In this document: positions 1 through 59,175 of the stretch, piece by piece | Layout: the number at the start of each line of letters is the position of its first letter | Position numbering within the stretch: the stretch's first letter is position 1 | Virus record (IMG/VR): IMGVR_UViG_3300045988_086641 | Coordinates: 1-59,175 of that record | DNA: 59,175 nt | Origin: a virus | Strand: one strand, 5' to 3' | The notes under the pieces: generated by a model | Database searches by the model: none | What the model saw: only the letters and a program-made list of their open reading frames with translations | Told to the model about the DNA's origin: nothing | Translations under genes and position numbers: made by a program

Positions 1-119
1 AAGTGCAAAAGAAATCATTAACTTATTTAAGAATAAAAAGTATGGAGAAATGTCCGAGTATAACTATAAACACAGATATGGTAAAGCATTTAGAGAAAAA
101 TACAAAAGAGAAAAAAAAC
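1..119. repeat. Terminal overlap: nt 1-119 are identical to nt 59057-59175 (circular-contig overlap or terminal redundancy)
   Basis: Direct comparison of the first and last lines of the window; the identity starts at 'aagtgcaaaagaaatc' and runs to the window end. Confidence 0.9.
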
Positions 120-130
120 AAGTAAATTAG
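2..130 (+). CDS. C-terminal part of the junction-spanning gene that starts at 58915 (small HTH-like protein)
   Basis: The reading frame continues from the window end through the 119-nt overlap to TAG at 128-130. Confidence 0.5.
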   Translation, partial: SAKEIINLFKNKKYGEMSEYNYKHRYGKAFREKYKREKKQVN

Positions 131-171
131 TCCATCCAAATATATTGACCGTAGTCAAAAAACCTCTATAT

Positions 172-198
172 CAACGTTTAAAAGGCGTTGATTTTTTG
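172..198 (+). terminator. Intrinsic terminator (stem CAACG/CGTTG followed by a T-run)
   Basis: Hairpin 'caacgtttaaaaggcgttg' followed by 'atttttt'. Confidence 0.5.
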
Positions 199-214
199 TT
201 TCTCGTATAATTAT
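196..214 (+). promoter_or_regulatory. Phage promoter consensus TTTTTG-N-CTCGTATAAT, copy 1
   Basis: The motif 'ttttgtttctcgtataattat' recurs at 621-640, 6318-6340 and 11795-11815, each directly upstream of an RBS and a start codon. Confidence 0.5.
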
Positions 215-230
215 ATTGAGGAGGATAATT

Positions 231-605
231 ATGTTTGACAATTTAACTATAGAGGAAGTTGTCGATAAATTGAAAGAAGTTAGGGATGCTAAAAAGATTT
301 TCGATGCACAAGAAAAAGCATTGAAGCAAAGAATTCTAGAAGATGGAAGAAATGAAATTCAAGGTAATAATGCTACAGTAAAAATAACTATAAGAAGTAA
401 AGAAGTATTCAATGAGGAAGCATTTATCGAAAAATTCAAAAATGATAACTCATTTGAGGAAGCAGTTAAAAATACTGTATTACATACTAAATTAGTTATT
501 GATAACGAAGCATTAACTCAAGCCGTTGAGGATAAAATCATTCCATTAGAATACGTAATTCCTTTCAATGAAGTAACTGAATCTAAAGTAATCAATGTAA
601 AATAG
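231..605 (+). CDS. hypothetical early protein
   Basis: ORF with RBS GAGGAGG 7 nt upstream of ATG 231; the track's TTG 216 start is less likely. Confidence 0.6.
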   Translation: MFDNLTIEEVVDKLKEVRDAKKIFDAQEKALKQRILEDGRNEIQGNNATVKITIRSKEVFNEEAFIEKFKNDNSFEEAVKNTVLHTKLVIDNEALTQAVEDKIIPLEYVIPFNEVTESKVINVK

Positions 606-626
606 ACCTGATGGTCTATTTTTTTG
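604..626 (+). terminator. Intrinsic terminator (AGACC/GGTCT + T7)
   Basis: 'agacctgatggtctattttttt' immediately after the stop at 605. Confidence 0.6.
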
Positions 627-640
627 TCTCGTATAATTAT
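621..640 (+). promoter_or_regulatory. Phage promoter consensus CTCGTATAAT, copy 2
   Basis: 'tttttgtctcgtataattat' followed by RBS AAGGAGG and ATG 662. Confidence 0.5.
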
Positions 641-661
641 TTATGAAGGAGGTAACAAATC

Positions 662-1003
662 ATGTATAATGAAAATGGATATGATGCTACTCTTACTGCT
701 TGTGTTAATTATTGGGCAATGACGGACCCTAAACTAACCCAAACGGAGAGAGATTTTTATGTTTTTGTTTGTTTTAATGTAAACAATATGGTGACACCAA
801 GTAGAACTATTACTATGGAAGAGGTAATAGAAAATATGCAAGAATATTTTAGAGTAAACCGAGATGTCGTTATTTTAGTTCTAAACAGTTTAATAAGCAA
901 AGGATATTTATACGAAAGTGGTTGGCCTAACCTAGAATTCGTACCAGAACATGAAAGATTTATTCCAGAATTGGAAAATAATGAGGACAATGCGGAGGTA
1001 TAA
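662..1003 (+). CDS. hypothetical protein
   Basis: ORF with RBS AAGGAGG. Confidence 0.6.
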   Translation: MYNENGYDATLTACVNYWAMTDPKLTQTERDFYVFVCFNVNNMVTPSRTITMEEVIENMQEYFRVNRDVVILVLNSLISKGYLYESGWPNLEFVPEHERFIPELENNEDNAEV

Positions 1004-1005
1004 TA

Positions 1006-1967
1006 TGGACAAAGAGTATATAAAAGTTTACAAGGAATGGTTACAAAATCCAAACTTATCTAAAACAGATTGTATTATGCTTGGCTTATTAAATTCTTTA
1101 TGCAAGAAGAATGATTACTGCTGGGCTACTAATAAATATCTAGGAGAAGAATTAGGTATAAACGAAACAAGTGCCAGTTCTTGTATTAACAAACTAAAAA
1201 ATCTTAAGTTAATTTTAGTAGTGAATAATGTACCAGCTAGAATAAAAAATAGAGAGGATAATACCTATTATTTTACCCAACAAAGATATATTTTTATGAA
1301 CACTGAAGAAGGTAGAGAAAAAAGAACACAGGTTCTGAAAAATCAAAAATCGCAGGTTCTGAAAAATCATAAATCGCAGGTTCTGAAAAATCATGAGCAA
1401 TATAATAATAATCTAATAAATAATATTTCTAATAGTAATATATCTAAAGATATATCAACTATTAGTGCCACGGAGGCACCCCGTATGGAAAAGGAAACTA
1501 AAAATGATAATATAAATACTAAAATTGGTAATGATGAATTTTTAGTGGATGGGGTGGACGTATTCGCATCCATTTCTAAAAAAAGCGCGCCGTGCGAGGG
1601 GGGCGAGGAGAAGCCGAAAAGGAAGCAAGGAGTTAACATAGCACCATACATAGATAAAGTAAAAGAATTTTATCCAACTCAAAAAGATATACAGGATGCC
1701 TTAATAAACTATATCATACAAGTTAATAGACAAAGAGCTATCTGGACTATGGAAGAATGGGAAGATGTTTTAAGATATCTATATGAAAGCACAAGTATAA
1801 GTATTCCAGGCACTAGTGGAAGGAAAGTAATACCTAGTCAAGTATTTAATAAAATACAATTTGCTTTAACCGGAAATGGTAAAACTCCATATATGGATTT
1901 CAAATCGGTACCACCCAGCATGCAAGAAGAAACCTTTGTGCCATCTTTTGACAAGAAAGGATATTAG
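1006..1967 (+). CDS. Putative replisome organiser / replication initiator-like protein (N-terminal winged-HTH-like region, internal iterons)
   Basis: RBS GGAGG before ATG 1006. The N-terminus resembles phage replisome-organiser wHTH. The gene contains 24-bp tandem repeats and a GC-rich island, and sits directly upstream of the sigma, DnaC, DnaB and DnaG genes. Confidence 0.4.
1329..1397. repeat. 2.9 tandem copies of a 24-bp unit CAGGTTCTGAAAAATCA(A/T)AAATCG, iteron-like, inside a CDS
   Basis: Read directly; encodes QVLKN(Q/H)KS three times. Confidence 0.85.
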
Positions 1968-1970
1968 CCA

Positions 1971-2579
1971 ATGACAAAAGAAGAAAGGGAGGCATTGATT
2001 ATAGAGAATATGCCATTAGTTGGATATGCTCTAAATCTATTAGAGTATGATAAGAGTAGATATGATGATTACTTTCAACAAGGGTGCTTACAGTTAATAA
2101 GATGTGTTGATAATTTTAAACCTCAAAATGGAAATAAGTTTTCAACATACGCAGTTAAAAATATTAAATGGTTTCTTAAAGATTACATACAGAGGGATTT
2201 AGTAATTAGACCTCCAGTAATTGGTACCTCGGGAAAAGTAAGAGATGTTAAGATAGATAGTTTTGAAAAGGTAGTTTATAATGATGGTCAAAAGCCAATA
2301 AGATTGGAAGATGTTTTATGTTCAAATATCGGTATCCAGGAAGAGAGTGATATAGAATTCTGTTTAAAGCAATTATTACATAAAGAAGATATTACTTTAA
2401 AGGAGTATGAAGTGTATGTTGAGAGGATAATAGAAGAAAGAGGAATAAAAGCGGTTGCTAAAAATCATAACATAACAATGAGAGAAGCAAAAGATATTAT
2501 AGCTCATACAACAGAACTTCTAAAAATAAAATATAAAATGTTATTTCCAGATAGTTATAATTCGTATAATAAAGAATGA
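1971..2579 (+). CDS. Sigma-70 family RNA polymerase sigma factor
   Basis: Region 2 signature 'QQGCLQLIRCVDNFKPQNGNKFSTYAVKNIKWFLKDYI', matching the D-x-QEG...F-P-G-KFSTYA pattern, plus a C-terminal HTH-like segment. Confidence 0.65.
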   Translation: MTKEEREALIIENMPLVGYALNLLEYDKSRYDDYFQQGCLQLIRCVDNFKPQNGNKFSTYAVKNIKWFLKDYIQRDLVIRPPVIGTSGKVRDVKIDSFEKVVYNDGQKPIRLEDVLCSNIGIQEESDIEFCLKQLLHKEDITLKEYEVYVERIIEERGIKAVAKNHNITMREAKDIIAHTTELLKIKYKMLFPDSYNSYNKE

Positions 2580-2592
2580 GGAGGTAGATTTA

Positions 2593-3282
2593 ATGTATTG
2601 CTACAAAAACGGTAATGATTGTCCGTATAGAAAAACTTGTAAACAAAAAACCTCCGATGGGGAATGTTATAAAATGTGCGTTGATTTTAATGAAATAGAT
2701 TTGATGATGCACAATGCCAATATTCCTAAAGCATATTTACAGCCCATTGTATTATATCCAGGATGCAAAGAAGATGTAGATACCTTTGAAGCATTAAGTT
2801 TAATAAAGACTAATATAACTGGTATGGTTGAAGAAGGTTTTAACTTATACATTAGGTCAGAAAAGAGAGGTAACGGAAAAACAAGTTGGGGAATTAAGAT
2901 ATTGCAAAACTATATACACCATCTAATAGGTAAACCAGGTTCTAAAGATAGGGCATTGTATTTAGATACTAATGAATATTTAAGAGAATTAAAATTAAGT
3001 TTTGATGAAAAAGATAAAGAATTTAAAGAAGTAGAAAAAACTATGAGAGAATGTGATTTATTAGTTTTAGATGGTATAGATGAAATTAAATTATCAGAAT
3101 ACGATAGAAATTATCTTAAAATGATAATAAAAAGTAGGTTGGCGAATGGTAAGAGTAATATCTTTATAGGGAGAAACTTTGGAAATAATTTACTCGACCA
3201 AGTAGGATATGATTTAAAATATTACATAGAAGAAAGAAGTACCGTAATAACAATACTTGGGAATCGAGGTGATATACAATGA
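2593..3282 (+). CDS. DnaC/IstB-like AAA+ helicase loader
   Basis: Walker A 'GNGKTSW' and Walker B 'LLVLDGIDE'; sits directly upstream of the DnaB-like gene. Confidence 0.6.
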   Translation: MYCYKNGNDCPYRKTCKQKTSDGECYKMCVDFNEIDLMMHNANIPKAYLQPIVLYPGCKEDVDTFEALSLIKTNITGMVEEGFNLYIRSEKRGNGKTSWGIKILQNYIHHLIGKPGSKDRALYLDTNEYLRELKLSFDEKDKEFKEVEKTMRECDLLVLDGIDEIKLSEYDRNYLKMIIKSRLANGKSNIFIGRNFGNNLLDQVGYDLKYYIEERSTVITILGNRGDIQ

Positions 3283-4547
3283 TTGAATCACAAATAATTA
3301 GTAAATTATTAAACGGAGGCGATATAGAGTTATTACTTAATGAGAATATTACAAGCGATTATTTCGTTTCCTATAACAAAGAGGCAAAGTTTATCTATAA
3401 CCATTACAATGAGTATAGAAAGCTGCCAACTAAAGAAACCTTTCTAGGAAAGTTTAATGATTTCGAATTCGTAAGCGATAAAGAAGATTGGAGTTACTTA
3501 ATTTTAGGGTTAAGGGAGAACTATATGTTTAATCAATTAGCAATGACCCTTAATGGAATAGTAAAGGATGTAGAAGAAGATTCTTTATCGGCATACCAAA
3601 AACTAAAGAATAAAATTGCAGAACTTGAAGATATAAGACCTATTACCTCAAACGACATCATAAAGGGTGCAAAAGATAGATTAGAAACTTTCAATAGAAA
3701 GATAGATAGTGATACAGCAAATACGATTCCAATAGGCCTAAAAGAAATTGATGATGCAATTGGTGGATGGCAGTTAGGAGAAGAACTTGTTACCATAATG
3801 GCAAGAACAAACCAAGGTAAATCTTGGATACTAATAGATTTATTACTTAATGCCTGGAAGGAAGGCAAAAGAGTAGGGCTTTATAGTGGAGAAATGAGTG
3901 CAGAACAAATAGGATATAGATTTGATGCTTTATATAAACATTTTAGTAATCTAAATCTTATGAGAGGAAATAAAGAGGATAAAGAGAGTTATACTAAATA
4001 CATAGAAGAACTAGAAAAGAAAGATAACTGCTTTATAGTAATAACTCCAAAAGACCTAGGTCATCAAGCCACAGTTAATGATATAGATTTCATGATTAAG
4101 AAATATAACCTAGATATAGTTGGTATAGACCAATTCAGTTTGATGCAAGATTATAGAACTAATTATAAAGAACCATTAAGAATCAAGTTAGGTAATATTT
4201 CTCAAGACCTATTTAACCTATCTATGAAATATCATGTACCTGTTTTAGCTTTATCTCAAGCTAACAGAGCAGCAGCAAAAACAGATACCCCAGAATTAGA
4301 GCATATGAGTGAATCGGATGCTATATCTCAAAACAGTAGTAAAGTAATTAGTATGTCAAGAGTAGGGCAAGAATTAAAACTAGAAGTAGTCAAAAATAGA
4401 TATGGACCAGTTGGAGGACAATTTGTATATCTTTGGGATATTGATAAGGGAGAGTTTAAGTTTTCTAGATATGGAAATGAGAAAGGGGTAAGTAAGGAAG
4501 ATGAGAGCTTAAGCAGAAGAAATAGCGAAGAGGAGTCACCGTTCTAA
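3279..4547 (+). CDS. DnaB-family replicative DNA helicase
   Basis: 'GLKEIDDAIGGWQLGEELVTIMARTNQGKSW' (DnaB Walker A context), 'IVGIDQFSLMQ', and a C-terminal RecA-like fold signature. Confidence 0.75.
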   Translation: MIESQIISKLLNGGDIELLLNENITSDYFVSYNKEAKFIYNHYNEYRKLPTKETFLGKFNDFEFVSDKEDWSYLILGLRENYMFNQLAMTLNGIVKDVEEDSLSAYQKLKNKIAELEDIRPITSNDIIKGAKDRLETFNRKIDSDTANTIPIGLKEIDDAIGGWQLGEELVTIMARTNQGKSWILIDLLLNAWKEGKRVGLYSGEMSAEQIGYRFDALYKHFSNLNLMRGNKEDKESYTKYIEELEKKDNCFIVITPKDLGHQATVNDIDFMIKKYNLDIVGIDQFSLMQDYRTNYKEPLRIKLGNISQDLFNLSMKYHVPVLALSQANRAAAKTDTPELEHMSESDAISQNSSKVISMSRVGQELKLEVVKNRYGPVGGQFVYLWDIDKGEFKFSRYGNEKGVSKEDESLSRRNSEEESPF

Positions 4548-5509
4548 TGTTAATTATTAAAAACAGACAAATAAATGCCACTACTTATGATATACTTAAT
4601 GAATTAAAGAATTACATAATGAATAGGGATGGCAAAGAAATATTCCGAGATATAAGAGATGTCTATACCAATACTATGGTTACTTGTCCTTTTCATAAAC
4701 ATGGAGAAGAAAGGAGACCATCTTGTGGAATAAATAATGAGATGGTGGATGGAAAGATATGGGTTCATTGTTTTACTTGTGGGTATAAAAGCACTTTAGA
4801 AGTATTCATATCAAAAATACTAGGAGTAATTGATGATGGTAATGAAGGAACTAAATGGATATTACAAAACTTTGATGTAACCTATACTAGAAAACTTGAT
4901 ATAAATATTCAAAATAGAAATAACAATGAAAAAGAACAAACAGAGTATGTGGATGAAAAGTTACTAGAACAATACAGGTACTACCACCCATATATGTACA
5001 AAAGAGGTTTAACAAATGAGATTATAGAGAGATATGATATAGGCTATGATAAGGTAACAAATAGTATAACATTTCCTATAAGAGATATAACCGGAAAAAC
5101 TTTGTTTATAGCCAAACGTTCTGTAGTTGGAAAAATATTTATACTCCCATCTTCTCAAAATAAACCGTTATACGGAGTATATGAGTTAGATTATAGTAAA
5201 GCCGATATATTTATCTGTGAATCATTTTTTAATGCCCTAACCCTAGCGAAATGGGGGTATAATGCTATTGCTTTGATGGGAATAGGAAGTAATTATCAAT
5301 ACGAATTGATAAATCAATTACCATTTAGAACTATCTACCTATGTTTAGATGGAGATAATGCTGGAAGGAATGGTGCCAGAAAATTATGTCAACATATAAG
5401 TCCAGGCAAGATAGTATATGAGTATTTGATGCCAGAGGGCAAAGATGTCAATGACTTGACATTTTCTGAATTCCAGAAAATCCCTTGTAAATTAAGGGAT
5501 TACAACTAG
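4547..5509 (+). CDS. DnaG-type DNA primase (CHC2 zinc finger + TOPRIM)
   Basis: 'CPFHKHGEERRPSC...HCFTCGY' zinc finger and the TOPRIM acidic motif 'LCLDGDNAGRNG'. Confidence 0.7.
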   Translation: MLIIKNRQINATTYDILNELKNYIMNRDGKEIFRDIRDVYTNTMVTCPFHKHGEERRPSCGINNEMVDGKIWVHCFTCGYKSTLEVFISKILGVIDDGNEGTKWILQNFDVTYTRKLDINIQNRNNNEKEQTEYVDEKLLEQYRYYHPYMYKRGLTNEIIERYDIGYDKVTNSITFPIRDITGKTLFIAKRSVVGKIFILPSSQNKPLYGVYELDYSKADIFICESFFNALTLAKWGYNAIALMGIGSNYQYELINQLPFRTIYLCLDGDNAGRNGARKLCQHISPGKIVYEYLMPEGKDVNDLTFSEFQKIPCKLRDYN

Positions 5510-5546
5510 GGCGAAAAAAGAAATTAAAAAATTATGGAAAAAACTA

Positions 5547-5575
5547 TTGATTTTTTAAAATTGAAACCATATAAT
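5547..5575 (+). promoter_or_regulatory. Sigma-A-type promoter TTGATT-17-TATAAT
   Basis: Canonical -35, 17-nt spacer and -10 in the primase/sigma intergenic region. Confidence 0.45.
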
Positions 5576-5725
5576 TATATCATGGATAGAATAAGATATT
5601 CCAAAGTGATTGTACTATTCCATTAAGGAAGGTGGTGAACTAATTATATAGGGTTTATTACTTTTACAAAGGCAATGATATTTCAATCCATAATTATATT
5701 TCGAAAGGTGAAAGGTAAAATTATT

Positions 5726-6310
5726 ATGAAATTAAATGAAAATGAAATGTCAGGGGTACAAGGTTTTAATTTAGAGGAGCTAGCACAATTATATAATACA
5801 ACGCAAGATGAATTATATTTTAATCAATTGTGGTATGGTGTAAAGGCTTTTAGCATAAGTATATCAAAAAAATATGTAACAATACCATATGAAGATAAAA
5901 TAAGTATTGCGATGGAGGTTTTATTTAGATGCCTACCAAAACTAAACAGTGGAAAAGGAAAGGTTTTAACTTATTATGGAAATGCTTTAAGATGTGAATA
6001 TATTTCCTATATAGAGAAACAGAAAACTAAAAAAGCAGAGCTTAATGATTCAGCTTATTCTTTAGAGCAATTAAAGGAAGATGTTAACTACGAACCATCA
6101 AAAGAAATAGATTTCTTTTCAGTAGATGATTTTATAAGTGAACATGATTTAGATATTTTAGAATCTTCTGTGGTTAGATTATTAAATGATGGTTATAAAA
6201 CAATGGAGATAAGTAAATCATTAAAATTAAGCTTACAGGATTACAAACAATTACTTACCAATATACAAAATAAAATATTGAATAAACGTTCAGAAGGATT
6301 AACTTTATAA
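5726..6310 (+). CDS. Sigma-factor-like protein (second, divergent sigma-70 family member)
   Basis: 'ISIAMEVLFRCLPKLNSGKGKVLTYYGNALRCEYISYI' resembles sigma region 2, and the C-terminus has an HTH-like segment 'YKTMEISKSLKLSLQDYKQLL'. RBS AAAGGTGAAAGG. Confidence 0.35.
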   Translation: MKLNENEMSGVQGFNLEELAQLYNTTQDELYFNQLWYGVKAFSISISKKYVTIPYEDKISIAMEVLFRCLPKLNSGKGKVLTYYGNALRCEYISYIEKQKTKKAELNDSAYSLEQLKEDVNYEPSKEIDFFSVDDFISEHDLDILESSVVRLLNDGYKTMEISKSLKLSLQDYKQLLTNIQNKILNKRSEGLTL

Positions 6311-6323
6311 TCCTTCTTTTTTT
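6293..6323 (+). terminator. Intrinsic terminator (9-bp stem GAAGGATTA/TAATCCTTC + T7)
   Basis: Hairpin overlapping the stop of the 5726 gene, followed by 'ttttttt'. Confidence 0.55.
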
Positions 6324-6340
6324 GAACTCGTATAATAATT
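6318..6340 (+). promoter_or_regulatory. Phage promoter consensus CTCGTATAAT, copy 3
   Basis: 'tttttttgaactcgtataataatt' upstream of the SSB-like gene. Confidence 0.5.
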
Positions 6341-6376
6341 ATGGGAAGCAAAAATAAAGAAAGTGAGGAAAAAGAT

Positions 6377-7174
6377 ATGGCGAGATTAAGCCCAGCACAA
6401 GCAGCATTATTTCCATCTAATGGTGGAAGAACTAATTTTTTATCTTTAGCTAATGATGGCGATTCTGCAGTAATTAGATTTGCTTACAATAGTTTAGATG
6501 ACATTATTGTAGATACCATTCATGAAGTACAAGATAATGAAGGAAAGAGAAAGGTAATTGGTTGTTTAAGACCAGATAATTCTGCACCATTTTCCCTTTG
6601 TCCTTTATGTAACTCTGGCAATCCAGTAAGAAAGAGCGCTTACTTAAGCGTATTTAACCAGGATGCAGGAGAAATGCAAATATGGCAAAGAAGTGGAGGA
6701 TTTTTTGAGGGTACTTTAAAACCACTGTTCGAAGAGTATAAAGATACCCCATTATATTCAGTTCCATTTAAAGTAAAAAGAAATGGAGCCAAAGGAGACC
6801 CTAAAACAACTTATAGTGTAATTCCATTACCAGTTGATGGAACTACTTTAGAGCAATTAGGAGAACCTATTGATGCAGTAGAACAAGGAATTGTTAAGGA
6901 ATTATCTTTCGAGGAAATGGATAGTTTTGTTAGAACTGGTATTTTACCATCTAACAACCAAAACAATAACGCACCAAGTGGAATTCAACCAAGAGGAAAT
7001 GGTTACCAAAACTTTGGTCAACCAGCTAATGTGGAGAATTACAATCAACCGCAACAAGGTTATGGGGCACCAATGCCTCAACAAGGATATCCACAAAATA
7101 ATTATGGATACCAGCCACAAGCACCTGCGAATAATAATCGAAGAACTATAAATAACGGTAACGGTGGCTATTAG
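6377..7174 (+). CDS. gp32-like zinc-binding ssDNA-binding protein with a Q/N/G/Y-rich low-complexity C-terminal tail
   Basis: H49-x13-C63-x11-C75-x2-C78 mirrors the T4 gp32 His64/Cys77/Cys87/Cys90 zinc site. RBS GAGGAAAAAG before ATG 6377. The last ~80 aa are NNQNN/QQGY repeats. Confidence 0.45.
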   Translation: MARLSPAQAALFPSNGGRTNFLSLANDGDSAVIRFAYNSLDDIIVDTIHEVQDNEGKRKVIGCLRPDNSAPFSLCPLCNSGNPVRKSAYLSVFNQDAGEMQIWQRSGGFFEGTLKPLFEEYKDTPLYSVPFKVKRNGAKGDPKTTYSVIPLPVDGTTLEQLGEPIDAVEQGIVKELSFEEMDSFVRTGILPSNNQNNNAPSGIQPRGNGYQNFGQPANVENYNQPQQGYGAPMPQQGYPQNNYGYQPQAPANNNRRTINNGNGGY

Positions 7175-7176
7175 TT

Positions 7177-9453
7177 ATGGCACTCTTTGATACTTATTCC
7201 CGAACTTCAAAAGAACTTGATAGAATGTTGAAGGAAAGAGCATTAAAGAAATCACAGAGCAAAAGAGCCTCAAAGAGCAATAACCTGTTAAATAGAATAA
7301 ATACCATAAGAGAAAGAGTTAATGAAAATCTTGGCGAGTACAAGAACGACTATGTAATATTAAAGAGCAATGAAGAAATAGAAAATTATTTCAAAAGTAT
7401 AAAAGCAAATGGAATAGCCGCAATAGATACAGAAACCACAGGATTAAACTTTTTTGAAGATGTTATAGTAGGAATATGTTTATATACAGAGGGAGAAAAA
7501 GCTTCCTATATCCCTCTTAATCATATTTCAAGTATTTATAATAAGAGGTTAGATAATCAGGCGGATATTGAATTTGTTAAAAGTAAGATGAAGGAATTAG
7601 TAGATTTGAATATTAAATTCATTTATCACAATGGTAAGTTTGATATCAATATGCTAGAAACATTCTTGGGTTCAAAAATGAATTGTCCTTATTGGGATAC
7701 ATTAGTGGCAAGTTATTTAATTACAAATGATGAATATAAAAGAAGTCTAAAAGACCAATATAGTAAATATTGTAGTCATTTAGAGAATAAGGATAAGATA
7801 GAAACCTTATCACACTTTAATGATTTATTCGAAGGATTAAGATTTGACCAGGTACCTATTGATAGTGGTTATATATATGCCGCAAGAGATGCCTGGATGA
7901 CTTATAAGCTATATGAACACCAAAAAGAATTCTTCGAGAGACCAGAAAACAAAGATATTTATAAATTGTTTATGGAGGTAGAAGTTCCATTAATACAAGT
8001 AACTGCTTCAATGCAAAGAACGGGGGTTGCTATAGATATGGAACTAGCCGATAAACTAAAAAAAGAATATGATGAAAAAATGGAGAAGGTAACTAAAGAG
8101 GTAGAAGAACTTATTTCTCAATATGAGGATAAGATAGTTAAGTATAGAATGATTCATTATAACACCAAGTTACAAAACCCAATCAATTTCAATAGTCCAG
8201 AGCAACTGGCTATATTGTTATATGATATAATAGGATGCCAAAGTGGTAACAAAGATAATCCAAGAGCCGTAGATGAGGCATCTTTAAAACATATCAATAT
8301 ACCATTGACTAATGCTATTTTAGAATATAGAACGATTAAGAAGCTATTAAGTACCTATATAGAAGCAATACCAGCTAAAATCGAAAAGGTAACTGGAAGG
8401 TTACATGCTTCTTTTAATCAAAATGGCGCTGATACAGGAAGGTTTAGTTCTTCTGACCCTAACTTACAGAATATACCTAGAGATGGAGGTATAAGATGTA
8501 TGTTCAAGGCAACCGATGGTTATTATATGGTAGGTGCCGATTATTCTCAACAAGAGCCAAGAATTCTTGCACATTTATGTGGGGATGAAAATATGATAAA
8601 TGCCTATAAAACAGGAAGAGATTTATATTCAACAATGGCAAGTTTAGCATTCCATGTTCCATATGAAGATTGTAGAGAGTTCTATCCAGATGGTACAGTA
8701 AATAAAGAAGGTAAAGCAAGAAGAAGTAGAATCAAAGCCGTAGTTTTAGGACTTATGTATGGTAGAGGAGATGCTTCTGTTGCAGAGCAATTAGGTATAA
8801 CGGTAGAAGAGGCAAGAGATTTATCTAATTCTTTATTTCAAGGATTTCCTAAAATCAAAGAGTATATAGAGAAAGCTAAAGCCGAAGCAAAGAAAACTGG
8901 TTATACAACTACCTTATGGGGTAGAAGAAGATATCTTAAATATATTCAAAAAGAAAGATATGAATATAAGTATGGAGTAAATAGACCTATAAACTTTGAC
9001 CCATTATTTGATTCAGATGAGGAAGTGGATAATGAGGTGAGCCAGAAGATAAAAGATTACTATAATGCAAAACTTGAAAAAGCATCTTATAATCAAAGAA
9101 GAAAGATTATGGAGGAGGCATTGAGTAATGGTATTATCATTGAAGATAATGGTGCTTGGTTGGCTTCAAGCGAAAGACAAGTAGTTAATGGAATTGTTCA
9201 AGGTTCGGCGGCAGATATGACAAAAAGAGCTATGGTAGCCCTTTATAATCATGAAGAGTTGAATAAATTGGGATTCCGATTACTTATGTCAGTGCATGAT
9301 GAGAATATAGGAGAATGTCCTATAGAGAATGTTAAGAGGGTAACTGAATTACTATCGGAAGTAATGATTAAAGCAAATGATAGATGTTCAGTGCCAATGA
9401 AGTGTGATGCTGAAATATCAGCTTGCTGGTATGGGGAGAGTATCCACGTATAA
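7177..9453 (+). CDS. Family A DNA polymerase with 3'-5' exonuclease domain
   Basis: Exo I 'IDTETTGL'; Pol motif A 'DYSQQEPRILAHL'; motif B 'RRSRIKAVVLGLMYG'; motif C 'VHDE'. Confidence 0.85.
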   Translation: MALFDTYSRTSKELDRMLKERALKKSQSKRASKSNNLLNRINTIRERVNENLGEYKNDYVILKSNEEIENYFKSIKANGIAAIDTETTGLNFFEDVIVGICLYTEGEKASYIPLNHISSIYNKRLDNQADIEFVKSKMKELVDLNIKFIYHNGKFDINMLETFLGSKMNCPYWDTLVASYLITNDEYKRSLKDQYSKYCSHLENKDKIETLSHFNDLFEGLRFDQVPIDSGYIYAARDAWMTYKLYEHQKEFFERPENKDIYKLFMEVEVPLIQVTASMQRTGVAIDMELADKLKKEYDEKMEKVTKEVEELISQYEDKIVKYRMIHYNTKLQNPINFNSPEQLAILLYDIIGCQSGNKDNPRAVDEASLKHINIPLTNAILEYRTIKKLLSTYIEAIPAKIEKVTGRLHASFNQNGADTGRFSSSDPNLQNIPRDGGIRCMFKATDGYYMVGADYSQQEPRILAHLCGDENMINAYKTGRDLYSTMASLAFHVPYEDCREFYPDGTVNKEGKARRSRIKAVVLGLMYGRGDASVAEQLGITVEEARDLSNSLFQGFPKIKEYIEKAKAEAKKTGYTTTLWGRRRYLKYIQKERYEYKYGVNRPINFDPLFDSDEEVDNEVSQKIKDYYNAKLEKASYNQRRKIMEEALSNGIIIEDNGAWLASSERQVVNGIVQGSAADMTKRAMVALYNHEELNKLGFRLLMSVHDENIGECPIENVKRVTELLSEVMIKANDRCSVPMKCDAEISACWYGESIHV

Positions 9454-9462
9454 TAATTATAG
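9440..9462 (+). promoter_or_regulatory. Phage promoter variant CCACGTATAATAATTAT (overlaps the polymerase stop codon)
   Basis: The same 11-mer CCACGTATAAT recurs at 57155-57165. Both overlap a '...HV*' gene end and precede an RBS. Confidence 0.4.
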
Positions 9463-9515
9463 GTGGAAGGTATCCACAACCCAATCCACTTGAAAAACTA
9501 AAAGGAGGTAAAATT

Positions 9516-10286
9516 ATGGAAAATGAAGTAAAACAAATGGTAAAAGAAGAAGGAGGTGCGAATATGGAAAAGGCTATGGTAGTATTTAGCGGCGGAATTG
9601 ATAGTACTACTTGTTTAGCAATGGCTATAGAAAAACATGGTAAAGATAATGTAGTAGCAATTAGTTTTACTTATGGTCAAAAACATAGCATTGAATTGGA
9701 ATGTGCTAAAAAGATTACTGAATATTATGGAGTTAAACATATTATTAGAGATTTATCAGAAGTATATAAAGGTAATAAAACTTGTAAATTATTAAAAGGT
9801 AATGAAGAAGTTGAACATACTAGATATGAAGAACAAACAGAAGCAAATGGTCATCATGCTGTAGATACTTATGTACCTTTTAGAAATGGTTTAATGTTAT
9901 CTTATGCAGCAGCACTTGCTATTGAAGAAAATGTAAGCGTTATCTATTATGGCTCTCATGCCGATGATGCGGAAGGAAATGCTTATCCAGATTGCAGTAT
10001 TGCTTTTAATGAAGCAATGGGTAAAGCCATTTATGAAGGAACTGGTGGCGAAGTAAGAGTTGAAGGGCTAATTATTAACCTACATAAGAATGAGGTTATT
10101 GCTAAAGGATTAGAATTAGAAGCACCATATAATTTAACTTGGTCTTGCTATGAAGGAAAAGATAAACCATGTGGAACTTGTCCTTCTTGTAGAAAAAGAA
10201 TAGAATCATTCCTTGCAAATGGAGTTTTAGACCCAGTGGATTATGAGGATGATACTTATAACAGATTGGAGGATAAAAATGAGTAA
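9516..10286 (+). CDS. queC: 7-cyano-7-deazaguanine synthase QueC
   Basis: PP-loop 'VVFSGGIDST' and C-terminal zinc motif 'CGTCPSCRKR'. RBS AAAGGAGG; an alternative start ATG 9564 also has a strong RBS. Confidence 0.8.
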   Translation: MENEVKQMVKEEGGANMEKAMVVFSGGIDSTTCLAMAIEKHGKDNVVAISFTYGQKHSIELECAKKITEYYGVKHIIRDLSEVYKGNKTCKLLKGNEEVEHTRYEEQTEANGHHAVDTYVPFRNGLMLSYAAALAIEENVSVIYYGSHADDAEGNAYPDCSIAFNEAMGKAIYEGTGGEVRVEGLIINLHKNEVIAKGLELEAPYNLTWSCYEGKDKPCGTCPSCRKRIESFLANGVLDPVDYEDDTYNRLEDKNE

Positions 10287-11181
10287 ATTAGATTATTTCT
10301 TTGTTGGATGGAACTCCGATTTATTATTTGATATATTGATGGAGAACAACTGTAATATGTTGCTCTCTCAATATAACAATAGGTCAATGATTAAAAAAGT
10401 TATTGATTATAAGAAAGAGCACCCAGAATATACGGGTAAATTATTTATTGATTCTGGAGCATATACAGTAAGTACTAAAGGTGATGAAGTTGATATTGAT
10501 AGTTATATTTCTTATATAAATGATATTGGAGAATATGTAGATATCATAGCTCCTCTTGATGTTATTCCAAAGTTCAAAGGGGATAAAACAGAAGAAGCAA
10601 GCGAAAGAAATTATAACTATATGATGGAGCATCTAAAGTATCCAGAAAAACTTATACCAGTCTTCCATGAAGGTGAAAGCTGGGAATATCTTAAAAAGAT
10701 TTTATCATATGGAAAAGATTACATTGCTGTAGGTGCTTTGGTTGGGGCATCTAGAAATCAAATAGAATACTTTTTAGAAAAGGTATTTCTTATTATAGAA
10801 GAATTCGAAAAGAAAACAGGAAGAAAGATAAAGGTTCATACTTTTGGAATGACCAACCAAAAACTATTAAAGAGTTTTCCTATAACAAGTGCAGATAGTA
10901 CAAGCCATATTATGTGCGCAAGTAGAGGAAGTATAATGACCGATTATGGTATTATCCCAGTCAGCGATGTTCAATCTAATTTAAAGAATCATGTATTTAA
11001 TAAATCCGATTCAGCAATTCAAAATCTTCAGAAGTATTTAGATAAACTAGGTATAAACCTAGACCAAATAACAGGAGAAAGAGGTTATATTTATAGAACT
11101 ATTATAAATGTGTACTATATTTTAGACTTCTGCAATAATTATAAGTACGAAGATAAGATAAAAAGGAAACCATTATTCTAG
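10279..11181 (+). CDS. dpdA: DpdA-like DNA guanine transglycosylase (tRNA-guanine transglycosylase homologue)
   Basis: TGT-family catalytic motif 'LFIDSGAYTV' (DSGG[FY]Q-like); sits in the preQ0 cluster; RBS GGAGG. Confidence 0.55.
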   Translation: MSKLDYFFVGWNSDLLFDILMENNCNMLLSQYNNRSMIKKVIDYKKEHPEYTGKLFIDSGAYTVSTKGDEVDIDSYISYINDIGEYVDIIAPLDVIPKFKGDKTEEASERNYNYMMEHLKYPEKLIPVFHEGESWEYLKKILSYGKDYIAVGALVGASRNQIEYFLEKVFLIIEEFEKKTGRKIKVHTFGMTNQKLLKSFPITSADSTSHIMCASRGSIMTDYGIIPVSDVQSNLKNHVFNKSDSAIQNLQKYLDKLGINLDQITGERGYIYRTIINVYYILDFCNNYKYEDKIKRKPLF

Positions 11182-11191
11182 GAGGCGTATT

Positions 11192-11602
11192 GTGTCAGAG
11201 AAGAAATATGTTAAATGGTGGGAAGTAAAAGAATACTTAAATAATTTAGTAGAAAGATTAGAAAGTACTGAAAACTTTCGTTTAGAGGATTGTCCTGGTA
11301 TATTTACATTTCCAAGAGGTGGTTTAATACTAGCAACATTGTTATCATATTTAATACATAAACCAATATTAACAAATCCAGCACCTGGTTGCATTATTAT
11401 TGATGATATTGTAGATACAGGAATAACCATGAAAAAGTATTCAGATTTAAGACATGATAAAAATTATTTTATTACCTCTATGTTTGTTCAAACAAAACAA
11501 CTATATAAGGTGTCAGATTATAATTGTGATGTTGATTATTTTGAATATGAGAAAAAAGATGAATGGATTGTTTATCCTTGGGAGGATATGAGTCAATGGT
11601 AG
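11192..11602 (+). CDS. Type I phosphoribosyltransferase-fold protein, unassigned, embedded in the deazaguanine cluster
   Basis: PRPP-binding motif 'CIIIDDIVDTGITM'; GTG start with RBS GGAGG. Confidence 0.5.
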   Translation: MSEKKYVKWWEVKEYLNNLVERLESTENFRLEDCPGIFTFPRGGLILATLLSYLIHKPILTNPAPGCIIIDDIVDTGITMKKYSDLRHDKNYFITSMFVQTKQLYKVSDYNCDVDYFEYEKKDEWIVYPWEDMSQW

Positions 11603-11799
11603 AAGTATTAGGAATTATTGCAACATTATTTATAGTAATAGCGTTTGCAATGAATAGTAAAAAGTTAATAAGAATATTTGATACAATAGGAGCCATCCTA
11701 TTTATCATTTATGGAATATTGATTAGCAGTTTAAGTGTATGGTTATTAAATGGTATTTTAGTAATAATTAACATATATAAGTTAATCAAAGAAAAGTAG
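11596..11799 (+). CDS. Small two-TM membrane protein
   Basis: Two hydrophobic helices 'VLGIIATLFIVIAFA' and 'IGAILFIIYGILISSLSVWLL'. The start overlaps the preceding stop (ATGG TAG). Confidence 0.4.
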   Translation: MVEVLGIIATLFIVIAFAMNSKKLIRIFDTIGAILFIIYGILISSLSVWLLNGILVIINIYKLIKEK

Positions 11800-11815
11800 T
11801 TCGTATAATAATTTT
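11795..11815 (+). promoter_or_regulatory. Phage promoter consensus TCGTATAAT, copy 4
   Basis: 'agtagttcgtataataatttt' before RBS GAAGGAGG of queD. Confidence 0.5.
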
Positions 11816-11830
11816 GAAGGAGGAAAGTAT

Positions 11831-12295
11831 ATGAGAGTTACAAAACATATTGAGTTTGAAACAGCACATTTATTACCAGGTTATGATGGTGGGTGTGGAA
11901 ACTTGCACGGTCATAGCTATAAGTTAGAGGTTACAGTACAAGGACCTCAAACGGATGGATGGGGAATGGTAATCGATTTCAAAAAATTGAAAAAATGTAT
12001 GGAAGAGATAGTACCAGACCATCGCTATATTTATAATGCTAAAGAACCATCAGAAATCGAAAAAGATTTAGTTGAGGTATTAAAGAAACACGATATTAAA
12101 TATCAAGGTATGCCTTTTGATACCACTGCAGAAAATATGGTAAGATACTTCGCAGAGATGATTGAACAATCTTTACAAAATAATTATGGTTACCCAGGAG
12201 TTAAGGTGGTAGAAGCAAAACTTTGGGAAACAAGTAATAGTTATGCAACTTATATAGCACCAGAGCAATTATCTTTATTTGAGGAGGAGAAATAA
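11831..12295 (+). CDS. queD: 6-carboxy-5,6,7,8-tetrahydropterin synthase QueD
   Basis: 'ETAHLLPGYDGGCGNLHGHSY' (QueD Cys-x-x-x-His-Gly-His zinc/catalytic motif). Confidence 0.8.
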   Translation: MRVTKHIEFETAHLLPGYDGGCGNLHGHSYKLEVTVQGPQTDGWGMVIDFKKLKKCMEEIVPDHRYIYNAKEPSEIEKDLVEVLKKHDIKYQGMPFDTTAENMVRYFAEMIEQSLQNNYGYPGVKVVEAKLWETSNSYATYIAPEQLSLFEEEK

Positions 12296-13017
12296 TGATA
12301 CCAGTTGCGGAAATATTTGGTCCAACTATTCAAGGGGAAGGACCTAACACTGGAATCAAAGCCTTATTTGTTAGGGTAGTTGGATGCGATTTCAAATGTA
12401 GTTGGTGCGATAGTAAATTCGCTTGGAAAGTAAATAAGGATACAAAGTATTACAAAGAAGAAGAACTAGGAAACATATTAGTAGAAAAATGTAATAAAAG
12501 TAATACTAGTAATGTAATACTAACTGGAGGAAATCCTTGTTTATATGATTTCGAAGAAGTTATTGATATCTTACATAAGAATAAGATAAAGGTAGATATT
12601 GAAACACAAGGAAGCATTTTTCCAGGATGGATGAGTAAATTAGATACTGTGGTTATTAGTCCTAAAGCACCATCTAGTGGAATGGAGGATGTTTATTATA
12701 GAATTAGCACTTGGTTAGATAGACCTGATGTTAATAATCATATAGTAATTAAAATACCAGTATTTAATGATGATGATTTTGAATTCGCCAAGAAGTATTA
12801 TGAGTTATGTGAGTATTATAGAAATGATTATAATATGAACATAGATTTATACATAAATGTAGGAAATGATGATACTTCAGCACAAGGGGATATTTCAAAA
12901 AGAATTCTGGATAATTATAGAAAACTAATTGATAAGGTTATGGCTTCAGAAATGAAAAGAGTTTATGTTATGCCTCAAGTACATACTTTAGTATGGGGAA
13001 ATAAGCAAGGAGTGTGA
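12295..13017 (+). CDS. queE: 7-carboxy-7-deazaguanine synthase QueE (radical SAM)
   Basis: 'FVRVVGCDFKCSWCDS' CxxxCxxC cluster near the N-terminus. Confidence 0.75.
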   Translation: MIPVAEIFGPTIQGEGPNTGIKALFVRVVGCDFKCSWCDSKFAWKVNKDTKYYKEEELGNILVEKCNKSNTSNVILTGGNPCLYDFEEVIDILHKNKIKVDIETQGSIFPGWMSKLDTVVISPKAPSSGMEDVYYRISTWLDRPDVNNHIVIKIPVFNDDDFEFAKKYYELCEYYRNDYNMNIDLYINVGNDDTSAQGDISKRILDNYRKLIDKVMASEMKRVYVMPQVHTLVWGNKQGV

Positions 13018-13022
13018 TTATA

Positions 13023-13634
13023 ATGAGTAAGTATAATTATGAAGCAGTAAAAGAGGCTACCAAGCAATTACTAATTGCTATGGGGCAAGACCCAGAAAGA
13101 CCTGGACTAAAAGAAACACCAAGAAGAGTAGCTGGATATTGGAAAGAGTTATTAGAGGGAGAAGAATATACTAACGCCGAAATAGCAGAAAAGTATAGTA
13201 AAGAATTCGAAGTAGGATATGACCCTATGGTAACTGTTTATCAAAAAGATTTATATAGTCATTGCGAACATCATTTAGCACTTATGTTTGATGGTTCTGT
13301 TGTAATGGGTTATATACCAGTTAAAAATGATGATGGTACTTATAAAGTATTAGGATTAAGTAAATTGTATAGAATTGCCGAAATGTGCGCAAAAAGATTA
13401 CAATTACAAGAAAAATTAGCAGCTGATATTGCTGAATGTATTTCTTTAGCTACTGGTTCTAAAGAGGTATATGTAAATCTAGATATGAAACATGGTTGCG
13501 TAAGTGCTAGAGGGGTTAAAGCATCAGGAAGTACTAATGTAACTTTTATGACAGAAGAGTTAAGAAAAGATGCAGAGGCAAGAGCCGAATTTGAAAGAAA
13601 AGCTGCTGAAATAGTAGCTAGACATTCTAAATAG
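13023..13634 (+). CDS. folE: GTP cyclohydrolase I FolE
   Basis: 'ETPRRVAGYW' and 'YSHCEHHLALMFDG' signatures. RBS AAGGAG 11 nt before ATG 13023. Confidence 0.8.
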   Translation: MSKYNYEAVKEATKQLLIAMGQDPERPGLKETPRRVAGYWKELLEGEEYTNAEIAEKYSKEFEVGYDPMVTVYQKDLYSHCEHHLALMFDGSVVMGYIPVKNDDGTYKVLGLSKLYRIAEMCAKRLQLQEKLAADIAECISLATGSKEVYVNLDMKHGCVSARGVKASGSTNVTFMTEELRKDAEARAEFERKAAEIVARHSK

Positions 13635-13645
13635 GGAGGAATAAA

Positions 13646-14734
13646 ATGATAGCAATTAAAACTGAAAAAGTTCAAGATATGATGAACAAAGCTATAAAGA
13701 TTTGTAGCTCTGAAAGTGAATCACCATTGACTAGTTTAGTAGAAGTTAAGGTAGAGTCAGGATATCTTCATATTACTACCACTGATACAGTAATTAACTT
13801 TAGTATTGCCGAAAAGGTAGATAGCGAAGAAAATATGAGGGTAGTTGTGGATGCCAAGTTATTAACAAGTTTAGTAAATAAAATAACTACACCAGAGATT
13901 AGATTTCATATAAATGAAAATTCTCTAATAGTTGAAGGTAACGGTGTATATTATTTACAAATAAGACTTGATGATAGTGGGGATGTAATTACTTTCCCAG
14001 ATATTAAAGAAGCAACTGGCGAAGGAATTGATATTGATTTCAAAGAATTAAACAGAAGATTAGAAATTGCTAAATCTTCAATACCTACTTTATTTGATGC
14101 AAAAGAAATGAATAACTATTATTTAGCATCTAATATAATTACTTCAGATGTTTTTAAAATATGTTCAATTCCAAATATAGAGCCACTTAAAAATATGGAA
14201 TTGTTTATTGAAAGAACATTAGGAAATGCCTTCATTGCTTTAGGACTTGTGAAAGGAAAATTATTTTATGACAAAGAAACTAACCTTTTAACTATTTTAG
14301 ATACCAATTACACAATTCAAAGTGTAATAGGAAGAGGTAGGGATATATATCCATTAAATGGTATATTGGATATGATATCTTCTTCATATGCATATAACGC
14401 TCAAATAAATAAACATGGGTTATTAAACTTATTAGATAGGGCATTGTTATTTGTAGGAGATTATGATAAGAATGGAATCAATCTTACTTTTAAACCAGAT
14501 AGACTAACTGTTACATCTGTTAATGGTGCGGTAAAAGAAGATATTAAATATGGGGAAGCTAATGTGGATGGTTTAGTGGAATTTAATGCTTTAGTAGATA
14601 TTAAAAATCTAAAAGACCAATTAGATGTATTACCAGAGGAAAAAGTAACTATGTACTTTGGTGATAATGAAAGAGCAATTAAGATGGTTCAAAATGATAT
14701 AATTCAAGTAAGTGCAATATTAGAAGAGGATTAG
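13646..14734 (+). CDS. Putative DNA polymerase sliding clamp (DnaN-like)
   Basis: ~360 aa. The N-terminal pattern 'KVQDMMNKAIKICSS...PLTSLVEVKVESGYLHITTTDTVINFSIAEKV...VVVDAKLLTSLVNKI' parallels the DnaN domain I consensus. A clamp-loader gene set is present downstream. Confidence 0.4.
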   Translation: MIAIKTEKVQDMMNKAIKICSSESESPLTSLVEVKVESGYLHITTTDTVINFSIAEKVDSEENMRVVVDAKLLTSLVNKITTPEIRFHINENSLIVEGNGVYYLQIRLDDSGDVITFPDIKEATGEGIDIDFKELNRRLEIAKSSIPTLFDAKEMNNYYLASNIITSDVFKICSIPNIEPLKNMELFIERTLGNAFIALGLVKGKLFYDKETNLLTILDTNYTIQSVIGRGRDIYPLNGILDMISSSYAYNAQINKHGLLNLLDRALLFVGDYDKNGINLTFKPDRLTVTSVNGAVKEDIKYGEANVDGLVEFNALVDIKNLKDQLDVLPEEKVTMYFGDNERAIKMVQNDIIQVSAILEED

Positions 14735-14735
14735 G

Positions 14736-15575
14736 ATGGCTAGAGGATTATTTTCAGTCTCTAACCTTATTAAACAAGAGGAGGCTAGTAAGAATGTAGC
14801 CTCCTTGTTTCTTAAAAGAATAAATGAGGCTATAATTAAATTAGAACCAGATTATAAACCATCAATATATTATAAACCATCAAGTCTTATTTGTATGAGA
14901 CAAATGTATTTTACTCGAAAGGGAGTTGAACCGGAAGAGGAAAAGAAAGATGCTTCTTTTATTGGTATATGCGAAAGTGGTACTGATAGACATGATAGAA
15001 TACAAAAAGTATTAAATCAAATGAAAGAGCTAGGTATGGAATTTGAGTATATAGATGTAGAAACATATGTCAAAGAACATAACCTAGTAGATATAGAAAT
15101 AAAAGAGAAAAAAGGAATGGAAACCCATTGCTTCAATAAAAGATATAATATGAGTTTCTTTACCGATGGTATAATTAAGTTTATACCAGAAGATAAGTAT
15201 TTCATATTTGAATATAAAACAGAAGTAACCCAAAAGTTTAGTGGTAGGGATAAGGAAGAGCTTATGCACCAAACACAAGCAGCTTGTTATTCTTTAAACT
15301 TTGGAATTGATGATACTCTATTTGTATATGAGGATAGAAACTTCTGTACTAAGAAATGTTTTCTATATCATGTAAGCGAAGAAGATAAAAGAAACAAAGT
15401 TATAGATAAGATAAAAAGATGTGAGGAATACGTTAATAAGAATGAAGTTCCTCCAAAACTTAAAAATATCGATATAGACCCTAACTATACTGGTGGTCAT
15501 GATAGAGTAATGGGTCCATCAGCAAAGGTCTGCGAATATTGTAGGTATAAAAAGGAGTGTTGTAAACATCTATGA
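14736..15575 (+). CDS. Cas4/RecB-like PD-(D/E)XK nuclease with Fe-S cysteine cluster
   Basis: N-terminal Cys 'SLICMRQ', motifs 'D..FEYKT' and 'QTQAACY', and C-terminal 'CEYCRYKKECC'. Confidence 0.55.
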   Translation: MARGLFSVSNLIKQEEASKNVASLFLKRINEAIIKLEPDYKPSIYYKPSSLICMRQMYFTRKGVEPEEEKKDASFIGICESGTDRHDRIQKVLNQMKELGMEFEYIDVETYVKEHNLVDIEIKEKKGMETHCFNKRYNMSFFTDGIIKFIPEDKYFIFEYKTEVTQKFSGRDKEELMHQTQAACYSLNFGIDDTLFVYEDRNFCTKKCFLYHVSEEDKRNKVIDKIKRCEEYVNKNEVPPKLKNIDIDPNYTGGHDRVMGPSAKVCEYCRYKKECCKHL

Positions 15576-15724
15576 GTACGCAAGAAGTATTTGAATATCT
15601 ATATCCAGTGGGATCATATTTTCTTTCTAAAAATAGAAATATGATATTTCCTGCTGGAAAATGGATATATGTAGGAATTACTATTTTAGGTGAAGGAGCT
15701 TACGTTTTCAGAAGAGTTAAATGA
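15572..15724 (+). CDS. small hypothetical protein (50 aa, below the track's length cut-off)
   Basis: The ATG overlaps the upstream stop (ATGA) and it fills a gap between genes; weak RBS. Confidence 0.25.
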   Translation: MSTQEVFEYLYPVGSYFLSKNRNMIFPAGKWIYVGITILGEGAYVFRRVK

Positions 15725-15734
15725 GGAGGTCAAA

Positions 15735-16091
15735 ATGTCAATAAATAGTAAAAAGAAAGGGGCGGCTGGAGAAAGGGAATTTGCTAATTTCTGCAAGAAT
15801 ATGGGGTTTGATGTTAGAAGAACCGCACAATATAATGGAAAAGAATTAGATTCAAAAGCCGATATAGTTGGTATACCTGGAATACATATAGAGGTTAAGA
15901 GAGTAGAGCAATTAAATATACATAAAGCAATGGACCAAGCTATTAGAGATAGTGAGGGACATAATGAAATACCAATTGTGGCACATAGAAAGAATAATAC
16001 AAAATGGTTAATAACTATGACAGCTGAAGATTGGTTTAGATTATGGTATGGTATAGAAAAGGAGGAGGAAAAAGATGGCAAGTCTTCATAA
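15735..16091 (+). CDS. Hjc-type Holliday junction resolvase (PD-(D/E)XK)
   Basis: 'KKKGAAGEREFANFCKNMGFDVRR...DIVGIPGIHIEVK' matches the archaeal-type Hjc motif; RBS GAGGAGG. Confidence 0.55.
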   Translation: MSINSKKKGAAGEREFANFCKNMGFDVRRTAQYNGKELDSKADIVGIPGIHIEVKRVEQLNIHKAMDQAIRDSEGHNEIPIVAHRKNNTKWLITMTAEDWFRLWYGIEKEEEKDGKSS

Positions 16092-16299
16092 AAAGTTTAG
16101 GGATAATAATGATAAGAGGGTATTGAAAGAAATGTTTGGTAAAGAACCAAAGCATAGATGTCCTGTTTGTCATAGATTTACATTATTTAATCATAAGGAT
16201 ACTAGGTTAAATCCATATAAGGGATGCGTAATGTGTTACCTTATAGCAGAAACCAGAAAGGAAAGAGCTAAAAATGAAGAGAGAGGAAGTTCTAAATAA
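16075..16299 (+). CDS. zinc-ribbon protein (CPVC...CVMC)
   Basis: Two CxxC pairs. Confidence 0.45.
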   Translation: MASLHKKFRDNNDKRVLKEMFGKEPKHRCPVCHRFTLFNHKDTRLNPYKGCVMCYLIAETRKERAKNEERGSSK

Positions 16300-16765
16300 A
16301 CAAATACAAGAAAATAGTATCTTGATAGAAAACATTGTTTATGAAATAACCAATGAGTATACTAGAGGGCTTGATGAAATTATGATAACCTGTAGGAAGA
16401 TATTCTCTGTCGGACCCAGAATAACAGATGAAGAATTAGAAGATTTATTAACTCAATTACCATGTGCTTTATACTTTGTAAATGAGGGTCAAGAACTTTT
16501 AGGGTTAAGAGAGGATATATCTAAAATGACTAAAATGGAAAAATATAATGAAGCAAGAAAGAAAGCCATAGGCACTATTGCTGATAAAAATTCAGAAGCA
16601 GAGCTCAAAGTTATGAACGAAGAGCTCAATCGTATAATTTACCAGAGGTGTTATAAAATGGTAAAGAGTAAGATTGAAATGGGTCAAGAAATGATAAACA
16701 GTTTAAAAAGAGTTTTTGATGCCAGAATGATGGAAAGAGAAATCTCGAGGGGGGTTAGAAGATGA
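16274..16765 (+). CDS. hypothetical protein
   Basis: ORF in the operon context. Confidence 0.5.
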   Translation: MKREEVLNKQIQENSILIENIVYEITNEYTRGLDEIMITCRKIFSVGPRITDEELEDLLTQLPCALYFVNEGQELLGLREDISKMTKMEKYNEARKKAIGTIADKNSEAELKVMNEELNRIIYQRCYKMVKSKIEMGQEMINSLKRVFDARMMEREISRGVRR

Positions 16766-17010
16766 AAATAAGCGGCAGGAAAACAAAAATAATGGGTATG
16801 ATAGAAAAGAATGATAATTATTATGTTATTAGAGATAAAGAAGATTATACCTTCGTTCAAGAGGATGGTAATGTTTGTTATAGTATAATGGATGCCGAGT
16901 GGTATAGAAGTTATAAAGATGCTAAGAATAATCTAGAACTATTTGATGAACCAGAAAGGTTTGATATTATACTAATAAGCTGCTTAATTAGATTGGAGGA
17001 GGTTATGTAA
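16762..17010 (+). CDS. hypothetical protein
   Basis: ORF with stop/start overlap, consistent with translational coupling. Confidence 0.45.
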   Translation: MKISGRKTKIMGMIEKNDNYYVIRDKEDYTFVQEDGNVCYSIMDAEWYRSYKDAKNNLELFDEPERFDIILISCLIRLEEVM

Positions 17011-17012
17011 CT

Positions 17013-17228
17013 ATGACCGAAGTAGAGCATAGTAATAAGGTTGCCGAATTAGAATCTATATATTTGGGTAAATATATAAAAGATGATAATGAGTTTGTAA
17101 AGATTATAGAGATATTTGTGGATTATAGAGATGAATACCAGCATATGAATAGGGTCAGCGATGAATATGGTAACATACATTTCATAAATGATATAGAGGA
17201 GGTATTTACAAATGAGCAGATTAGATAG
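17013..17228 (+). CDS. hypothetical protein
   Basis: ORF in the operon context. Confidence 0.4.
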   Translation: MTEVEHSNKVAELESIYLGKYIKDDNEFVKIIEIFVDYRDEYQHMNRVSDEYGNIHFINDIEEVFTNEQIR

Positions 17229-18258
17229 CTTGATAAAGGAAATAAATAAAGAGTATAAAGAAGAAATAGCTTTCAACGGCAATGATGCCGCTTTAAGAAA
17301 ATATGAATTAGTGCCATTTAGTTCTCCTAGATTAAACTATATGTTGTATGGTGGATTACCTATGGGTAGAATGATAGAGTTTGCAGGAGCAGAAAGAAGT
17401 GGTAAAACCACGACCGCTTTAGATATGGTAAAACAATGCCAAATAAAATTCGAAGAGGAAGCTAAAAAGAATAAAACGGAAAAGAGAAGAGTTTGTTTTG
17501 TAGATGCCGAGAATACCTTTGATGTAGATTGGGCTACGAAGCTCGGGGTAAAGGTAAAAGATTTATTGCTAATTAAACCACAGGAACAATATGCAGAACA
17601 AATATTTGAAATTATGAGAACAGTTATAGAAACCGGAGAGGTTGGTTTAATTGTTTTAGATAGTGTAGCTCAATTAGTTAGTAAATCAGCTTTCGAAGAA
17701 GATATAGAGAAAAAACAATATGGTGGTATTGCTATGTCATTAACTAAATTCTGCAACATAGTTGTTCCATTATTAGGTAAATACAATTGTATGTGTATTA
17801 TGATTAACCAGGTAAGAGAAGACCTTAATAATCCATATAACGAATTCATTACTCCTGGAGGAAGAGGTTTTAAACATAATTGTTCTGTTCGTCTTATGTT
17901 TCAACAAGGTAATTTCATAGATGTCAATAACAAAGAATTAACTAGAGGGGCGGAGAATCCTGCTGGTAATTTAGTTAAAGTAAAAATAGAGAAATCTAAA
18001 GTATGTAGAAGCGATAGAAGGGTAGGCTTTTATACTTTAAATTATTTGAATGGTATTGATTACATTTCCGATACTATCGATGTTCTAATGCAATTAGGTG
18101 CTATATTGCAAAGAGGTTCCTACTATGATATTATTAACCCAGAAACTGGTGAAGTATTATATGAAGAAAAGATTCAAGGTAAGCCGAACCTAATAAAGGT
18201 AATAAAAGAGAATAAAGATTTATATAAGAAGTTAGAATCCTTGATTTCGTATAATTAG
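17212..18258 (+). CDS. recA: RecA-family recombinase
   Basis: Walker A 'GAERSGKTTTAL', Walker B 'GLIVLDSVAQL', and 'ITPGGRGFKHNCSVRL' (RecA loop 2 region). Confidence 0.75.
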   Translation: MSRLDSLIKEINKEYKEEIAFNGNDAALRKYELVPFSSPRLNYMLYGGLPMGRMIEFAGAERSGKTTTALDMVKQCQIKFEEEAKKNKTEKRRVCFVDAENTFDVDWATKLGVKVKDLLLIKPQEQYAEQIFEIMRTVIETGEVGLIVLDSVAQLVSKSAFEEDIEKKQYGGIAMSLTKFCNIVVPLLGKYNCMCIMINQVREDLNNPYNEFITPGGRGFKHNCSVRLMFQQGNFIDVNNKELTRGAENPAGNLVKVKIEKSKVCRSDRRVGFYTLNYLNGIDYISDTIDVLMQLGAILQRGSYYDIINPETGEVLYEEKIQGKPNLIKVIKENKDLYKKLESLISYN

Positions 18259-18275
18259 TATGAGGAGGTAATATT

Positions 18276-18593
18276 ATGAATACCAGGAAATATAGTTATG
18301 AGCAAGAGAAAAGAATTGCAAGGTTATTGAATGGTAGAGTTAATGCAAATAGCGGAGCAACGGATTTCTATAAGGGAGATGTAAGAACTAATAATCTTTT
18401 AGTAGAATGCAAAACAAGCACCACCACTTGTAAATCTGTTTCCATTAAAAAGGAATGGTTGGATAAATTAAAAGAGGAACAATTCGCTATGGGTAAAATT
18501 GGAAGTGCCATTGCCTTTGACTTTGGTGATGGTAATGATTATTTCATAATAGATAGCAAGATGATGCAATTTCTAGGAGAGTATTATGGATGA
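18276..18593 (+). CDS. Putative PD-(D/E)XK-type nuclease (second Hjc-like fold)
   Basis: 'EKRIARLLNGRVNANSGA...KGDV...LLVECK' fits the E-R...G...SG...D...E-K resolvase pattern. Confidence 0.3.
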   Translation: MNTRKYSYEQEKRIARLLNGRVNANSGATDFYKGDVRTNNLLVECKTSTTTCKSVSIKKEWLDKLKEEQFAMGKIGSAIAFDFGDGNDYFIIDSKMMQFLGEYYG

Positions 18594-18918
18594 TTTATTT
18601 AAGGAATTATTAGAAGTTCCAGCTATTCCAAAAACAACAGGAATGGAAAAGTTAATGAGGGAGATAAGCCCATTATTAGATAGCTCTGGATTTACATTAT
18701 ATTTTAAAAGAAGTCCTCTAATATCAGAATTACAAATGTATGATATTAAATTAGCCAGAAAGAGTAAGAAGGATGAAAATAAGATGGCGATATATTACCA
18801 TGATGAAGGAATGGAGTTATTGCCATTATTAAAGAGGTTGAAGAAGTATTTAGAAAAATGGAAGGAAAACCATAAAGAATACAATATACAAAAACCAGGA
18901 GGAGGTATAAGTATATGA
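18586..18918 (+). CDS. hypothetical protein
   Basis: ORF in the operon context. Confidence 0.45.
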   Translation: MDDLFKELLEVPAIPKTTGMEKLMREISPLLDSSGFTLYFKRSPLISELQMYDIKLARKSKKDENKMAIYYHDEGMELLPLLKRLKKYLEKWKENHKEYNIQKPGGGISI

Positions 18919-19292
18919 TAATATCTGAAGAGTATTGTAAAAAGCAATTAAAAAGAGTTGGTAGACCTGTTAAAATGCCAAAAACATTATTGGATGAAGG
19001 TGGAATGAGGCAATTTACATTACAAGAAGCATTAGATTATGCTTGTAAAGGGAGAGATATAATTGGGCTTCATATAACTAAAAAAGATTACCTACAGCTT
19101 ATTAGAATGTTAATTGAATATAAAGCGGATAAACCAAACGCTAGTAAAGAATTAGTTGATACCTATTTCAAAACTAGATGGCAATTAAGAACCTTTACGA
19201 CAAGATTAGCGCAAAGAGGACATTACTATATGTCAACTGAAAGAATGCTTGGATATTTCAAAGTAATAGATGAAGATAAAGAGGAGGAATAA
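18915..19292 (+). CDS. hypothetical protein
   Basis: ORF in the operon context. Confidence 0.45.
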   Translation: MIISEEYCKKQLKRVGRPVKMPKTLLDEGGMRQFTLQEALDYACKGRDIIGLHITKKDYLQLIRMLIEYKADKPNASKELVDTYFKTRWQLRTFTTRLAQRGHYYMSTERMLGYFKVIDEDKEEE

Positions 19293-19294
19293 AA

Positions 19295-20371
19295 ATGGCT
19301 CAACCTTTAGCAAATAAATATAGACCACAAAAGTTTGAAGATGTTTCCGAACAAGGCGCAATAAAAACTATTATTGAAAACCAAATCAAACAAAATGATA
19401 TTAGAAATGCTTATTTATTTTGTGGGGGAGCCGGTACTGGAAAGACTACTTGTGCTAGAATAGTTGCTAACATGATAAATAGTGGTAAGGGTAAACCAAT
19501 AGAATTAGATGCCGCTTCTAATAATAGTGTTGATGATGTTAGAAAGATTATCAATGATAGTAAGTTTAGAGCATTAGATAGCAAATATAAAATCTATATA
19601 ATAGATGAATGTCATTCATTATCAAATGCAGCTTGGCAAGCTATGTTAAAGTTATTAGAAGAACCACCAGCAAGCACTGTATTTATTTTTTGTACAACCG
19701 ACCCTCAAAAGATACCTAGAACTATATTGAGTAGGGTGCAAAGATATAATTTTCAAAGAATATCAAAAGATGGTATAGTGAATAGACTAAAGTATATCAT
19801 TAGAGAAGAGAATACAGATATATGTATGGCTGAAGGTGGAAGTAGAGATGCCGTTGCGGATGATGAATGGGCTATAAGAGAAGGAATCCATATTATTACA
19901 TACGAAGAAGAAGCAATTGATTATATAGCAAAGCAAGCACAAGGAGGAATGAGGGATGCCATAACCACTTTAGATAAATGCTTACAATACAGTAAAGAAT
20001 TAACATTAAATAATGTGGTTAAGGTATTATCTAGTGGGGTAACCCCATACGAGTTATTTGATTTTACTAAACTTCTATTAGATAAGAATGCCGAAGGGGC
20101 TATTTCAAAATTAAATGAGTTTTTCATGAGTGGTATAGATATGTCTTTATTGCTTAACATGTACTTCGATTTCTTATTAAACTTACAAAAGTATTTGCTA
20201 TTAAATAATCCTAATGTATCCAATTTACCTATTGATATATTACAGCAATGTCCTAGAGATGTCGCATATCAAATAAGAGAGTATATTCAAAAGTTATATA
20301 ATGTTATGAGTGCGCCAAAGATGGACATAAAAGCATTACTTGAGGCTTGGGTGATAGAAAGATGTATTTAG
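19295..20371 (+). CDS. Clamp loader AAA+ ATPase subunit (DnaX/gp44-like)
   Basis: Walker A 'CGGAGTGKTTCA', Walker B 'IYIIDECHSLS', and sensor 'SRVQRYNFQRIS'. Confidence 0.7.
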   Translation: MAQPLANKYRPQKFEDVSEQGAIKTIIENQIKQNDIRNAYLFCGGAGTGKTTCARIVANMINSGKGKPIELDAASNNSVDDVRKIINDSKFRALDSKYKIYIIDECHSLSNAAWQAMLKLLEEPPASTVFIFCTTDPQKIPRTILSRVQRYNFQRISKDGIVNRLKYIIREENTDICMAEGGSRDAVADDEWAIREGIHIITYEEEAIDYIAKQAQGGMRDAITTLDKCLQYSKELTLNNVVKVLSSGVTPYELFDFTKLLLDKNAEGAISKLNEFFMSGIDMSLLLNMYFDFLLNLQKYLLLNNPNVSNLPIDILQQCPRDVAYQIREYIQKLYNVMSAPKMDIKALLEAWVIERCI

Positions 20372-21159
20372 TCGGCCAAAAAAGATTAAAAGATATTATT
20401 GATAATGGTAAAATAGATAACAGTAGTTTTATTATCATTAAAGGTCCAGCACATTATGGTAAAACTCATTTAGTAAGATATATTGCTAATCATTATAAGA
20501 TGCATTATGTTTTACTAGATAATAAAGTAGATACAATAAGAAGTCTTGTTAATACTAGTTATAGAAATAATAATAATTGCGTCTATCATTTCAAAGACTT
20601 TGATAAATCAAGCCCAGCTGCTAAAGCCGCATTATTAAAAGTTACAGAGGAAACGCCAGAAGGAACCAAGATAGTTATTACTACTTCCGCATATAATTTT
20701 CTGGATACCCTAGTATCTAGAGCATATAACATAGATATACAACCATATAGTAGAGAAGATATATTAGACTATGTAAATATATTGTCTTTCGATGAAAACT
20801 TGTTAAATATCCTATTAGATGGTTATAACCTGGATATTACTCCGTCTATGTTAAGAAGATTTAAAGAAAGAGAAGATATCCAAGAGTTAATAGATTTAAG
20901 TAACTATACAATAAACAGTTTACTACAAGGAATGAATCTTGAAAATATAGGTACTATTTCAAATAAGTTTTGGATAAGCGATGATGCGGATAAAGTAAAA
21001 ATATATCTTGAGCTTTTAGAGGCTGGGGTGGTTAAAAGAATAAAACATTGTTATAAATATATAAAAGCCATTGAAAAAACCACTTACCAATTAAATAAGA
21101 TAGCAATAAGTAATTATAAAATGCTAATACACAATATGCTAATGGAGATGGTAGAATGA
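20362..21159 (+). CDS. Clamp loader accessory subunit (delta'-like AAA+)
   Basis: Degenerate P-loop 'GPAHYGKTHLV' and adjacency to the DnaX-like gene. Confidence 0.45.
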   Translation: MYLVGQKRLKDIIDNGKIDNSSFIIIKGPAHYGKTHLVRYIANHYKMHYVLLDNKVDTIRSLVNTSYRNNNNCVYHFKDFDKSSPAAKAALLKVTEETPEGTKIVITTSAYNFLDTLVSRAYNIDIQPYSREDILDYVNILSFDENLLNILLDGYNLDITPSMLRRFKEREDIQELIDLSNYTINSLLQGMNLENIGTISNKFWISDDADKVKIYLELLEAGVVKRIKHCYKYIKAIEKTTYQLNKIAISNYKMLIHNMLMEMVE

Positions 21160-22091
21160 AATCTTTAGTAGATTTAAAAAAAGAGTTGATGGATGGTAAA
21201 GTAAATAACCTTTATGTATTTACTGGGGAAGAGAATTTAATAAGAAAAGTATATTATGAAAAAATAGGCGAATTATACGGCAATATAAAGTTTGTAGATA
21301 ATTGTCAAGAACTTTATAAGGAATTAGCAAGAAAGAGCTTATTTCAGTTAAAATTGGTGTATATAGTGTATAATGATTTAGATTACCTAAAACAAAAAGA
21401 AAAGGTACATGAAAGGTTAATAGAATTATCCAAGAAACATTGTGTTATATTGATTTATGATGAATTACCGGAAAAAGGTTCCTTTAGAAAAATCTTCGAA
21501 GATTATATTACCGCATTTAACTATGTAACAAATGATGTTGCTGTTAAATATGTTAATAAAGAGAATAGAAGTGTTGGATTAGATTTAGCGAAGAGAATTG
21601 CCTACAACTGTTATAATTCGTATAATAATATTGTAGAAGAAATGAATAAGTATAACCATTATACCCAGGTTAAAGATGATGCAATAGATGCTATGGCTTG
21701 GGCTTCTATGTTTATGGATAGGCAAGAGATACCAACTCCAAAACAATTTGCCGATGCCTTTATTACAAGGGATATTAATTTACTATCTTTATATCTAAAT
21801 GTTATAAAGAGAAATGATTGTAATATCTTAGGTTATATACCAGAGTTATATAACACTGTTAATATTTTTACCTATCTTAAGATTTACGGTAAATGGGATG
21901 GAGGAACAAGGGCATACAATGCGGGAGAGTTTTGGGGAAGAATAAAGGAAATAAGAGATTACATGGTTCCATATACTAAAAATGATTTACTTGATATTAG
22001 ATGGGCTTTAGACAAACTAGATAAAGACATTCGCAGTGGTAGAATGCCAGCACAATATGCTTGGGATTGGTTGATAGGAGTAATATTATGA
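21156..22091 (+). CDS. Putative clamp loader delta-like subunit
   Basis: Third gene of the loader operon, ~310 aa. No strong motif; positional inference only. Confidence 0.3.
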   Translation: MKSLVDLKKELMDGKVNNLYVFTGEENLIRKVYYEKIGELYGNIKFVDNCQELYKELARKSLFQLKLVYIVYNDLDYLKQKEKVHERLIELSKKHCVILIYDELPEKGSFRKIFEDYITAFNYVTNDVAVKYVNKENRSVGLDLAKRIAYNCYNSYNNIVEEMNKYNHYTQVKDDAIDAMAWASMFMDRQEIPTPKQFADAFITRDINLLSLYLNVIKRNDCNILGYIPELYNTVNIFTYLKIYGKWDGGTRAYNAGEFWGRIKEIRDYMVPYTKNDLLDIRWALDKLDKDIRSGRMPAQYAWDWLIGVIL

Positions 22092-22249
22092 TAATAGAGA
22101 AGAAATACGAATTCAAAAAGGAATTAAAATGCAAAAAATGTGGTAAGAAATTAAAAAGCTATAAATCTCAAGTTCGAGGTTATGGACCAAAGTGTTACAA
22201 AGAGCATTTAGAAGAAATAAGTACATTAAAGAAAAGGAGGTTATTCTAG
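22088..22249 (+). CDS. small zinc-ribbon protein
   Basis: 'CKKCGKK...GPKCYKEH'; RBS GGAG 8 nt upstream. Confidence 0.4.
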   Translation: MIIEKKYEFKKELKCKKCGKKLKSYKSQVRGYGPKCYKEHLEEISTLKKRRLF

Positions 22250-22756
22250 GTGGAAGAGCAAAAAGAAAAACAAACAAGAAAAAGAGTTAACCAACCATTA
22301 TCTCCTCAACAGGAGCAGTTTTGCCTTAATGTGGCTCATGGTTTAGAACCTTTAGAGGCAATGTTACAAGCATATCCTAATAGAAGAACTTATGAAAAGT
22401 TTAATCAAAATAGATTGTTAAAGGAACTCCAGGAGAACCCAAGAGTTATAGAAAAATTAAAAACCTTATTTGAAGAGATAAGAAATAATGAAATACTTGG
22501 CGATATGTATGATTTTGATAAAGGGGTAAGAATATTATTAGAAGAAATAAGATTAGCTAAAGAAAAAATAGAAGATAGTGGTTTTAGTGAATCTATGCAC
22601 AGAGTAATATTTACATCCGTTCAAGAGTTGAATAGAATGTATGGTTTCAATATTATAGATAAACATGGAAATCAACAAGGAGCAATGAATGTAACCTTTG
22701 TAAATGTAGATAGGTCAAAGGTAACTACTGTAGTTGCAAAGGAGGGTAAAAGGTAA
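22250..22756 (+). CDS. Terminase small subunit-like protein
   Basis: 'LSPQQEQFCLNVAHGLEPLEAMLQAY' matches the TerS N-terminal HTH signature (L-[ST]-x-[KQ]-Q-E-x-F-C). GTG start with RBS AAGGAGG. Confidence 0.4.
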   Translation: MEEQKEKQTRKRVNQPLSPQQEQFCLNVAHGLEPLEAMLQAYPNRRTYEKFNQNRLLKELQENPRVIEKLKTLFEEIRNNEILGDMYDFDKGVRILLEEIRLAKEKIEDSGFSESMHRVIFTSVQELNRMYGFNIIDKHGNQQGAMNVTFVNVDRSKVTTVVAKEGKR

Positions 22757-22971
22757 TGGAAAAACAGGACAGAGAAATATTAGTTTTGTATTATGACAAA
22801 GAAACTAAAACTTATCACCCAGTATTACTAAACCAGTTTGAAGAAGGTGCTGTATGTTCTAAAATAACAGAAATATTTGCAGCCAAAGGATATGATTGTG
22901 TAATGGTGGATGAGAGAAATTATAGGTTATTTCGAGAGGAGAATGAGGAATGTCAAAAGGAAGAACAATAG
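22756..22971 (+). CDS. hypothetical protein
   Basis: ORF. Confidence 0.4.
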   Translation: MEKQDREILVLYYDKETKTYHPVLLNQFEEGAVCSKITEIFAAKGYDCVMVDERNYRLFREENEECQKEEQ

Positions 22972-23444
22972 TGGCATCCTTTAAAGAAAACAATGATGGA
23001 TTCAACTTCTACGAAGTGGTAGATGTATATAACAATAATAATAGTTATGTATTAAGAAAACAAGGAACAAATGATTACTACTTGTTTATTAGAAGTCTAT
23101 ATGTATTAGTAGATTTAAAAACCACTTTCAAACCAGCAGATGAGGAAGTATTGGCAAGTATAACTCATATGTGCAATACGGTTGATAGTAATTGCTTAAT
23201 GTTCTATGCCGATAGTAATTTCGTTAAGTATTCGGGTATATGGGATGATAGCGATTTAGTATCATTAAAAGAAAGATGCCTAAAGATTAAATCGGCAATG
23301 GCACAAGCTAAAGCAACTTTACAAGGAATAAAAGAACATTCCTATTATCATTATATTATAAATTGGTTCAAATATGTTTGGGTGGTTAAAAGACAGAATG
23401 CTAAATTAAAAAGAAGGTTAAAGGAGTTTAAGATATTATGGTAA
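22950..23444 (+). CDS. hypothetical protein
   Basis: ORF. Confidence 0.45.
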   Translation: MSKGRTIVASFKENNDGFNFYEVVDVYNNNNSYVLRKQGTNDYYLFIRSLYVLVDLKTTFKPADEEVLASITHMCNTVDSNCLMFYADSNFVKYSGIWDDSDLVSLKERCLKIKSAMAQAKATLQGIKEHSYYHYIINWFKYVWVVKRQNAKLKRRLKEFKILW

Positions 23445-23797
23445 AGAAATTAAAGAAGTTTGAGGTTGGGGATTTGGTGTATACTAGAGGGGATAGATGG
23501 AAAACCCCATTCGTAGTAGAGGTTATATATGGAGGGTTTATAGTAGCAGTTAATAGAAAGAGTCCTCTATTTCCTCAATTCCTATTTATAAGACCATATA
23601 GTAATGAAGTATATAGTGGTTCAAGTAGATTTCAAAAGTATGGGGTAGATACTAAATCATCAATCATTCCTTTTATTCAATCAATACATAAAGGAGAGTA
23701 TGTATTAGATAAGGATACTTGTTATCCTACCGATATGATATTAGGAGATGATTGTTTTGAACAATATGAAAGAAGGGAGCAAGTAAGATATGAATAA
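23438..23797 (+). CDS. hypothetical protein
   Basis: ORF. Confidence 0.45.
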   Translation: MVKKLKKFEVGDLVYTRGDRWKTPFVVEVIYGGFIVAVNRKSPLFPQFLFIRPYSNEVYSGSSRFQKYGVDTKSSIIPFIQSIHKGEYVLDKDTCYPTDMILGDDCFEQYERREQVRYE

Positions 23798-24410
23798 TAT
23801 GATACAAAATGATTGGGAGATTTATAAGAAGTTATTATTAAGTACTAAAAGACCAGGTATAGAGAATCTTGTTCAATGGCTAGATAATTCAGATTTCAAA
23901 GTGGCACCAGCTAGTACTAGATATCATTCTAATTATGAAGGAGGGCTATTAAAACATAGCCTTAATGTTTATGAAGAATGCACGAGACAGCAAGATTTAA
24001 TTAAATTATTCAATGTGCCAAAAGAGAGCATAATTATAACATCATTATTACATGATATATGTAAGGTTAATTACTATAAGATGGAAATGCGAAATGTTAA
24101 GAAGAATGGTGCTTGGGTACAGGAACCTTATTATACCGTTGAAGATATGTTTCCAATGGGGCACGGAGAAAAGAGCATTATAATTGCACAACAATATATT
24201 CAATTAACGGAAGTAGAAATTGCTATGATTAGAAATCATATGGGAGGATTTGTAGATACTAGTTATTTTAGTTCTAGTAATTTATTTAATAAATATCCAG
24301 AATCTCTCATATTACATATAGCCGATATGAAAGCTACTTATATATTAGAAAGTCCAGGAATGCTTGAGGATTTTAAAGCCGGATTAGATACCTATTTGAA
24401 TAAAAATTAA
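23790..24410 (+). CDS. HD-domain phosphohydrolase
   Basis: 'RYHSNYEGGLLKHSLNV', 'LLHDICK' and 'HIADM' carry the H...HD...H...D metal-ligand pattern. Confidence 0.6.
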   Translation: MNNMIQNDWEIYKKLLLSTKRPGIENLVQWLDNSDFKVAPASTRYHSNYEGGLLKHSLNVYEECTRQQDLIKLFNVPKESIIITSLLHDICKVNYYKMEMRNVKKNGAWVQEPYYTVEDMFPMGHGEKSIIIAQQYIQLTEVEIAMIRNHMGGFVDTSYFSSSNLFNKYPESLILHIADMKATYILESPGMLEDFKAGLDTYLNKN

Positions 24411-24439
24411 AAGTTTTTTAAGAAATTTTAAATTATGCC

Positions 24440-24468
24440 TTGATTTTTCCATAAAATTATCATATTAT
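24440..24468 (+). promoter_or_regulatory. Sigma-A-type promoter TTGATT-17-TATTAT within a conserved ~90-bp element (copy 1 of 2)
   Basis: The element 24405-24502 is ~80% identical to 54917-55010. Confidence 0.55.
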
Positions 24469-24502
24469 TATATCATAATTAAAAAGAGAGGAGATTTAAA
24501 AA

Positions 24503-24736
24503 ATGAAAAAAGAATTGGATTTCACTGAATTACAAAATGATATAAGAGAGGAGATATTAAATTACCTTGTATCAGGAGGAGCGGATTTAAGTAGAAAGGA
24601 CCAAGTACAAGATGCTTTAGATAGTTTCTATTCTGACACTATAGTAGATTATATGAATAGAACTGGATTACAATTAGGTTATGAAGTAAAAATAGACGAT
24701 AACGATAACATAATTGTAAACGTTTGGGAATGGTAA
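24503..24736 (+). CDS. hypothetical small acidic protein
   Basis: ORF with RBS AGAGGAG. Confidence 0.5.
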   Translation: MKKELDFTELQNDIREEILNYLVSGGADLSRKDQVQDALDSFYSDTIVDYMNRTGLQLGYEVKIDDNDNIIVNVWEW

Positions 24737-24753
24737 TTAGGAGGAGAAAGGTT

Positions 24754-25023
24754 ATGAAAATAAGAATTAACAAAGGCGCAATCGAAAGAAGATATATAGA
24801 AGATGAAATTATTGATTTCGACGGTACATTAGACGAATTAGTAGAATTTTTAGATGGTTTATATGTAGATTGTTGTGCCAATGATGAGGATGAATTAAGA
24901 ACCTTTGAAGAATGGTCAAATATATATGAAGACGAAGCAGATATAAGTGGAAGTACTATAGTATATGAAATTACAGATAATAAAGGAAATGTAATTTTCC
25001 AAGCATTTAATGAGGAGGTATAA
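24754..25023 (+). CDS. hypothetical protein
   Basis: ORF with RBS GGAGGAG. Confidence 0.45.
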   Translation: MKIRINKGAIERRYIEDEIIDFDGTLDELVEFLDGLYVDCCANDEDELRTFEEWSNIYEDEADISGSTIVYEITDNKGNVIFQAFNEEV

Positions 25024-25026
25024 AGA

Positions 25027-25221
25027 ATGAAAAGGAAAAGAAGAAGATTAAGACCTTGGGTTAAGGTTACTATGCTAACTATTGTTTGTGGATTAGTATT
25101 AGGTTTTGTATTAGTAAAAGGATTAGAAGGACTAGATAATATGTACGAAGAATGTGATAATGCTAAAGGTTATACTTGTAGTTATTACGAAGCTAGATTA
25201 TATTCAATTAGAGGAGAATAA
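25027..25221 (+). CDS. small membrane protein (one TM)
   Basis: 'VKVTMLTIVCGLVLGFVLV' hydrophobic helix after a basic N-terminus. Confidence 0.45.
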   Translation: MKRKRRRLRPWVKVTMLTIVCGLVLGFVLVKGLEGLDNMYEECDNAKGYTCSYYEARLYSIRGE

Positions 25222-25226
25222 TTAAA

Positions 25227-25556
25227 ATGGGATTGATTAGTGATTTACTTAAAGCTCACGCTGATAAGAAAAATGATTTTATATCAGAGTGGTATTGGCG
25301 GTCAAAATATAATAAATTAGAAAATGAGTTTCAAGTATTCAAAGAAACTATGCAAAGCGATTTATATAAGAAAATAGTGAAGGATTTAACTGTACCGCTA
25401 GAGATAAAAAGATTGAAGAAAACTATTGAAAGGTTAAATAACAAATGCAATTTTCTTTTAGAGGAGCGAAATAAACTATATGATGAAAATAAATTACTTA
25501 AAAAGAAAGGTGGAACAACTGAAAATGGCGAAAATGAAGGACTCTCTATTAAATAA
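25227..25556 (+). CDS. coiled-coil protein
   Basis: ORF with heptad-like charged sequence. Confidence 0.4.
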   Translation: MGLISDLLKAHADKKNDFISEWYWRSKYNKLENEFQVFKETMQSDLYKKIVKDLTVPLEIKRLKKTIERLNNKCNFLLEERNKLYDENKLLKKKGGTTENGENEGLSIK

Positions 25557-26013
25557 TTTAATAGATAGCATTGAAAAGGTAACCGAGGCAGAATCGGATA
25601 TATATGATTATTGTTCTAATCTTGATGAAATACAAAATAAAATAAGAGATATTGAACATTATTTAGAAAACCATATTATAAGTAGAAGTGGTGCTATAGA
25701 GCTAATATCTTTATTACAGCAATTAAGAATTGAACGTAGACAAATAAAACAAATGTGGGAATTATGGAATACCTATGGGTTAAATAGAGATAAACTAAAG
25801 ACTAAAGAATGGAGAGGGTTCTTGGTCCAGGAATTACATAAAAAGGATAATCAATTACAAACGGAATATAATTATAGGGCGTTTACAGAAGATTATCTAA
25901 ATGAATTAAATGAGGATAAACCTTTACCAAGAGGTAGAAAGAAGAATTTAGTAAGTTCGTATAATAATATTGAGGAGGAAAAAGATGAAGAAAATGAAAC
26001 CACAGAAGTATAA
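25525..26013 (+). CDS. hypothetical coiled-coil protein
   Basis: ORF; start uncertain (track start 25480); overlaps the preceding gene. Confidence 0.35.
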   Translation: MAKMKDSLLNNLIDSIEKVTEAESDIYDYCSNLDEIQNKIRDIEHYLENHIISRSGAIELISLLQQLRIERRQIKQMWELWNTYGLNRDKLKTKEWRGFLVQELHKKDNQLQTEYNYRAFTEDYLNELNEDKPLPRGRKKNLVSSYNNIEEEKDEENETTEV

Positions 26014-26191
26014 AAGACTTCAAGGACAAGAATGGGATTTAGTAAAAGCTAACTTTCATTTATTACATACTTATAAGAGTGATAGGGGTAACATTAAAGG
26101 AATCTATACTAATGGGGTAGATAAGGTAGCCCATTGGATGGATGAAGAAGAAAAGAAAGCATATTTAGAAAAAGAAAGGAAGGAAAAGTAA
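25985..26191 (+). CDS. hypothetical basic protein
   Basis: RBS GAGGAGG before ATG 25985. Confidence 0.4.
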   Translation: MKKMKPQKYKRLQGQEWDLVKANFHLLHTYKSDRGNIKGIYTNGVDKVAHWMDEEEKKAYLEKERKEK

Positions 26192-26192
26192 T

Positions 26193-26615
26193 ATGTTTGG
26201 AATTGGAGAAATTAAAATTAACGCAAATGGAAAGAGTAAAGAAGAAGTAAAAGAAGAAATTATGGATGAGGTTAAAAAGAAAATTGATGAAATGTTTGAA
26301 ATGAATGAAAAGATTATAAATTCTCATAAAAAATCAGAAAAGAAAGTCGAAGGACCAAAACCTGCTAAGATTTCATTAGTATTACAAGAAGATGAAGAAA
26401 AGACAGGATTCCATATAGAGACTGATATACAAGTAGAGGATTTATCTTATGAGCAATTAATGACAATGATTACAATGGGACTTGCTAATCTATTTAAACA
26501 ATTGTTTCAAGAGGATGATGCTTTTCAAGGAATGATGGCAATAACACAAATGTTCCCAGCATTGATGGATGAGTATTTCAAAGATGAGGAGGATGAAGAA
26601 GATGCTGGAGAATAA
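26193..26615 (+). CDS. Highly acidic protein (candidate DNA mimic / anti-restriction-like)
   Basis: Very high D/E content and a C-terminus 'DEEDEEDAGE'. The functional guess rests only on charge and its position in the early cluster. Confidence 0.3.
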   Translation: MFGIGEIKINANGKSKEEVKEEIMDEVKKKIDEMFEMNEKIINSHKKSEKKVEGPKPAKISLVLQEDEEKTGFHIETDIQVEDLSYEQLMTMITMGLANLFKQLFQEDDAFQGMMAITQMFPALMDEYFKDEEDEEDAGE

Positions 26616-26889
26616 ATTAAAAGCAGTTCCATTAGAAGAATTGGAATCAGAAGTAATTGAGGAATTTCCAGATATTCCAGAGGAACAACCAATGCCACAA
26701 GAACCATCAGTTGAAGAACAAATCAGAATGGCAACAGAAGAATTAGAAAGAAAGAATAATGATTTAACTCAACAAATCTATTATAAAGAACAAGAGTGTA
26801 GAGAATTAAGAGCAGCAATGCAAAGCCAAGAGGAGACTTTCAATAGAGTTATTGCTGGTCTATGTATAACAATATTTGGTGGTAGATAA
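26602..26889 (+). CDS. hypothetical acidic protein
   Basis: RBS GAGGAGG before ATG 26602. Confidence 0.35.
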   Translation: MLENKLKAVPLEELESEVIEEFPDIPEEQPMPQEPSVEEQIRMATEELERKNNDLTQQIYYKEQECRELRAAMQSQEETFNRVIAGLCITIFGGR

Positions 26890-27182
26890 TGAGAAGTAAG
26901 ATATTGTTAATACAAAAATATAGTTTACCAATTATATTAGTAATAACATTAGTAATAGCTGTATATAGTATATTTATTAGAATTGATAATAATAAATTGA
27001 AGGAGCAGAATACCCAATTAAAAGAAAAGGTAAGTTCTTTAGAAACAGAGGTAGCTGCTAAACAAGATTTAATATTAGAAAGAAACAATGAAATCTATAT
27101 ACTAAAGATGGAGAGAGATGAGTGGAGAGAATTATTCTATGCAGAAATAGATTTCCATCCATACGAAGGTCCAGATTGGTAA
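26889..27182 (+). CDS. membrane-anchored coiled-coil protein
   Basis: N-terminal TM 'LPIILVITLVIAVYSIFI' followed by coiled coil. Confidence 0.4.
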   Translation: MRSKILLIQKYSLPIILVITLVIAVYSIFIRIDNNKLKEQNTQLKEKVSSLETEVAAKQDLILERNNEIYILKMERDEWRELFYAEIDFHPYEGPDW

Positions 27183-28218
27183 AACATATAATATAAATAC
27201 ATTGGTTGTTAGTAGTAATGGCGCTTATAAACGTATAGTATACTAATGTAAAAAGGCTAAAGTAATAGGAGTACCATCCTTTTCCAATTTAATTAAGGCA
27301 TCTACCTAATGTAGTCATAGCGCTAAAGGACATGATTAGGAGAGAATAGATGTAGGTGACCAAGCGGTGTACCTGGTATAACCAATGCCAAAGCAGCTGG
27401 TAGGTAGTTTACCTATAATTAAACCGACTCTTGAGCTGGAGGACGATAGGAGAGGCAACAGTTTTGGATAGTTTAGATTTAAGAACTAGAAGGTCCTAAT
27501 TAGAGACAGGTGTGCTAATTGGATTCCTATATCCGAAATAGGTAAATTGAATTGGTTTGACTTATGGAAAGACATATATGTTAAGTTTGGCAGAGCATTC
27601 TTCGAATATCAAAAAAGCTCTGATTTTTATATCTTCTGGATACTAGGAGTATATTGAAAGACCATTGCGGAGGATGTTAACACTCAAATGTTAATCGAGT
27701 AGATGGAAAGATGGGGTATCTATTATATAATTGAGTAGTACTTATCTAGAGAGAAAGATTATATAATATTAGAGTTCAAATCTCTATCAGAAGTTTTCAT
27801 TTTTTAAAGTCCTTATCTTGTTGCTCCTTTCTATAAACTTTATTAAGTAGTTTTCTTATTCATAGAATCCAAATAAGATAAGGAAATATAACCTTTCATT
27901 ATTCCATATTATTATTGAGATACCTTTCCTCAATAATTCGAATAATGTAAAGCCTTTGTTAGATAGCGTAATGCTATCTTTTTTATATGAAAAAATCGTT
28001 TACGCGCGGAGGATGGGAAATAGGGATAATAACTATATAATATAATATAATCAAATACATAAAATATAAATATAAAGAATATATAGATAAATAGTATATA
28101 GAGATATAAGAGATATAAGTAATAGATTATATCAAAATAAATAAGAAATAGTTATAAGATAAATGTAAAAGTAAATAAGGAAATAAGTTAACTAGTTATA
28201 GGAAAGGATGGTTTTATA
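27183..28218. other. 1.04-kb ORF-free intergenic segment: GC-enriched (~40-45%) structured part (about 27200-27960) + intrinsic terminator + AT-rich low-complexity tract (28020-28200), directly upstream of terminase
   Basis: No ORF of 60 aa or more in any frame. Several stable hairpins, e.g. 27823-27888, 27911-27938 and 27403-27417. Confidence 0.6.
27961..27986 (+). terminator. Intrinsic terminator (AGATAGC/GCTATCT + T6)
   Basis: 'agatagcgtaatgctatcttttttat'. Confidence 0.6.
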
Positions 28219-29703
28219 ATGTCATTATCACTTGCTTTAAACCCTAATAATAGCAATATATTTGATAGTTTTTCCAAGTATTATAAGAGTAAGCAATTTA
28301 AAGAGCAATTACCAGCTTTAGATAACCCTAGAGAGAAAGAAATAGACCTTAATAAGATAATAGGTAAGGAATATGAATCCTTCTGGTATAGTAGAGAAAG
28401 ATATAGGGTAATTAAGGGTAGTCGAGGTAGTAAGAAATCTAAAGTAACCGCCTTATTCTATATAAGTAATATGATGGAATTTCCTGAGGCAAATCTTGTG
28501 GTAATTAGGAAGCATCTTAATACTCATAGAACAAGTACTAGAAATGATTTAATATGGGCTATAAATAGATTAGGAGTACAATATGATTGGAGTTATAGTA
28601 ATTCCGATAATGGAGAGTTAACTATAACAAGAATTAGTACAGGACAAAAGATATTCTTTAGAGGATTTGATGACCCGTTAAATATTACTTCCTTTTCAGT
28701 TGGTCATGGTATTTTATGTTGGGCTTGGTTTGAAGAAGCATTCCAAATAGAATCCGAAGAAGATTTTGATAAAGTAGATAAATCAATAAGAGGTAGAATG
28801 CCAGATGGGACTTCATTAGAAGAACATGGGTTATGGAAACAAATAACATTTACTTTTAATGCCTGGTCCGATAAATGGTGGGGTAAAAGAAGGTTCTTTG
28901 ATAAATGTCCTGATGTTAATATAACAGAAGAAGAATTAGATGAGTATAATGCGGGTAAAAGAAAAACTATAAATAAGTATGCTAGTTTACCTAAAGAATC
29001 TATATTCGTAGGAACAACTATATATGCAGCAAATGAGTTTTTAGATGAAGCAGATATTGCAGTATTTAATCTAACTAGAATTAATAACCCAATAGCATTT
29101 CAAATAGAAGGTCTTGGTAACTGGGGTATTAGTGAAGGACAGATATTTAGAAATTGGACCGTTATGGATTTCAATTATAAGGAAATAATAAGGAAATCGG
29201 TTAATATAAATGGTAAAACCAATTTAAAAATGAGATTCGGATTGGACTTTGGTTATACAAATGATGTTGCTGCCTTAATTGCTTGTATAGTGGATGAGGA
29301 TAATAAGAGAATATGGATATTTGATGAATTTTATAAGGTAGGACAAACCAACCTAATGTTAGCCGATGTTATAAGATATAAAGGATATAGCAAAGAAGTA
29401 ATAAGATGCGATAGTGCAGAGCCAAAGAGTATAGATGAATTAAAATATTATGGAATAACAAGAGCCGTTTCAGCATTAAAGGGAAAGGATAGTATTAGAC
29501 AAGGTATAGGAAGATTACAAGATTACAAGATAATAGTTCACCCAAGTTGTGAGAATACCGTTATAGAATTAAATAACTATGTGTGGAAAAAAGATAAAGA
29601 TACAGAGAAATTATTAAATGAGCCAATAGATGAATACAACCATTTAATGGATGCTTTAAGATATGCAACAGAAGGAATAAGAGTAAGAACATTTAGATTC
29701 TAA
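28219..29703 (+). CDS. Terminase large subunit (PBSX/XtmB family)
   Basis: N-terminal ATPase 'VIKGSRGSKKSKVT' (Walker A), 'LCWAWFEEAF' (Walker B), and a C-terminal nuclease region. Confidence 0.75.
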   Translation: MSLSLALNPNNSNIFDSFSKYYKSKQFKEQLPALDNPREKEIDLNKIIGKEYESFWYSRERYRVIKGSRGSKKSKVTALFYISNMMEFPEANLVVIRKHLNTHRTSTRNDLIWAINRLGVQYDWSYSNSDNGELTITRISTGQKIFFRGFDDPLNITSFSVGHGILCWAWFEEAFQIESEEDFDKVDKSIRGRMPDGTSLEEHGLWKQITFTFNAWSDKWWGKRRFFDKCPDVNITEEELDEYNAGKRKTINKYASLPKESIFVGTTIYAANEFLDEADIAVFNLTRINNPIAFQIEGLGNWGISEGQIFRNWTVMDFNYKEIIRKSVNINGKTNLKMRFGLDFGYTNDVAALIACIVDEDNKRIWIFDEFYKVGQTNLMLADVIRYKGYSKEVIRCDSAEPKSIDELKYYGITRAVSALKGKDSIRQGIGRLQDYKIIVHPSCENTVIELNNYVWKKDKDTEKLLNEPIDEYNHLMDALRYATEGIRVRTFRF

Positions 29704-29717
29704 AGGAGTAATAGATT

Positions 29718-29930
29718 ATGGTAAGGTTTATAGCAGAAACGAGAAATGAAGATAAGGTGGTATTATGCGAAGGAGATTATATAGAACTATACCAGCAACT
29801 TATGTCTTATTTCGATGAAAGTGCCAATATTAGTCGTTTTTATATAGAGAAAAACAACTACATAATAGAAGAAAAGTGGTTACGTCCTAAGGAACAACCA
29901 AAGATATTGAGGAGGAAAAAGGAATGTTAA
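29718..29930 (+). CDS. hypothetical protein
   Basis: ORF with RBS AAGGAG. Confidence 0.45.
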   Translation: MVRFIAETRNEDKVVLCEGDYIELYQQLMSYFDESANISRFYIEKNNYIIEEKWLRPKEQPKILRRKKEC

Positions 29931-30241
29931 AGAAGAAAATGGATAAAAGATGCTTAGCAATTATAAAGCATTATGGACCAAAACACCAACAAAGGAAATT
30001 AGCAGAGGAGAATTACGAATTACAGGATGCTATAACAGAGGTAGAATTAAGAGACCAAGATTATTTGGTGGAACGGCAGGAGGAATTACTAATAGATGAA
30101 ATAGCAGATAATTTAGTATTACTAGCTCAGTTTATACAATATTACAATTTGTCTATGGAGAAAATAGACGAGAGAATAGATTATAAACTAGATAGACAAG
30201 AGGAGAGGATGAGAAATGAGAGCATTTATAAAGGAGAATAA
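29924..30241 (+). CDS. MazG-like nucleotide pyrophosphohydrolase (small)
   Basis: 'LAEENYELQDAI' and 'DEIADNLVLLAQF' resemble the MazG EExxE / DxxxD helices. Confidence 0.4.
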   Translation: MLKKKMDKRCLAIIKHYGPKHQQRKLAEENYELQDAITEVELRDQDYLVERQEELLIDEIADNLVLLAQFIQYYNLSMEKIDERIDYKLDRQEERMRNESIYKGE

Positions 30242-30482
30242 ATGGGATGAGTTTAAGGAGTTATGTAGTAAGTATGGTTTTAGTGTTAGTTTAAAGAAAC
30301 CAAAACAATATTTCCAAAAAGAAATAGATGTAGATATAATGCTATTAGTTAATAAGAAAACAAGAGAACTTCTCCTTATAACACCTATGGGAGAAAGTCC
30401 TTTTATGGAAGTACATAAAGATACTTATAAGGATATCTACGATTTAGGTTATATACAATACGAAGAAGGCAGGTTTGACTAA
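30216..30482 (+). CDS. hypothetical protein
   Basis: ORF. Confidence 0.4.
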   Translation: MRAFIKENKWDEFKELCSKYGFSVSLKKPKQYFQKEIDVDIMLLVNKKTRELLLITPMGESPFMEVHKDTYKDIYDLGYIQYEEGRFD

Positions 30483-30670
30483 TGAATAAAGAGGAAAGAG
30501 AAAGGGAGAAAGAAATAAGGTATCTAATGTATTTAAAATCCCAACTCATAAAACAAACTAAAAAAGAATTATCTCTATTAAGAGAGGAGCTTAATAGTTT
30601 AGGTAATAATAAAGAAAGGAGAGAAGGATATGAAGAAGGTCCTAAAATGGTTAGAAGAAAGAAAAGATGA
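30482..30670 (+). CDS. hypothetical basic coiled-coil protein
   Basis: ORF. Confidence 0.35.
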   Translation: MNKEEREREKEIRYLMYLKSQLIKQTKKELSLLREELNSLGNNKERREGYEEGPKMVRRKKR

Positions 30671-30962
30671 AATAATGTATGGGGTTATAGCATTACTTAT
30701 AGCTCTACTAATAATGGCTATATGCTTCAGTATTCTTTTTATGGGTATTTGCGATGATTTAGTAGAAGAGGTACAAATAAGAAATGGAGAAATAGAGCAA
30801 TTAAAATATGAACGTAATTATTATTATGGTTTATATGATAGCGTAATACAGAGTTATGAAGATGCCATACCTAAACAGCAATATATAGATGATATAGAAT
30901 ATTTAGAATCTGTTATATTGCAATTAAGACAAACCTGTGGTAAGGATTGTGAAGGCATCTAA
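30630..30962 (+). CDS. membrane protein (one TM)
   Basis: 'GVIALLIALLIMAICFSILFMGI' hydrophobic helix; RBS GGAGAGAAGG. Confidence 0.4.
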   Translation: MKKVLKWLEERKDEIMYGVIALLIALLIMAICFSILFMGICDDLVEEVQIRNGEIEQLKYERNYYYGLYDSVIQSYEDAIPKQQYIDDIEYLESVILQLRQTCGKDCEGI

Positions 30963-30998
30963 TACATATAATAATTTAAAGAAAAGGAGGAAATAAAA

Positions 30999-32738
30999 AT
31001 GCCAAGTAGTAAGTCTAGTTTTGGTAAGAATTCTACGTTAAATAATAATCTTGGTGGAGAACAGATTACTTATATAAGACCTGATGAACCACAAGCAGTA
31101 AAAGATACCATAGAAACTTACAATGTTAGTGCTAATAATATAGAAGTAGATAAATTAGTACAAGCCGTATTTGATGAATGGGAGAATAGCAAAGAAAGAA
31201 AGCTAATGTTAGATGGAATAGCATATTATGATAATGAAACACCAATTGATAAAAAGGTAAGATATGACCATTGTGGAACAGATGGAGCTATAAACGATAA
31301 ATTATCTAATGCTAAAATGCATAAGAATATAATGCGTAAACTAACAAGACAAAAAGTTAACACCTTATTAGGTAAGCCTTACAGCATAAAAACAGATAAT
31401 GAAAATTATAAACAAATATTAGAAGATGAATATTTCAACAAATATATGTATAGGAAAGTATTTAACACAGCAAAAGAATCCATAAAAGAAGGAATAAACT
31501 GGTTAAACGTATATTATGATGAAAATGGCACTTTATGTTTTAGAAGAGTTCCAGGAAATCAAGTTAGGGTGTTCTGGGATGATAGAGAACATACTAAAAT
31601 AGCTCAACTTATTCATTATTATGATATAGTAGTATATAAAGGAAGCGAATCTAAAACTTCTACTTACGCTGATTATTATAGTAGGAATGGGGTTATTCAT
31701 TATGTAAGAGAGAGTGAGGGCTTTGTTAGGGATAAAGAAAGATTAGCCGAAGAAGGAAACTTTACCTTAATGGTACCTCAAACAGAAGATATTAAAAATG
31801 ATAAAGGAGAAGTAGTAGAAACTACCTATAAATTAGATGAGGATGGAAACATTATATTTGAACCACAGCAAATGGTTTGGGATAGAATACCTTGGGTGCC
31901 TTTAAAATATAATGAAGAAGAAACAAGTTTACTAAAATACATTAAGGCATATCAAGATGCTTATGAAAAAGTATTTAGTGCAGCAGTAGATGTAATTATA
32001 GATATTCCAAATGCTATTAAAGTATTTAAAGGATATGCTGGTGCAGACCTAGGAGAATTAACTACAAATATTGCTAAATATAGAGCAGTATTAGTAGACC
32101 CTGATGGGGATGCCAATACATTAGAAACAGATTTCAATATAGATGTATTTGATAAGTTATTAGATAGAATTAGAAAAGACGCCTACGAAGATGGTGGCGG
32201 AGTAGATATGCAATCCGACAGAACTGGAGATAAGAGTGGAGTAGGATTAAAGTTCTTATATTCAGATTTAGATTTAGACCTAGAAGAGCTAGAGCAAGAA
32301 ATGGATGTATTCTTTGAATGGCTATTATGGTTTATAGATTACGATATTAGAATGAAACATGGATTAGATTTCGAGGAAGAAGAAGTAACATTCCAATTCA
32401 ATAAAACTAATATAGTAAATGAATCAGAATTGATTTCTATGATAAATAGTTCAAGAGATATGATTCCTGATAGTATATTATTACCAAGACATCCATTCGT
32501 AGAAGATGTTTCAGAAGTAGAAGAAGCTATAGAAGAACAAAGAGTAGCAGAGGAAGAAGAAATGCAAAAACAAATGGAAATGTATGGTAATAGTCCAATA
32601 ATGGCAAATACTACCGGAAGTAAACTACCTAAAGTAACAGCAAATAGTAATAGTAAGCCATCTAGTAATAAAACTAATAACAATAATAAGAAAGATGAGA
32701 AGAAAGACCAGAAAGCTAAAAGTAATACCAATAGCTAG
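30999..32738 (+). CDS. Portal protein
   Basis: ~580 aa, positioned between TerL and the Mu-F-like gene; acidic C-terminal tail. Positional call. Confidence 0.55.
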   Translation: MPSSKSSFGKNSTLNNNLGGEQITYIRPDEPQAVKDTIETYNVSANNIEVDKLVQAVFDEWENSKERKLMLDGIAYYDNETPIDKKVRYDHCGTDGAINDKLSNAKMHKNIMRKLTRQKVNTLLGKPYSIKTDNENYKQILEDEYFNKYMYRKVFNTAKESIKEGINWLNVYYDENGTLCFRRVPGNQVRVFWDDREHTKIAQLIHYYDIVVYKGSESKTSTYADYYSRNGVIHYVRESEGFVRDKERLAEEGNFTLMVPQTEDIKNDKGEVVETTYKLDEDGNIIFEPQQMVWDRIPWVPLKYNEEETSLLKYIKAYQDAYEKVFSAAVDVIIDIPNAIKVFKGYAGADLGELTTNIAKYRAVLVDPDGDANTLETDFNIDVFDKLLDRIRKDAYEDGGGVDMQSDRTGDKSGVGLKFLYSDLDLDLEELEQEMDVFFEWLLWFIDYDIRMKHGLDFEEEEVTFQFNKTNIVNESELISMINSSRDMIPDSILLPRHPFVEDVSEVEEAIEEQRVAEEEEMQKQMEMYGNSPIMANTTGSKLPKVTANSNSKPSSNKTNNNNKKDEKKDQKAKSNTNS

Positions 32739-32749
32739 GAGGTAATTCT

Positions 32750-34663
32750 ATGAATACAGAGGAAATTAAAAAGGCTATTGAGGAGAATAGCAATTACTGG
32801 GAGAAAAGAGCTTTAGAGAATAAACTTAATGTTATAGAGAATGAAGAAGATTACTTAAAAAGAATAACTAGTATATATAATCGTGCTAATAAACAAATAG
32901 ATGATAAATTAGCCAAAGTATATGCTAGATATGCTAAAGAGAATAATCTTACTTTAGAAGAAGCCTATCAAATCTTACCAAAGAAGATGGAAACGGAATA
33001 TAAGAATGATGTTATGGATTATATCTCTAAAGCTAAAGACCCAGCCTACAGAGATTACTTACTAAACCAAAGTATCATGCATAAACATTCTGTATTAGAC
33101 CAGTTAAGAACAGAAATGAGAAATGCTATTTATGATATTGATATAGAAGAAACTGGCGGTAAGTTTTTAGAAAAGATATTTACTAATAGTAACTATAAAG
33201 CTCAATATGATAATAATGAAGAAGCCTTCGCTAAAGTAGATAAAGAAAAGATTCAAAATCTATTGAAAGAGAATTGGTCTGGTGGAGGTAATTTTAGTGA
33301 ACTTATTTGGAAAGATAAAGAGAAATTAGTTAAAGCATTAGATGATATAGTAGTTAAAGGATTAGCCGTAGGAGATAACTATGATAAAATGTCTGATAAA
33401 TTAGCTAAGAGAATGGATACTAGTAAATCTAATGCTAAAAGACTAATAATGACCGAATCAGCCAGAATGGAAAATGAAGGGTTATTATCTTACTATCAAA
33501 GAATAGGAGCAAAGCAACTAATCTTTGTTGCTACTTTAGATATGAAGACTTCAGAGATATGTAGAGCAATGGACGGGCAGATAATTCCAATAGAAGAGGC
33601 AAGAATAGGTTTAAATGTACCTCCATTGCATCCATATTGTCGAAGTGTTATTAGTCCTCATTATGAAGGTAATGAACCAGGAGATAGAGTTTATAGAGAT
33701 ACAGAAACTGGAAAAACAAAAAGTGGAAGATATAGAACTTATAAAGAATACTTGGAAGAAGAATTAGGAGATAAAGAACAAGCTGAAGCATTAGTAAGCA
33801 CTAGAAATGATTTACAAACTTTAATTAAAGCCTTATCAGTAGTTCCAGTAAATAACGTAGCAAAACAATCAAACGGTACTATAGATATAAATCCTTCGCA
33901 AGACCTATTAAATAGAAATCAAGATAGTTATAATGATTTCAAAGAAAGACACATAGATGAATTTACTGAGGAGATGGAGAAACAAATAGAAAAGGACCTA
34001 AAAGATATATTAGATGAAAATGATATGGCTACAAGAGTTTCGATGGAGAATTTAGACAAGATATTAGAAGATGGAAGAATTAAATCTCAATTCGAAACCG
34101 GTAAATCAAGTACAACTATAAATGCTGATATAAGAAAAGAAATGGAACAAACATTATTTGGTTATAATTTAGATTTAGAAGATAGCCTTAGACCTATATA
34201 TGGTTATCTAACTAATTTTAAAAATGGCTTTGATGGAAGTTCTACTAATGGTTCTATAATGTATGGTAATGTTGCTATAAAACTAAAGAAAAGTAATTTA
34301 TCTAATAGAACTACCTTTACCTTTGGAGATTCTTTAGATGGAACTAGATGGGATGTAAAGGTTCCTAGTTTATTTACTGACCCATCCAAGATATCCATAT
34401 CAGCAAATAGGTCATTGACGGATAACTATGGTAAATTCGTTGGCAAGTTGCCTAAAGATTTAAAAGATATAACTGAAAATATACCTTATGTAGAATTACA
34501 ATTCCACGGAGGAGTTAGTATAAAAGATATAGAAAAAATATATATCTACAAATCATTCGATACTTGGAGAGGTAAGCAATCACTTAATATAGATGATAAG
34601 GTATTAAAAAATATAACTGATAAGTTAGATAAATTAAAAATCGAATATGAGGTGATAGAATGA
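32750..34663 (+). CDS. Mu F / SPP1 gp7-like head morphogenesis protein with a ~250-aa C-terminal extension
   Basis: Phage_Mu_F signature 'NAKRLIMTESARMENEGLLSYY...ATLDMKTSEICRAMDGQI'. Total length 637 aa against a typical 300-400. Confidence 0.7.
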   Translation: MNTEEIKKAIEENSNYWEKRALENKLNVIENEEDYLKRITSIYNRANKQIDDKLAKVYARYAKENNLTLEEAYQILPKKMETEYKNDVMDYISKAKDPAYRDYLLNQSIMHKHSVLDQLRTEMRNAIYDIDIEETGGKFLEKIFTNSNYKAQYDNNEEAFAKVDKEKIQNLLKENWSGGGNFSELIWKDKEKLVKALDDIVVKGLAVGDNYDKMSDKLAKRMDTSKSNAKRLIMTESARMENEGLLSYYQRIGAKQLIFVATLDMKTSEICRAMDGQIIPIEEARIGLNVPPLHPYCRSVISPHYEGNEPGDRVYRDTETGKTKSGRYRTYKEYLEEELGDKEQAEALVSTRNDLQTLIKALSVVPVNNVAKQSNGTIDINPSQDLLNRNQDSYNDFKERHIDEFTEEMEKQIEKDLKDILDENDMATRVSMENLDKILEDGRIKSQFETGKSSTTINADIRKEMEQTLFGYNLDLEDSLRPIYGYLTNFKNGFDGSSTNGSIMYGNVAIKLKKSNLSNRTTFTFGDSLDGTRWDVKVPSLFTDPSKISISANRSLTDNYGKFVGKLPKDLKDITENIPYVELQFHGGVSIKDIEKIYIYKSFDTWRGKQSLNIDDKVLKNITDKLDKLKIEYEVIE

Positions 34664-34884
34664 TAATATTAGCTATGGATGGTTATAGATATTTAGTTAA
34701 ACTAAATAAATCAGATGATAGATGTTATTGTATAGATACTAAACTAAACTTCGTATACGGATATGATTTTCCAGAAAAGTTTATGAGATTTGGTAACTAT
34801 ATAGAATATGATATGGATAAATTATCAGATACATTAAGGAAAAGAATAGAAAAGACCCTTAAAAATAATTATTATACGAACTAA
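34660..34884 (+). CDS. hypothetical protein
   Basis: ORF overlapping the upstream stop. Confidence 0.4.
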   Translation: MIILAMDGYRYLVKLNKSDDRCYCIDTKLNFVYGYDFPEKFMRFGNYIEYDMDKLSDTLRKRIEKTLKNNYYTN

Positions 34885-34977
34885 ACATATAATAATAATG
34901 ATAAATGATTCTATCTTTTATTCGAGGCTCGCTTACCTCGGAAAAAAGCGGAATAATAAAAGGAGGAGATTTTATTT

Positions 34978-35628
34978 ATGAAGGATAAGTTAGTTAAGTT
35001 AGGACTTTCAGATGAATTAGCTCAAAAGGTTGTAGATAACTTTGGAGATATTGTTGATGGAGTCTATGTAACCAAAGAAAGATTCAATGAGGTCAATAAA
35101 GAGAAAAAGAACCTAGAGACACAATTAGGAGAAAGGGATAAACAATTAGAGGATTTAAAAAAGAATAATGAATCTAATGAAGACTTAAAGAAAACTATCC
35201 AAGATTTACAAAATGCTAATAAAACGGCTAAAGAAGAAGCTGATAAGTTATTAGCACAAGAACGTAAATCTAATGCCATTAAATTAGAGTTAATGGGAAA
35301 AGTGCATAATCCAGATGTAGTAATGAATATGCTAAAGATGGATGATATCATTATGGATGATAATGGAAAAGTTAAATCAGGATTGAAAGAGGCATTAAAA
35401 ACTCTAAAACAATCTGATAACTATCTATTTATTCCAGAAGGTGATGAAGGAAATAATGGTAATAACCAAAGTGGTGCTAATCCTTATGTTAAAGGTGCTA
35501 GTCCTAAAGATGGAGATTCTAGCCAACCTACTAACTTAAGTAAAGCAGAGTTATTTGCCAAAAACCTTGCCAAAGGACATAATGAGGCAGTAAAAGCTGC
35601 TGCTGATAGTAATTACTTTGGTGAATAA
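34978..35628 (+). CDS. Scaffolding protein
   Basis: N-terminus 'MKDKLVKLGLSDELAQKVVDNF' typical of Firmicutes phage scaffold proteins; coiled-coil middle; sits upstream of the capsid gene. Confidence 0.55.
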   Translation: MKDKLVKLGLSDELAQKVVDNFGDIVDGVYVTKERFNEVNKEKKNLETQLGERDKQLEDLKKNNESNEDLKKTIQDLQNANKTAKEEADKLLAQERKSNAIKLELMGKVHNPDVVMNMLKMDDIIMDDNGKVKSGLKEALKTLKQSDNYLFIPEGDEGNNGNNQSGANPYVKGASPKDGDSSQPTNLSKAELFAKNLAKGHNEAVKAAADSNYFGE

Positions 35629-35647
35629 TAGAAAAGGAGGATTAGAA

Positions 35648-36094
35648 ATGAAAGTTATTTCAACAGAATACGGTACAAGCATTGACATCTTATTTAACCT
35701 TGACCCATATAGTGCAAGACCTATTATGGTTTCAGACACAGGAGTAACTGCTGATGCAAAAACTGGTAAAAAGATTGTTAAAGCAGGTTCTTTGTTAGAT
35801 AAGGATGGGGAAATTGCAAACGATGGCACTGTTAGATATGTTCTATTAAAAGATGTGGATGTAACTAATGGGGATGCGCCAGGTGCTGGAGTATATAAAG
35901 GTACTTTAGATGAAGCTAAAATTGAAAAGAATACTGGTGTTACTATTTCTGATGCTGCTAAAACTGCTTTGAGAGGAATTTTCTTTATGAGCAATGCTGA
36001 TACAGATTATGCAGGAGGAACTGCTGTAGCTGCAGGAACTGGTATTTCTGTATCACAAAGTGGTAATACAGTAACAGTATCAACTAGTGCATAA
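35648..36094 (+). CDS. Gly/Thr/Ala-rich head-associated protein (possible decoration protein)
   Basis: Positioned between the scaffold and major capsid genes; RBS AAGGAGG. Confidence 0.35.
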   Translation: MKVISTEYGTSIDILFNLDPYSARPIMVSDTGVTADAKTGKKIVKAGSLLDKDGEIANDGTVRYVLLKDVDVTNGDAPGAGVYKGTLDEAKIEKNTGVTISDAAKTALRGIFFMSNADTDYAGGTAVAAGTGISVSQSGNTVTVSTSA

Positions 36095-36121
36095 AATATT
36101 TAGATAAGGGAGGAAAGAAAG

Positions 36122-37186
36122 ATGAATTCAATTATGGATTTAGTTAGTGCAAAGGCATTAACAACATATTGGCAAGAAACAGTAAGTAATCGAATTCCTT
36201 ATCTAGGTGAAGGGTTATTCCCAGCTAAAAAGAAAATGGGATTGGACCTTGCTTGGATTAAAGGTTATAAAGGATTACCTATTGCATTAAAACCAAGTCA
36301 TTTCGATACTAAAGCAACAGTAAGAGATAGAATTGGTGTTAAAAAGATTGAAACTGAAATGCCATTCTTTAGAGAAGCTATGACGATTAAAGAAAGAGAC
36401 CGTCAAGAATTATTAAGATTTAGAGAAAATGATAATCAAAACTTATACAGTTCAATTATCAATGAAATCTTTGATGATAGAGCACAACTAATTGAAGGTG
36501 CCTTAATTCAAAGTGAAAGAATGAGAATGCAATTACTAGTTACAGGTGGTATTAGTATAGTAGCAAATAATGTAGATTATACTTATAACTATGATGTAGA
36601 TGGTGATTGGCAAACTAATAACTATGAGGAATTAAGTGGTACTTCATTATGGACAGATACTACTAATAGTACCCCACTTGAAGATATTAGAGAAATGCAA
36701 CAAAAGATTGTTGATTTAACTGGTGTAAAACCTACTAGAGCTATTATGACTCAAAAAACATTTAATTACTTACTTCAAAATAAATCAATCAAGATTGCTA
36801 TCAATCCATTAGCTAATGGTGCTAACCTAGTTAGGGAAGCAGAATTAAAATCATTACTATTAAGCGAACTTGGATTAAGCGTTGCAGTATATGATAAGAA
36901 ATTCAAAGATGAAACAGGAGCAACAAAGAACTTCTATCCAGATGGATACATTACTTTGTTACCTGCAAGTACTCTTGGTAATACTTATTATGGTACTACT
37001 CCAGAAGAAGCAGATTTACAATCAGCTAACTTTAATGGAGATGTATCAATCGTTGAAACAGGAGTAGCGGTTACTACAATCAATATTCCTCATCCAGTTA
37101 ATAAAGAAACAATCGTTTCTGAAATCGTATTACCTTCTTTTGAAAGAATGAATGAAGTTGCTACAATTAAAGTTGCAGCTGCCTAG
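36122..37186 (+). CDS. Major capsid protein
   Basis: 354 aa, follows the scaffold gene and is followed by a strong terminator, as expected for a highly expressed gene. Confidence 0.6.
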   Translation: MNSIMDLVSAKALTTYWQETVSNRIPYLGEGLFPAKKKMGLDLAWIKGYKGLPIALKPSHFDTKATVRDRIGVKKIETEMPFFREAMTIKERDRQELLRFRENDNQNLYSSIINEIFDDRAQLIEGALIQSERMRMQLLVTGGISIVANNVDYTYNYDVDGDWQTNNYEELSGTSLWTDTTNSTPLEDIREMQQKIVDLTGVKPTRAIMTQKTFNYLLQNKSIKIAINPLANGANLVREAELKSLLLSELGLSVAVYDKKFKDETGATKNFYPDGYITLLPASTLGNTYYGTTPEEADLQSANFNGDVSIVETGVAVTTINIPHPVNKETIVSEIVLPSFERMNEVATIKVAAA

Positions 37187-37195
37187 TTAATAAAT

Positions 37196-37226
37196 GGAGG
37201 TATGAGAATACCTCCTTTATTTTTAA
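37196..37226 (+). terminator. Intrinsic terminator after the capsid gene (GGAGGTAT/ATACCTCC + T-run)
   Basis: 'ggaggtatgagaatacctcctttattttt'. Confidence 0.6.
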
Positions 37227-37245
37227 AGAAAGGAGAATTGTTATT

Positions 37246-37581
37246 ATGAAATTTCCATTCGCAGTAAAACATAATGGTATTCTATATGAACCAGGTAAAG
37301 AAGTTCCTATTGGAAAAGAACCTGTAAAAGAGAATGCTGATAAAGAAAGAACTGTTAATGAGATTAGAGAAGAATTAAAAGCTCTTGGAGTTACTAAATT
37401 CACATCTAATAAGAAATCCGATTTAATTGCTTTACTAGAGGAAAAGAAAGCTGAAGCAGAAGCTAAAGCAGATGAAGAGGAAGAAGATAAAGACCCAGAA
37501 GGTGAAAATCCAGAAGGTGAAAATCCAGAAGGTGAAGATGGGGAAGATGATTTAATGAACAAAATCATAAATGAAGAATAA
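37246..37581 (+). CDS. Rho-N/SAP-like domain protein with acidic PEGEN repeats
   Basis: 'LKALGVTKFTSNKKSDLIALLEE' resembles the Rho termination factor N-terminal/SAP motif. The C-terminus has three copies of PEGEN. Confidence 0.4.
   Translation: MKFPFAVKHNGILYEPGKEVPIGKEPVKENADKERTVNEIREELKALGVTKFTSNKKSDLIALLEEKKAEAEAKADEEEEDKDPEGENPEGENPEGEDGEDDLMNKIINEE
37495..37539. repeat. 3 tandem copies of a 15-bp unit CCAGAAGGTGAAAAT
   Basis: Read directly; encodes PEGEN three times. Confidence 0.85.
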
Positions 37582-37602
37582 GATTAGCGAGGAGGTGCTA
37601 AT

Positions 37603-38040
37603 ATGGAAGAAGTTAAAAAGATTTTAGATTATAAATTAAACAAACTTCTAGGCGATAAAGCCAAATCAGTAACCGATGAAGATAAAGAGTTTATATTAGC
37701 ACAAGCTAAAAGTAAAATTCAGGCTTATTGCCACAGATTAGATATGCCAAAACCTATTTACTATATATGGGTTGATATGGCAATAGAAATACTTAAAATA
37801 AATGATAGTAAGTTATTTGAAAAAGATTCAATGTCCGAAGAAGAAATGTCTAAAAGGGTTACCAGTGTTAAAGCTGGAGATACTACTATCTCTTTAGATG
37901 CAGGAAGTACTGATGATACTATAGATACAGGTTATAGTCCAAATGCAAATGATGATGCTTTACTAAATAGTTTTGCAAAACAATTGATGGCTTTTAGGAA
38001 GTTTCCTGGAGGCTGTGGATGTGGTTTAGATGGCATTTAA
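37603..38040 (+). CDS. Head-tail connector / adaptor protein
   Basis: Positional call: first gene after the capsid in the head-completion block. Confidence 0.4.
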   Translation: MEEVKKILDYKLNKLLGDKAKSVTDEDKEFILAQAKSKIQAYCHRLDMPKPIYYIWVDMAIEILKINDSKLFEKDSMSEEEMSKRVTSVKAGDTTISLDAGSTDDTIDTGYSPNANDDALLNSFAKQLMAFRKFPGGCGCGLDGI

Positions 38041-38419
38041 TATCAGACCATTCGGTCATATATTAAATAATCTAATGTATGGGGATACCTGTACTATATC
38101 TAGAATCAAAGAGAATACCGATATATATGGAGCAACCCAACCAGCTGGTAGGGAAGAAGTATATAAAGATATTGCCTGCAAGTTTAGTTTTACTGAAAAG
38201 GATAATCCTTCAGATAGTAATGAAACTTACATGCCAGTATTAAAACAAGTTGTAGTATTTACTGATTTAGATTATGATATTGTAGCAGGAGATTATATTT
38301 CAGGCTATAGAACAGACCCAGAATCAGGAGTAAAACAATTAGTTGAAGGAATATGTGGTAAACCTAATAGATTTGATACCCATCAAGAAATACCAATACA
38401 AATAGATGAGGAGAATTAG
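38030..38419 (+). CDS. Head closure protein
   Basis: Positional call. Confidence 0.35.
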   Translation: MAFNIRPFGHILNNLMYGDTCTISRIKENTDIYGATQPAGREEVYKDIACKFSFTEKDNPSDSNETYMPVLKQVVVFTDLDYDIVAGDYISGYRTDPESGVKQLVEGICGKPNRFDTHQEIPIQIDEEN

Positions 38420-38842
38420 ATGGCATACGGTTATAGTATTGATACTAGAGCTATAAGTCAATATCAAAGAAATGTTTTAGAGGCTTCTAGAAAATTAAAA
38501 GATTTTGAAAGAAGATTTCTAGAAACTCTAGCGGGTATGGTTATGGAAAAGGTAATACCTAGAACACCGGTAGATACTGGTAGGTTAAGAAGAAGTTGGA
38601 AGATTTCTAAAGTAACCGTCAAAGGTAATACAATGGAAATAAGCATATATAATGATGCTAGAGATAATGGTATGGACGAAAGTTATGCCTCATATGTAGA
38701 ATTCGGTCATTTTACCAGAGGTAGATTAAGTTATGTAGAGCCAGTTTGGATGCTAACTATTTCTACTGATGAAGTAAAAGCGGAGATGACTAGAGTTTGG
38801 AATCAACTATTTAATGAATTTGTAAAGGAGGCAGGTTTATAG
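38420..38842 (+). CDS. Tail-connector protein (HK97 gp10-like)
   Basis: Positional call. Confidence 0.35.
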   Translation: MAYGYSIDTRAISQYQRNVLEASRKLKDFERRFLETLAGMVMEKVIPRTPVDTGRLRRSWKISKVTVKGNTMEISIYNDARDNGMDESYASYVEFGHFTRGRLSYVEPVWMLTISTDEVKAEMTRVWNQLFNEFVKEAGL

Positions 38843-38843
38843 T

Positions 38844-39338
38844 ATGAATATAGAAATTACAGAAAATATAATTCGTGGTTCTATAGTATATGCTTTGAAA
38901 AATGCTTTTGGTAATTCATATAAGTATTATGATGAGGAAATTCCACAAGGTTTTGAAACTCCTTCATTCGGCATAAGTAGAGTTGATAATATAGCTCGTA
39001 AAGGTTATACAGGACATGAATATAAAATGACAGATAACACTTATAGATATGCTATTAAGTATTTCACAAATGAAAAATATAGTAAAGTTAAAGATATAAA
39101 TGATAAAATAGATGTGTTAAAGCAAATATTCAAATACCTAGAAATAATAAATATTGATGGAGATAAAGTATATAGTAAACCAAATAGAATAAATGAAATT
39201 ACTATAGAAGTAAGTGATGGAGTTTTACTATTTCAAATAAGTTTTCCATTGAGAACTGTTGAGTATTTGAATATAGATAAAGTTAAATCGAACACACTTG
39301 TAACACATATAATAAATAAAGAAAAGGAGGATATGTAA
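38844..39338 (+). CDS. Tail completion protein
   Basis: Positional call. Confidence 0.35.
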   Translation: MNIEITENIIRGSIVYALKNAFGNSYKYYDEEIPQGFETPSFGISRVDNIARKGYTGHEYKMTDNTYRYAIKYFTNEKYSKVKDINDKIDVLKQIFKYLEIINIDGDKVYSKPNRINEITIEVSDGVLLFQISFPLRTVEYLNIDKVKSNTLVTHIINKEKEDM

Positions 39339-39339
39339 T

Positions 39340-40701
39340 ATGGCAGGTGGAGTTTTTCAAAGTCAAAATAAAATTAGACCAGGTGCCTATATTAAATTCC
39401 AAGGTGTTCCAGCTGAAGATAATATAGTTGGTAGTCGTGGGGTTATGACAATGGCAGCACCAATCGGTTGGGGTCCAGAAGATGAACTAATTACTATTAC
39501 CGTAAATGATTTATACAATAGTAATTTAGAAAAACTTATTGGATGCAATATTTATAATGCTAAAGCAAAACTAGTTAAAGCTGCATTAGAGAATGCTCAT
39601 ACTTTATTACTATATCGTGGTGATAAAGGTGGTGTTAAAGCTACAGCTACATTATCAGTTGGCGAAAGTATTAATCTAACTGTTACTGCTAAATACGCTG
39701 GTTCTATTGGTAATACTATTAGTGTAGGAGTTAAACAAGCATATAGTGGTGGATATCAAGTTAATACTTATCTTGGAAGTACTCAAAAAGATTCGCAAAT
39801 AGTTGCTAACATTAGTGAATTAGTTAGTAATGACTTTGTTGATTTTAGTGGTACTGGAGCTATTAGTAAAGAGGTAGTTAATACATTGCTAACTACAGGA
39901 GCAGATGGAACATTTACTACTCAAAATTATACAGAGTATTTAGCATTACTAAAAACTAAAGAATTTGATACTTTAGCAGCATATAACTTTGATGATGATG
40001 CAGAATTATTTAATGGTTCTGATATTAAAGATTTCATTCAAGAAATGAGAGAAACTAGAGGAATTAAATGTCAAGCTGTTATCAATAACTATGCAGTAGC
40101 AAACTATGAAGGAGTTATTAGTACTTACAACCAAGGAGTTAAGTATTCTGATGGTACTGAACTTAGTGGAGAAGAAATGGTAGTATGGGTAGCAGGAGCT
40201 ACTGCTGGAGCTGATATTACTGAATCTAATACTTATAAAGTAGTTGCAAATGCTACAGAAGTTACTGGTACAGTAGTAGAAGATGATATCGAAAACCTAA
40301 TTCAAACTGGTTATTTAATTATTAGCCAAAGAAGAGATGGTGCTATTGTAATAGAAAAAGATATCAATACTTTAGTTATTTTAAGAGATGATGTTACTAA
40401 AGCATTTAAAGAGAATAAAGTAATTAGATTATTAGATGCAGTTGCTAACCATATAGCATTAGATTTTGAACAAAACTATATTGGTAAGGTTACTTCAGAT
40501 AGCGCTGGTCTATCATTGTTCAAAGCAAGTATTATTACTTATCTAACAGAACTACAAACTAGTGGAGCAATTATTAACTTCAATAGTGCTAGCGATGTTT
40601 TAGTAGAAGCTGGAGAACAAGAAGATTCATTCTATTCTGAAATATATATCCAACCAACATATAGTGTAGATAAACTATATATGGTTGTAAACGTAAGATA
40701 A
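39340..40701 (+). CDS. Contractile tail sheath protein
   Basis: 453 aa; N-terminal 'RPGAYIKF' resembles the sheath 'PGVYIEE' motif; followed by a tube gene. Confidence 0.55.
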   Translation: MAGGVFQSQNKIRPGAYIKFQGVPAEDNIVGSRGVMTMAAPIGWGPEDELITITVNDLYNSNLEKLIGCNIYNAKAKLVKAALENAHTLLLYRGDKGGVKATATLSVGESINLTVTAKYAGSIGNTISVGVKQAYSGGYQVNTYLGSTQKDSQIVANISELVSNDFVDFSGTGAISKEVVNTLLTTGADGTFTTQNYTEYLALLKTKEFDTLAAYNFDDDAELFNGSDIKDFIQEMRETRGIKCQAVINNYAVANYEGVISTYNQGVKYSDGTELSGEEMVVWVAGATAGADITESNTYKVVANATEVTGTVVEDDIENLIQTGYLIISQRRDGAIVIEKDINTLVILRDDVTKAFKENKVIRLLDAVANHIALDFEQNYIGKVTSDSAGLSLFKASIITYLTELQTSGAIINFNSASDVLVEAGEQEDSFYSEIYIQPTYSVDKLYMVVNVR

Positions 40702-40718
40702 TAGAGGAGGTGTTGTAG

Positions 40719-41186
40719 ATGAAAACATTAAAAGCTAGTGATATTCCTGCAGGTTCAGAAGCCGTTGCCTACATTGAGGTAGATGGTAAAATCGAGGAAT
40801 TCTTCTATGCTAAAAGTATTGAAGCAACAGCTGAACTTAATAAATCTGAAGTTAAAGTAATGGGTAAGAGAGGAGTACAGAATAAGGCAACTGGTTGGAC
40901 TGGTTCTGGCTCAATGACTATCTATTATGTAACAACTATATTTAGAAATATGCTATTAAAATATGCAAAGGAAGGTATCTTACCTGCATTCAAGTTAGTT
41001 ATTACTAATGAGGATAAAGGTACTACAATTGGTAAACAAACTGTATGCCTTTACGATTGCGTAATTGATAGTGTTAATCTAGCAAAGTTCGATGTTGATT
41101 CAGATGCTTTAGATGAAGATATGGATTTCACATTTAGTGATTTCGATATATTAGATAGTTTTGGTAATCCAGTTTATACAGATTAG
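40719..41186 (+). CDS. Tail tube protein
   Basis: 155 aa, immediately downstream of the sheath gene. Confidence 0.5.
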   Translation: MKTLKASDIPAGSEAVAYIEVDGKIEEFFYAKSIEATAELNKSEVKVMGKRGVQNKATGWTGSGSMTIYYVTTIFRNMLLKYAKEGILPAFKLVITNEDKGTTIGKQTVCLYDCVIDSVNLAKFDVDSDALDEDMDFTFSDFDILDSFGNPVYTD

Positions 41187-41313
41187 TAAAAATTGGGTTA
41201 TATAACATAGGCAATTAGGTAAGTTATAGGAATAATCAATATAAATTATCGGTTAACTATAAACTTACCTTATATGCCGATATAAACTGGCAATAAGAGG
41301 AGGAGATGATTAT

Positions 41314-41736
41314 ATGTCAGCATTAAAAGATTTCTTACTGGAGAATTCAGATGCTATTAGTAAAGATGTAGAAGTTGCTATTAGTCCTAGATTTAAAGAT
41401 AAAGATGGCAAGTTATTAAAGTTTAAGATTAGACCAATGAATGGAGAAGAGTTTGGTAGTTATCAAAAACAATGTACTACAATCAAAATGAATGGTAAGA
41501 AAAGAGAAACTTCATTCGATAGTGCAAAGTTTAATAATCTTTGTATTATTAACCATTGCGTAGACCCAAACTTTAAAGAAGCCGATTTCTTAAAAGGTCT
41601 TGGAGTACAAACTCCAGAACAAGCAGTTGCTAAAGTATTATTAGCAGGAGAAATAGTAGAACTAGGAAATCAGATTAGTAGACTTTCTGGATTCGATGTA
41701 GATATCAATGATGAAATAGAAGAAGCAAAAAACTAA
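41314..41736 (+). CDS. Tail assembly chaperone (G-like); a -1 frameshift extends it to 41924 (GT-like product)
   Basis: Sits between the tube and tape-measure genes. Slippery heptamer A_AAA_AAC at 41727-41733, 3 nt before the stop. The -1 frame stays open for 54 more codons and ends 24 nt before the tape-measure start. Confidence 0.6.
   Translation: MSALKDFLLENSDAISKDVEVAISPRFKDKDGKLLKFKIRPMNGEEFGSYQKQCTTIKMNGKKRETSFDSAKFNNLCIINHCVDPNFKEADFLKGLGVQTPEQAVAKVLLAGEIVELGNQISRLSGFDVDINDEIEEAKN
41727..41733 (+). other. Programmed -1 ribosomal frameshift site (A_AAA_AAC)
   Basis: X_XXY_YYZ heptamer in the zero frame of the chaperone gene; the downstream -1 ORF runs 41733..41924. Confidence 0.55.
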
Positions 41737-41947
41737 TTGCGGAAGGTGATGGCGAAACAATGTACGCATACTTCGCTTTCCATAAAATACACATGAGGCC
41801 TTCCGAATTCGCTAATTTACCAGTGAAAGAGAAGGCCTTAATTATTGCCTTTATTGATGAGTATGAAAAAGAAAAGAAGAAAGAAAGTGCTAAAATGAGG
41901 GCAGCTTCTAGAAAGAAAAAATAATGCGTACAGAATAGGAGGTCAAT

Positions 41948-44401
41948 ATGGCTACAATTAGTTCAGTATTTAAAATGCAGGACAATGCTACGAAAACATT
42001 TAATAGCGTTGCCAATGCAATGGATAGCGTAATTGATAAAGCCGAAGAGCTTTCTAATAAGTCCTCCAACCTAGGTGCTGGGGTTTCTAGTATAAATCCG
42101 GCATTGAATCAAGCAGTATCTAGATATAACCAATTGATTTCCAAACAAGAACAAATCAATGCTAAAATAGATATGATGAGAAGACAAGAGCAATTTCTAG
42201 TTCAAGATTTGAATAGGGAGAAAAGTGCCTATAACCAGAATGAAAAAGCTATATTTAGAATTGAAAAGAGTTTAATGAATGTTAGAAATCAAAAAGAAAA
42301 CCTAATCAATCAATCTAATAGGTTAACTGATGAGATATGGGAACAAGCATCTGCAGTAAATGCCGTAGCTGATAATACTGGTAAAATTAAACCACCTCAG
42401 GATAAAATAGAAACTGGTTTTAGTAAATGGCAAACAAATGTTATAGCAATTAACCAAGCCTTACAATTAACCCAATCTATAGCAAGAGGTGTTGGTAGTG
42501 TTTTAAATTATTCTGATGAACTAACCTTAACAAAAGCTAGAATAGATTTGATAAATGATGGTCAAAGAACCACAGCCGAGTTACAAGAAGATATCTACCA
42601 AGCAGCACAAAGGTCTAGAGGTTCTTATCAAGATATGGCAAAGAGTATTGCTAAACTTGGTATGCTAGCTGGGGATGCCTTTAAGAATAATGATGAGATG
42701 GTTGCATTCACGGAGTTAATGAATAAATCATTTACGGTATCAGGAGCAAGTGAATCCGAAAAAAGTGCGGCTATGTATCAGCTAACCCAAGCAATGAGTT
42801 CTGGTATGCTACAAGGTGATGAGTTAAGGTCAATAAGAGAAAATGCTCCAATGTTCTATCAAGCTATTGCAGAATACACTGGTAAATCTACAGCAGAACT
42901 TAAAGAAATGGGTGCTAACGGAGAAATTACGGCAGATATAATGAAGAATGCCTTATTTAGTGCCGGAGATGATATAGAAGCCAAGATGGAACAAATGCCT
43001 AAAACTTTTGGTAATGCTATGACTAGTATTCAAAATAGTGCGGCATATTATTTACAGCCTGTTGCAGATAGAATATCTGAAATGCTAAATAGTGATACCT
43101 TCCAGAATTCAGTAAATGTTATATTACAAATCATTCAAAGTCTTGCTAATGGTGCTATATGGGTATTTGATGCTATTGGAAATGCCATTCAATTCTTTAA
43201 AGATAATATGTGGATAACAATTCCAGTAGTAACAGCTCTGGCGGTAGTATTAACGGGATTATTAGTTCCAGCGTTAGCATCAATGATAGGTAAAGTACTT
43301 TTATCTATTGCTACTTGGGCTATTGCTCATTGGCAGTTATTATTAGTTGCAGCAGTAATAGGTATAGTGGTTGGAGCTATAACTACAATGAACCCAGTAT
43401 TACTAACTCTGGCTGGAATAATTGGTATATTAGTATTAGCGTATGCCGCTTGGCAAGTAGCACAATGGGCTACAAATACTGCTATGTATGCTTGCCCGAT
43501 TGTTTGGATTATAGTATTAGTAATAGCATTAGTTGCAGCAATTTACTTATTCATAGATTGGATTGCAAAGGCAACTGGAATTGCTTCTAGTGGTTTAGGA
43601 ATGATTGCTGGAGGAGTAAATGTAGTAATTCAATTCTTTAAAAACTTAGGACTAATGGTAGCAAATATTGCTTTAGCAATAGGAAATGCCATTGGTGCTT
43701 TAGCAAGTAATATGATGACAGCATTCGGAAATGCTATTAAGAGCATTCAAGCTTGGTTCTGGGGATTATTGGAAACAGGAACAAATGTAATTCTTGGTAT
43801 AGTAGAAATGTTAAATAAATTACCATTCGTTGATATAGATACTAAAGGTCTTACTAGCGCCGCTAAGAAGTATGCTGATAAAAAAGCAGAGGCAGAAGAT
43901 TCAAAAGAGGAGTATAAGAATATTGCCGATGAGTTTAATAAAGGTATGAATACCTTTGAAGCATTCGGTGATGGTTGGGTAAGTGATGCCTTTAATGATG
44001 GTAAAGCGTGGGGTGATAATGCCGCAGCAAGTATTGCCGATGCAGTTGGTTCTTTTGACCCAGGTGCTATGTTAGATAGTATAATGCCAGATATGGACCA
44101 AACACAGCAAGATATGGGTGGATATGATTATTCTTCAATGATAGACCCTAACGGTAACTTACCAGTTTCTATAGAGGCTGATAAAACAAGTAATGAGGTA
44201 GACATTTCAGATGAAGATTTGAAATTACTAAAAGATATTGCTACTAAAGACTATATGTTAAATTACAAACATATAACACCAAATGTAAACATTCAATTCG
44301 GAGATGTAAAAGAAACCGCTGACATCAATGCTATTAAAGATGAATTAGATAGAATGATGCAAGAGGAATTATCTGAATTGTATGTAGTAGAGGAGGCTTA
44401 A
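41948..44401 (+). CDS. Tail tape measure protein
   Basis: 817 aa with an N-terminal coiled coil, a central hydrophobic TM block (about residues 430-560), and an 'MKNALFSAGDDIEAKMEQMPKTFGNAM' tape-measure motif. Confidence 0.75.
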   Translation: MATISSVFKMQDNATKTFNSVANAMDSVIDKAEELSNKSSNLGAGVSSINPALNQAVSRYNQLISKQEQINAKIDMMRRQEQFLVQDLNREKSAYNQNEKAIFRIEKSLMNVRNQKENLINQSNRLTDEIWEQASAVNAVADNTGKIKPPQDKIETGFSKWQTNVIAINQALQLTQSIARGVGSVLNYSDELTLTKARIDLINDGQRTTAELQEDIYQAAQRSRGSYQDMAKSIAKLGMLAGDAFKNNDEMVAFTELMNKSFTVSGASESEKSAAMYQLTQAMSSGMLQGDELRSIRENAPMFYQAIAEYTGKSTAELKEMGANGEITADIMKNALFSAGDDIEAKMEQMPKTFGNAMTSIQNSAAYYLQPVADRISEMLNSDTFQNSVNVILQIIQSLANGAIWVFDAIGNAIQFFKDNMWITIPVVTALAVVLTGLLVPALASMIGKVLLSIATWAIAHWQLLLVAAVIGIVVGAITTMNPVLLTLAGIIGILVLAYAAWQVAQWATNTAMYACPIVWIIVLVIALVAAIYLFIDWIAKATGIASSGLGMIAGGVNVVIQFFKNLGLMVANIALAIGNAIGALASNMMTAFGNAIKSIQAWFWGLLETGTNVILGIVEMLNKLPFVDIDTKGLTSAAKKYADKKAEAEDSKEEYKNIADEFNKGMNTFEAFGDGWVSDAFNDGKAWGDNAAASIADAVGSFDPGAMLDSIMPDMDQTQQDMGGYDYSSMIDPNGNLPVSIEADKTSNEVDISDEDLKLLKDIATKDYMLNYKHITPNVNIQFGDVKETADINAIKDELDRMMQEELSELYVVEEA

Positions 44402-44405
44402 GATT

Positions 44406-45101
44406 ATGATAAGTTTTTTCGCAAAATATAATGATAGGTTAATACAATTACCAGTTAATCCAGAAGATATAACAATTGATAGTAGTTCAAATAATGATAC
44501 TACTGATACAGTTGGTCAAGGTGAAATTAGTAATATAGGTTTTCCAGGATTAAAGGAGCTTACTATTAGCTCCTTCTTTCCTAAAAGATATAACGGGGAA
44601 TTATATATAAATACAGGAGGTCAATTTGAAGGACCAGAGTTTTATATTAAATTCTTTGAAGATATTAAGAAGGATAGGAAACCTTTTAGACTTATTATTA
44701 CCGATTTGAATATAAATATGCTTGTTAGTATAGAATCATTTAGTAACACCTACCAATATGGTACAGATGATGTAGATTATGAATTACAATTAAAAGAATA
44801 TAAAGAACATAATATTAGAATTCTAAAAGCAACATCTACAGGATTTGTTAGTGCTGATAGTACCACTCAAAAAGTAAGTTCAGCAACACCAACTAATACA
44901 AATAGTAATAGGGCGGTTGAGAAATCAATACCTAAAACTTATACTGTTGTTAGTGGGGATAACTTATGGACTATAGCACAAAGATTACTAGGTGATGGAA
45001 GCAGATGGAACGAGATTTATACATATAATAATAATAAGAATGTAATAGGAGGAAATCCTAATCTAATAAGACCTGGACAGGTATTATCTATTCCAAGTTA
45101 G
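44406..45101 (+). CDS. XkdP-like tail protein with C-terminal LysM domain
   Basis: LysM 'YTVVSGDNLWTIAQRLLGDGSRWNEIYTYN...IRPGQVLSIP'. Confidence 0.55.
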   Translation: MISFFAKYNDRLIQLPVNPEDITIDSSSNNDTTDTVGQGEISNIGFPGLKELTISSFFPKRYNGELYINTGGQFEGPEFYIKFFEDIKKDRKPFRLIITDLNINMLVSIESFSNTYQYGTDDVDYELQLKEYKEHNIRILKATSTGFVSADSTTQKVSSATPTNTNSNRAVEKSIPKTYTVVSGDNLWTIAQRLLGDGSRWNEIYTYNNNKNVIGGNPNLIRPGQVLSIPS

Positions 45102-45114
45102 GAGGCGAACACTT

Positions 45115-46104
45115 ATGAAGTATGATAGCATAGAGTTAATAGTACAAAGTTCCGAAGATGGAACTATATGGGATTTAAGTAATTTGGCAAGTTCTATAAG
45201 TACTAGTAAACCTATTGATAGTTCTACTGGTAAGTGTTCTTTTACTGTAAATACAAATGTTCAAAAAATAAGAATACCAATGGGTAGTACAGTTAGTTTA
45301 ACTGTTACCCAAGATGGAAAAAGAAAGGGTAAATTCTTTGGTTATGTATTTACTAGTGAACCTACTGGTAAAGAAGTTAAAATAACAGCATACGACCAGT
45401 TAAGATATCTTAAAAATAATGAAACTTATGTTCTTACTGGAAGTACTATGGAAAAAATTATTAAACTAATTGGAAATGACTTTGGATTAAGATTAGGTGT
45501 AATTGAAGGTAGTGGATATATTTTACCAGAGAGGGTAGAAGATAATAAAGCACTTGGAGATATAATTCAAAGAGCAATTGATTTTACTTTACAAGGAACT
45601 GGTAGGCAATATATTATTAGAGATGAATTCGGATACTTATGTTGCAGAGATGTTTCTAAATTAGTTACAAATCTAGTTGTAGGTGATGTTAGTTTATTAA
45701 AAGAATATAGTTATAAAGAAAGTATTGATAATGAAACCTACAACAGCGTAAAATTATATAAAGATAATGAAGATACTGGTAAGAGAGAAACTTATATAGT
45801 AATGGATAGTAATAATATTAAAAGATGGGGTAAATTACAGAAGTATGAATCTGTTGATGAAAATATGACTTCAGCGCAAATACAAGAAAAGGCACAACAA
45901 TATCTATCTTTATATAACAAAGTAGAAAAAACCTTAACTTTAAAATGCGAAGGAGTAATAGATTTAGAACCAGGTAATGGTATTTATTTAGATATAACCG
46001 ATATACCTGGGGTAGTATTTAGACAAAATGCTTTAATAACTAAAATTGATGATACCTACGAGTCAGGTATACATACAATGGACTTGGAGGTGAGATTTGA
46101 ATGA
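45115..46104 (+). CDS. XkdQ / late-control-D-like baseplate hub protein
   Basis: 329 aa; position after the LysM protein matches the PBSX-type module. Confidence 0.4.
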   Translation: MKYDSIELIVQSSEDGTIWDLSNLASSISTSKPIDSSTGKCSFTVNTNVQKIRIPMGSTVSLTVTQDGKRKGKFFGYVFTSEPTGKEVKITAYDQLRYLKNNETYVLTGSTMEKIIKLIGNDFGLRLGVIEGSGYILPERVEDNKALGDIIQRAIDFTLQGTGRQYIIRDEFGYLCCRDVSKLVTNLVVGDVSLLKEYSYKESIDNETYNSVKLYKDNEDTGKRETYIVMDSNNIKRWGKLQKYESVDENMTSAQIQEKAQQYLSLYNKVEKTLTLKCEGVIDLEPGNGIYLDITDIPGVVFRQNALITKIDDTYESGIHTMDLEVRFE

Positions 46105-46712
46105 GTATGATTACTACAGTAAATGAAGCTATAAATAGAAAACTTGCTTCAATTAGTTTTACAGATATTATTATAGGAACCGTTCAATCTCTTGAACCTT
46201 TAGAAATAAGAATAAACAATAGAATCGTAATAGGGCTGAGCTTCATTGAACCTATGAGTCTAGGATTAGATGACAATTCTCCTAGCTCAGCCCTACCACT
46301 TACTGTGGGAGAAAAAATTCAAATGATTAGGTACAGTAACGGACAACGATTCTATATATTAGGGAAAAGTGCCAGTGCCAGTACAATTAACTATAATGAG
46401 TTACAAAATAAACCAAAGTTAAATACGGCAAATAGTACTTCTCTATCAGTTAATGAGTCGGAGGAACTTAAAGGTATTATATCACTTCATAAAGTAGCTA
46501 AAACTGGTAGTTATAACGATTTATTAAATAAACCAGCACCAGTTGATTTAAGTAATTATGTTACATTAGATGGTGCACAAACTATTAGTGGTAAGAAAAC
46601 ATTTAGTACATTACCAGAAAGTTCAAAAACACCGACTACTGCTAATCAATTAATCAATAAGAATTATGTTGATACCAATTTTCTTCAATTCGAGGTAATT
46701 GAAGAATTTTAG
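46101..46712 (+). CDS. Tail-fibre-repeat protein
   Basis: Two copies of the phage fibre repeat 'YN[ED]L.NKP' ('YNELQNKPKL', 'YNDLLNKPAP'). Confidence 0.45.
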   Translation: MSMITTVNEAINRKLASISFTDIIIGTVQSLEPLEIRINNRIVIGLSFIEPMSLGLDDNSPSSALPLTVGEKIQMIRYSNGQRFYILGKSASASTINYNELQNKPKLNTANSTSLSVNESEELKGIISLHKVAKTGSYNDLLNKPAPVDLSNYVTLDGAQTISGKKTFSTLPESSKTPTTANQLINKNYVDTNFLQFEVIEEF

Positions 46713-46737
46713 TATAAAAGAAAGGAGAGTGTTCAAA

Positions 46738-46785
46738 ATGAACATTAGATTAGTACATGGGGGGGGGGAACGAGTTATTTATTAA
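46738..46785 (+). CDS. 15-codon mini-ORF containing a G10 homopolymer (MNIRLVHGGGERVIY)
   Basis: RBS AAAGGAGAG 9 nt before the ATG; the G10 run at 46759-46768 encodes GGG. Confidence 0.3.
   Translation: MNIRLVHGGGERVIY
46759..46768. repeat. poly-G tract (G10)
   Basis: Read directly; the genome is ~30% GC. Confidence 0.95.
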
Positions 46786-46842
46786 GCTATGTTCCTTCTC
46801 TAATATCTCCGAAAGGAGGTATAAATAGATTAGGTGATGCCA

Positions 46843-47280
46843 ATGGCTAAGGCGGTTCAGTTAAAAGATAAAAATGGAAATAAGGTATTTGCTGCACCGT
46901 GGATGCCTATTGGTTCAATATTCTTAACCGTATCTAATGATAATCCAAGTAAATACTTTGGTGGTACTTGGGAAAAGATTTCTGGAGGATTTCTTTGGGG
47001 GTGTAATACCTCTGTTGATAACAACCTTATGGATAGTAGTGTTGGTCATACAAAAAGCTTTGATACAACATTAACAATTAACCAAATACCAAGTCATAAT
47101 CATAATATTGTTGTAGATAAAGCAGGATACGATGTTGGTTTGGCTTTATATGGCGTAAATTTAGTACAAAAAAATAGCAAATATGTAGATATGAATTTAG
47201 CACGACCAACTGGTGGAGGAAAAGGACATTCACATGATATTCCGCATATTGGCGTATGGGTATGGAAAAGAATAAAATAA
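46843..47280 (+). CDS. Tail-collar-domain protein, paralogue 1 (MdpB-like; candidate receptor-binding tip)
   Basis: N-terminus 'MAKAVQLKDKNGNK...PIGSIF...NPS.YFGGTWE'; HxH 'SHNHN'; C-terminus 'GGGKGHSHDIPHIGVWVWKRI'. The start is ambiguous (GTG 46834, ATG 46837 or ATG 46843). Confidence 0.55.
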   Translation: MAKAVQLKDKNGNKVFAAPWMPIGSIFLTVSNDNPSKYFGGTWEKISGGFLWGCNTSVDNNLMDSSVGHTKSFDTTLTINQIPSHNHNIVVDKAGYDVGLALYGVNLVQKNSKYVDMNLARPTGGGKGHSHDIPHIGVWVWKRIK

Positions 47281-47294
47281 TCTATTAGAATAGA

Positions 47295-47744
47295 ATGAAG
47301 GCAGTTTATTTAAAAGATAAAACAGGTAATAAAATTGTAACCACTCCATATTATAGGATAGGAGATTTATTTCTTACTACTATAGCAACAAATCCATCAA
47401 ACTTTCTTGGTGGTAAGTGGGAACTATTTGGTCCAGGTAGATGTTTAGTATGCGTAAATACTTCTGATAGTGACTTTAATACAGTTAAGAAAATTGGAGG
47501 AAGTAAAATACATAAACACGTTAGTGCATTAACTTGGGTACAAAAGAATGGTCAGTATGCATTAGGAGTTACAAATGACCTAGGTACCGATAAAGGCGTA
47601 TATAGAGATTTTTATGGAAATTGGACTGATACTGTTAATGTTCCAAGAACTGATTTAAGTTGGGAAAAATTAGGATATCATACAACAGAAAATAGCAGTT
47701 TACAGCCTTATATTACTTGTTATGTTTGGATAAGAACAGCTTAA
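47295..47744 (+). CDS. Tail-collar-domain protein, paralogue 2 (divergent)
   Basis: 'MKAVYLKDKTGNKIV...RIGDLFLTT...NPSNFLGGKWE' and C-terminus 'YITCYVWIRTA'. Confidence 0.5.
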   Translation: MKAVYLKDKTGNKIVTTPYYRIGDLFLTTIATNPSNFLGGKWELFGPGRCLVCVNTSDSDFNTVKKIGGSKIHKHVSALTWVQKNGQYALGVTNDLGTDKGVYRDFYGNWTDTVNVPRTDLSWEKLGYHTTENSSLQPYITCYVWIRTA

Positions 47745-47763
47745 TTAAAGATACTCAAATAAT

Positions 47764-47853
47764 ATGAGTAAAGCAGTAAAATTAGTAAATAACCAATACC
47801 TTTCCACTCAATATGTAGTGCATAAGAGGGGGGGGATGGTATTATCTAAATAA
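47764..47853 (+). CDS. Frame-separated N-terminal segment of paralogue 3 (MSKAVKLVNNQYLSTQYVVHKRGG...), ends after a G8 tract
   Basis: Matches the 'M-x-KAV-x-L' N-termini of the other paralogues; stops 5 nt before the downstream body. Confidence 0.4.
   Translation: MSKAVKLVNNQYLSTQYVVHKRGGMVLSK
47828..47835. repeat. poly-G tract (G8) at the frame break of paralogue 3
   Basis: Loss of one G fuses 47764.. in frame with 47858..48232 with no intervening stop. Confidence 0.9.
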
Positions 47854-47857
47854 TTTA

Positions 47858-48232
47858 TTGGATAACATTTATCCAATAGGTTCCATATTTATATCTACTG
47901 ATACCACAAACCCAAGTACTTACTTCGGCGGAACGTGGGAGAGAATTAAAGGAAGATTTCTTTTAGCGGCAGATGATAGTACTTATAAAATTGGTTCAAC
48001 TGGTGGAGAAGCAACACACGCACTAACCATTAATGAAATGCCTTCCCACGGTCACAATTATGAAGCTTATATTGATAAGGATCCACTTGGTGGCTATGAT
48101 AAAGTGCTTGTTTATGGAAATCCAGCAGGAACGCAATATTATACTTTTAATGTTTTTCCAACCGGTGGTTCACAGCCTCACAATAATATGCCTCCATATT
48201 TAGCAGTATATATATGGAAAAGAATTAGTTAG
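47858..48232 (+). pseudogene. Tail-collar-domain protein, paralogue 3, body lacking its own ATG/RBS (frame-disrupted or phase-variable)
   Basis: '...DNIYPIGSIFISTDTTNPSTYFGGTWE'; 'SHGHN'; 'GGSQPHNNMPPYLAVYIWKRI'. The track starts it at TTG with no SD; its true N-terminus lies in the -1 frame upstream. Confidence 0.5.
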
Positions 48233-48248
48233 ATATTTACCGAATTAA

Positions 48249-48335
48249 ATGGCAAAAAGAGTAAAATTAAAAAATGATATGTATTTGGATACTAACCTAA
48301 TTGGAGGAGGTGAAAATTATGCCTACTCCAATTAA
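48249..48335 (+). CDS. Mini-ORF upstream of paralogue 4 (MAKRVKLKNDMYLDTNLIGGGENYAYSN), overlapping its RBS and start
   Basis: Same M-x-K-x-VKL...GGG architecture as the 47764 segment and the 46738 mini-ORF. Confidence 0.3.
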   Translation: MAKRVKLKNDMYLDTNLIGGGENYAYSN

Positions 48336-48768
48336 ACTAAAACAAGGTACTAATTATTACCAACCATTATGTTATTTCCCTATTGGTTATATATACTTAA
48401 GTATTTCTAATGTTAATCCAGGACAATTCTTTGGTGGTACTTGGGAACCTATAAAGGATAGATTCTTATTACTAGCTGGTGATACTTATAAGGGTGGTCA
48501 AACCGGTGGAGAAGCAACTCATATACTAACCCTTAATGAATTAGCAGCCCACGAACATGGAATGGTAAAAGGCTCATACAGTGGTAATGTTTTGGCAGAT
48601 AGAGGTGATGGTGGAGGTGGAGGTGTTCGAGTTTCATACGCCCCAAATGTCGCAGTTCAGTCAAACTGTTGGATAGGAAACTATATGGAATCAAGAGGAG
48701 GTAATAAACCACATAATAATATGCCACCTTACATAGTTGTTTATGGTTGGGTTAAGATAAGTAATTAG
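48319..48768 (+). CDS. Tail-collar-domain protein, paralogue 4
   Basis: RBS GGAGGAGGTG 6 nt before ATG 48319; 'PIGYIYLSISNVNPGQFFGGTWE'; 'AAHEHG'; 'GGNKPHNNMPPYIVVYGWVKI'. Confidence 0.55.
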   Translation: MPTPIKLKQGTNYYQPLCYFPIGYIYLSISNVNPGQFFGGTWEPIKDRFLLLAGDTYKGGQTGGEATHILTLNELAAHEHGMVKGSYSGNVLADRGDGGGGGVRVSYAPNVAVQSNCWIGNYMESRGGNKPHNNMPPYIVVYGWVKISN

Positions 48769-48803
48769 TAATCATAAAATATTTAATGAAGGAGGTAAGA
48801 TAC

Positions 48804-49196
48804 ATGTTACCGGAGTTAAATCTAATAAATCAATTAGACGAACAGATGACATCTTATACATATAATATAAATAGAAATACCAATCGTATTTCTGGTTACA
48901 TAGACGATAAAGATGCCATTATACAATCCATCTATTTAATACTTCAAACAGAAAGATATGAATCAATGATTTATAACTGGTATTATGGGGTAGAATTTGA
49001 TGGTCTAATTGGTAAACAAAGAGATTATGTCACCAGCGAACTACAAAGAGTTATTAGAGAAGCATTAACCGAAGATGATAGAATTCTAGAAGTAAGTGAT
49101 TTTGATATTACTTATACAGAAGATAGTGCTTCAATAGTATTTTTAGTAGAAACAAACATTGGTGATATAACAATTGAATGGGAGGTGAATATTTAA
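48804..49196 (+). CDS. Baseplate wedge protein (gp25/GPW-like)
   Basis: 'SIYLILQTERYESMIYNWYYGVEF' resembles the GPW/gp25 'I..L.T..GER...P.fG' motif; RBS GGAGG. Confidence 0.4.
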   Translation: MLPELNLINQLDEQMTSYTYNINRNTNRISGYIDDKDAIIQSIYLILQTERYESMIYNWYYGVEFDGLIGKQRDYVTSELQRVIREALTEDDRILEVSDFDITYTEDSASIVFLVETNIGDITIEWEVNI

Positions 49197-50260
49197 TGAA
49201 TGAAATACCTACTTATGAACAAATATTACAGAGATGTTTAGATAGAGTTCCTAATAGTATTGATAAGAGACAAGGGTCTATTATATATGATGCTTTAGCA
49301 CCATGTTGTGTAGAATTAGCTCAAATGTACATAGAATTATCAGGAGTTTATGAACAAGTATTTATTGATACTGCCGTAGGGGATGCTTTAGATGCCTTGG
49401 TTAAACAGAATGGAGTAACCAGAAAAGAAGCTACTAAAGCAATTAGAAAAGGTGAATTCAATATGGTGGTACCTGTTGATTCTAGATTTTCTGATGGAAC
49501 TAATTCTTATATAGTTATTTCTAATATAGAAGGAACTAATAATTCTAGGTTACAATGTGAACAAGCTGGTATTGTTGGTAATAGTTATTATGGTTCTCTT
49601 ACTCCGATTAGCTTTATTACTGGACTAACTAAAGCAGAATTAACTGATATCATTGATTTAGGGGATGATACAGAAACAGATGATGCTTTAAGGGAAAGAT
49701 ATATGGAAGTTGTTACAGCACCTCAATTTGGTGGTAATGTTTCAGATTATCAGAATAAAGTAAAAGCTCTTACGGGCGTTGGTGGATGTAAAGTTGTTCC
49801 TATATGGAATGGTGGCGGAACAGTTAAGTTAATTATTACTAATAGCCAATATGGGGTTCCAGATGGAACATTAGTAAGTGAAGTTCAACAAGCAGTTGAC
49901 CCAACTCAAGACCAAACAGGAATGGGTATTGCTCCAATAGGACATATCGTTACAGTAGTTGGTGCAGAAGCATTAAATATTTCTATATCAGCAACATTTA
50001 CCTTACAAGCTGGAACTAGTGCGGAGGATATTCAAGAAAGTGTAAATGAGGTTGTAGATAATTATTTCAATTCTTTAGCTAAAGATTGGGATAAAGAAGA
50101 AAATATTATTGTAAGGGTAAGTCAACTAGAAACAAGGTTATTAGGAATAGCTGGGGTTTTAGATATTACTAATACTAAAATAAATAATGGAACTGCTAAT
50201 ATTTCGTTAGATAGTGACCAAATACCTGTAAGAAATGGAGATGTGGTAATCAATGTCTAA
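49196..50260 (+). CDS. Baseplate J-like protein
   Basis: 360 aa; positional call within the PBSX-like XkdS-T-U order; RBS GGAGG. Confidence 0.45.
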   Translation: MNEIPTYEQILQRCLDRVPNSIDKRQGSIIYDALAPCCVELAQMYIELSGVYEQVFIDTAVGDALDALVKQNGVTRKEATKAIRKGEFNMVVPVDSRFSDGTNSYIVISNIEGTNNSRLQCEQAGIVGNSYYGSLTPISFITGLTKAELTDIIDLGDDTETDDALRERYMEVVTAPQFGGNVSDYQNKVKALTGVGGCKVVPIWNGGGTVKLIITNSQYGVPDGTLVSEVQQAVDPTQDQTGMGIAPIGHIVTVVGAEALNISISATFTLQAGTSAEDIQESVNEVVDNYFNSLAKDWDKEENIIVRVSQLETRLLGIAGVLDITNTKINNGTANISLDSDQIPVRNGDVVINV

Positions 50261-50816
50261 TATTCATAAATATTTACCTAAAGTATTACAACCCATTTTA
50301 GAGTTTCAGCTAATTAACCAAGATTTAGATATAGAATTATCTTTATTAGATGGTTATATAGCTGATATAAATAAGGAAACAATAGTTCAAACAGCTTCTG
50401 ACTATGGTATAAGTAAATGGGAAAATGCCCTTGGAATTATACCTGGAGACACAGATTCTTTAGAAGTTAGAAGATTTAGAGTTAATAATATTCTTACAAG
50501 TAAGCTACCATATACTATTAGATGGTTAAGACAAAAACTTACAGAAATTACAGGTTCATCTACTGGATGGACCTTGAATATGAATTATCAAGATTATACG
50601 GCAACAATTATTCTATCAGGTCTTGATACAGAATTGATGTTGGAAGTAGAAAAACAATTAAGAAATGCTATACCAGCCAATATAGAGCTAGAAATAGGGG
50701 GACCTTCTATAGCTGGAGGAAATGTTTTAGTTGGAATAGCAATGAATTATGGTACTAAATATAAAATACCTAGTGCTTATAATATAAATGAAGAAGGAGG
50801 TATAGTAAATGTTTAA
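50253..50816 (+). CDS. Baseplate/tail protein I-like (XkdU-like)
   Basis: Positional call after the J-like gene. Confidence 0.35.
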   Translation: MSNIHKYLPKVLQPILEFQLINQDLDIELSLLDGYIADINKETIVQTASDYGISKWENALGIIPGDTDSLEVRRFRVNNILTSKLPYTIRWLRQKLTEITGSSTGWTLNMNYQDYTATIILSGLDTELMLEVEKQLRNAIPANIELEIGGPSIAGGNVLVGIAMNYGTKYKIPSAYNINEEGGIVNV

Positions 50817-51612
50817 TGGATTACAATTAACTAATAAAGGTTTAGAATTACTTACCAATCTATTAAATGGTCATAATATCCAATTCACTCATATTAAGAT
50901 GGGTGACGGGGAAGCACCATCGGATATATCTATTATGACTGATTTAGTTAGTGTTAAGCAAAGTTTACCAATAGCGCGTAGTTCTATTATAGATTATAAA
51001 ACTATGTTAATTGGTGCTAACCTATATGGTGAAACAGTAACTGCGGCATTCTATTGGAAGGAAGTTGGGTTATACGCCAAAGATTTAGATGGCGATAATA
51101 CAGAATACTTATTTAGTTATGATAATGCTGGAGATGAAGCAAGTTATATACCAGCAGGAGGAGCTGTTTCAGAGCAGTTAATAGATTTAAGCGTTATAGT
51201 AGGAAATGTAAATAATGTAACTATTACTATTGATAAATCATTAGTGTATGCCACACAAGATGATATGGACCAAGCTATCACCAATGTAACTAATACCTTA
51301 ACTACTAAAATAAATACAGATGTTGGTGCAGTTAATACAGCATTAACAAATCATATCAATAATAAAGCTAATCCACATACTGTTACTAAAGGGCAGGTCG
51401 GATTAGGAAGCGTCAGTAATTATGGGGTAGCCAGTCAGCAAGAAGCACAAAATGGTTCAGTAGATAATAAATACATGACACCATTAAAAACAAAACAAGC
51501 TGTAGAGGCTTATGGTGTTATTAGTGATGGAAATATTATTTTAAAAATTGGTGGAACCCAACCACAAGTACAAGCAGGAAAAACCATTATTTGGATTGAT
51601 ACTTCAAGTTAG
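50809..51612 (+). CDS. Tail fibre protein
   Basis: Position after the baseplate genes; Ser/Thr/Asn-rich. Confidence 0.45.
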   Translation: MFNGLQLTNKGLELLTNLLNGHNIQFTHIKMGDGEAPSDISIMTDLVSVKQSLPIARSSIIDYKTMLIGANLYGETVTAAFYWKEVGLYAKDLDGDNTEYLFSYDNAGDEASYIPAGGAVSEQLIDLSVIVGNVNNVTITIDKSLVYATQDDMDQAITNVTNTLTTKINTDVGAVNTALTNHINNKANPHTVTKGQVGLGSVSNYGVASQQEAQNGSVDNKYMTPLKTKQAVEAYGVISDGNIILKIGGTQPQVQAGKTIIWIDTSS

Positions 51613-51624
51613 GAGGTGTAATGA

Positions 51625-52743
51625 ATGGCGTGGATAAGTGAAGCCAATTCTAGTAGTTATGTAAACGTTGCTACTAATGTTGGTGGTGAAATTAGAAATG
51701 TTTCTAGAAATGGTACTACAGTTTCATTTCAATACAGAGCATATATTTATCAAAGTACCTCTGCCTGGTCGAGTAATACTTGGGCTTTATGGGTTGAAGG
51801 AAATAGAAATGTAGTTAAAAATAGTGGTACAAATTCAAGTCGAGGAACTAAATATTACACAGGTTGGTATAGCAAAACAGTATCACTGGCAACTAACTCT
51901 AGTTATACCACGGTCAGTGTTGGTGTTGCAGGTAAAAACTATGCAGCATCCAGTCCGAATGGATATGTAACCTTAGGGGTACATGAATTACCAACAGCAG
52001 CAGCTCCTAGTTTAAGCGGTTTATCTATTAGTAATGTATCAGATAAATCAGCAAAGATTTCATTCAATATAAATAATACTAACAATGCTAGTGTAACGGA
52101 TAGCTATATAGATTTAAGTTTATCTAACTGGGGTTCAGTAGTAAAGACTATTAGTTCCAGAAGTGGAACATTCACAGGATTAGACCCAAACCGAACATAT
52201 TATGCCAGAGGTAATGCAGCAAACGCAGCAGGAAGAAGTTATACAAGTGTTAGTAGTTTTAAAACTACATTCATAAATCCAGGTGCACCTGGTAAACCAA
52301 GTTTAAGTTATGACCAACCAGAACCAATACCAAGAGCCAAGATAACCGGTAAATGGAATGCTGGAACAGCAGGTTCTACAGCGGTTGCTGGGTATAGAGT
52401 TAGATTATATAAGAATGGTACTCAAGTAGAAGTAGTAGATACAGATAGTGCAAATACTTCCTACACATTCCCTAAAACATTAGAGGAATATGGATTTGAA
52501 CCAGGAGATGTATTAGCGATAGGTATATATGCTTATAGTAAGGATTGGCAAGGAACCAAGTTCTTTAATGGTGGTGGTGCTAGTACAGCGATAGTAATGA
52601 GTGATAATCTTACTATAGTTTCAGATAAGTATATATGGGTAAGTATAAATGGTCAATCATTTAATAAACATAAGATGTACGTAAGTATAAATGGTGGTAG
52701 TTTTCAAGAAGTAAGAAAAGAGAAGTTTAAAGTTATTCAATAA
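51625..52743 (+). CDS. Tail fibre / receptor-binding protein with fibronectin-III-like domain
   Basis: 'TGLDPNRTYYARGNAANAAGRSYTSVSSFKT' has an FN3-like signature; Ser/Thr/Asn-rich. Confidence 0.45.
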   Translation: MAWISEANSSSYVNVATNVGGEIRNVSRNGTTVSFQYRAYIYQSTSAWSSNTWALWVEGNRNVVKNSGTNSSRGTKYYTGWYSKTVSLATNSSYTTVSVGVAGKNYAASSPNGYVTLGVHELPTAAAPSLSGLSISNVSDKSAKISFNINNTNNASVTDSYIDLSLSNWGSVVKTISSRSGTFTGLDPNRTYYARGNAANAAGRSYTSVSSFKTTFINPGAPGKPSLSYDQPEPIPRAKITGKWNAGTAGSTAVAGYRVRLYKNGTQVEVVDTDSANTSYTFPKTLEEYGFEPGDVLAIGIYAYSKDWQGTKFFNGGGASTAIVMSDNLTIVSDKYIWVSINGQSFNKHKMYVSINGGSFQEVRKEKFKVIQ

Positions 52744-52755
52744 GGAGGATAAAAA

Positions 52756-53370
52756 ATGGAGTGGTTTACAGCATTTCTAATGGGTATAACAGCTATTATA
52801 TCAGCTCTTGGTACTTTAGTGGTTACTGCCTATAAAACTAAAAAGCAGATAGATGAAACAATACCTAGGAAAGTAAAGAAACAATCAGGTATAGATATGG
52901 AAATTGTAGATAAGATGGAAGATTTAAAGGAATTACTTGGTGCTGATAGAGTTCAGATATATGATTTCAGTAATGGTGGTCACTGGGCGAATGGAAGGTC
53001 AGCATTAAAAACTAGTTGTACATATGAAGTAGTTAGAGCTGGGGTATATGGATGTCAAAGTAAATTACAAATGGTTCCAATAAGCTGCATACCTAGATTT
53101 ATTCATACATTACTTGATAAAGAGACATTAGAAGTTACTAATTTAGAAGATATTAAAGAACCAATGCCTAGTACCTATAATATTAAACATTCGCAAGGAG
53201 TTAAGTCATTCTATGACATAATTCTTAATAATAAAGAAGGGGAGCCAATAGGATTTCTAGGTATTCAATATGTTCATAAATGTCATAAATCATATAATAA
53301 TAATGATAGAGAAGAGGTATTGAGACTAAAATTCTTTATCGAAGAAAAACTTGAAAAGATGATTAAATAA
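52756..53370 (+). CDS. N-terminally membrane-anchored protein of the lysis region (unknown role)
   Basis: N-terminal TM 'AFLMGITAIISALGTLVVTAY' followed by a ~180-aa soluble domain. Confidence 0.4.
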   Translation: MEWFTAFLMGITAIISALGTLVVTAYKTKKQIDETIPRKVKKQSGIDMEIVDKMEDLKELLGADRVQIYDFSNGGHWANGRSALKTSCTYEVVRAGVYGCQSKLQMVPISCIPRFIHTLLDKETLEVTNLEDIKEPMPSTYNIKHSQGVKSFYDIILNNKEGEPIGFLGIQYVHKCHKSYNNNDREEVLRLKFFIEEKLEKMIK

Positions 53371-53385
53371 GAAAGGAGAATTGCT

Positions 53386-53631
53386 ATGACAATGGAAGTT
53401 ATTTTCATGGGAGTTACTGCAATAGTTACAGCTATTTTAGGTATGTTCTTCAAAGATAGCGTAATTCCTTCAAGATTTATTCCAATTCAAAACCTAGTAA
53501 TTGGAATAATTGCGGCAGTATTAGCAGTAGTATTTGGTCTATTTGATAATATTGCTTTAGCAGTTGTAGTAAGTCTATTTACAGCATTCGGCGTAGGTGG
53601 ACTATACGATTTAGCAAAAACTAAAAAGTAG
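53386..53631 (+). CDS. Holin
   Basis: 81 aa, two TM helices and a charged C-terminus (KTKK), immediately upstream of the endolysin. Confidence 0.6.
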   Translation: MTMEVIFMGVTAIVTAILGMFFKDSVIPSRFIPIQNLVIGIIAAVLAVVFGLFDNIALAVVVSLFTAFGVGGLYDLAKTKK

Positions 53632-53646
53632 AAAGGAGGTATTGTA

Positions 53647-53775
53647 ATGCCCGAAGAATTTAATGATATTGAATTAAAAGAGCAGCCAGAAGAAGAAATG
53701 GGTCCAGAGCATGAAGAAAGTTTTGGTATTCCTGGCGAAGATGTAGAATTCGAAGAAGAGGAGGTGGAAGAGTAA
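53647..53775 (+). CDS. small highly acidic protein (42 aa)
   Basis: RBS AAAGGAGG before ATG 53647; it ends where the endolysin starts. Confidence 0.35.
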   Translation: MPEEFNDIELKEQPEEEMGPEHEESFGIPGEDVEFEEEEVEE

Positions 53776-54872
53776 TGGCAGTATTTGGTATTGATATTAG
53801 TACTTGGCAAAGAGGTTATCCTTATGATAAAGCTAACTCTGAAGGAGTTAAGTTTGCTATCTTAAGAGCTGGTTATAGTCAAACTAAAGATAATCAATTT
53901 GAAACCCATTATGCTAACGCTAAAAGATTAGGATGGGGGGTTGGAGCTTATTGGTATATGTATGCCAAATCAGTTTCAGCAGCACAAGCAGAAGCAAGAG
54001 CATTCTTAAAAGCAATCGCTGGTAAACAATTTGATTATCCAGTATATCTAGATATAGAAGACCCTAGTATTAGAGGATTAGGTAGAAATACTTTAAACGC
54101 TATGGTCAAAGCCTTTGGAGAAATCATTGAAGCAGCTGGTTATTACTTTGGTGTTTATACTAATGTAGATTGGTATAGAAATGTTATTAGTGGTTCGGAA
54201 TTAAATAAGAAATACGATTGGTGGATTGCTAGTTGGTCTAAAAATAAACCAAGTGGTGTAAATGCTGGATTATGGCAATTCGGTGGTAGTACAAATGTTC
54301 TTAGAAGTCCTAAAATAGCAGGAGTAGTTACAGACCAAGATTATGCTTATAAAGATTATCCAAGCATTATCAAAGAAGCTGGTTTGAATGGTTATGGTAG
54401 CGGTTCTGTAGCACCAACACCTGGTAAAACTATTGAACAATTAGCTCAAGAAGTTATTCAAGGAGTATGGGGTAACGGACAAGATAGAAAGAATGCTTTA
54501 ACTAATGCCGGATATGATTATTCAGCAGTACAAGCTAGAGTAAATGAAATTCTAGGAACTGGTTCAAAACCCGCTAAAAAATCTAATGAGGAAATTGCTA
54601 ACGAAGTTATTGCTGGTAAATGGGGAAATGGTAATGATAGAAAGAATAGACTTACCAATGCCGGTTATGATTATAGTGTTATTCAAGCTATTGTAAATAA
54701 AAAACTTGGTTCTAGTAATAGTAAAGCTGTATACCATAAAGTGGTGTATGGGGATACTTTATATGATATAGCTATTAAATATGGTACAACAATCGGTGCT
54801 ATCCAAAAACTAAACCCTAAAATTACTAACGCTAATAAAATCTATGCAGGGGATACAATTAGAGTTAAGTAA
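53775..54872 (+). CDS. Endolysin: GH25 muramidase + 2x CW_7 (Cpl-7-like) repeats + C-terminal LysM
   Basis: GH25 N-terminus 'FGIDISTWQRGYPYD...KFAILRAGY'; two 'GVWGNGQDRKNALTNAGYDYSAVQ' / 'GKWGNGNDRKNRLTNAGYDYSVIQ' repeats; LysM 'YHKVVYGDTLYDIAIKYGTTIGAIQKLN'. Confidence 0.8.
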   Translation: MAVFGIDISTWQRGYPYDKANSEGVKFAILRAGYSQTKDNQFETHYANAKRLGWGVGAYWYMYAKSVSAAQAEARAFLKAIAGKQFDYPVYLDIEDPSIRGLGRNTLNAMVKAFGEIIEAAGYYFGVYTNVDWYRNVISGSELNKKYDWWIASWSKNKPSGVNAGLWQFGGSTNVLRSPKIAGVVTDQDYAYKDYPSIIKEAGLNGYGSGSVAPTPGKTIEQLAQEVIQGVWGNGQDRKNALTNAGYDYSAVQARVNEILGTGSKPAKKSNEEIANEVIAGKWGNGNDRKNRLTNAGYDYSVIQAIVNKKLGSSNSKAVYHKVVYGDTLYDIAIKYGTTIGAIQKLNPKITNANKIYAGDTIRVK

Positions 54873-54884
54873 TTAAACTTATTA

Positions 54885-54907
54885 AGAGCCTACTTGGCTC
54901 TTTTTTG
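54885..54907 (+). terminator. Intrinsic terminator (AGAGCC/GGCTCT + T6)
   Basis: 'agagcctacttggctcttttttg'. Confidence 0.65.
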
Positions 54908-54950
54908 TTGTTAAAAATAAAAAGTTTTTAAAGAACTTTTATTTTATGCC

Positions 54951-54979
54951 TTGATTTTTCCATAAAGATATCATATAAT
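54951..54979 (+). promoter_or_regulatory. Sigma-A-type promoter TTGATT-17-TATAAT within the conserved ~90-bp element (copy 2)
   Basis: Canonical spacing; the element is shared with 24405-24502. Confidence 0.6.
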
Positions 54980-55010
54980 AATATCAATTATTAAAGGAAG
55001 GAGAATTGAA

Positions 55011-55235
55011 ATGAAAGAGAACATTGAAAAAAAGATAACAGAAAAGGAAAATGCTATCAAAACTATGAATATGGAAATGGAGGATATCAAAAAAGGATTA
55101 AAGCAACTTACATTAGAAGAATACGAAATTGAAAACTTCATAATTAAACAATGCCTTAGAATAAAGGAATTAAGAAGTAATATTAAAACATTACAATATG
55201 AAGTTTATGAACTTATGCGAATATTAAAATATTAA
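55011..55235 (+). CDS. hypothetical coiled-coil protein
   Basis: RBS AAGGAAGGAG. Confidence 0.45.
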   Translation: MKENIEKKITEKENAIKTMNMEMEDIKKGLKQLTLEEYEIENFIIKQCLRIKELRSNIKTLQYEVYELMRILKY

Positions 55236-55264
55236 AAAATGAAAAATAAAGAAAGGTGATTAAA

Positions 55265-55702
55265 ATGAAATTTGAAAAAGTTAACTTAAATCCGAAAGGG
55301 TTTAAAGCCAATGATTGTGTTGTGAGGGCATTATGTCCAGCCCTCGGATGCAGTTGGCAAGAAACATATTTCCAACTATGTAAGATTGGTTCAAAGAAAT
55401 GTAGAATGCCAAATGAGAAACAAGTTTATGAAGCATTACTAAAAGAGTATGGATGGATTAAACAGAAAATGCCAAAACATGCCGATGGTACTAGGTATAC
55501 AGTTGGGGAACTAATAGAAACCTATAAAGGTCCAATGGTTATTAGTATAGCGCATCATTTAACCTATGCAATAGGTCATACTATACAAGATACTTGGGAC
55601 TGTAGTAATAAAGCAGTTGGTAATTACTGGATACAGGAAGATAACGACTTTTGTATTACATTAGACGAAATAAATAAAAAAGTAAGGAGAATGTTATTAT
55701 AA
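55265..55702 (+). CDS. hypothetical protein
   Basis: RBS AAAGG 8 nt before ATG 55265 (the track starts it at GTG 55256). Confidence 0.45.
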   Translation: MKFEKVNLNPKGFKANDCVVRALCPALGCSWQETYFQLCKIGSKKCRMPNEKQVYEALLKEYGWIKQKMPKHADGTRYTVGELIETYKGPMVISIAHHLTYAIGHTIQDTWDCSNKAVGNYWIQEDNDFCITLDEINKKVRRMLL

Positions 55703-56061
55703 TGACAGAAGAATTTTTAAAAGAAAATGGAAGAATAATTAACCGAATTGATTTCGGTAAAGGAGATAGTTGTATTACTTATAAACTATACTACTATAAC
55801 GATGAATATTATTTAGTAGAATTAGCAAGTGGTCAACCACTAGTATTAAGAGAAGTTAATTTTACAGATTATACTAAAATAGGAGATTCTATGGTAGCCA
55901 AGAAGTGTTGTATCTGCGGTCAAGAGTTTATTGGTTATGGTAATAATCCATATCCAATATCTTATAGAGGTACATGTTGCGATGAATGTAATACCAATGT
56001 GGTAATACCAAAAAGATTAGAACAATTAAGATATGAAAAGGAGTTGGGTATTGATGAATAG
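55702..56061 (+). CDS. zinc-ribbon protein
   Basis: 'CCICGQ...CCDECN' cysteine pairs. Confidence 0.4.
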   Translation: MTEEFLKENGRIINRIDFGKGDSCITYKLYYYNDEYYLVELASGQPLVLREVNFTDYTKIGDSMVAKKCCICGQEFIGYGNNPYPISYRGTCCDECNTNVVIPKRLEQLRYEKELGIDE

Positions 56062-56293
56062 AATTGAATTAAGGTATGACAAAAGTGTAACCCCTCATAC
56101 CCTTGAAGTTAGAAATGATATTAAGGGGGTTACAAATGAATTACTTATGGTACTATTTGGTAATAGTGCTGATACGTTATTTGATTTATTAACTAATGTT
56201 GATTATAGTAAATTAGATAGCTATATGAGTTATGGTACATATGTAAAAGAAAAGAAAGGTAGGAAAAAGAAAAATGAAACATCCAACAGTTAG
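56054..56293 (+). CDS. hypothetical protein
   Basis: RBS AAGGAG before ATG 56054. Confidence 0.35.
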   Translation: MNRIELRYDKSVTPHTLEVRNDIKGVTNELLMVLFGNSADTLFDLLTNVDYSKLDSYMSYGTYVKEKKGRKKKNETSNS

Positions 56294-56543
56294 AAAAGAT
56301 ATGATGAAAGATATAGTAGTTGATTACCGAGGATGCGGGCATAAAGAATACTACGGATGTTTAGTTTGGAGGGATGGTTTACAATATTGTAGAAGATGTA
56401 TCCACGAGATATGGGTTAAGGAAAACCCTAACGGATGGAAACCAGGACCTGATGAAAAATACTTTCCTCTGTATTCAGATGGTAAAGATTACAGATGTTC
56501 AGAAGAAGGTGAAACCATTGCCAACGAAGAGACCATTGTTTAA
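56274..56543 (+). CDS. Cys/His-rich putative zinc-binding protein
   Basis: 'CGHKEYYGC...CRRCIHE'. Confidence 0.35.
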   Translation: MKHPTVRKDMMKDIVVDYRGCGHKEYYGCLVWRDGLQYCRRCIHEIWVKENPNGWKPGPDEKYFPLYSDGKDYRCSEEGETIANEETIV

Positions 56544-56847
56544 TATAGGGGTAGAAAAGGATACCCATATAAAAGAAAGAGATATTGAGCCGATAAATTA
56601 TATTGAAAAAGATAAAAAGTCGTTAAATAACGAAATATGCAGCGAATATCACCCAGATGCTGGTACAGATAGATTTGTATTAACAAAAGATGGAAAAACA
56701 TATGCTTGTAAATTCTATGATAGAAAAGAAGATAGGTTTATCGGTTCTAGCTTTTTAGCTATGTGTATGTTAAATGATTATTACGATAGAAGTATTCTGC
56801 CAGAATATGAAGATGGAAATTATTTTATGAAAGGAGCACAAAAATGA
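56536..56847 (+). CDS. hypothetical protein (start uncertain)
   Basis: The frame is open from 56374 but overlaps the previous gene entirely. An in-frame TTG at 56536 overlaps the upstream stop. Confidence 0.25.
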   Translation: MFNIGVEKDTHIKERDIEPINYIEKDKKSLNNEICSEYHPDAGTDRFVLTKDGKTYACKFYDRKEDRFIGSSFLAMCMLNDYYDRSILPEYEDGNYFMKGAQK

Positions 56848-57164
56848 CAGATGCTAAAAGATATAAAGATTTAGTTTTTGATTTATTATGTAGGTATAGA
56901 GCATTAAGAGATAACGTTAATCTTCTATACCTCGCTTGTATTATGGAAATAAGAGGAAGAGAGTATATAGAGAATACTACATTAAAAGAACACTTCAAAG
57001 ATAATATGAATGACCCATTACAAAAGAAAATGCCTTCAATGGCTTCCATTATTAGATTAAATACAAAGTTACAAAAAGAATATCCTAATTTAAGAGGAAC
57101 GAATTGGGAAGAAAAGCAAAAACATTCTAAAGATTATAAAAGAGATTTAGGATACCACGTATAA
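56844..57164 (+). CDS. hypothetical protein
   Basis: ORF ending '...YHV*' inside the CCACGTATAAT motif. Confidence 0.4.
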   Translation: MTDAKRYKDLVFDLLCRYRALRDNVNLLYLACIMEIRGREYIENTTLKEHFKDNMNDPLQKKMPSMASIIRLNTKLQKEYPNLRGTNWEEKQKHSKDYKRDLGYHV

Positions 57165-57172
57165 TATAATTA
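57155..57172 (+). promoter_or_regulatory. Phage promoter variant CCACGTATAATATAATT upstream of the SNF2 gene
   Basis: Same 11-mer as at 9444-9454. Confidence 0.4.
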
Positions 57173-57191
57173 CGGAAAGGATTGGTTATCG

Positions 57192-58889
57192 ATGATTTAC
57201 ATAAGATATGGAGAAGCGGATAAACAGAATGTTAATGATTATAGTGCTTTTCTTTCTTTTAACTATAACCCAGATTATGTACAAGAAATAAAGAAGTTAC
57301 CTTGCAGATTCTGGAATCCAGATAGAAAAGAATGGGAAATACCTATTAACCTAATTCCTATGGTTAAGAAGTTTGAGAATAATATCACTGAATTAAATCA
57401 AGCACCAATGTTTGCACCAGCTTCTAAAGTAAACATAGAAGATTTGAAGTTTAAAACTCCATCTTTTCCACATCAATTAGAAGGGGTAAAATATGGTATA
57501 GAGCATAATAACTTCTTACTAGGAGACCAGCAAGGTTTAGGTAAAACAAAGCAAATGATTGATTTATCTGTTTATAAAAAACAACATAATGGATTGAAAC
57601 ACTGTCTTATTATTTGTGGTGTTAATAATTTGAAGTATAACTGGTTGGATGAAATAAAAAAGCATAGTGATGAAACTGGTAAAGTAATTGGTTTTACTAA
57701 ACCAGGAAAAGAACCTACTATGGCAGAAAGAATTGAAGATTTATCTAAAGAACCAGAGGAATTCTTTTGGATAACAAATATTGAGACCTTAAGATGTCAT
57801 AAAGAAGGAAGGTTTTATAAATCGGAAATAGTAGATATTATAAATGATTTCATTAAGAAGGATATTTTAGGGTTAATTATAGTAGATGAAATTCATAAAG
57901 CTAAAAATCCTACTTCAATGCAAGGAAGAGGTTTGTTAAAAATAAAAGGATGCCAGAAGATTGGGTTATCTGGTACTTTATTAGTTAATAAACCTATGGA
58001 TTTGTTTATGCCTTTAAGTTTTATTCAAGCATTAACTATGAATTACTATCAATTCTTGCATAGATATACAGTTCAAGATATATGGGGTACGCCTATTGGT
58101 TATCAAAATATGGGTGAATTACAAGAACTAATGAATAACAATATGTTAAGAAGAACAAAAGAGTTATTAGATTTACCCGAAAAGATTTACCAACCAATAT
58201 ATCTTGAAATGTCCAACGATGAAAGAAGATTGTACAATGAAATATTAACAGCAACCAAAAAAGAATGCGATAAGATTTCAAATCCAACATTAGTATTACC
58301 TAAACTAACAAGAATGAGACAAGTTCTATGTCATACAGGTCTAGTAAGTACACAAGTTATTAAAAGTACCAAGTTTGAAAAGTTAAGGGATATACTTGAA
58401 GAAGCTCAAATAAATGGTGAAAAGGTTATTGTATTCAGCATGTTTAGGGAACTTATAGAAATGGCTCTAAAAGAATTCGAGGATATGAAACCTTTGCATA
58501 TATGGGGCAGCATGAATCAAGTAGAATTAAATAACCAGAAAGATGCTTTTCAAAATACTCCAGGATTCCAAGTATTGTTTGGTCAAACTATGGCGGCAGG
58601 AACAGGACATACATTAAATGAAGCATCTATAGTGGTATTTCTAGATTTACCTTGGAATAAAGCTACTATGGAACAAGCAGAAGATAGAGCCCATAGAATT
58701 GGAACTAAACATACAGTTACGGTAATTAGTTTATTGATGAAAGATAGTTATGATGAATTGTTAAATAAAATGATAATTGAAAAAGCTAGTTTTGGAGATA
58801 TATTAGTAGACGGAAAAGATTCAAAAGAATTTAGAAGGTTTATTAGATGTATATTCAAAGAAGAAAGCTATGATGAAAATATCACATAG
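57192..58889 (+). CDS. SNF2/RAD54-family DNA-dependent ATPase (helicase)
   Basis: Motif I 'LGDQQGLGKTKQ', motif II 'LIIVDEIHKAKN', and a C-terminal helicase block 'VIVFSMF...QKDAFQN...VLFGQTMAAGTGHTLNEASIVVFLD'. Confidence 0.7.
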   Translation: MIYIRYGEADKQNVNDYSAFLSFNYNPDYVQEIKKLPCRFWNPDRKEWEIPINLIPMVKKFENNITELNQAPMFAPASKVNIEDLKFKTPSFPHQLEGVKYGIEHNNFLLGDQQGLGKTKQMIDLSVYKKQHNGLKHCLIICGVNNLKYNWLDEIKKHSDETGKVIGFTKPGKEPTMAERIEDLSKEPEEFFWITNIETLRCHKEGRFYKSEIVDIINDFIKKDILGLIIVDEIHKAKNPTSMQGRGLLKIKGCQKIGLSGTLLVNKPMDLFMPLSFIQALTMNYYQFLHRYTVQDIWGTPIGYQNMGELQELMNNNMLRRTKELLDLPEKIYQPIYLEMSNDERRLYNEILTATKKECDKISNPTLVLPKLTRMRQVLCHTGLVSTQVIKSTKFEKLRDILEEAQINGEKVIVFSMFRELIEMALKEFEDMKPLHIWGSMNQVELNNQKDAFQNTPGFQVLFGQTMAAGTGHTLNEASIVVFLDLPWNKATMEQAEDRAHRIGTKHTVTVISLLMKDSYDELLNKMIIEKASFGDILVDGKDSKEFRRFIRCIFKEESYDENIT

Positions 58890-58914
58890 AATAATATTAG
58901 AGGAGGAATTAGAA

Positions 58915-59175
58915 TGTGGAAGCTTGAAGATATCGCAAAAGAATGTGGGGTTAAAAAAGATGCTATATTAGCATTTATTAAATATCGTATTGAATATAAT
59001 ATGCCTGTTCCTCAACCAGAACCATATCAAAAATCTAAATATGTTTATAGCGAAGAAAGTGCAAAAGAAATCATTAACTTATTTAAGAATAAAAAGTATG
59101 GAGAAATGTCCGAGTATAACTATAAACACAGATATGGTAAAGCATTTAGAGAAAAATACAAAAGAGAAAAAAAAC
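58915..59175 (+). CDS. Small HTH-like DNA-binding protein, spans the circular junction (continues to window position 130)
   Basis: RBS GAGGAGG; 'LEDIAKECGVKKDAILAFIK' is helix-turn-helix-like. The frame continues through the terminal overlap. Confidence 0.45.

Follow-up and report, generated by a model that had tools for sequence, protein, structure and literature searches.

The closest described systems of 7-deazaguanine DNA modification are those of the Streptococcus phages Dp-1 and MS1, which are, by sequence comparison, the nearest cultured relatives of the cluster studied here. Both belong to the DpdA1 family and encode FolE, QueD, QueE, and QueC together with a DpdA of about 300 amino acids (PMC6884629), and the DNA of Dp-1 has been shown to carry dPreQ1 (PMC6884629; PMC10484667). 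The same gene set is found in the window, the complete 59,175-nucleotide stretch of viral DNA analyzed here. In Dp-1, MS1, and the window, the Que and DpdA genes head the same replication module of DnaN, a Cas4-like exonuclease, a resolvase, UvsX, and the clamp loader, and a membrane protein is embedded beside DpdA. In contrast, gene order in the window differs from the Dp-1 and MS1 clusters. Dp-1 additionally encodes QueF, leading to dPreQ1, and the transporter QueT, neither of which is present in the window, while MS1 carries a six-transmembrane Vut_1/YhhQ protein where the window instead has a 67-amino-acid YgjV-type unit. No phosphoribosyltransferase (PRTase)-like sequence was detected in the examined stretches of Dp-1 and MS1 (L011 and L012).

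The cluster comprises seven tightly packed plus-strand genes (Table 1), which either overlap or are separated by gaps of at most 31 nt, and no plus-strand terminator-like site was found between positions 7000 and 15000. All seven open reading frames listed in the initial annotation are present, and an independent gene caller predicted the same genes in an identical 59,174-bp ENA contig, with products of 256, 300, 136, 67, 154, 240, and 203 amino acids. For FolE, a GTG start at 13014 gives 206 residues and an ATG at 13023 gives the 203 residues of the independent call. Reading frames, coordinates, and family scores agree, confirming the preQ0 cluster with two additional genes that had been observed initially. 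With five pathway genes within 4.1 kb, a chance arrangement is excluded; the cluster is of a known kind, and the anti-restriction use of such systems is already known.

Table 1 Genes of the modification cluster at positions 9516–13634 of the window
Gene product	Position	Strand	Length (aa)	Evidence
QueC, 7-cyano-7-deazaguanine (preQ0) synthase	9516..10286	+	256	TIGR00364 174.3 bits (cutoff 150.3); Pfam QueC 189 bits
DpdA1-type DNA-guanine transglycosylase	10279..11181	+	300	phrog_887 5e-42; contains 'KLFIDSGAYTV'
Loop-less XGPRT-like phosphoribosyltransferase (GTG start)	11192..11602	+	136	fold, motifs, weak family scores
Single-unit Imp-YgjV-family membrane protein	11596..11799	+	67	Pfam PF10688 35.2 bits (gathering score 23.5)
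QueD, 6-carboxytetrahydropterin synthase	11831..12295	+	154	Pfam PTPS 102.5 bits; phrog_2389 1e-28
QueE, radical-SAM 7-carboxy-7-deazaguanine synthase	12295..13017	+	240	TIGR03365 235.6 bits (cutoff 206.1)
FolE, GTP cyclohydrolase I	13014/13023..13634	+		Pfam 163 bits; NF006826 162.5 bits (cutoff 162)

Homology, fold, and conserved catalytic residues agree in supporting the annotated complete route from GTP to preQ0 (FolE, QueD, QueE, and QueC) alongside a phage DpdA. QueC is 45% identical to its Dp-1 counterpart and lacks a GATase domain, the match to the Gat-QueC of phage NP1 being confined to the QueC half. QueD scores slightly below the TIGR03367 cutoff (83.2 versus 89.25 bits), and it is the only QueD-like locus detected in the 59-kb window, so that no DpdL paralogue is present there. 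The transglycosylase shares 37% and 34% identity with the enzymes of MS1 and Dp-1, respectively, over 99% of its length, and its AF2 model (pLDDT 92.9) is best matched in the PDB by the TGT of Z. mobilis, archaeosine TGT, and human QTRT1. Residues D58, D94, H130, and D206 are invariant across 34 aligned homologues and agree in order and motifs with Asp95, Asp130, His181, and Asp256 of the Salmonella DpdA, whose roles have been described (PMC10164549). With the catalytic Asp residues in place, the assignment of this TGT homologue to the phage DpdA type stands.

More specifically, FolE, QueD, QueE, and QueC would turn GTP into the free base preQ0, which the DpdA1-type enzyme would exchange for selected guanines of the phage DNA by a covalent Asp mechanism, as in TGT enzymes, and the resulting dPreQ0 DNA would resist restriction. 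Given the strong homology, we consider this sequence of events highly probable. A tblastn search of the 59-kb window detected no QueF, GATase-QueC, DpdN, RNR, dNMP kinase, or dUTPase. Given the absence of QueF, a GATase domain, DpdN, RNR, and dNMP kinase, the product is most likely dPreQ0, inserted post-replication, perhaps with traces of dADG, in line with the default of dPreQ0 or dADG predicted in the initial annotation.

The PRTase and the membrane protein were placed outside the canonical preQ0/dPreQ0 route by the same annotation, in agreement with our analysis. They are not one-off insertions, as both recur in such clusters of many viruses. We found no description of either protein as a member of preQ0 clusters in the literature, and the PRTase domain goes unmentioned in key publications on phage 7-deazaguanine modification.

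The PRTase, which carries 'IIIDDIVDTGIT', scores slightly below the gathering score of Pfam PF00156 (24.3 versus 26.3 bits) and far below the cutoff of NCBIfam XPRT (1.8e-9, score 37, cutoff 138). The top Foldseek matches of its AF2 model (pLDDT 94.1) are Yersinia and E. coli XGPRT and archaeal HGXPRT, with TM-scores of 0.62–0.72. Gpt of E. coli and Yersinia (PDB 1NUL, 1A95-98, 4JLS, 5XTK) is the best match in both sequence and fold, although identity is only 22–27%. Both proteins share the N-terminal helix, the RGG PPi loop, a PRPP motif of the VIDDLVDTGGT type including the Asp before TG, and a C-terminal W-I-x-x-P-W-D/E hood. In phmmer alignments, residues 1–52 and 64–131 correspond to Gpt 1–47 and 81–140, whereas Gpt 48–80, a strand-loop-strand with the mobile catalytic loop, is shrunk to 11 residues, and the mobile-loop hairpin of about 22 residues is missing. 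The position of Gpt Lys115 is occupied by Gln in the window and by His or Lys in relatives. Invariant in the family alignment are the PPi loop PRGG, the motif DDIxDxGxT with its acidic pair DD and phosphate loop DxGxT, and the base-stacking WxxxPWE. Furthermore, an invariant Asp/Glu occupies what we take to be the position that contacts purine N7 in XGPRT/HGPRT structures; 7-deazapurines have no N7.

A PRTase fold can also serve regulation, as in PyrR and PurR, and the protein could be a non-catalytic sensor or scaffold, adjusting FolE or DpdA through bound PRPP, guanine nucleotides, or a 7-deazaguanine. Such a role would suit the lost catalytic loop and below-cutoff scores, the ppGpp-binding PRTase-fold protein (5vog) among the fold matches, the fusion to FolE in many phages, and proteins in which the domain is duplicated and its second copy degenerate (P0199, P0200, P0331). 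However, the PRPP-binding and catalytic groups (RGG, DD, DxGxT, and the stacking Trp) are invariant even where viral, fused, and cellular members share no more than about 25–30% identity. The loop-less form is also retained across many Prochlorococcus and Synechococcus genomes, complete chromosomes included, beside a salvage enzyme, which argues for an active enzyme, and we regard a purely regulatory role as improbable. In these cellular genomes the PRTase homologues are not adjacent to Que genes; a nucleoside 2-deoxyribosyltransferase, another handler of free purine bases, follows in 50 of 80 genome loci.

Among 80 IMG/VR loci with PRTase relatives, at least one of FolE, QueD, QueE, and QueC lies on the same strand no more than 6 kb away in 71, and at least two do so in 63; a TGT/DpdA-like gene, belonging to one of three types, is also present at 60. 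FolE is the commonest direct neighbor (21 loci), and 35 deposited phage genomes, NP1 and VpKK5 among them, encode true PRTase–FolE fusions, as do loci L092 and L098; one metagenomic protein joins the PRTase to QueC (P0206). Phages of the NP1 type, with the PRTase in DpdA/preQ0 clusters, have the same loop-less domain with PRGG, DDxxDSGxT, and WxVFPWE, either fused to FolE or located between QueE and FolE beside DpdA3, whereas in the window it is a separate gene between those of DpdA and the membrane protein. Their domains are missed by direct tblastn from the window PRTase, the identity being too low.

Generic purine salvage for replication, with a meaningless cluster position and the membrane protein as an unrelated small moron, would accommodate the cellular homologues that operate without Que context and the roughly 9 of 80 viral loci with no Que gene nearby. 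It would also fit Cellulophaga phage phiST, whose PRTase lies about 20 genes from DpdA3 among nucleotide-metabolism genes. We nevertheless give this reading little weight. Linkage to preQ0 genes, seen at 71 of the 80 loci, extends over viruses of unrelated lineages sampled in gut, rumen, and marine environments, fusions with FolE and QueC exist, the membrane protein turns up independently in further Que clusters, and the window yielded no additional gene for purine salvage or nucleotide synthesis. The fold modeling upholds the annotated PRTase fold (XGPRT/HGXPRT), but the accompanying opposition between a role in modification and ordinary salvage with no effect on it was a false choice, since the reaction is probably ordinary salvage of 6-oxopurines, although position and fusion bind the gene to the pathway.

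The PRTase occurs irrespective of DpdA type or of the final base predicted from gene content: it is present with QueF (L005, L030, L085), with Gat-QueC (NP1), and without detected QueC (L054), and relatives are found in Flavobacterium phage immuto (reported fdPreQ1) and in phiST (reported 100% dDG). Because these clusters differ in predicted final base, base-specific tailoring by the PRTase is unlikely. Of the two roles initially suggested for the extra genes, setting a different final base is therefore disfavored, and a salvage or transport step is the better supported.

Based on fold, conserved motifs, and gene context, we propose that the PRTase acts as a minimal 6-oxopurine phosphoribosyltransferase and joins to PRPP the free guanine expected to be released each time DpdA turns over. 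Host kinases would convert the resulting GMP to GTP, the FolE substrate, and the expelled guanine would supply the ring of the next preQ0. The enzyme would also reduce free guanine competing with preQ0 at the DpdA-DNA intermediate. DpdA readily puts guanine back, a reaction by which its activity is routinely assayed as [14C]guanine exchange (PMC10164549), so free guanine is a real competitor. We hold this guanine recapture tentatively, at slightly less than an even chance. Several observations run counter to it. Unlike characterized 6-oxopurine PRTases, the protein has no mobile loop to close its active site, and it reaches neither the Pfam nor the NCBIfam cutoff, so that turnover may be inefficient or depart from the textbook pattern. 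Two kinase reactions separate GMP from GTP, and the FolE fusion therefore does not couple consecutive steps. The QueC fusion, a fusion to a HAD-like hydrolase (P0258), and the phiST context fit the formation of 7-deazapurine nucleotides equally well or better.

The main alternative is accordingly a 7-deazaguanine phosphoribosyltransferase resembling TubE (tubercidin) and ToyH (toyocamycin) of Streptomyces, PRTase-fold enzymes that, as in the window, are encoded among FolE/QueD/QueE(/QueC) homologues. TubE is a CDG-specific PRPP transferase in vitro, encoded beside FolE, QueD, and QueE homologues (PMC6112128), and ToyH is its presumed preQ0 equivalent (PMC6112128; 10.64898/2026.04.15.718813). 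An ADG nucleoside has been reported in CP220-infected cells, as quoted in PMC10516641. By published descriptions, TubE and ToyH are set apart from the window PRTase: they have about 194 rather than 136 residues, and their pathways make secondary metabolites with GMP-reductase-like, decarboxylase, and Nudix/HAD tailoring enzymes and without a transglycosylase. A phage enzyme of this kind would convert preQ0 (or CDG/ADG) and PRPP to a 7-deazaguanosine nucleotide, feeding a nucleotide-level route to DNA or RNA parallel to DpdA, or acting as a host antimetabolite. Consistent with this, P0206 links the PRTase to QueC, and in phiST it adjoins a dNMP-kinase-like gene and RNR. P0258 and the small HAD-like genes within six Que clusters (L001, L005, L009, L025, L029, L030) resemble the phosphatase step that toyocamycin biosynthesis includes. 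TGT-family enzymes, however, use the free base, and with DpdA present here and at most loci, phosphoribosylation of preQ0 would drain its substrate. Genes that could process such a nucleotide (RNR, dNMP kinase, HAD, or Nudix) are absent from the window. The putative N7-contact acid is kept, and a Que-linked viral copy (L052) and its Prochlorococcus homologue, from the lineage linked to the deoxyribosyltransferase, share all motifs at 51% identity, giving no hint of a substrate change. Occurrence in CDG-, preQ0-, preQ1-, and G+-type clusters would moreover demand repeated specificity changes. We therefore judge this alternative unlikely, though less so than the regulatory and generic-salvage readings.

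The start of the membrane protein at 11596 is backed by homologue alignment. It covers positions 83–154 of the 159-position PF10688 profile, the C-terminal half, and has a weak MtN3/SWEET match; no similarity to YhhQ or QueT was detected. The annotated membrane protein is thus retained, but not its two transmembrane segments: hydrophobic blocks of 17 and 36 residues together with the Imp-YgjV match indicate that it probably has three helices, as in SemiSWEET/PnuC/YgjV folds. Homologues, found in the Que clusters of at least four further phage lineages, share invariant E, T, R, Y, S, and N residues within the hydrophobic segments. The closest cellular homologue (78% identity) has an uninformative bacterial chromosomal context, and no reported function for YgjV was found in the literature. 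The protein may represent a single three-helix module akin to YgjV, PnuC, and SWEET that oligomerizes into a small-molecule carrier; at 67 residues, half of the YgjV model, it would require oligomerization. Its cargo would be a purine or 7-deazapurine base, in the slot where QueT is embedded in Dp-1 and YhhQ (COG1738/Vut_1) in MS1. In two other phage lineages, its homologue directly follows YhhQ, which favors a role in base transport; it accompanies YhhQ there rather than substituting it, however, and a second importer looks redundant. Position and family make such a carrier possible, if somewhat on the doubtful side.

As a whole, the block would constitute a post-replicative DNA-modification module in the replication operon of a Dp-1-like phage, and the full explanation, with the proposed PRTase and membrane protein roles included, has in our estimate about an even chance of being correct.

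The block at 9516-13634 consists of seven genes on the + strand, which either overlap or are separated by intergenic gaps of at most 31 nt, and an independent gene caller returned the same seven products. The initial annotation had described a complete FolE, QueD, QueE and QueC set, and all four are recognised by curated models, with the NCBIfam cutoffs passed by QueC, QueE and FolE being of equivalog or subfamily level and QueD being recognised through Pfam. No terminator-like site was found on the + strand inside the block, and promoter and terminator scans yielded nothing exceeding shuffled controls.

Genes of the 7-deazaguanine block and the evidence for their assignment
Gene product	Coordinates	Strand	Basis of assignment
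QueC	9516-10286	+	above NCBIfam cutoff; plain 256-aa QueC
TGT-like protein (predicted DpdA1-type)	10279-11181	+	phrog_887, MS1/Dp-1 homology, fold
PRTase-fold protein	11192-11602	+	XGPRT-like sequence and fold
Small membrane protein	11596-11799	+	Pfam Imp-YgjV
QueD	11831-12295	+	above Pfam cutoff; 6 bits short of TIGR03367
QueE	12295-13017	+	above NCBIfam cutoff
FolE	13014-13634	+	above NCBIfam cutoff

The genes of the window (ORFs of at least 100 aa that look like genes) lie on the + strand throughout, with a G+C content of about 30%, and the cumulative GC skew climbs along the entire window (1-59175). An identical phosphoribosyltransferase-fold protein (PRTase) is encoded on a 59,174-bp ENA contig with a different start point, which indicates a complete, permuted or circular assembly, and the window is thus very likely a complete phage genome. 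The block is flanked by a family A DNA polymerase on one side and by a DnaN-like clamp, a Cas4-like exonuclease, resolvases, a UvsX-like recombinase and clamp loaders on the other. The layout of these replication-gene surroundings is the same in the Streptococcus phages Dp-1 and MS1, the closest cultured relatives. The genes for the DnaD-like and DnaC-like loaders flank that of a 202-aa protein matching a phage RNA polymerase sigma-factor family (1971-2579; phrog_351, 3e-17).

The TGT-like protein gave no Pfam TGT match and an NCBIfam DpdA score of just 23 bits. It matches phrog_887 (5e-42) and, over 99% of its length, is 37% identical to the DpdA of MS1 and 34% identical to gp7 of Dp-1 (E 1e-30), a phage whose DNA modification was measured. 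Four residues, D58 (FIDSGAY), D94 (APLDVIP), H130 (VFHEGE) and D206 (SADSTS), are invariant among 34 homologues. The general acid/base, base-recognition and nucleophile residues of Salmonella DpdA have been defined experimentally (PMC10164549), and by motif and order the four residues were matched to the roles of its Asp95, Asp130, His181 and Asp256. A PDB search with the DpdA sequence produced only noise; the fold search succeeded, and the top ten matches of the AF2 model (pLDDT 92.9) are all tRNA-guanine transglycosylases (E ~1e-7, tenth 2e-5), including bacterial TGT, archaeosine TGT and human QTRT1, with TMq values of 0.56-0.63. On the strength of the phrog match, the identity to MS1 and Dp-1, the invariant residues and the fold, we accept the protein as a predicted DpdA1-type DNA-guanine transglycosylase with a TGT-type TIM-barrel, in agreement with the phage DpdA-type enzyme that had been proposed and whose catalytic aspartates are present.

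To define the predicted DNA base, the window was searched by tblastn for tailoring genes. Queries with QueF from three sources (unimodular and bimodular), the Gat-QueC of Pseudomonas phage NP1 and the DpdN of Flavobacterium phage immuto recovered only QueC itself, and nothing was found with RNR, dNMP kinase and dUTPase. The window has one QueD-like locus. The lack of QueF and Gat-QueC reported earlier therefore stands, and dPreQ0, inserted post-replication, remains the default predicted product. Its level should be partial and sequence-dependent, by analogy with other DpdA1 phages (PMC10516641; PMC10484667). As a whole, the predicted route from the preQ0 pathway and DpdA to dPreQ0-containing DNA is well supported. 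It is a system of known kind, preQ0 genes with DpdA being known in hundreds of phages.

The PRTase had been assigned a type-I PRTase fold, and structural modelling bears this out. By both sequence and fold (AF2 model, pLDDT 94.1), its closest relatives are E. coli and Yersinia XGPRT and the archaeal HGXPRTs, and its family scores lie below the respective cutoffs (Pfam 24.3 vs 26.3; NCBIfam XPRT 37.4 vs 138; HGPRTase 24.9 vs 150). With the 6-oxopurine PRTases it shares the type I fold, the acidic PRPP motif and the PPi loop, but it is without the mobile loop II hairpin that closes their active site. More specifically, phmmer aligned residues 1-52 with residues 1-47 of E. coli Gpt and residues 64-131 with Gpt 81-140, so that the 33 residues of the mobile-loop hairpin (Gpt 48-80) have shrunk to 11. 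The deletion is common to viral, fused and cyanobacterial members of the family, except for the PRTase of Cellulophaga phage phiST, which retains an insert of Gpt-like length at this site. Invariant in the family are a PRGG PPi loop, an IIDDIxDxGxT PRPP motif, which includes the acidic residue that contacts purine N7 in XGPRT and HGPRT structures, and a C-terminal WxxxPWE.

Relatives of the PRTase are widespread in viral Que clusters. A large protein collection contained at least 149 close-to-moderate homologues, many from contigs of ~58-59 kb, and 1,406 clusters, cellular members included, matched a profile of the family at E <= 1e-10 when 1.84 billion representative proteins were searched. 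Most are 110-160 aa long, and one is a QueC-PRTase fusion (P0206). Within 6 kb and on the same strand, at least one of FolE, QueD, QueE and QueC was found in 71 of 80 IMG/VR loci and at least two in 63, FolE being the commonest immediate neighbour. In 60 of the 80 there is a TGT/DpdA-like gene, which belongs to one of three types, picked up by a DpdA1 HMM, by similarity to immuto DpdA3 or as a divergent 400-aa 'DSGGFQ' TGT-like protein; among the remaining 20, many lie on truncated contigs or are short of sequence on one side. The idea that the PRTase marks DpdA-less phages working at the nucleotide level was dropped as a general rule in view of these 60 loci. Homologues of ~40% identity on 64-kb and 260-298-kb contigs always lie between QueD and QueE, with FolE, QueC (with or without QueF) and DpdA close by.

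Deposited phage genomes gave no useful relatives when searched with the whole block (blastn) or with the window PRTase (tblastn), and cultured carriers surfaced only with more distant metagenomic PRTases as queries. The domain makes up the N-terminal part, so far without annotation, of a 'GTP cyclohydrolase' in NP1, Vibrio phage VpKK5 and 33 further records, and phiST carries a PRTase as well (L102 8986-10030). The linkage to preQ0 genes in the IMG/VR loci, together with the fusions, contradicts a salvage gene that is independent of its context, a reading to which we give very little weight. A non-catalytic sensor is similarly improbable: the missing mobile loop and the fusion to FolE would suit such a role, but the catalytic motifs are strictly conserved. 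In addition, the PRTase co-occurs with gene sets that predict at least four end products, and we therefore reject the suggestion of the initial annotation that the two extra genes specify a different final base.

Several further features were observed in the related clusters. In the phages with 64-kb and 260-298-kb contigs, TGA is a sense codon: it occurs in frame where homologous DpdA proteins have Trp (L001 12578-13798, L009 13024-14232, L005 8383-9135 and 14131-15198), and one L005 ORF would be interrupted by many stops if translated with the standard code. Other PRTase-domain architectures (P0199, P0200, P0331, P0211, P0218, P0219 and P0206) include two PRTase domains in tandem, the second of them degenerate, and a PRTase joined to a ~200-aa Cys-rich helical domain without Pfam match. 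A small HAD-like (DxDxT) protein, absent from the window, is encoded inside Que clusters (L001 12122-12538, L005 10744-11136, L009 12532-12894, L025 9601-9960, L029, L030), and P0258 is a fusion of such a protein with the PRTase. Marine, myovirus-like loci (L054 10714-12913 and L044-L066) have the order QueD-QueE-(QueC)-FolE-PRTase, and next comes a TGT-like protein of 400 aa in which the DSGGFQ motif is of the classical form. L054 has a glycosyltransferase-like gene in between, an arrangement that hints at a further derivatised base in phages of this type. In 18 of the marine loci (L044-L066), the gene directly 3' of the TGT-like gene encodes a homologue of an HD-domain phosphohydrolase of the window (23790-24410; phrog_28876, 1.6e-38; Pfam HD under cutoff). 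This protein, which had no usable match in a PDB sequence search, may be a further accessory of 7-deazaguanine clusters.

For comparison, cellular homologues were sought as a control in species-representative genomes. The scan yielded 80 PRTase loci, mostly from Prochlorococcus and Synechococcus and including complete chromosomes, of which only two have several Que genes nearby; none of the picocyanobacterial copies among them is located in a Que cluster. Instead, a nucleoside 2-deoxyribosyltransferase (PF05014, 100 bits) follows the PRTase with overlapping stop and start codons in 50 of these loci, as in Prochlorococcus marinus MIT 9201 (L161 7959-8812) and 49 others alike, which looks like a conserved two-gene purine-salvage unit of picocyanobacteria. 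The PRTase copies beside the deoxyribosyltransferase are likewise loop-less and keep the same motifs, and one cyanobacterial PRTase shares 51% identity with a viral copy from a Que-linked locus. A 142-aa ORF of L001 considered as a deoxyribosyltransferase-like protein had no Pfam support and was set aside.

Both partner enzymes of the PRTase, DpdA and the deoxyribosyltransferase, cleave an N-glycosidic bond and deal with purines as free bases. All 6-oxopurine PRTase motifs are kept and are unchanged between the viral and the cyanobacterial setting, and the PRTase accompanies clusters predicted to make different 7-deazaguanines, which would have only GTP as input and guanine as output in common among their small molecules. 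The conversion of guanine to GMP is thus the most economical reading, and we give a guanine-recycling enzyme, as suggested by sequence and gene context, slightly less than an even chance. The PRTase would turn the guanine released by DpdA, plus other free guanine, into GMP, which host kinases would take back to GTP to feed FolE. Because DpdA re-inserts guanine efficiently in vitro (PMC10164549), removal of guanine should favour net insertion of preQ0.

As the one serious alternative, the PRTase could be an enzyme of the type of Streptomyces TubE/ToyH acting on CDG or preQ0, TubE having been shown to be a 7-deazapurine PRPP transferase (PMC6112128). Its location within a FolE/QueD/QueE(/QueC) cluster, the QueC fusion, the HAD-like hydrolase that is fused to it or encoded in several related clusters, and the dNMP-kinase-like and RNR neighbours in phiST are all in line with such an activity. 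However, such an enzyme and DpdA would be rivals for one pool of free base, nucleotide-processing enzymes (GMP-reductase-like, Nudix/HAD phosphatase) are absent from the window, and the motifs give no sign of an altered substrate, which leaves this assignment unlikely. In phiST, the PRTase gene adjoins RNase H as well as the dNMP-kinase-like and RNR genes and lies ~20 genes away from DpdA3.

The small membrane protein starts at 11596 and has 67 aa according to an alignment of 17 homologues, in which E, T, R, Y, S and N residues are invariant within the hydrophobic segments. It had been described with two transmembrane helices; the hydropathy profile shows blocks of 17 and 36 residues, which are compatible with three helices and make three likelier than two. 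PF10688 (Imp-YgjV) matches at 35.2 bits (gathering score 23.5) over the C-terminal half of the model only, accompanied by a weak SWEET signal. Pfam gave no match to YhhQ/Vut_1 or QueT, and tblastn gave none with the transporters of MS1, L017 and Dp-1. Homologues directly follow Vut_1/YhhQ in two phage lineages (L017-L021) and FolE in L031, and are also found in one bacterial chromosome and, more weakly, in marine clusters. At the equivalent place, Dp-1 has QueT and MS1 has YhhQ. From position and family, the best, though rather doubtful, assignment is a small carrier that oligomerises and takes a purine or 7-deazapurine base as its substrate. A different 56-aa hydrophobic protein is encoded 3' of QueE in the 64-kb phage cluster (L009 9085-9255), and recruitment of small membrane proteins to Que clusters may have happened more than once. 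The searchable literature yielded no reported function for YgjV itself. The 67-aa protein offers a first clue to what this membrane family does.

The word 'phosphoribosyl' occurs in none of Hutinet 2019, Cui 2023 and Olsen 2023, and our search of the accessible literature, which was not exhaustive, found no description of the PRTase or the membrane protein in phage Que clusters. Both are part of an accessory gene set that recurs in viral 7-deazaguanine clusters and is undescribed in this literature. On the current view, all viral 7-deazaguanine DNA modifications are made post-replication. It is improbable that the loop-less PRTase is a viral 7-deazaguanine phosphoribosyltransferase converting preQ0, CDG or a related base to a nucleotide. 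If it were, a branch at the nucleotide level would exist in many of the viruses that have 7-deazaguanine clusters, alongside base exchange by DpdA or replacing DpdA in some lineages; this branch could supply a modified (d)NTP for the polymerase or a toyocamycin-like antimetabolite, and the exclusively post-replicative model would be incomplete. If guanine recycling holds, base exchange would become a closed, self-feeding cycle, which could help to explain very high replacement levels in some phages. The modification system itself is ordinary; the useful result is its unlisted companion genes, since viruses from gut, rumen and marine samples, as well as several cultured phages, have a minimal PRTase that lies close to their 7-deazaguanine genes or forms a fusion with them.

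Follow-up and report, generated by a model that had tools for sequence, protein, structure and literature searches.

GOLLD and ROOL are large ornate RNAs of phages and prophages, often encoded near tRNA islands, that form RNA-only nanocages (PMC12286853, PMC5737381). GOLLD has a variable 5' part and a conserved 3' part, sometimes with tRNAs in its linker (PMC12286853). Few natural RNAs are so poorly understood, and the known classes of large ornate phage RNA number only a handful. The large RNA OLE comes from the chromosomes of anaerobic and extremophilic Firmicutes, where it is accompanied by oap genes, and to our knowledge it has not been described from phages. Promoter-proximal RNAs that act in cis to modify RNA polymerase include the put RNA of phage HK022 and the EAR and LoaP leaders. 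The phage locus described here adds three covariation-supported RNAs, designated A, B, and C, that are missing from Rfam 15. Behind a constant leader, its close relatives have exchanged one large RNA for another in the same slot, and the locus also points to a far commoner RNA class, found in viral contigs only, that has an exact 22-nt hairpin in common with B.

The window, meaning the whole 59,175-nt stretch of DNA that was analyzed, comes from an uncultivated tailed phage of about 59 kb and 31% GC. A gap of 1036 nt separates an upstream ORF, which stops at 27182, from the terminase gene TerL (domains Terminase_3 and Terminase_3C), which starts at 28219. The runner-up among gaps between plus-strand genes in the window's ORF list is only about 210 nt long; this gap is therefore exceptional, the window's largest by far. 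As a sequence-only reading had claimed, it holds no ORF of at least 60 aa, the longest being 40 aa (minus strand) and 36 aa (plus strand). Read-through of single stops across the gap created no gene-sized ORF, and alternative genetic codes gave neither a gene-sized ORF nor an ORF remnant. The gap has no blastn match among 50,697 GenBank phage records, and a search in it for tandem or CRISPR-like repeats found low-complexity AT repeats only. In a prophage search for the host, TerL had no relative among 185,579 species genomes. The phage also carries an SPP1-type portal gene; no TerS gene is recognizable near TerL.

The sequence-only reading had argued for RNA structure from base composition and hairpin density, an argument that fails. 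It placed GC at 40-45% over 27200-27960, but only 27297-27632 is raised (38.1%, against a window mean of 31.2% with sd 3.1 for 336-nt windows). The top value is 41.5%, in one 200-nt window, 27700-27960 lies at 25-30%, and the gap as a whole (29.4%) is under the window mean. The region called hairpin-dense is no more so than chance, with a minimum free energy for 27200-27800 (plus strand) of -131.8 kcal/mol against -133.4 (sd 6.4) for shuffles, z = +0.25. All of the stems listed exist, but two had been placed 5-10 nt off: CCTAT/ATAGG lies at 27526-27542, and CCTTATCTT/AAGATAAGG at 27811-27819 and 27875-27883. A third, TAGGTA/TACCTA, is probably unused; it competes with a helix (27407-11 with 27420-24) that covaries. 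GC content and hairpin counts do not demonstrate structure here. The support comes from covariation, since comparison with related phages found compensatory changes in A, B, and C alike.

We consider it likely that the gap is a noncoding RNA cassette, set where the early/middle genes give way to the late packaging operon, with the roles proposed below. It encodes three independently occurring structured RNAs on the plus strand, a strand assignment that follows from G-U pairs and from the orientation of the terminator. A is the constant first element, followed by variable cargo, here B and C. After the cargo come a covarying terminator, a CGCG box, TATAAT repeats, an AT-rich leader, and TerL. 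Coordinates are collected in Table 1.

Table 1. Features of the gap upstream of TerL, numbered by position in the window.
Feature	Position	Strand	Remarks
-10-like element CATATAAT	27185-27192	+	TATAAT at 27187-27192; 8 nt before module A
Module A	27200-27292	+	93-nt three-way-junction structured RNA; covariation
A helix P1	27201-05 with 27284-88	+	
A helix P2	27208-13 with 27242-47	+	
A helix P3	27221-23 with 27232-34	+	
A helix P5	27268-69 with 27274-75	+	
Module B	27297-27632	+	~336-nt ornate RNA, 38% GC, 12 predicted helices
B long-range helix	27380-86 with 27551-57	+	closes multi-hairpin domain
B hairpin GAC-U-UAUG-GAAAGA-CAUA-U-AUG	27559-27580	+	directly 3' of long-range helix
B terminal hairpin	27591-96 with 27617-22	+	
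Module C	27633-27794	+	tRNA-like RNA, ~160 nt
C acceptor stem	27633-39 with 27787-93	+	7 bp
C D-like hairpin ACU-AGG-AGU	27642-50	+	
C T arm	27770-74 with 27782-86	+	canonical; loop UUCAAAU
Trailer	27795-27960	+	AT-rich, 25% GC
Trailer inverted repeat	27810-22 with 27872-84	+	
Trailer block CUCCUUUCUA	27824-33	+	kept in relatives with differing surroundings
Trailer hairpin	27911-19 with 27929-37	+	
Trailer block GUAAAGCCUUU	27947-57	+	conserved
Intrinsic terminator	27961-27986	+	8-pair stem, 3-nt loop, T run; ends RNA cassette
CGCG box ACGCGCGGAGGAUGGGAA	28002-19	+	conserved
Three overlapping TATAAT hexamers	28036-51	+	~20 nt downstream of CGCG box
TerL leader	28052-28218	+	~20% GC; low-complexity ATATA/ATAAG repeats
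TerL Shine-Dalgarno GGAAAGGA	28200-08	+	

No Rfam 15 family scores at its gathering score in the window or at E <= 1 in 27000-28400, and A, B, and C match none of the Rfam 15 models for GOLLD, ROOL, OLE, tRNA, tmRNA, YrlA, and pRNA. The membership in GOLLD or ROOL suggested by the sequence-only reading is thus not borne out. GOLLD has no model match at gathering score in the window or at E <= 10 in 27000-28400, and the Rfam model of ROOL is not matched in the window at gathering score. An nhmmer search of the window with ROOL env-120 found nothing at E <= 1, a weak test given that an OLE run of the same kind missed the relative L010, in which OLE does occur (see below). OLE (RF01071) and phi29-type pRNA (RF00044) have no match in the window. 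Within 27000-28400, YrlA (RF02553) has no match at E <= 10, and the only tmRNA match is a chance-level one to mt-tmRNA (E = 8.5). Weak YrlA-like matches were seen in the unrelated contigs L092 and L047 only.

B is nevertheless of the GOLLD/ROOL kind, though not of either family: it combines at least 12 helices, 20 compensatory pairs, and the tRNA-like C directly 3' in a phage context. Like GOLLD and ROOL, it is a several-hundred-nt multi-helix phage noncoding RNA with an adjoining tRNA or tRNA-like gene, which can follow the domains or come between them, and no associated protein gene. It differs in having no sequence or covariance model similarity to them, in its smaller size (~336 nt), and in its occurrence in four genomes only; the published ROOL env-120 and GOLLD env-38 sequences are without the hairpin that B shares with other viral RNAs.

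Module A is the most constant part of the locus. It is present in every close relative examined (the relatives being related uncultivated phages, IMG/VR contigs), also where the downstream RNAs differ, and it is about 90% identical among them, against about 70-78% for flanking coding sequence. A covariance model of it, R1, finds exactly one copy per genome (105-118 bits), in this lineage only. RNAalifold predicts 16 pairs, six of them with compensatory changes; P2 goes from GU/UA to CG/CG to CG/AU, and P3 shows C-G/U-A/A-U. Four unpaired stretches, AGUAAUGG, UAUAAAC, GUAAAAAGG, and AGUAAUAGG, are highly conserved. The -10-like element ahead of A sits directly past the stop codon of the upstream gene, with no good -35. 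An alignment of seven relatives keeps it as CATAT[A/T]AT, and contig 156714, which has another upstream gene, carries a TATAAA-like element at equal distance from A. A sigma-70 scan did not pick up the element at 27185-27192; its sequence suggests a promoter role for 27187-27192.

A would be a cis-acting, promoter-proximal leader that serves any cargo that follows, either by protecting the transcript or by processive antitermination across the many hairpin and U-run structures. Like the put, EAR, and LoaP RNAs, A is a small conserved multi-stem RNA that opens a cassette ahead of terminator-like hairpins and varied cargos; it matches them neither in sequence nor in structure, and the likeness is one of analogy only. 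An anti-SD role of A toward TerL was rejected as not specific: 27273-82, in A, is perfectly complementary to 28203-12 over 10 nt, but TerL comes only fourth of 89 genes by duplex energy with A, and the SD sequences of TerL differ among relatives.

Module B has four known members (the window, L084, L021, and L090), two of which are close, and is about 67% identical across lineages. Scored on the same four-sequence alignment from which the structure was derived, its 64 predicted pairs have 96.5% of cells paired, compared with 85% in shuffles and 33-38% in slid controls. Twenty pairs are changed on both sides, as against 11.3 (sd 2.0) in shuffles, none of 500 reaching this value, and 2-4 in slid controls. 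Conserved G-U pairs place B on the plus strand. A pattern search of IMG/VR (TAGGTGA..CGGTGTACCT) found only chance or coding matches besides the known relatives, and L044 and L094 gave chance matches in coding sequence.

A hairpin of 22-24 nt, GACUUAUGGAAAGACAUAUAUG, is common to B and a different RNA of about 400-450 nt. Its 18-mer is found in 49 IMG/VR contigs; the latter class lies beside tRNA arrays in about 36 of these. In 596 Gb of bacterial and archaeal genomes there are only 13 matches, most of them coding-like (DLWKDI). A profile of the 400-450-nt class matches B over the 24 hairpin nucleotides only, and tandem variants such as GUUG-GAAAGA-CAAC support the hairpin fold. The class has no Rfam family and no blastn match among the 50,697 GenBank phage records.

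Several more specific identities for B were tried and rejected. An RNase P-like reading (GAAGGUCC resembling CR-I and GACUUAUGG resembling CR-V) has the elements in the wrong order and no Rfam RNase P match; the motif of its proposed P4 is invariant, and the reading fails in the 400-450-nt class as well. The flanking helices of a possible 11-nt GAAA-tetraloop receptor (CCUAAU with UAUGG) do not pair. Strings resembling group I intron Q, R, and S come without P7 complementarity, an Rfam match, or an interrupted gene. Finally, B is not a divergent OLE: it matches no OLE model, and comparison with the OLE sequence of C. acetobutylicum showed nothing alike beyond U-GAC-UAUGG.

Module C has the architecture of a tRNA-like element, a 7-bp acceptor stem on a 5-bp T stem with a UUCRANY loop, and it covaries. 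In comparison with L007, L084, and L008 (four sequences in all), 7 of 15 pairs show compensatory changes, and 96.7% of cells are paired compared with 33-50% when slid. A scan of both strands of the window (118 kb) for a strict T arm with a 7-bp acceptor found C as the sole site. The discriminator is U27794, CCA is not encoded, and the place of the anticodon arm is taken by about 100 nt of a lineage-variable interior. Default ARAGORN reported 0 tRNA genes in the window and its tmRNA search was negative; relaxed settings recover the acceptor and T arm of C, but with an "intron" of 70 nt, and the D and anticodon stems are poor. C was rejected as a decoding tRNA, for it has no anticodon arm and the window has no RF00005 match. 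It also differs from YrlA and tmRNA: it has no tag ORF, G3-U70 pair, or neighboring rsr gene. An IMG/VR pattern search (GGATGCTAGGAGTA) for further members found only chance or coding matches besides the known relatives.

An acceptor stem, T arm, T loop, and D-loop GG form the elbow seen by RNase P, RNase Z, and the CCA-adding enzyme. C keeps exactly the tRNA parts that these enzymes recognize, which argues for C as a processing signal that would release B with a defined 3' end, C itself becoming a stable tRNA-like RNA. The arrangement resembles that of MALAT1 and mascRNA, where a tRNA-like element likewise lies directly 3' of a larger RNA. From the sequences we infer the processing by RNase P and RNase Z, as well as every functional role proposed for the cassette.

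Comparison of relatives shows how the slot varies. In the L001-L003 and L007/L008 types, A is found where B or C is missing, and L007/L008 have C but no B. In contig 156714, a tRNA-like gene and a terminator-like hairpin lie between A and B. In other relatives the slot is filled by other large RNAs, additional tRNA-like genes, or genes for small proteins. Genes for tRNAs or tRNA-like RNAs follow straight after B-type or other large RNAs in L005 (3196-3290), L007 (3270-3352 and 3810-3876), and L008 (1374-1440). Because L001-type relatives do without both B and C, these two RNAs must be dispensable for the phage. L010, a relative by TerL (70%) that is without A, has the 3'-terminal 119 nt of an OLE RNA (L010 1-119) in the corresponding place, followed by a terminator and the CGCG box; the match scores 57.1 bits, above the gathering score of 50, and is truncated by the contig end. 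The window itself has no OLE match, but the OLE RNA in equivalent position marks the locus as a slot for large structured RNAs.

The cassette would be transcribed as one precursor of about 790 nt, either from the conserved -10-like element (27187-92) or by polymerase reading through from upstream. In the infected cell, B may serve as a compact, trans-acting scaffold RNA of the general GOLLD/ROOL kind, and a protein or a second RNA might dock at its conserved GGAAAGAC hairpin. The locus provides concrete sequences for structural work (multimerization, cryo-EM) and for RNase P processing, and a natural cargo-swap comparison for the role of such RNAs in infection.

A more far-reaching form of this proposal is possible, though we hold it doubtful. 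A, B, and C would each be an RNA class not described before, and the locus would be a slot dedicated to RNA expression, in which an invariant A loads or protects interchangeable cargos (B here, another large RNA in L007/L008), with OLE filling the same position, without A, in the L010 lineage. B and the 400-450-nt class would then form a virus-only ornate superfamily around the GAC-U-UAUG-GAAAGA-CAUA hairpin, acting on host tRNA or the translation machinery; the hairpin might dock a host or phage factor, or make an RNA-RNA assembly contact.

The sequence-only reading had proposed a structured RNA of about 0.8 kb. Structured noncoding RNA is indeed encoded on the plus strand, but its extension as one GOLLD/ROOL-class molecule over 27200-27986, with A, B, and C as domains, is unlikely. 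The three modules are contiguous on one strand, 4-10 nt apart, between the -10-like element and a single terminator, and the 5' and 3' parts of GOLLD with linker tRNAs resemble the order A, tRNA-like gene, B of contig 156714 (PMC12286853). The modules nevertheless occur independently in relatives, as described above, which leaves a single RNA unsupported. In addition, the terminator-like hairpin of contig 156714 splits A from B, long-range pairing between modules is neither predicted nor found covarying, and matches to Rfam families, GOLLD and ROOL among them, are lacking both at gathering score and at E <= 1. The gap reads as a mosaic of modules, not as a single giant RNA of 0.8-1 kb.

Two further claims of the sequence-only reading hold up at the 3' end of the cassette. 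The intrinsic terminator is real, with a stem at 27961-27979 and a T run, and its stem covaries in relatives (AGAUAGC/GCUAUCU, AGAUGG/CCAUCU, GGUAUGG/CCAUACC). In the trailer before it, (U)GUAAAACCUUU is kept in relatives despite different surrounding sequence. The AT tract before TerL is also real, at 19-21% GC over about 27987-28218 with low-complexity short repeats only. It would be the late-promoter and leader region of TerL and not part of the RNA. CGCG(Y)GG(R)RAAAG is found about 190-215 nt before TerL in all relatives, the 70% lineage included, and remains beside TerL where extra genes are inserted behind the RNA cassette; by its sequence, the box with the TATAAT repeats is a candidate late promoter or regulator site for TerL.

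These features bear on another explanation, raised for the AT tract in the sequence-only reading, that the region functions mainly as DNA, as a pac or cos site and/or in late-gene control, with GC-rich boxes and the AT tract bound by terminase or a regulator and the folds secondary. SPP1 packages by headful, and its pac consists of repeated boxes. Both Terminase_3 and the SPP1-type portal belong to protein families of headful packagers like SPP1, the region lies directly upstream of TerL with no TerS recognizable nearby, and the CGCG box is always beside TerL in all relatives. Moreover, the exact 10-mer GCGGAGGATG occurs at 27667, inside C, and at 28006, 339 nt apart, and nowhere else in the 59 kb. 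The interior of C thus partly resembles the TerL promoter box, and its conservation might in part reflect a role as DNA. For the gap as a whole we nevertheless judge this explanation improbable. Compensatory changes in A, B, and C preserve pairing, a constraint at the RNA level for which protein-DNA sites cannot account. The CGCG box about 20 nt before TATAAT has promoter geometry, so that the conserved feature of the AT tract looks, from its sequence, more like a late promoter than pac or cos. The ends of the relatives' contigs fall at differing places and give no hint of a fixed terminus. A role as DNA could hold for 27987-28218 alone, alongside the RNA cassette.

That the gap is functionless, decayed DNA (tRNA gene remnants, relics of a small-terminase gene since lost, or scars of mobile elements) is very improbable: its content varies greatly among close relatives, some without B and C, C is no decoding tRNA, and the folding energy is unexceptional, but A is more conserved than the neighboring genes, double substitutions maintain helices across lineages in which B is only ~67% identical, there is no ORF remnant in any code, and the same hairpin module is exact in dozens of unrelated viral contigs. 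Hardly credible, finally, is a part for the lineage-universal A in packaging initiation, to which its place beside TerL and the unrecognizable TerS might point. As in phi29 with its pRNA, a structured phage RNA is present, here beside the packaging ATPase gene; packaging of the phi29 type, however, relies on protein-primed DNA and on another, smaller ATPase. The present phage instead encodes Terminase_3/Terminase_3C together with an SPP1-type portal, and B and C are absent from close relatives. The region from the trailer toward TerL (27889-28118) is about 75% identical to L001-L003, and the match to L003 runs on to 28179.

The gap directly upstream of TerL (27183-28218) contains no ORF of 60 aa or more, as the sequence-only reading had held. 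The longest reach 40 and 36 aa, and read-through of single stops reveals no gene; in the window's ORF list, all other plus-strand intergenic gaps are at most ~210 nt. The window, part of a phage genome, has ~31% GC, and its plus strand carries every gene. Comparison among related phages shows the gap to hold three independent, structurally constrained RNAs on the plus strand, designated modules A, B and C, together with a terminator and, ahead of TerL, a conserved control region that resembles a promoter. The feature is real and fairly unusual; its known kind is the large structured phage RNA beside tRNA-like genes. The three RNA classes are absent from Rfam 15. No family, including the GOLLD and ROOL classes of large structured RNA that had been proposed, matched anywhere in the window at gathering thresholds, and the best E value in 27000-28400 was 1.8, all matches there being chance-level ones to snoRNA or plastid families. 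ARAGORN reported neither tRNA nor tmRNA in the window, and blastn of the gap against 50,697 GenBank phage records found no match.

The composition and stem arguments of the sequence-only reading are weaker than stated. Raised GC content holds for module B only (38.1% vs 31.2%, sd 3.1), and not for the gap overall, at 29.4%; the claimed density of hairpins was not recovered, since shuffled versions of the plus strand over 27200-27800 fold at least as well (z = +0.25). The terminator and the AT tract running up to TerL (19-21% GC) were both found as described. No small terminase was found by Pfam or PHROGs match within ~5 kb either side of TerL (22950-32738). The interval between TerL and the portal gene holds several matchless small ORFs and a MazG-like gene (29924-30241).

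Features of the gap, its flanks and related viral loci
Feature	Sequence	Positions	Strand	Remarks
Upstream ORF	window	stop at 27182	+	
Module A	window	27200-27292	+	
Module B	window	27297-27632	+	
Module C	window	27633-27794	+	
Terminator	window	27961-27986		
CGCG box	window	28002-28019		
TerL	window	start 28219	+	PF04466 + PF17288
SPP1-type portal gene	window	30999	+	downstream of TerL
tRNA-like gene	L005	3196-3290		
tRNA-like genes	L007	3270-3352; 3810-3876		
tRNA-like gene	L008	1374-1440		
tRNA-like genes	L090	~8470-8570; ~9024-9150		
ORF-free stretch after A	L007	2873-3260		
ORF-free stretch after A	L008	873-1170		
OLE RNA 3' end	L010 = L045	1-119 = 13095-13213	- (L045)	contig IMGVR_UViG_3300045988_050254
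~400-450-nt RNA	L058	3129-3374	-	
~400-450-nt RNA	L049	5304-5549	-	

Relatives were gathered by TerL, at 70-87% amino-acid identity in IMG/VR and up to 99% in metagenomes. Comparative alignment bears out the suggestion of RNA structure, with compensatory base changes found in A, B and C among related phages. Nine distinct sequences give A a three-way-junction fold with near-invariant unpaired stretches and compensatory changes in P1 (UUGG/CCAA, AUGG/CCAU, UCGG/CCGA), P2 (GUUAGU/ACUAAU, CCUAGU/ACUAGG, CAUAGU/ACUAUG, GUUAGU/GCUAAC), P3 (C-G, U-A, A-U) and P5 (G-C, C-G). Its covariance model finds a single copy per genome, at 105-118 bits, confined to the window's lineage, with no copy in the lineage at 70% TerL identity or in 60 unrelated viral loci. 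The sequence CATATAAT is conserved 8 nt upstream of A, where no -35 element is evident. Positions 27273-27282, in the conserved 3' part of A, are perfectly complementary over 10 nt to 28203-28212 in the TerL Shine-Dalgarno region. Such a pairing was rejected as unspecific: the TerL duplex energy with A ranks 4th among 89 genes, and the complementarity is unconserved in relatives.

In module B, the four aligned members show invariant blocks alternating with helices altered on both sides. The RNAalifold structure has 64 pairs in 12 helices; 96.5% of cells are paired, vs 85% in shuffles and 33-38% with partners slid, and 20 pairs are altered on both sides, vs 11.3 (sd 2.0) in shuffles (0/500) and 2-4 when slid, all these figures coming from four sequences only and from a structure taken from the same alignment as was scored. 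In a long-range helix (27380-86 with 27551-57), six of seven pairs covary (AACCAAU/AUUGGUU, GUGAUAA/UUAUCAC, GGAAUA/UAUUCU). B is assigned to the plus strand because of several conserved G-U pairs and the terminator. No further members were found in IMG/VR. B would serve as a scaffold acting in trans, of the same kind as GOLLD and ROOL, RNAs of unknown function found near phage tRNA islands (PMC12286853).

The tRNA-like parts of module C are an acceptor stem (7 bp), a D-like hairpin (3 bp, AGG loop), a T stem (5 bp, loop UUCAAAU) and a discriminator base; in place of the anticodon arm are ~100 nucleotides that vary among lineages. Compensatory changes occur in the acceptor stem (CUUCUGG/UCAGAAG, CUUCCGG/UCGGAAG, CCUUCGG/UCGAAGG) and the T stem (UAGAG/CUCUA, CAGAG/CUCUG, CUAGG/CCUAG), with 7 of 15 pairs altered on both sides. 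A strict scan of both strands of the window matched the C site alone. Models for tRNA, tmRNA and YrlA give no match to C. Relatives carry further odd tRNA-like genes directly 3' of their large RNAs; these score 33-43 bits with the Rfam tRNA model, are negative with ARAGORN, and in some cases have a greatly enlarged anticodon-loop region (in L005, a 17-nt loop on a 5-bp stem). A single precursor transcript would span the cassette, and tRNA-processing enzymes acting on C would free B and C. A DNA-level role as a pac or cos site is possible for 27987-28218, but fails to account for the covariation in the three modules.

Upstream of TerL, the relatives form a mosaic. Region 27183-27293 is ~80-92% identical across all close relatives, vs ~68-78% in flanking genes. 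The type represented by L001, L002 and L003 lacks 27294-27888; L005 matches 27346-27581 at 67% identity, and L007 matches 27693-27782 at 85%. Region 27889-28118 is common to L001-L003, the L003 match reaching 28179. Contig 080759 (circular, its ends joined over a 55-nt overlap) has the window's module order with a single small gene inserted; contig 156714, left unclosed because its ends do not overlap, keeps that order at its two ends, plus several inserted genes. A comes first in every case, irrespective of what lies downstream. Contig 080759 matches the window in having B next; contig 149079 places a 100-nt hairpin ahead of B, and contig 156714 both a tRNA-like gene and a terminator-like hairpin. 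In L007 and L008, A is followed by a different large RNA-like stretch, and the L001 type has ~190 nt of other sequence there. This independent distribution of modules disfavors the proposal that the gap encodes a single giant RNA. A would act as a leader independent of its cargo. The ORF-free stretch in L007 and L008, ~300-400 nt long, ends at a tRNA-like gene and is 90% identical over the part present in both; it is possibly another large cargo RNA.

One relative with a 70% identical TerL, L010, starts with the final 119 nt of OLE RNA (RF01071; 57.1 bits vs gathering threshold 50; model positions 497-616), cut by the contig end. OLE here lies where the window has its RNA cassette, with a terminator and then the CGCG box downstream. 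Its sister contig L033, 96% identical from nt 112 on, has no OLE, and the position is therefore a slot for different large RNAs. To our knowledge, OLE has been described from bacterial chromosomes, not phages.

The AT-rich trailer 3' of C has conserved blocks CUCCUUUCUA and GUAAA(A/G)CCUUU, and the terminator after it covaries. The former block (27824-27833), which is identical to the 3' tail of Firmicute 16S rRNA (anti-Shine-Dalgarno region), is kept in the trailers of five relatives with otherwise different surroundings. Every relative, L010 included, conserves the CGCG box after the terminator; insertion of extra genes behind the cassette leaves it ~190-215 nt upstream of TerL. Downstream of it, TATAAT occurs as three overlapping hexamers, followed by an AT-rich leader, which contains low-complexity repeats, and the TerL Shine-Dalgarno sequence. 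The exact 10-mer GCGGAGGATG occurs twice in the 59 kb, in C (27667-27676) and in the CGCG box (28006-28015); allowing up to one mismatch, there are five sites vs 0.75 expected. The ~30 nt around the two exact copies (repeats D1 and D2) are 70-78% alike. The 10-mer could be a shared regulator site, a terminase site, or a duplicated promoter.

Module B ties the window to a far more widespread RNA class, seen in viral contigs only. Its 18-mer GACTTATGGAAAGACATA is present in 49 IMG/VR contigs and has only 13 matches across 596 Gb of genome sequence from bacteria and archaea, most of these matches resembling coding sequence (DLWKDI). About 36 of the hairpin-bearing viral contigs (loci L047-L092) have one RNA in common, ~400-450 nt long and containing the exact hairpin GACUUAUGGAAAGACAUAUAUG. 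This RNA has obvious covarying hairpins, usually adjoins tRNA arrays, and in many contigs has promoter-like TTGACA and TATAAT upstream. It matches nothing in Rfam 15 or among GenBank phages, was seen in none of 185,579 species genomes, and appears to be a large phage RNA class not described before. A profile of the class aligns to B over the 24-nt hairpin only, in a common local order: 3' strand of a domain-closing helix, 1-3 nt, the hairpin, and an A-rich-loop hairpin. Tandem variants from other contigs (GUUG-GAAAGA-CAAC) speak for a stem capped by a GAAAGA loop, and the motif is absent from published ROOL, GOLLD and OLE constructs. Hairpins built as GAC-N-stem-GAAAGA-stem, GACUUAUGGAAAGACAUAUGACUGUUGGAAAGACAAC for example, are repeated in tandem in L053, L071 and L087, the last a giant-virus MAG contig; these tandem copies suggest that a hairpin for docking protein or RNA recurs in several unrelated viral RNAs.

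Follow-up and report, generated by a model that had tools for sequence, protein, structure and literature searches.

How a virus comes to hold two long runs of G in a genome of 31 % GC, both of them within one small group of tail genes, is the question raised by this locus. A preliminary description had proposed that the runs are slippage-prone and switch receptor-binding tips on and off. The window, i.e. the whole stretch of DNA that was analysed (59,175 nt), was compared with related contigs, and the proposal was weighed against sequencing error, programmed recoding, gene decay and a variable promoter.

Position of the cassette in the baseplate operon

Both tracts lie inside an insertion of four Gp10_C paralogues between a DUF2577 spike/fibre gene, which adjoins the cassette on its upstream side, and a gp25-like gene (Table 1). 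The spike/fibre protein consists of an XkdR-like DUF2577 N-terminus, 'YNDLLNKP' fibre repeats and a BppL_N-like C-terminus. The gp25-like sheath-initiator gene starts in the relatives at a homologous MLPELN. The two border genes had been described as normally adjacent, and this is the arrangement in the Clostridium difficile phage phiMMP01, in which the gp25-like gene follows the DUF2577 gene with nothing between; likewise the whole cassette is absent from relative L010. In relative L004 the spike/fibre protein is fused straight to a Gp10_C domain (274 aa).

Table 1. Features of the poly-G cassette and its borders (positions in the window)
Feature	Position	Strand	Evidence
Central spike/fibre protein, 203 aa	46101..46712	+	DUF2577 E 9e-7; BppL_N E 9e-4 (Pfam)
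Leader: SD AAAGGAG (46721-46727) and 15-codon ORF, ATG 46738, MNIRLVHGGGERVIY	46721..46785	+	Sequence, ORF list
Poly-G tract 1 (G10), inside leader ORF; sets the leader's reading among three frames	46759..46768	+	Sequence
Predicted RNA hairpin 1; poly-G arm pairs with UUCCUUCUC	46761..46801	+	RNA folding
Predicted RNA hairpin 2 (AUAUCUCC-GAAA-GGAGGUAU)	46803..46822	+	RNA folding; invariant in 9 relatives
Paralogue 1 (Gp10_C)	46834..47280, ORF 46843-47280	+	Pfam E 5e-15
Paralogue 2 (Gp10_C, 149 aa)	47295..47744	+	Pfam E 5e-18
Paralogue 3 N-terminal module ORF (MSKAVKLVNNQYLSTQYVVHKRGG..., 29 aa at G8)	47764..47853	+	ORF list; no SD
Poly-G tract 2 (G8), N-module/body junction, Gly-Gly-Gly linker	47828..47835	+	Sequence
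Paralogue 3 body (Gp10_C, 124 aa from TTG 47858)	47858..48232	+	Pfam E 2e-24
Mini-ORF (MAKRVKLKNDMYLDTNLIGGGENYAYSN)	48249..48335	+	Compared with intact 148-aa gene, L137 3389-3835, and flank
Paralogue 4 (Gp10_C; ATG 48319)	48303..48768, ORF 48319-48768	+	Pfam E 2e-14
Sheath initiator (gp25/XkdS-like), downstream border of the cassette	48804..49196	+	Pfam Sheath_initiator E 3e-25

The gene order assigned with Pfam (TMP, LysM, XkdQ/YQBQ, DUF2577, gp25-like, Baseplate_J, gp48/YmfQ-like, fibre) is that of a PBSX/phiCD119-like contractile-tail baseplate and is identical to the order in phiMMP01 save for the inserted cassette. The phage is complete, ~59 kb in size and contractile-tailed, and its host is probably a low-GC gut Firmicute. 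It encodes a sigma factor, a family-A polymerase with clamp and clamp loader, and a guanine-replacement/modification pathway. An invertible-segment tropism switch of the Mu G/shufflon type was also considered but is not supported by gene orientation or repeats: all genes lie on the + strand, and a search for flanking inverted repeats revealed none above 22 nt.

The Gp10_C paralogues

When the four ORFs were aligned, identity to paralogue 1 was 30-44 %, and each contains the same single Pfam domain, in agreement with their description as paralogues. This domain is not the tail-collar domain to which they had been attributed: PF07484 was matched by none of the four even at E ≤ 10, whereas PF21939 (Gp10_C) was matched at 55-88 bits (gathering score 27 bits) and, by the full-length homologue P0003, at 97 bits. 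The protein name 'microcystin-dependent protein' used in IMG reflects a related COG rather than a PF07484 match. Among the motifs that the paralogues had been said to share, HxH is present in all four, but the C-terminus HNNMPPY..VY.W occurs in paralogues 3 and 4 only.

The best Foldseek matches of a full-length homologue were 2fl8_A and 2fkk (E 1.5e-5 and 4e-5; probability 1.0), with TM scores of only ~0.3; the monomer AlphaFold model was poor (pLDDT 64), and the fold was therefore assigned mainly from sequence profiles. In its profile matches, its HxH, its ...PY..VY.W strand and, tentatively, its fold, the domain resembles the C-terminal domain of T4 gp10 (PDB 2FKK/2FL8) and the related domains of gp11 and gp12. 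T4 gp10, however, is a 602-aa wedge protein, whereas here the domain stands alone (124-156 aa) in four tandem copies and behind an N-terminal module of 20-36 aa. In PHROG, tail and tail-fibre proteins were matched at their C-termini.

The last ~142 residues of the antireceptor Gp71/ORF19 of Lactobacillus delbrueckii phages LL-H, LL-Ku, Ld3 and c5 are 45-51 % identical. There the domain forms the C-terminus of a siphovirus fibre of ~650 aa, and the host-range mutations (residues 380-543) only border it. We know of no poly-G tract in Gp71/ORF19 antireceptor genes. In LL-H, genetic evidence defines Gp71 as the determinant of host range, and the protein binds lipoteichoic acid (PMC3870949).

Among the homologues, identity falls from 79 % in the flanks to 23 % in a hypervariable central loop. 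Each cassette protein would combine a short conserved N-terminal docking module (M-x-KAV-x-LK...) with a domain of the T4 gp10 C-terminal type carrying this loop. The proteins are probably small receptor-binding proteins of the tail tip, and probably trimeric; a consequence for host range is inferred from the domain family.

Long G tracts are confined to the cassette

The G10 and G8 tracts were found at the coordinates given in the preliminary description, and they are the only G runs of at least 7 nt in the window. The next longest G runs are three of 6 nt, and C runs of 6 nt or more are absent from the 59,175 nt. The argument that two runs of at least 8 G are improbable by chance also holds, the numbers expected from independent base composition being 0.11 for G≥8 and 0.004 for G≥10. 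GGG makes up 9 % of the Gly codons in the ORFs of the genome, and none of the 84 Gly-Gly pairs in these ORFs is encoded by GGG-GGG. The two tracts are therefore long uninterrupted repeats above chance expectation and against codon usage. The G6 run in the endolysin gene (53935) has the same length in L003 and L007.

The junction tract and the frame of paralogue 3

The N-terminal ORF of paralogue 3 begins 19 nt past the stop of paralogue 2 with an SD energy of -1.0, and its body lies in a different frame, which is open from 47819 and has the TTG as its first start codon. As had been proposed, loss of one G fuses the two parts: G7 gives an ORF of 155 aa, as does G10 one of 156 aa, while the G8 of the window is out of frame. 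The body itself is intact in the window despite the frameshift upstream.

Module and body are in frame in 29 homologue clusters; among the best 120 matches, 26 body-only clusters stood against these 29 full-length ones. The conserved C-terminus was kept in 24 of the 26 body-only clusters, and six of the seven body-only proteins that were looked up proved to be true frameshifts. The tract itself was G8 in two relatives, G9 in 11, G10 in six and G11 in two, with one in-frame G8+AG. G10 was in frame in six contigs, and G8, G9 and G11 were out of frame in about fifteen, each time with the downstream body intact; this census is biased by the choice of contigs. As read from these alleles, length changes toggle an otherwise intact paralogue 3 ORF in and out of frame. 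G10 or G7 would yield full-length paralogue 3; with G8 (the window), G9 or G11 a peptide of ~29 aa would be made and the body would remain untranslated or be translated without its docking module.

Tract length varies between near-identical genomes

Comparison of tract length in related genomes, as the preliminary description had suggested, revealed uninterrupted runs of G7-G12 at homologous sites in ~30 contigs whose flanks are 70-99 % identical, with in-frame and out-of-frame alleles coexisting. The window and its ENA twin L136 have no mismatch over 6,375 nt and differ solely in the leader tract (G10/G9); L147 and L148 have none over 4,961 nt and differ solely by G11/G9; and L098 and L008, from one metagenome, have a 136-nt overlap in which G9/G11 is the sole difference. 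In such pairs the tracts mutate far faster than point mutations arise, although contigs from ENA, Logan and IMG with a difference at the tract alone may be re-assemblies of the same reads, so that homopolymer sequencing or assembly noise could account for some of the length variation.

If all of it were noise, the true tracts would be in frame and paralogue 3 would be intact throughout. That near-identical contigs differ at G runs alone would fit such homopolymer error, as would the breaking of contigs L005 and L009 at the tract, but we regard it as an unlikely account of the data. The out-of-frame consensus recurs in ~15 contigs, with many studies and assemblers represented and coverage of 12-40x, and the same pipelines also call the in-frame G10. 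Error would, moreover, leave unexplained why long G runs are conserved only here, at 31 % GC and against codon usage, and why stable interrupted versions exist (GGGAGGGGGG in L004, G8+AG in L113).

Programmed recoding, in which a fixed slippery site directs ribosomal frameshifting (-1/+1) or RNA-polymerase slippage to give both the N-module peptide and the full-length protein, appears quite improbable. G GGG GGG is formally a slippery heptamer, the commonest OFF allele, G9, would need a -1 shift, and some leakiness on G8-G11 is plausible. At recoding sites, however, neither length nor frame relation changes, and close relatives show in-frame G10 together with G8, G9 and G11, which need shifts of opposite sign. 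A 14-bp palindrome is present downstream, but as the nearest strong hairpin it lies 16 nt from the tract, outside the usual 5-9 nt, and the tract had no Rfam match, which was counted against recoding. Since neither tract length nor frame is constant between relatives, slippage at the DNA level is a better fit than programmed slippage by the ribosome or in transcription.

With length-polymorphic tracts in near-identical genomes, in-frame and out-of-frame alleles and intact bodies, the proposal of a slippage-prone poly-G cassette is supported, and the pattern is, at the level of the assembled sequences, the signature of slipped-strand contingency loci. Tract length would change by slipped-strand mispairing during DNA replication, and the rate of slippage may depend on the phage's own replication proteins, among them its polymerase, clamp and clamp loader.

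The leader ORF and its three possible stops

The mini-ORF with the G10 tract that had been noticed upstream of paralogue 1 is present (46738-46785) and, in the G10 state, ends at a stop at 46783-46785. Its SD has a duplex energy of -11.9 kcal/mol, compared with a genome median of -8.9. RNA folding of 46715-46870 (MFE -42.7 kcal/mol, z -4.5) predicted two hairpins, the first with the early-frame stop UAA in its loop and the second containing the SD that precedes paralogue 1 (GGAGG, 46815-46819). The consensus fold is common to nine variants, with nearly no covariation and only one compensatory pair. The middle frame of the leader stops at 46826-46828, and the stop of the long frame, TAA (46848-46850), overlaps the ATG at 46843 (ATGGCTAA), which is the last of three in-frame starts of paralogue 1 (GTG 46834, ATG 46837 and ATG 46843). 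The GTG, 14 nt from the SD, might initiate whatever the state of the leader. Paralogue 2 starts 14 nt past the stop of paralogue 1 and has no SD (+0.2 vs the median of -8.9).

In 20 relatives the leader tract was G7 (two), G9 (five), G10 (10), G11 (two) or G12 (one), and the three stop positions were identical in all 20 variants. The early-stop frame, the state modelled as 'low', was found in 13 of the 20 genomes. L007, without a tract, has a 12-codon leader that ends on the ATG of paralogue 1.

Since the leader ends early, just past the SD hairpin or on the paralogue 1 ATG, a translational-coupling switch was inferred. In the early state, that of the window, the leader would end in the loop of the G-tract hairpin; in the middle state it would end just beyond the second hairpin, which would sequester the paralogue 1 SD; and in the long state its stop codon would overlap the paralogue 1 ATG. 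Only in the latter two would ribosomes unfold the SD hairpin and reinitiate, giving more translation of paralogue 1 and, by coupling, possibly of the SD-less paralogues 2 and 3. The regulated gene and its promoter would remain uninterrupted, the position of the leader's stop deciding the outcome. That the leader tract is such a new phase-variation device, a three-position translational 'gearbox' in which the stop site sets translation of paralogue 1 and the SD-less chain, is put forward tentatively, as a possibility that we would sooner doubt than accept. In relatives (L137 vs L139) a cassette gene of a non-collar type carries a second tract at its 3' end, before the start of paralogue 4, where it may act likewise.

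The leader tract might instead be a variable promoter spacer for the cassette, as in the phase-variable promoters of Neisseria and Haemophilus, but this appears very improbable indeed. On either side of the tract there is an AT-rich, -35/-10-like hexamer (TTAGTA ... TATTTA), and the preceding gene ends in an AT-rich hairpin followed by TTTT; the spacer would, however, be 19-23 nt at G10, and a consensus scan gave no sigma-70-like promoter spanning the tract. As the phage encodes its own sigma factor, its promoters may be non-canonical, but a strong SD and ATG precede the tract in every relative, pointing to translation.

Erosion of the cassette

The mini-ORF before paralogue 4 exists as reported, but the suggestion that it is an analogous switch was not sustained. 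Compared with an intact 148-aa gene in L137, it is identified as a deletion scar: a fifth cassette gene has been lost except for its 5' N-module, which now abuts the former 3' flank. The GGAGGAGGT that precedes paralogue 4 is no more than the Shine-Dalgarno sequence of this gene, paralogue 4 having a very strong SD of its own, GGAGGAGGTG (48303-48312; energy -16.0).

The scar shows that the cassette does erode, and the tract or the whole cassette is missing in L007 and L010. The leader also resembles a shortened N-module (MNIRLVH-GGG vs ...YVVHKRGGG), as would be expected if paralogue 3 were a pseudogene and an earlier N-module/poly-G junction had left the leader tract behind as a relic without function. 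Such decay is nevertheless a very unlikely explanation of the tracts, given that OFF bodies are intact with their termini conserved in 24 of 26 clusters, that near-identical genomes show a mixture of ON and OFF alleles and that the tracts have remained free of interruptions in each of three leader types (MNIRLVH-, MFRIIR- and MLFISKMYE-).

We therefore consider it likely that the locus is an accessory tail-tip cassette in the baseplate operon whose expression is diversified by hypermutable poly-G contingency loci, namely the junction switch in paralogue 3 and the putative leader switch. Leader and in-ORF junction switches together would yield many tip combinations from one phage genotype, and a phage population would hold virions with different tip sets, hedging against variation in host receptors.

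Comparison with known systems

The closest precedent comes from Campylobacter phages (Fletchervirus), in which poly-G tracts are reported to lead to phase-variable expression of receptor-binding proteins and changes in tract length to create phenotypic subpopulations (Sorensen 2021, Cell Rep 35:109214, as cited in PMC10579305 and PMC12823448). Long G homopolymers in receptor-binding-type genes, an AT-rich genome and ORFs turned ON or OFF by tract length are common to both. Assembly across the tracts is difficult in both (PMC8696038), and both carry guanine-replacement or modification pathways (PMC10516641). The phage studied here nevertheless belongs to an unrelated lineage: its baseplate is PBSX/phiCD119-like, and its gut host is probably Gram-positive. 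Its cassette consists of small single-domain Gp10_C paralogues in tandem with a common docking module; one tract lies exactly at a module junction as a Gly linker, and the other in an upstream leader ORF, outside the gene that it would regulate.

Bacterial contingency loci, such as lic1 of Haemophilus influenzae and pilC/opa of Neisseria, likewise have a simple-sequence repeat near the 5' end of an ORF; slipped-strand mispairing there changes the frame reversibly, with on/off states of the G9/G10 type, as it would here. The present loci differ in being virus-borne and accompanied by a family-A polymerase, clamp and clamp loader. The proposed three-state leader bears only a loose resemblance to the multi-start lic1 switch. 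A further poly-G example is cj1421/cj1422 of Campylobacter jejuni (PMC8713573).

In T2/T4 and other coliphages, repeats of at least six bases in genes are reported to give rise to reversible frameshifts that serve bet-hedging (Gomez, Barrick & Waters, bioRxiv 10.1101/2025.10.21.683753). Those repeats are short and occur in every class of gene, with tail-fibre genes under-represented (bioRxiv 10.1101/2025.10.21.683753), whereas the tracts described here are long (8-12), few and confined to a receptor-tip cassette. Adjacent Gp10_C genes of 130-160 aa also occur in the tail modules of Eggerthella phage LE2-3 (seven copies) and Bifidobacterium phage BitterVaud1, which, unlike the window phage, are high-GC; the part of these arrays that was examined showed no homopolymer switch. 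Inversion of the Mu G-segment and P1 C-segment and the diversity-generating retroelement of Bordetella phage BPP-1 are phage tropism switches (PMC10579305) with the same outcome as is proposed here, alternative receptor-binding tips within one population, but a different mechanism.

Implications

Experimental evidence for poly-G phase variation of receptor-binding proteins comes, to our knowledge, mainly from Campylobacter phages. The same logic now appears in gut myoviruses of ~59 kb, an uncultured and unrelated family for which public assemblies already show natural ON and OFF alleles by the dozen. With four to five small genes, a common docking module and a hypervariable loop, the cassette offers a compact system for studying competition of tips at one docking site, and it is also suited to asking whether a tract in a leader ORF tunes translation by coupling. 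If the proposed reading is true, gene callers make a systematic error with receptor genes of this kind, annotating them as truncated (26/55 clusters here), and a single consensus genome would be unreliable for predicting the host range of these phages. Contingency loci would then be a more general bet-hedging strategy for phage host range, including in the human and animal gut.

Poly-G tracts in a probable tail-tip cassette

The cassette of four small tail-tip-type genes (paralogues 1–4) contained the only two runs of at least seven G residues in the window, a G10 tract in the short leader ORF upstream of paralogue 1 and a G8 tract in paralogue 3 (see table). Both were located where the preliminary description had placed them, and they did exceed chance, the expected numbers being 0.004 for runs of at least 10 G and 0.11 for runs of at least eight. 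Only one glycine codon was rarer than GGG (9 %), and the 84 Gly-Gly pairs in the long ORFs of the genome included no GGG-GGG. The tracts are a family trait of related contigs (L numbers). About 30 relatives, mostly of 57–61 kb, were recovered with Baseplate_J and fused paralogue 3 from IMG/VR, ENA, Logan and NCBI, and their ~17-kb loci had no G runs of at least seven beyond the cassette. The endolysin gene (GH25-CW_7-LysM) has a G6 run that was of the same length in L003 and L007, whose Baseplate_J proteins were 78–96 % identical to that of the window; this provides a useful internal control, shorter G runs being stable in an essential gene. Judged from the sequence comparisons, the poly-G tracts are likely to be contingency loci.

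Positions of the features discussed in the window and in other contigs
Feature	Sequence	Position (nt)	Detail
Terminal identity	window	1–119; 59057–59175	119 nt
Sigma-70 region-2 protein	window	1971–2579	Pfam E 1.5e-8
QueC	window	9423–10286	
DpdA-like transglycosylase	window	10243–11181	weak; NCBIfam E 3e-5, far below cutoff
QueD/PTPS	window	11831–12295	
QueE-like gene, radical-SAM	window	12295–13017	
GTP cyclohydrolase I	window	13014–13634	
AT-rich inverted repeat	window	46669–46718	TTCTTCAATT / AATTGAAGAA, then TTTT
Leader ATG	window	46738	
Leader tract	window	46759–46768	G10
Paralogue 1	window	46843–47280	
Paralogue 2	window	47295–47744	
Junction tract	window	47828–47835	G8
Near-perfect palindrome	window	47852–47884	TTATTGGATAA-CAT-TTATCCAATAG
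Paralogue 3 body	window	47858–48232	TTG at 47858
Mini-ORF	window	48249–48335	deletion scar
Paralogue 4	window	48319–48768	
Endolysin gene	window	53775–54872	
Endolysin G6	window	53935–53940	
Endolysin G6	L003	13042–13047	
Endolysin G6	L007	12763–12768	
Third tract	L137	3824–3832	
Third tract	L138	3824–3832	
Third tract	L139	2018–2027	
Third tract	L152	3923–3930	
Spike-fibre/Gp10_C fusion	L004	5248–6072	274 aa
Spike protein	L010	7212–7619	135 aa
N-module, other C-domain	L005	503–1006	
N-module, other C-domain	L008	581–1042	
N-module, other C-domain	L137	3389–3835	
'Phage baseplate protein'	L153	3501–3863	120 aa as annotated
Gp10_C array, phage LE2-3	L002	4600–8650	seven proteins
Gp10_C array, phage BitterVaud1	L001	3468–4480	

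The junction tract of paralogue 3

Paralogue 3 was split at the G8 tract as first proposed, its N-terminal ORF stopping after 29 codons, and a continuous ORF was indeed restored by G7 (155 aa) and also by G10 (156 aa). In a census of the site ...CATAAGA-Gn-(A/C)TGG..., the N-terminal module was in frame with the body (ON) at G10 (L144, L145, L146, L151, L152 and L153) and at G8+AG (L113), and out of frame (OFF) at G8 (the window and L136), G9 (L137–L143, L148–L150 and L098) and G11 (L147 and L008). The full ORF, with ...VHKRGGGWYY as linker, was obtained from every G10 junction. Another type of junction (...HNLEGGGRVSLENAL...) was ON at G10 and OFF at G9, and was also found interrupted, as GGGAGGGGGG. 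Comparison of relatives, one of the checks suggested earlier, thus revealed variable tract lengths and coexisting ON and OFF alleles.

Among the best 120 protein clusters, 29 were full length and 26 began at an internal MDNIYP; true frameshifts were present in six of the seven such proteins looked up. Decay of paralogue 3 into a pseudogene would explain part of these data, but the bodies of OFF alleles are intact, and retention of the conserved C-terminus in 24 of the 26 body-only clusters indicates that these alleles are not decaying.

The SD-less start of the N-module is under-called by gene callers, in ON alleles as well. In L153, where the G10 junction is in frame within a 152-aa ORF, the gene was annotated from an internal TTG. 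The corresponding TTG in the window, also the start chosen by gene callers, is enclosed by a palindrome at the start of the paralogue 3 body. Both out-of-frame N-module ORFs end 5–10 nt before this TTG, so that reinitiation might yield a body devoid of the docking module in the OFF state.

The leader of paralogue 1

In every relative a strong SD and an ATG preceded the first tract, the ATG by 6–9 codons, and the three post-tract frames stopped at the same three places throughout: early (E), 14–17 nt after the tract; middle (M), at +57 to +64 nt, directly beyond AUAUCUCC-GAAA-GGAGGUAU; and long (L), at +79 to +82 nt, overlapping the ATG of paralogue 1 (ATGGCTAA). State E was observed 13 times (including the window), M four times and L three times. 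RNA folding predicted two hairpins (z −4.5), the first pairing CCUUCUC with the G run and holding the E stop in its loop, the second enclosing the SD of paralogue 1. Since the sequences are almost invariant and covariation was limited to one compensatory pair, this structure is predicted only. L007 had a 12-codon leader that ended on the ATG of paralogue 1 and carried neither tract nor hairpins.

Paralogues 2 and 3 had no SD (+0.2 and −1.0 kcal/mol, respectively, versus a genome median of −8.9) and started 14 and 19 nt after the preceding stop, whilst the SD of paralogue 4 was very strong. On the grounds of the three fixed stops, the SD hairpin and the SD-less paralogues 2 and 3, it is tentatively proposed, at rather less than an even chance, that the leader frame would set translational coupling into paralogue 1 and then onward.

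No sigma-70 promoter or terminator spanning either tract was found by scanning, Rfam searches gave no hits, and a search of inverted repeats for an invertible segment gave nothing relevant. The phage encodes a sigma-70 region-2 protein of its own, suggesting that late promoters are non-canonical, and the promoter scan therefore excludes less; a role of the tract as a promoter spacer would account for some of the data. An AT-rich inverted repeat spanning the spike-fibre stop codon, just ahead of the leader SD, might act as a weak terminator or an attenuator; its G-C pairs were too few for the terminator scan to call it.

Tract change between near-identical contigs

The window and its ENA twin L136 (k119_160281, 59,174 nt) were identical over 6,375 nt but for G10/G9 in the leader, and L147 and L148 over 4,961 nt but for G11/G9 at the junction, the stretches compared containing just one control homopolymer, A7. 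Two contigs of IMG sample 3300031994 overlapped by 136 nt with G9/G11 as the sole difference, and two other contigs began at the tract or just past it. The members of some of these pairs may have been assembled separately from one set of reads, and the discordant lengths would then represent mixed or error-prone reads. A sequencing artefact would explain that part of the data, but error can explain neither why the tracts exist and are conserved nor why ~15 contigs have a consensus OFF state. Programmed recoding is also compatible with part of the data. All four alternatives (artefact, recoding, decay and promoter spacer) fail on at least one of the conserved, length-polymorphic tracts, the coexistence of ON and OFF alleles with intact bodies, and the SD-ATG context. 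Comparative genomics thus backed the original reading of slippage-prone poly-G tracts, with corrections to the domain family and to the mini-ORF of paralogue 4.

This mini-ORF had been regarded as an analogous switch, and was rejected as a third one. It aligned first with the 5' end of a non-collar gene that is intact in L137 (148 aa) and then with the 3' flank of that gene, which bears the SD of paralogue 4; the mini-ORF is a deletion scar, its terminal 'GGG' codons being that SD. In relatives, a third tract of G8, G9 or G10 was found at the 3' end of the non-collar cassette gene (...VGINLGGG*). With G9 the ORF terminates at the tract, and with G10 it is 22 codons longer and crosses the SD and start codon of paralogue 4. 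In the window this gene is deleted and the scar remains.

Proteins encoded by the cassette

The four ORFs were confirmed as paralogous (30–44 % identity to paralogue 1) and as single-domain proteins, but not as tail-collar proteins: each matched Pfam Gp10_C (PF21939, E 1e-14 to 1e-24), whilst Collar (PF07484) was unmatched even at E ≤ 10. Sequence and fold searches of the PDB led to the C-terminal domain of T4 gp10, the fold search starting from a weak model; the AlphaFold2 model of a full-length homologue was of low confidence. Full-length homologues comprised an N-terminal module, M(S/A)KAVKL.N..YL......VHKRGGG, a conserved core reaching the HxH motif and a C-terminal GG.Q.HNNMPPYLVVYIWKR. 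Identity was ~79 % in the flanks but fell to 23 % in the loop that links HxH to the C-terminus, a contrast typical of a specificity-determining region.

The domain shared 45–51 % identity with the C-terminal ~142 residues of the L. delbrueckii phage antireceptors, a genetically defined host-range determinant (PMC3870949), and in PHROG profiles it occupied the C-terminal ends of tail and tail-fibre proteins. The DUF2577 spike-fibre protein of L004 continued in frame into a Gp10_C domain (junction ...NDLVDKPAPYWPIGSIY), and the spike protein of L010, from which the cassette is absent, had a degenerate IYPVGS...GEWEL motif at its end, so that the collar-like domain may have originated as the tip of the central spike. 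The same N-module, here M(S/A)KA(V/I)K(L/F).N..YLDT(R/K)G.VHN..., was joined in L005, L008 and L137 to C-domains unrelated to Gp10_C, for which no Pfam hit was recorded, suggesting that the docking peptide is modular and that its binding domains can be exchanged. From the antireceptor identity, the PHROG profiles, the L004 fusion and the exchanged C-domains, we infer a division of labour in which the N-module serves as docking adaptor and binding is left to a distal domain, the Gp10_C body. All paralogues would then be rivals for a single attachment site close to the central spike fibre.

Phage genome and probable host

The window coincides with an IMG contig and is a complete phage genome. 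Its identical ends are the overlap that de Bruijn assembly at k=119 leaves when a genome is circular or terminally redundant, and the unique length is thus 59,056 nt. All genes lay on the + strand and included a replication set (family-A DNA polymerase with exonuclease, DnaB, primase, beta clamp, clamp loader and RecA) and a structural module with a contractile tail (terminase, SPP1-type portal, capsid E and sheath). The cassette followed genes for the tape measure, LysM, YQBQ/XkdQ and the DUF2577 spike with fibre repeats, and preceded those for the gp25-like sheath initiator, Baseplate_J (~47 % identity to C. difficile phage counterparts), a Mu gp48-like protein and a tail fibre. The DUF2577 and gp25-like genes are side by side in phiMMP01, which bears out the suggestion that the cassette is an insertion.

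A near-identity search of INPHARED with 44400–51600 gave no match, and hence no annotated close relative in that database. A Baseplate J scan of genome contigs recovered only distant high-GC Oscillospiraceae prophages, all without tracts, and so gave no host assignment. The sole host hint, a weak one, was a related 61.6-kb contig (L153, NCBI GCA_051866615.1) binned with a Romboutsia timonensis MAG; the contig is probably the phage itself, placed in the MAG by the binning. The host is probably a Gram-positive gut bacterium.

A full 7-deazaguanine (preQ0) pathway (9423–13634) adjoined the replication genes, and the guanines of the phage are probably modified. dG is also replaced in Campylobacter phages, which are other users of poly-G (PMC10516641).

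Comparison with known systems

The mechanism matches that of bacterial contingency loci and, among phages, that described for poly-G tracts in receptor-binding genes of Campylobacter Fletchervirus (Sorensen 2021, as cited in PMC10579305 and PMC12823448). Contingency loci recently described in T-even phages consist of short repeats and are depleted in tail fibres (10.1101/2025.10.21.683753). Tandem small Gp10_C proteins were also found in the unrelated high-GC Eggerthella phage LE2-3, where the copies are annotated variously as tail, tail fibre or baseplate wedge, and Bifidobacterium phage BitterVaud1, so the multi-paralogue arrangement is widespread, and uncharacterised. The window differs from the known cases in phage lineage, probable Gram-positive gut host and domain family, in its tandem genes with a putative shared docking module, in a tract that forms the Gly linker at the module junction, and in the leader tract. 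If confirmed, the switch in the leader would represent a new variant.
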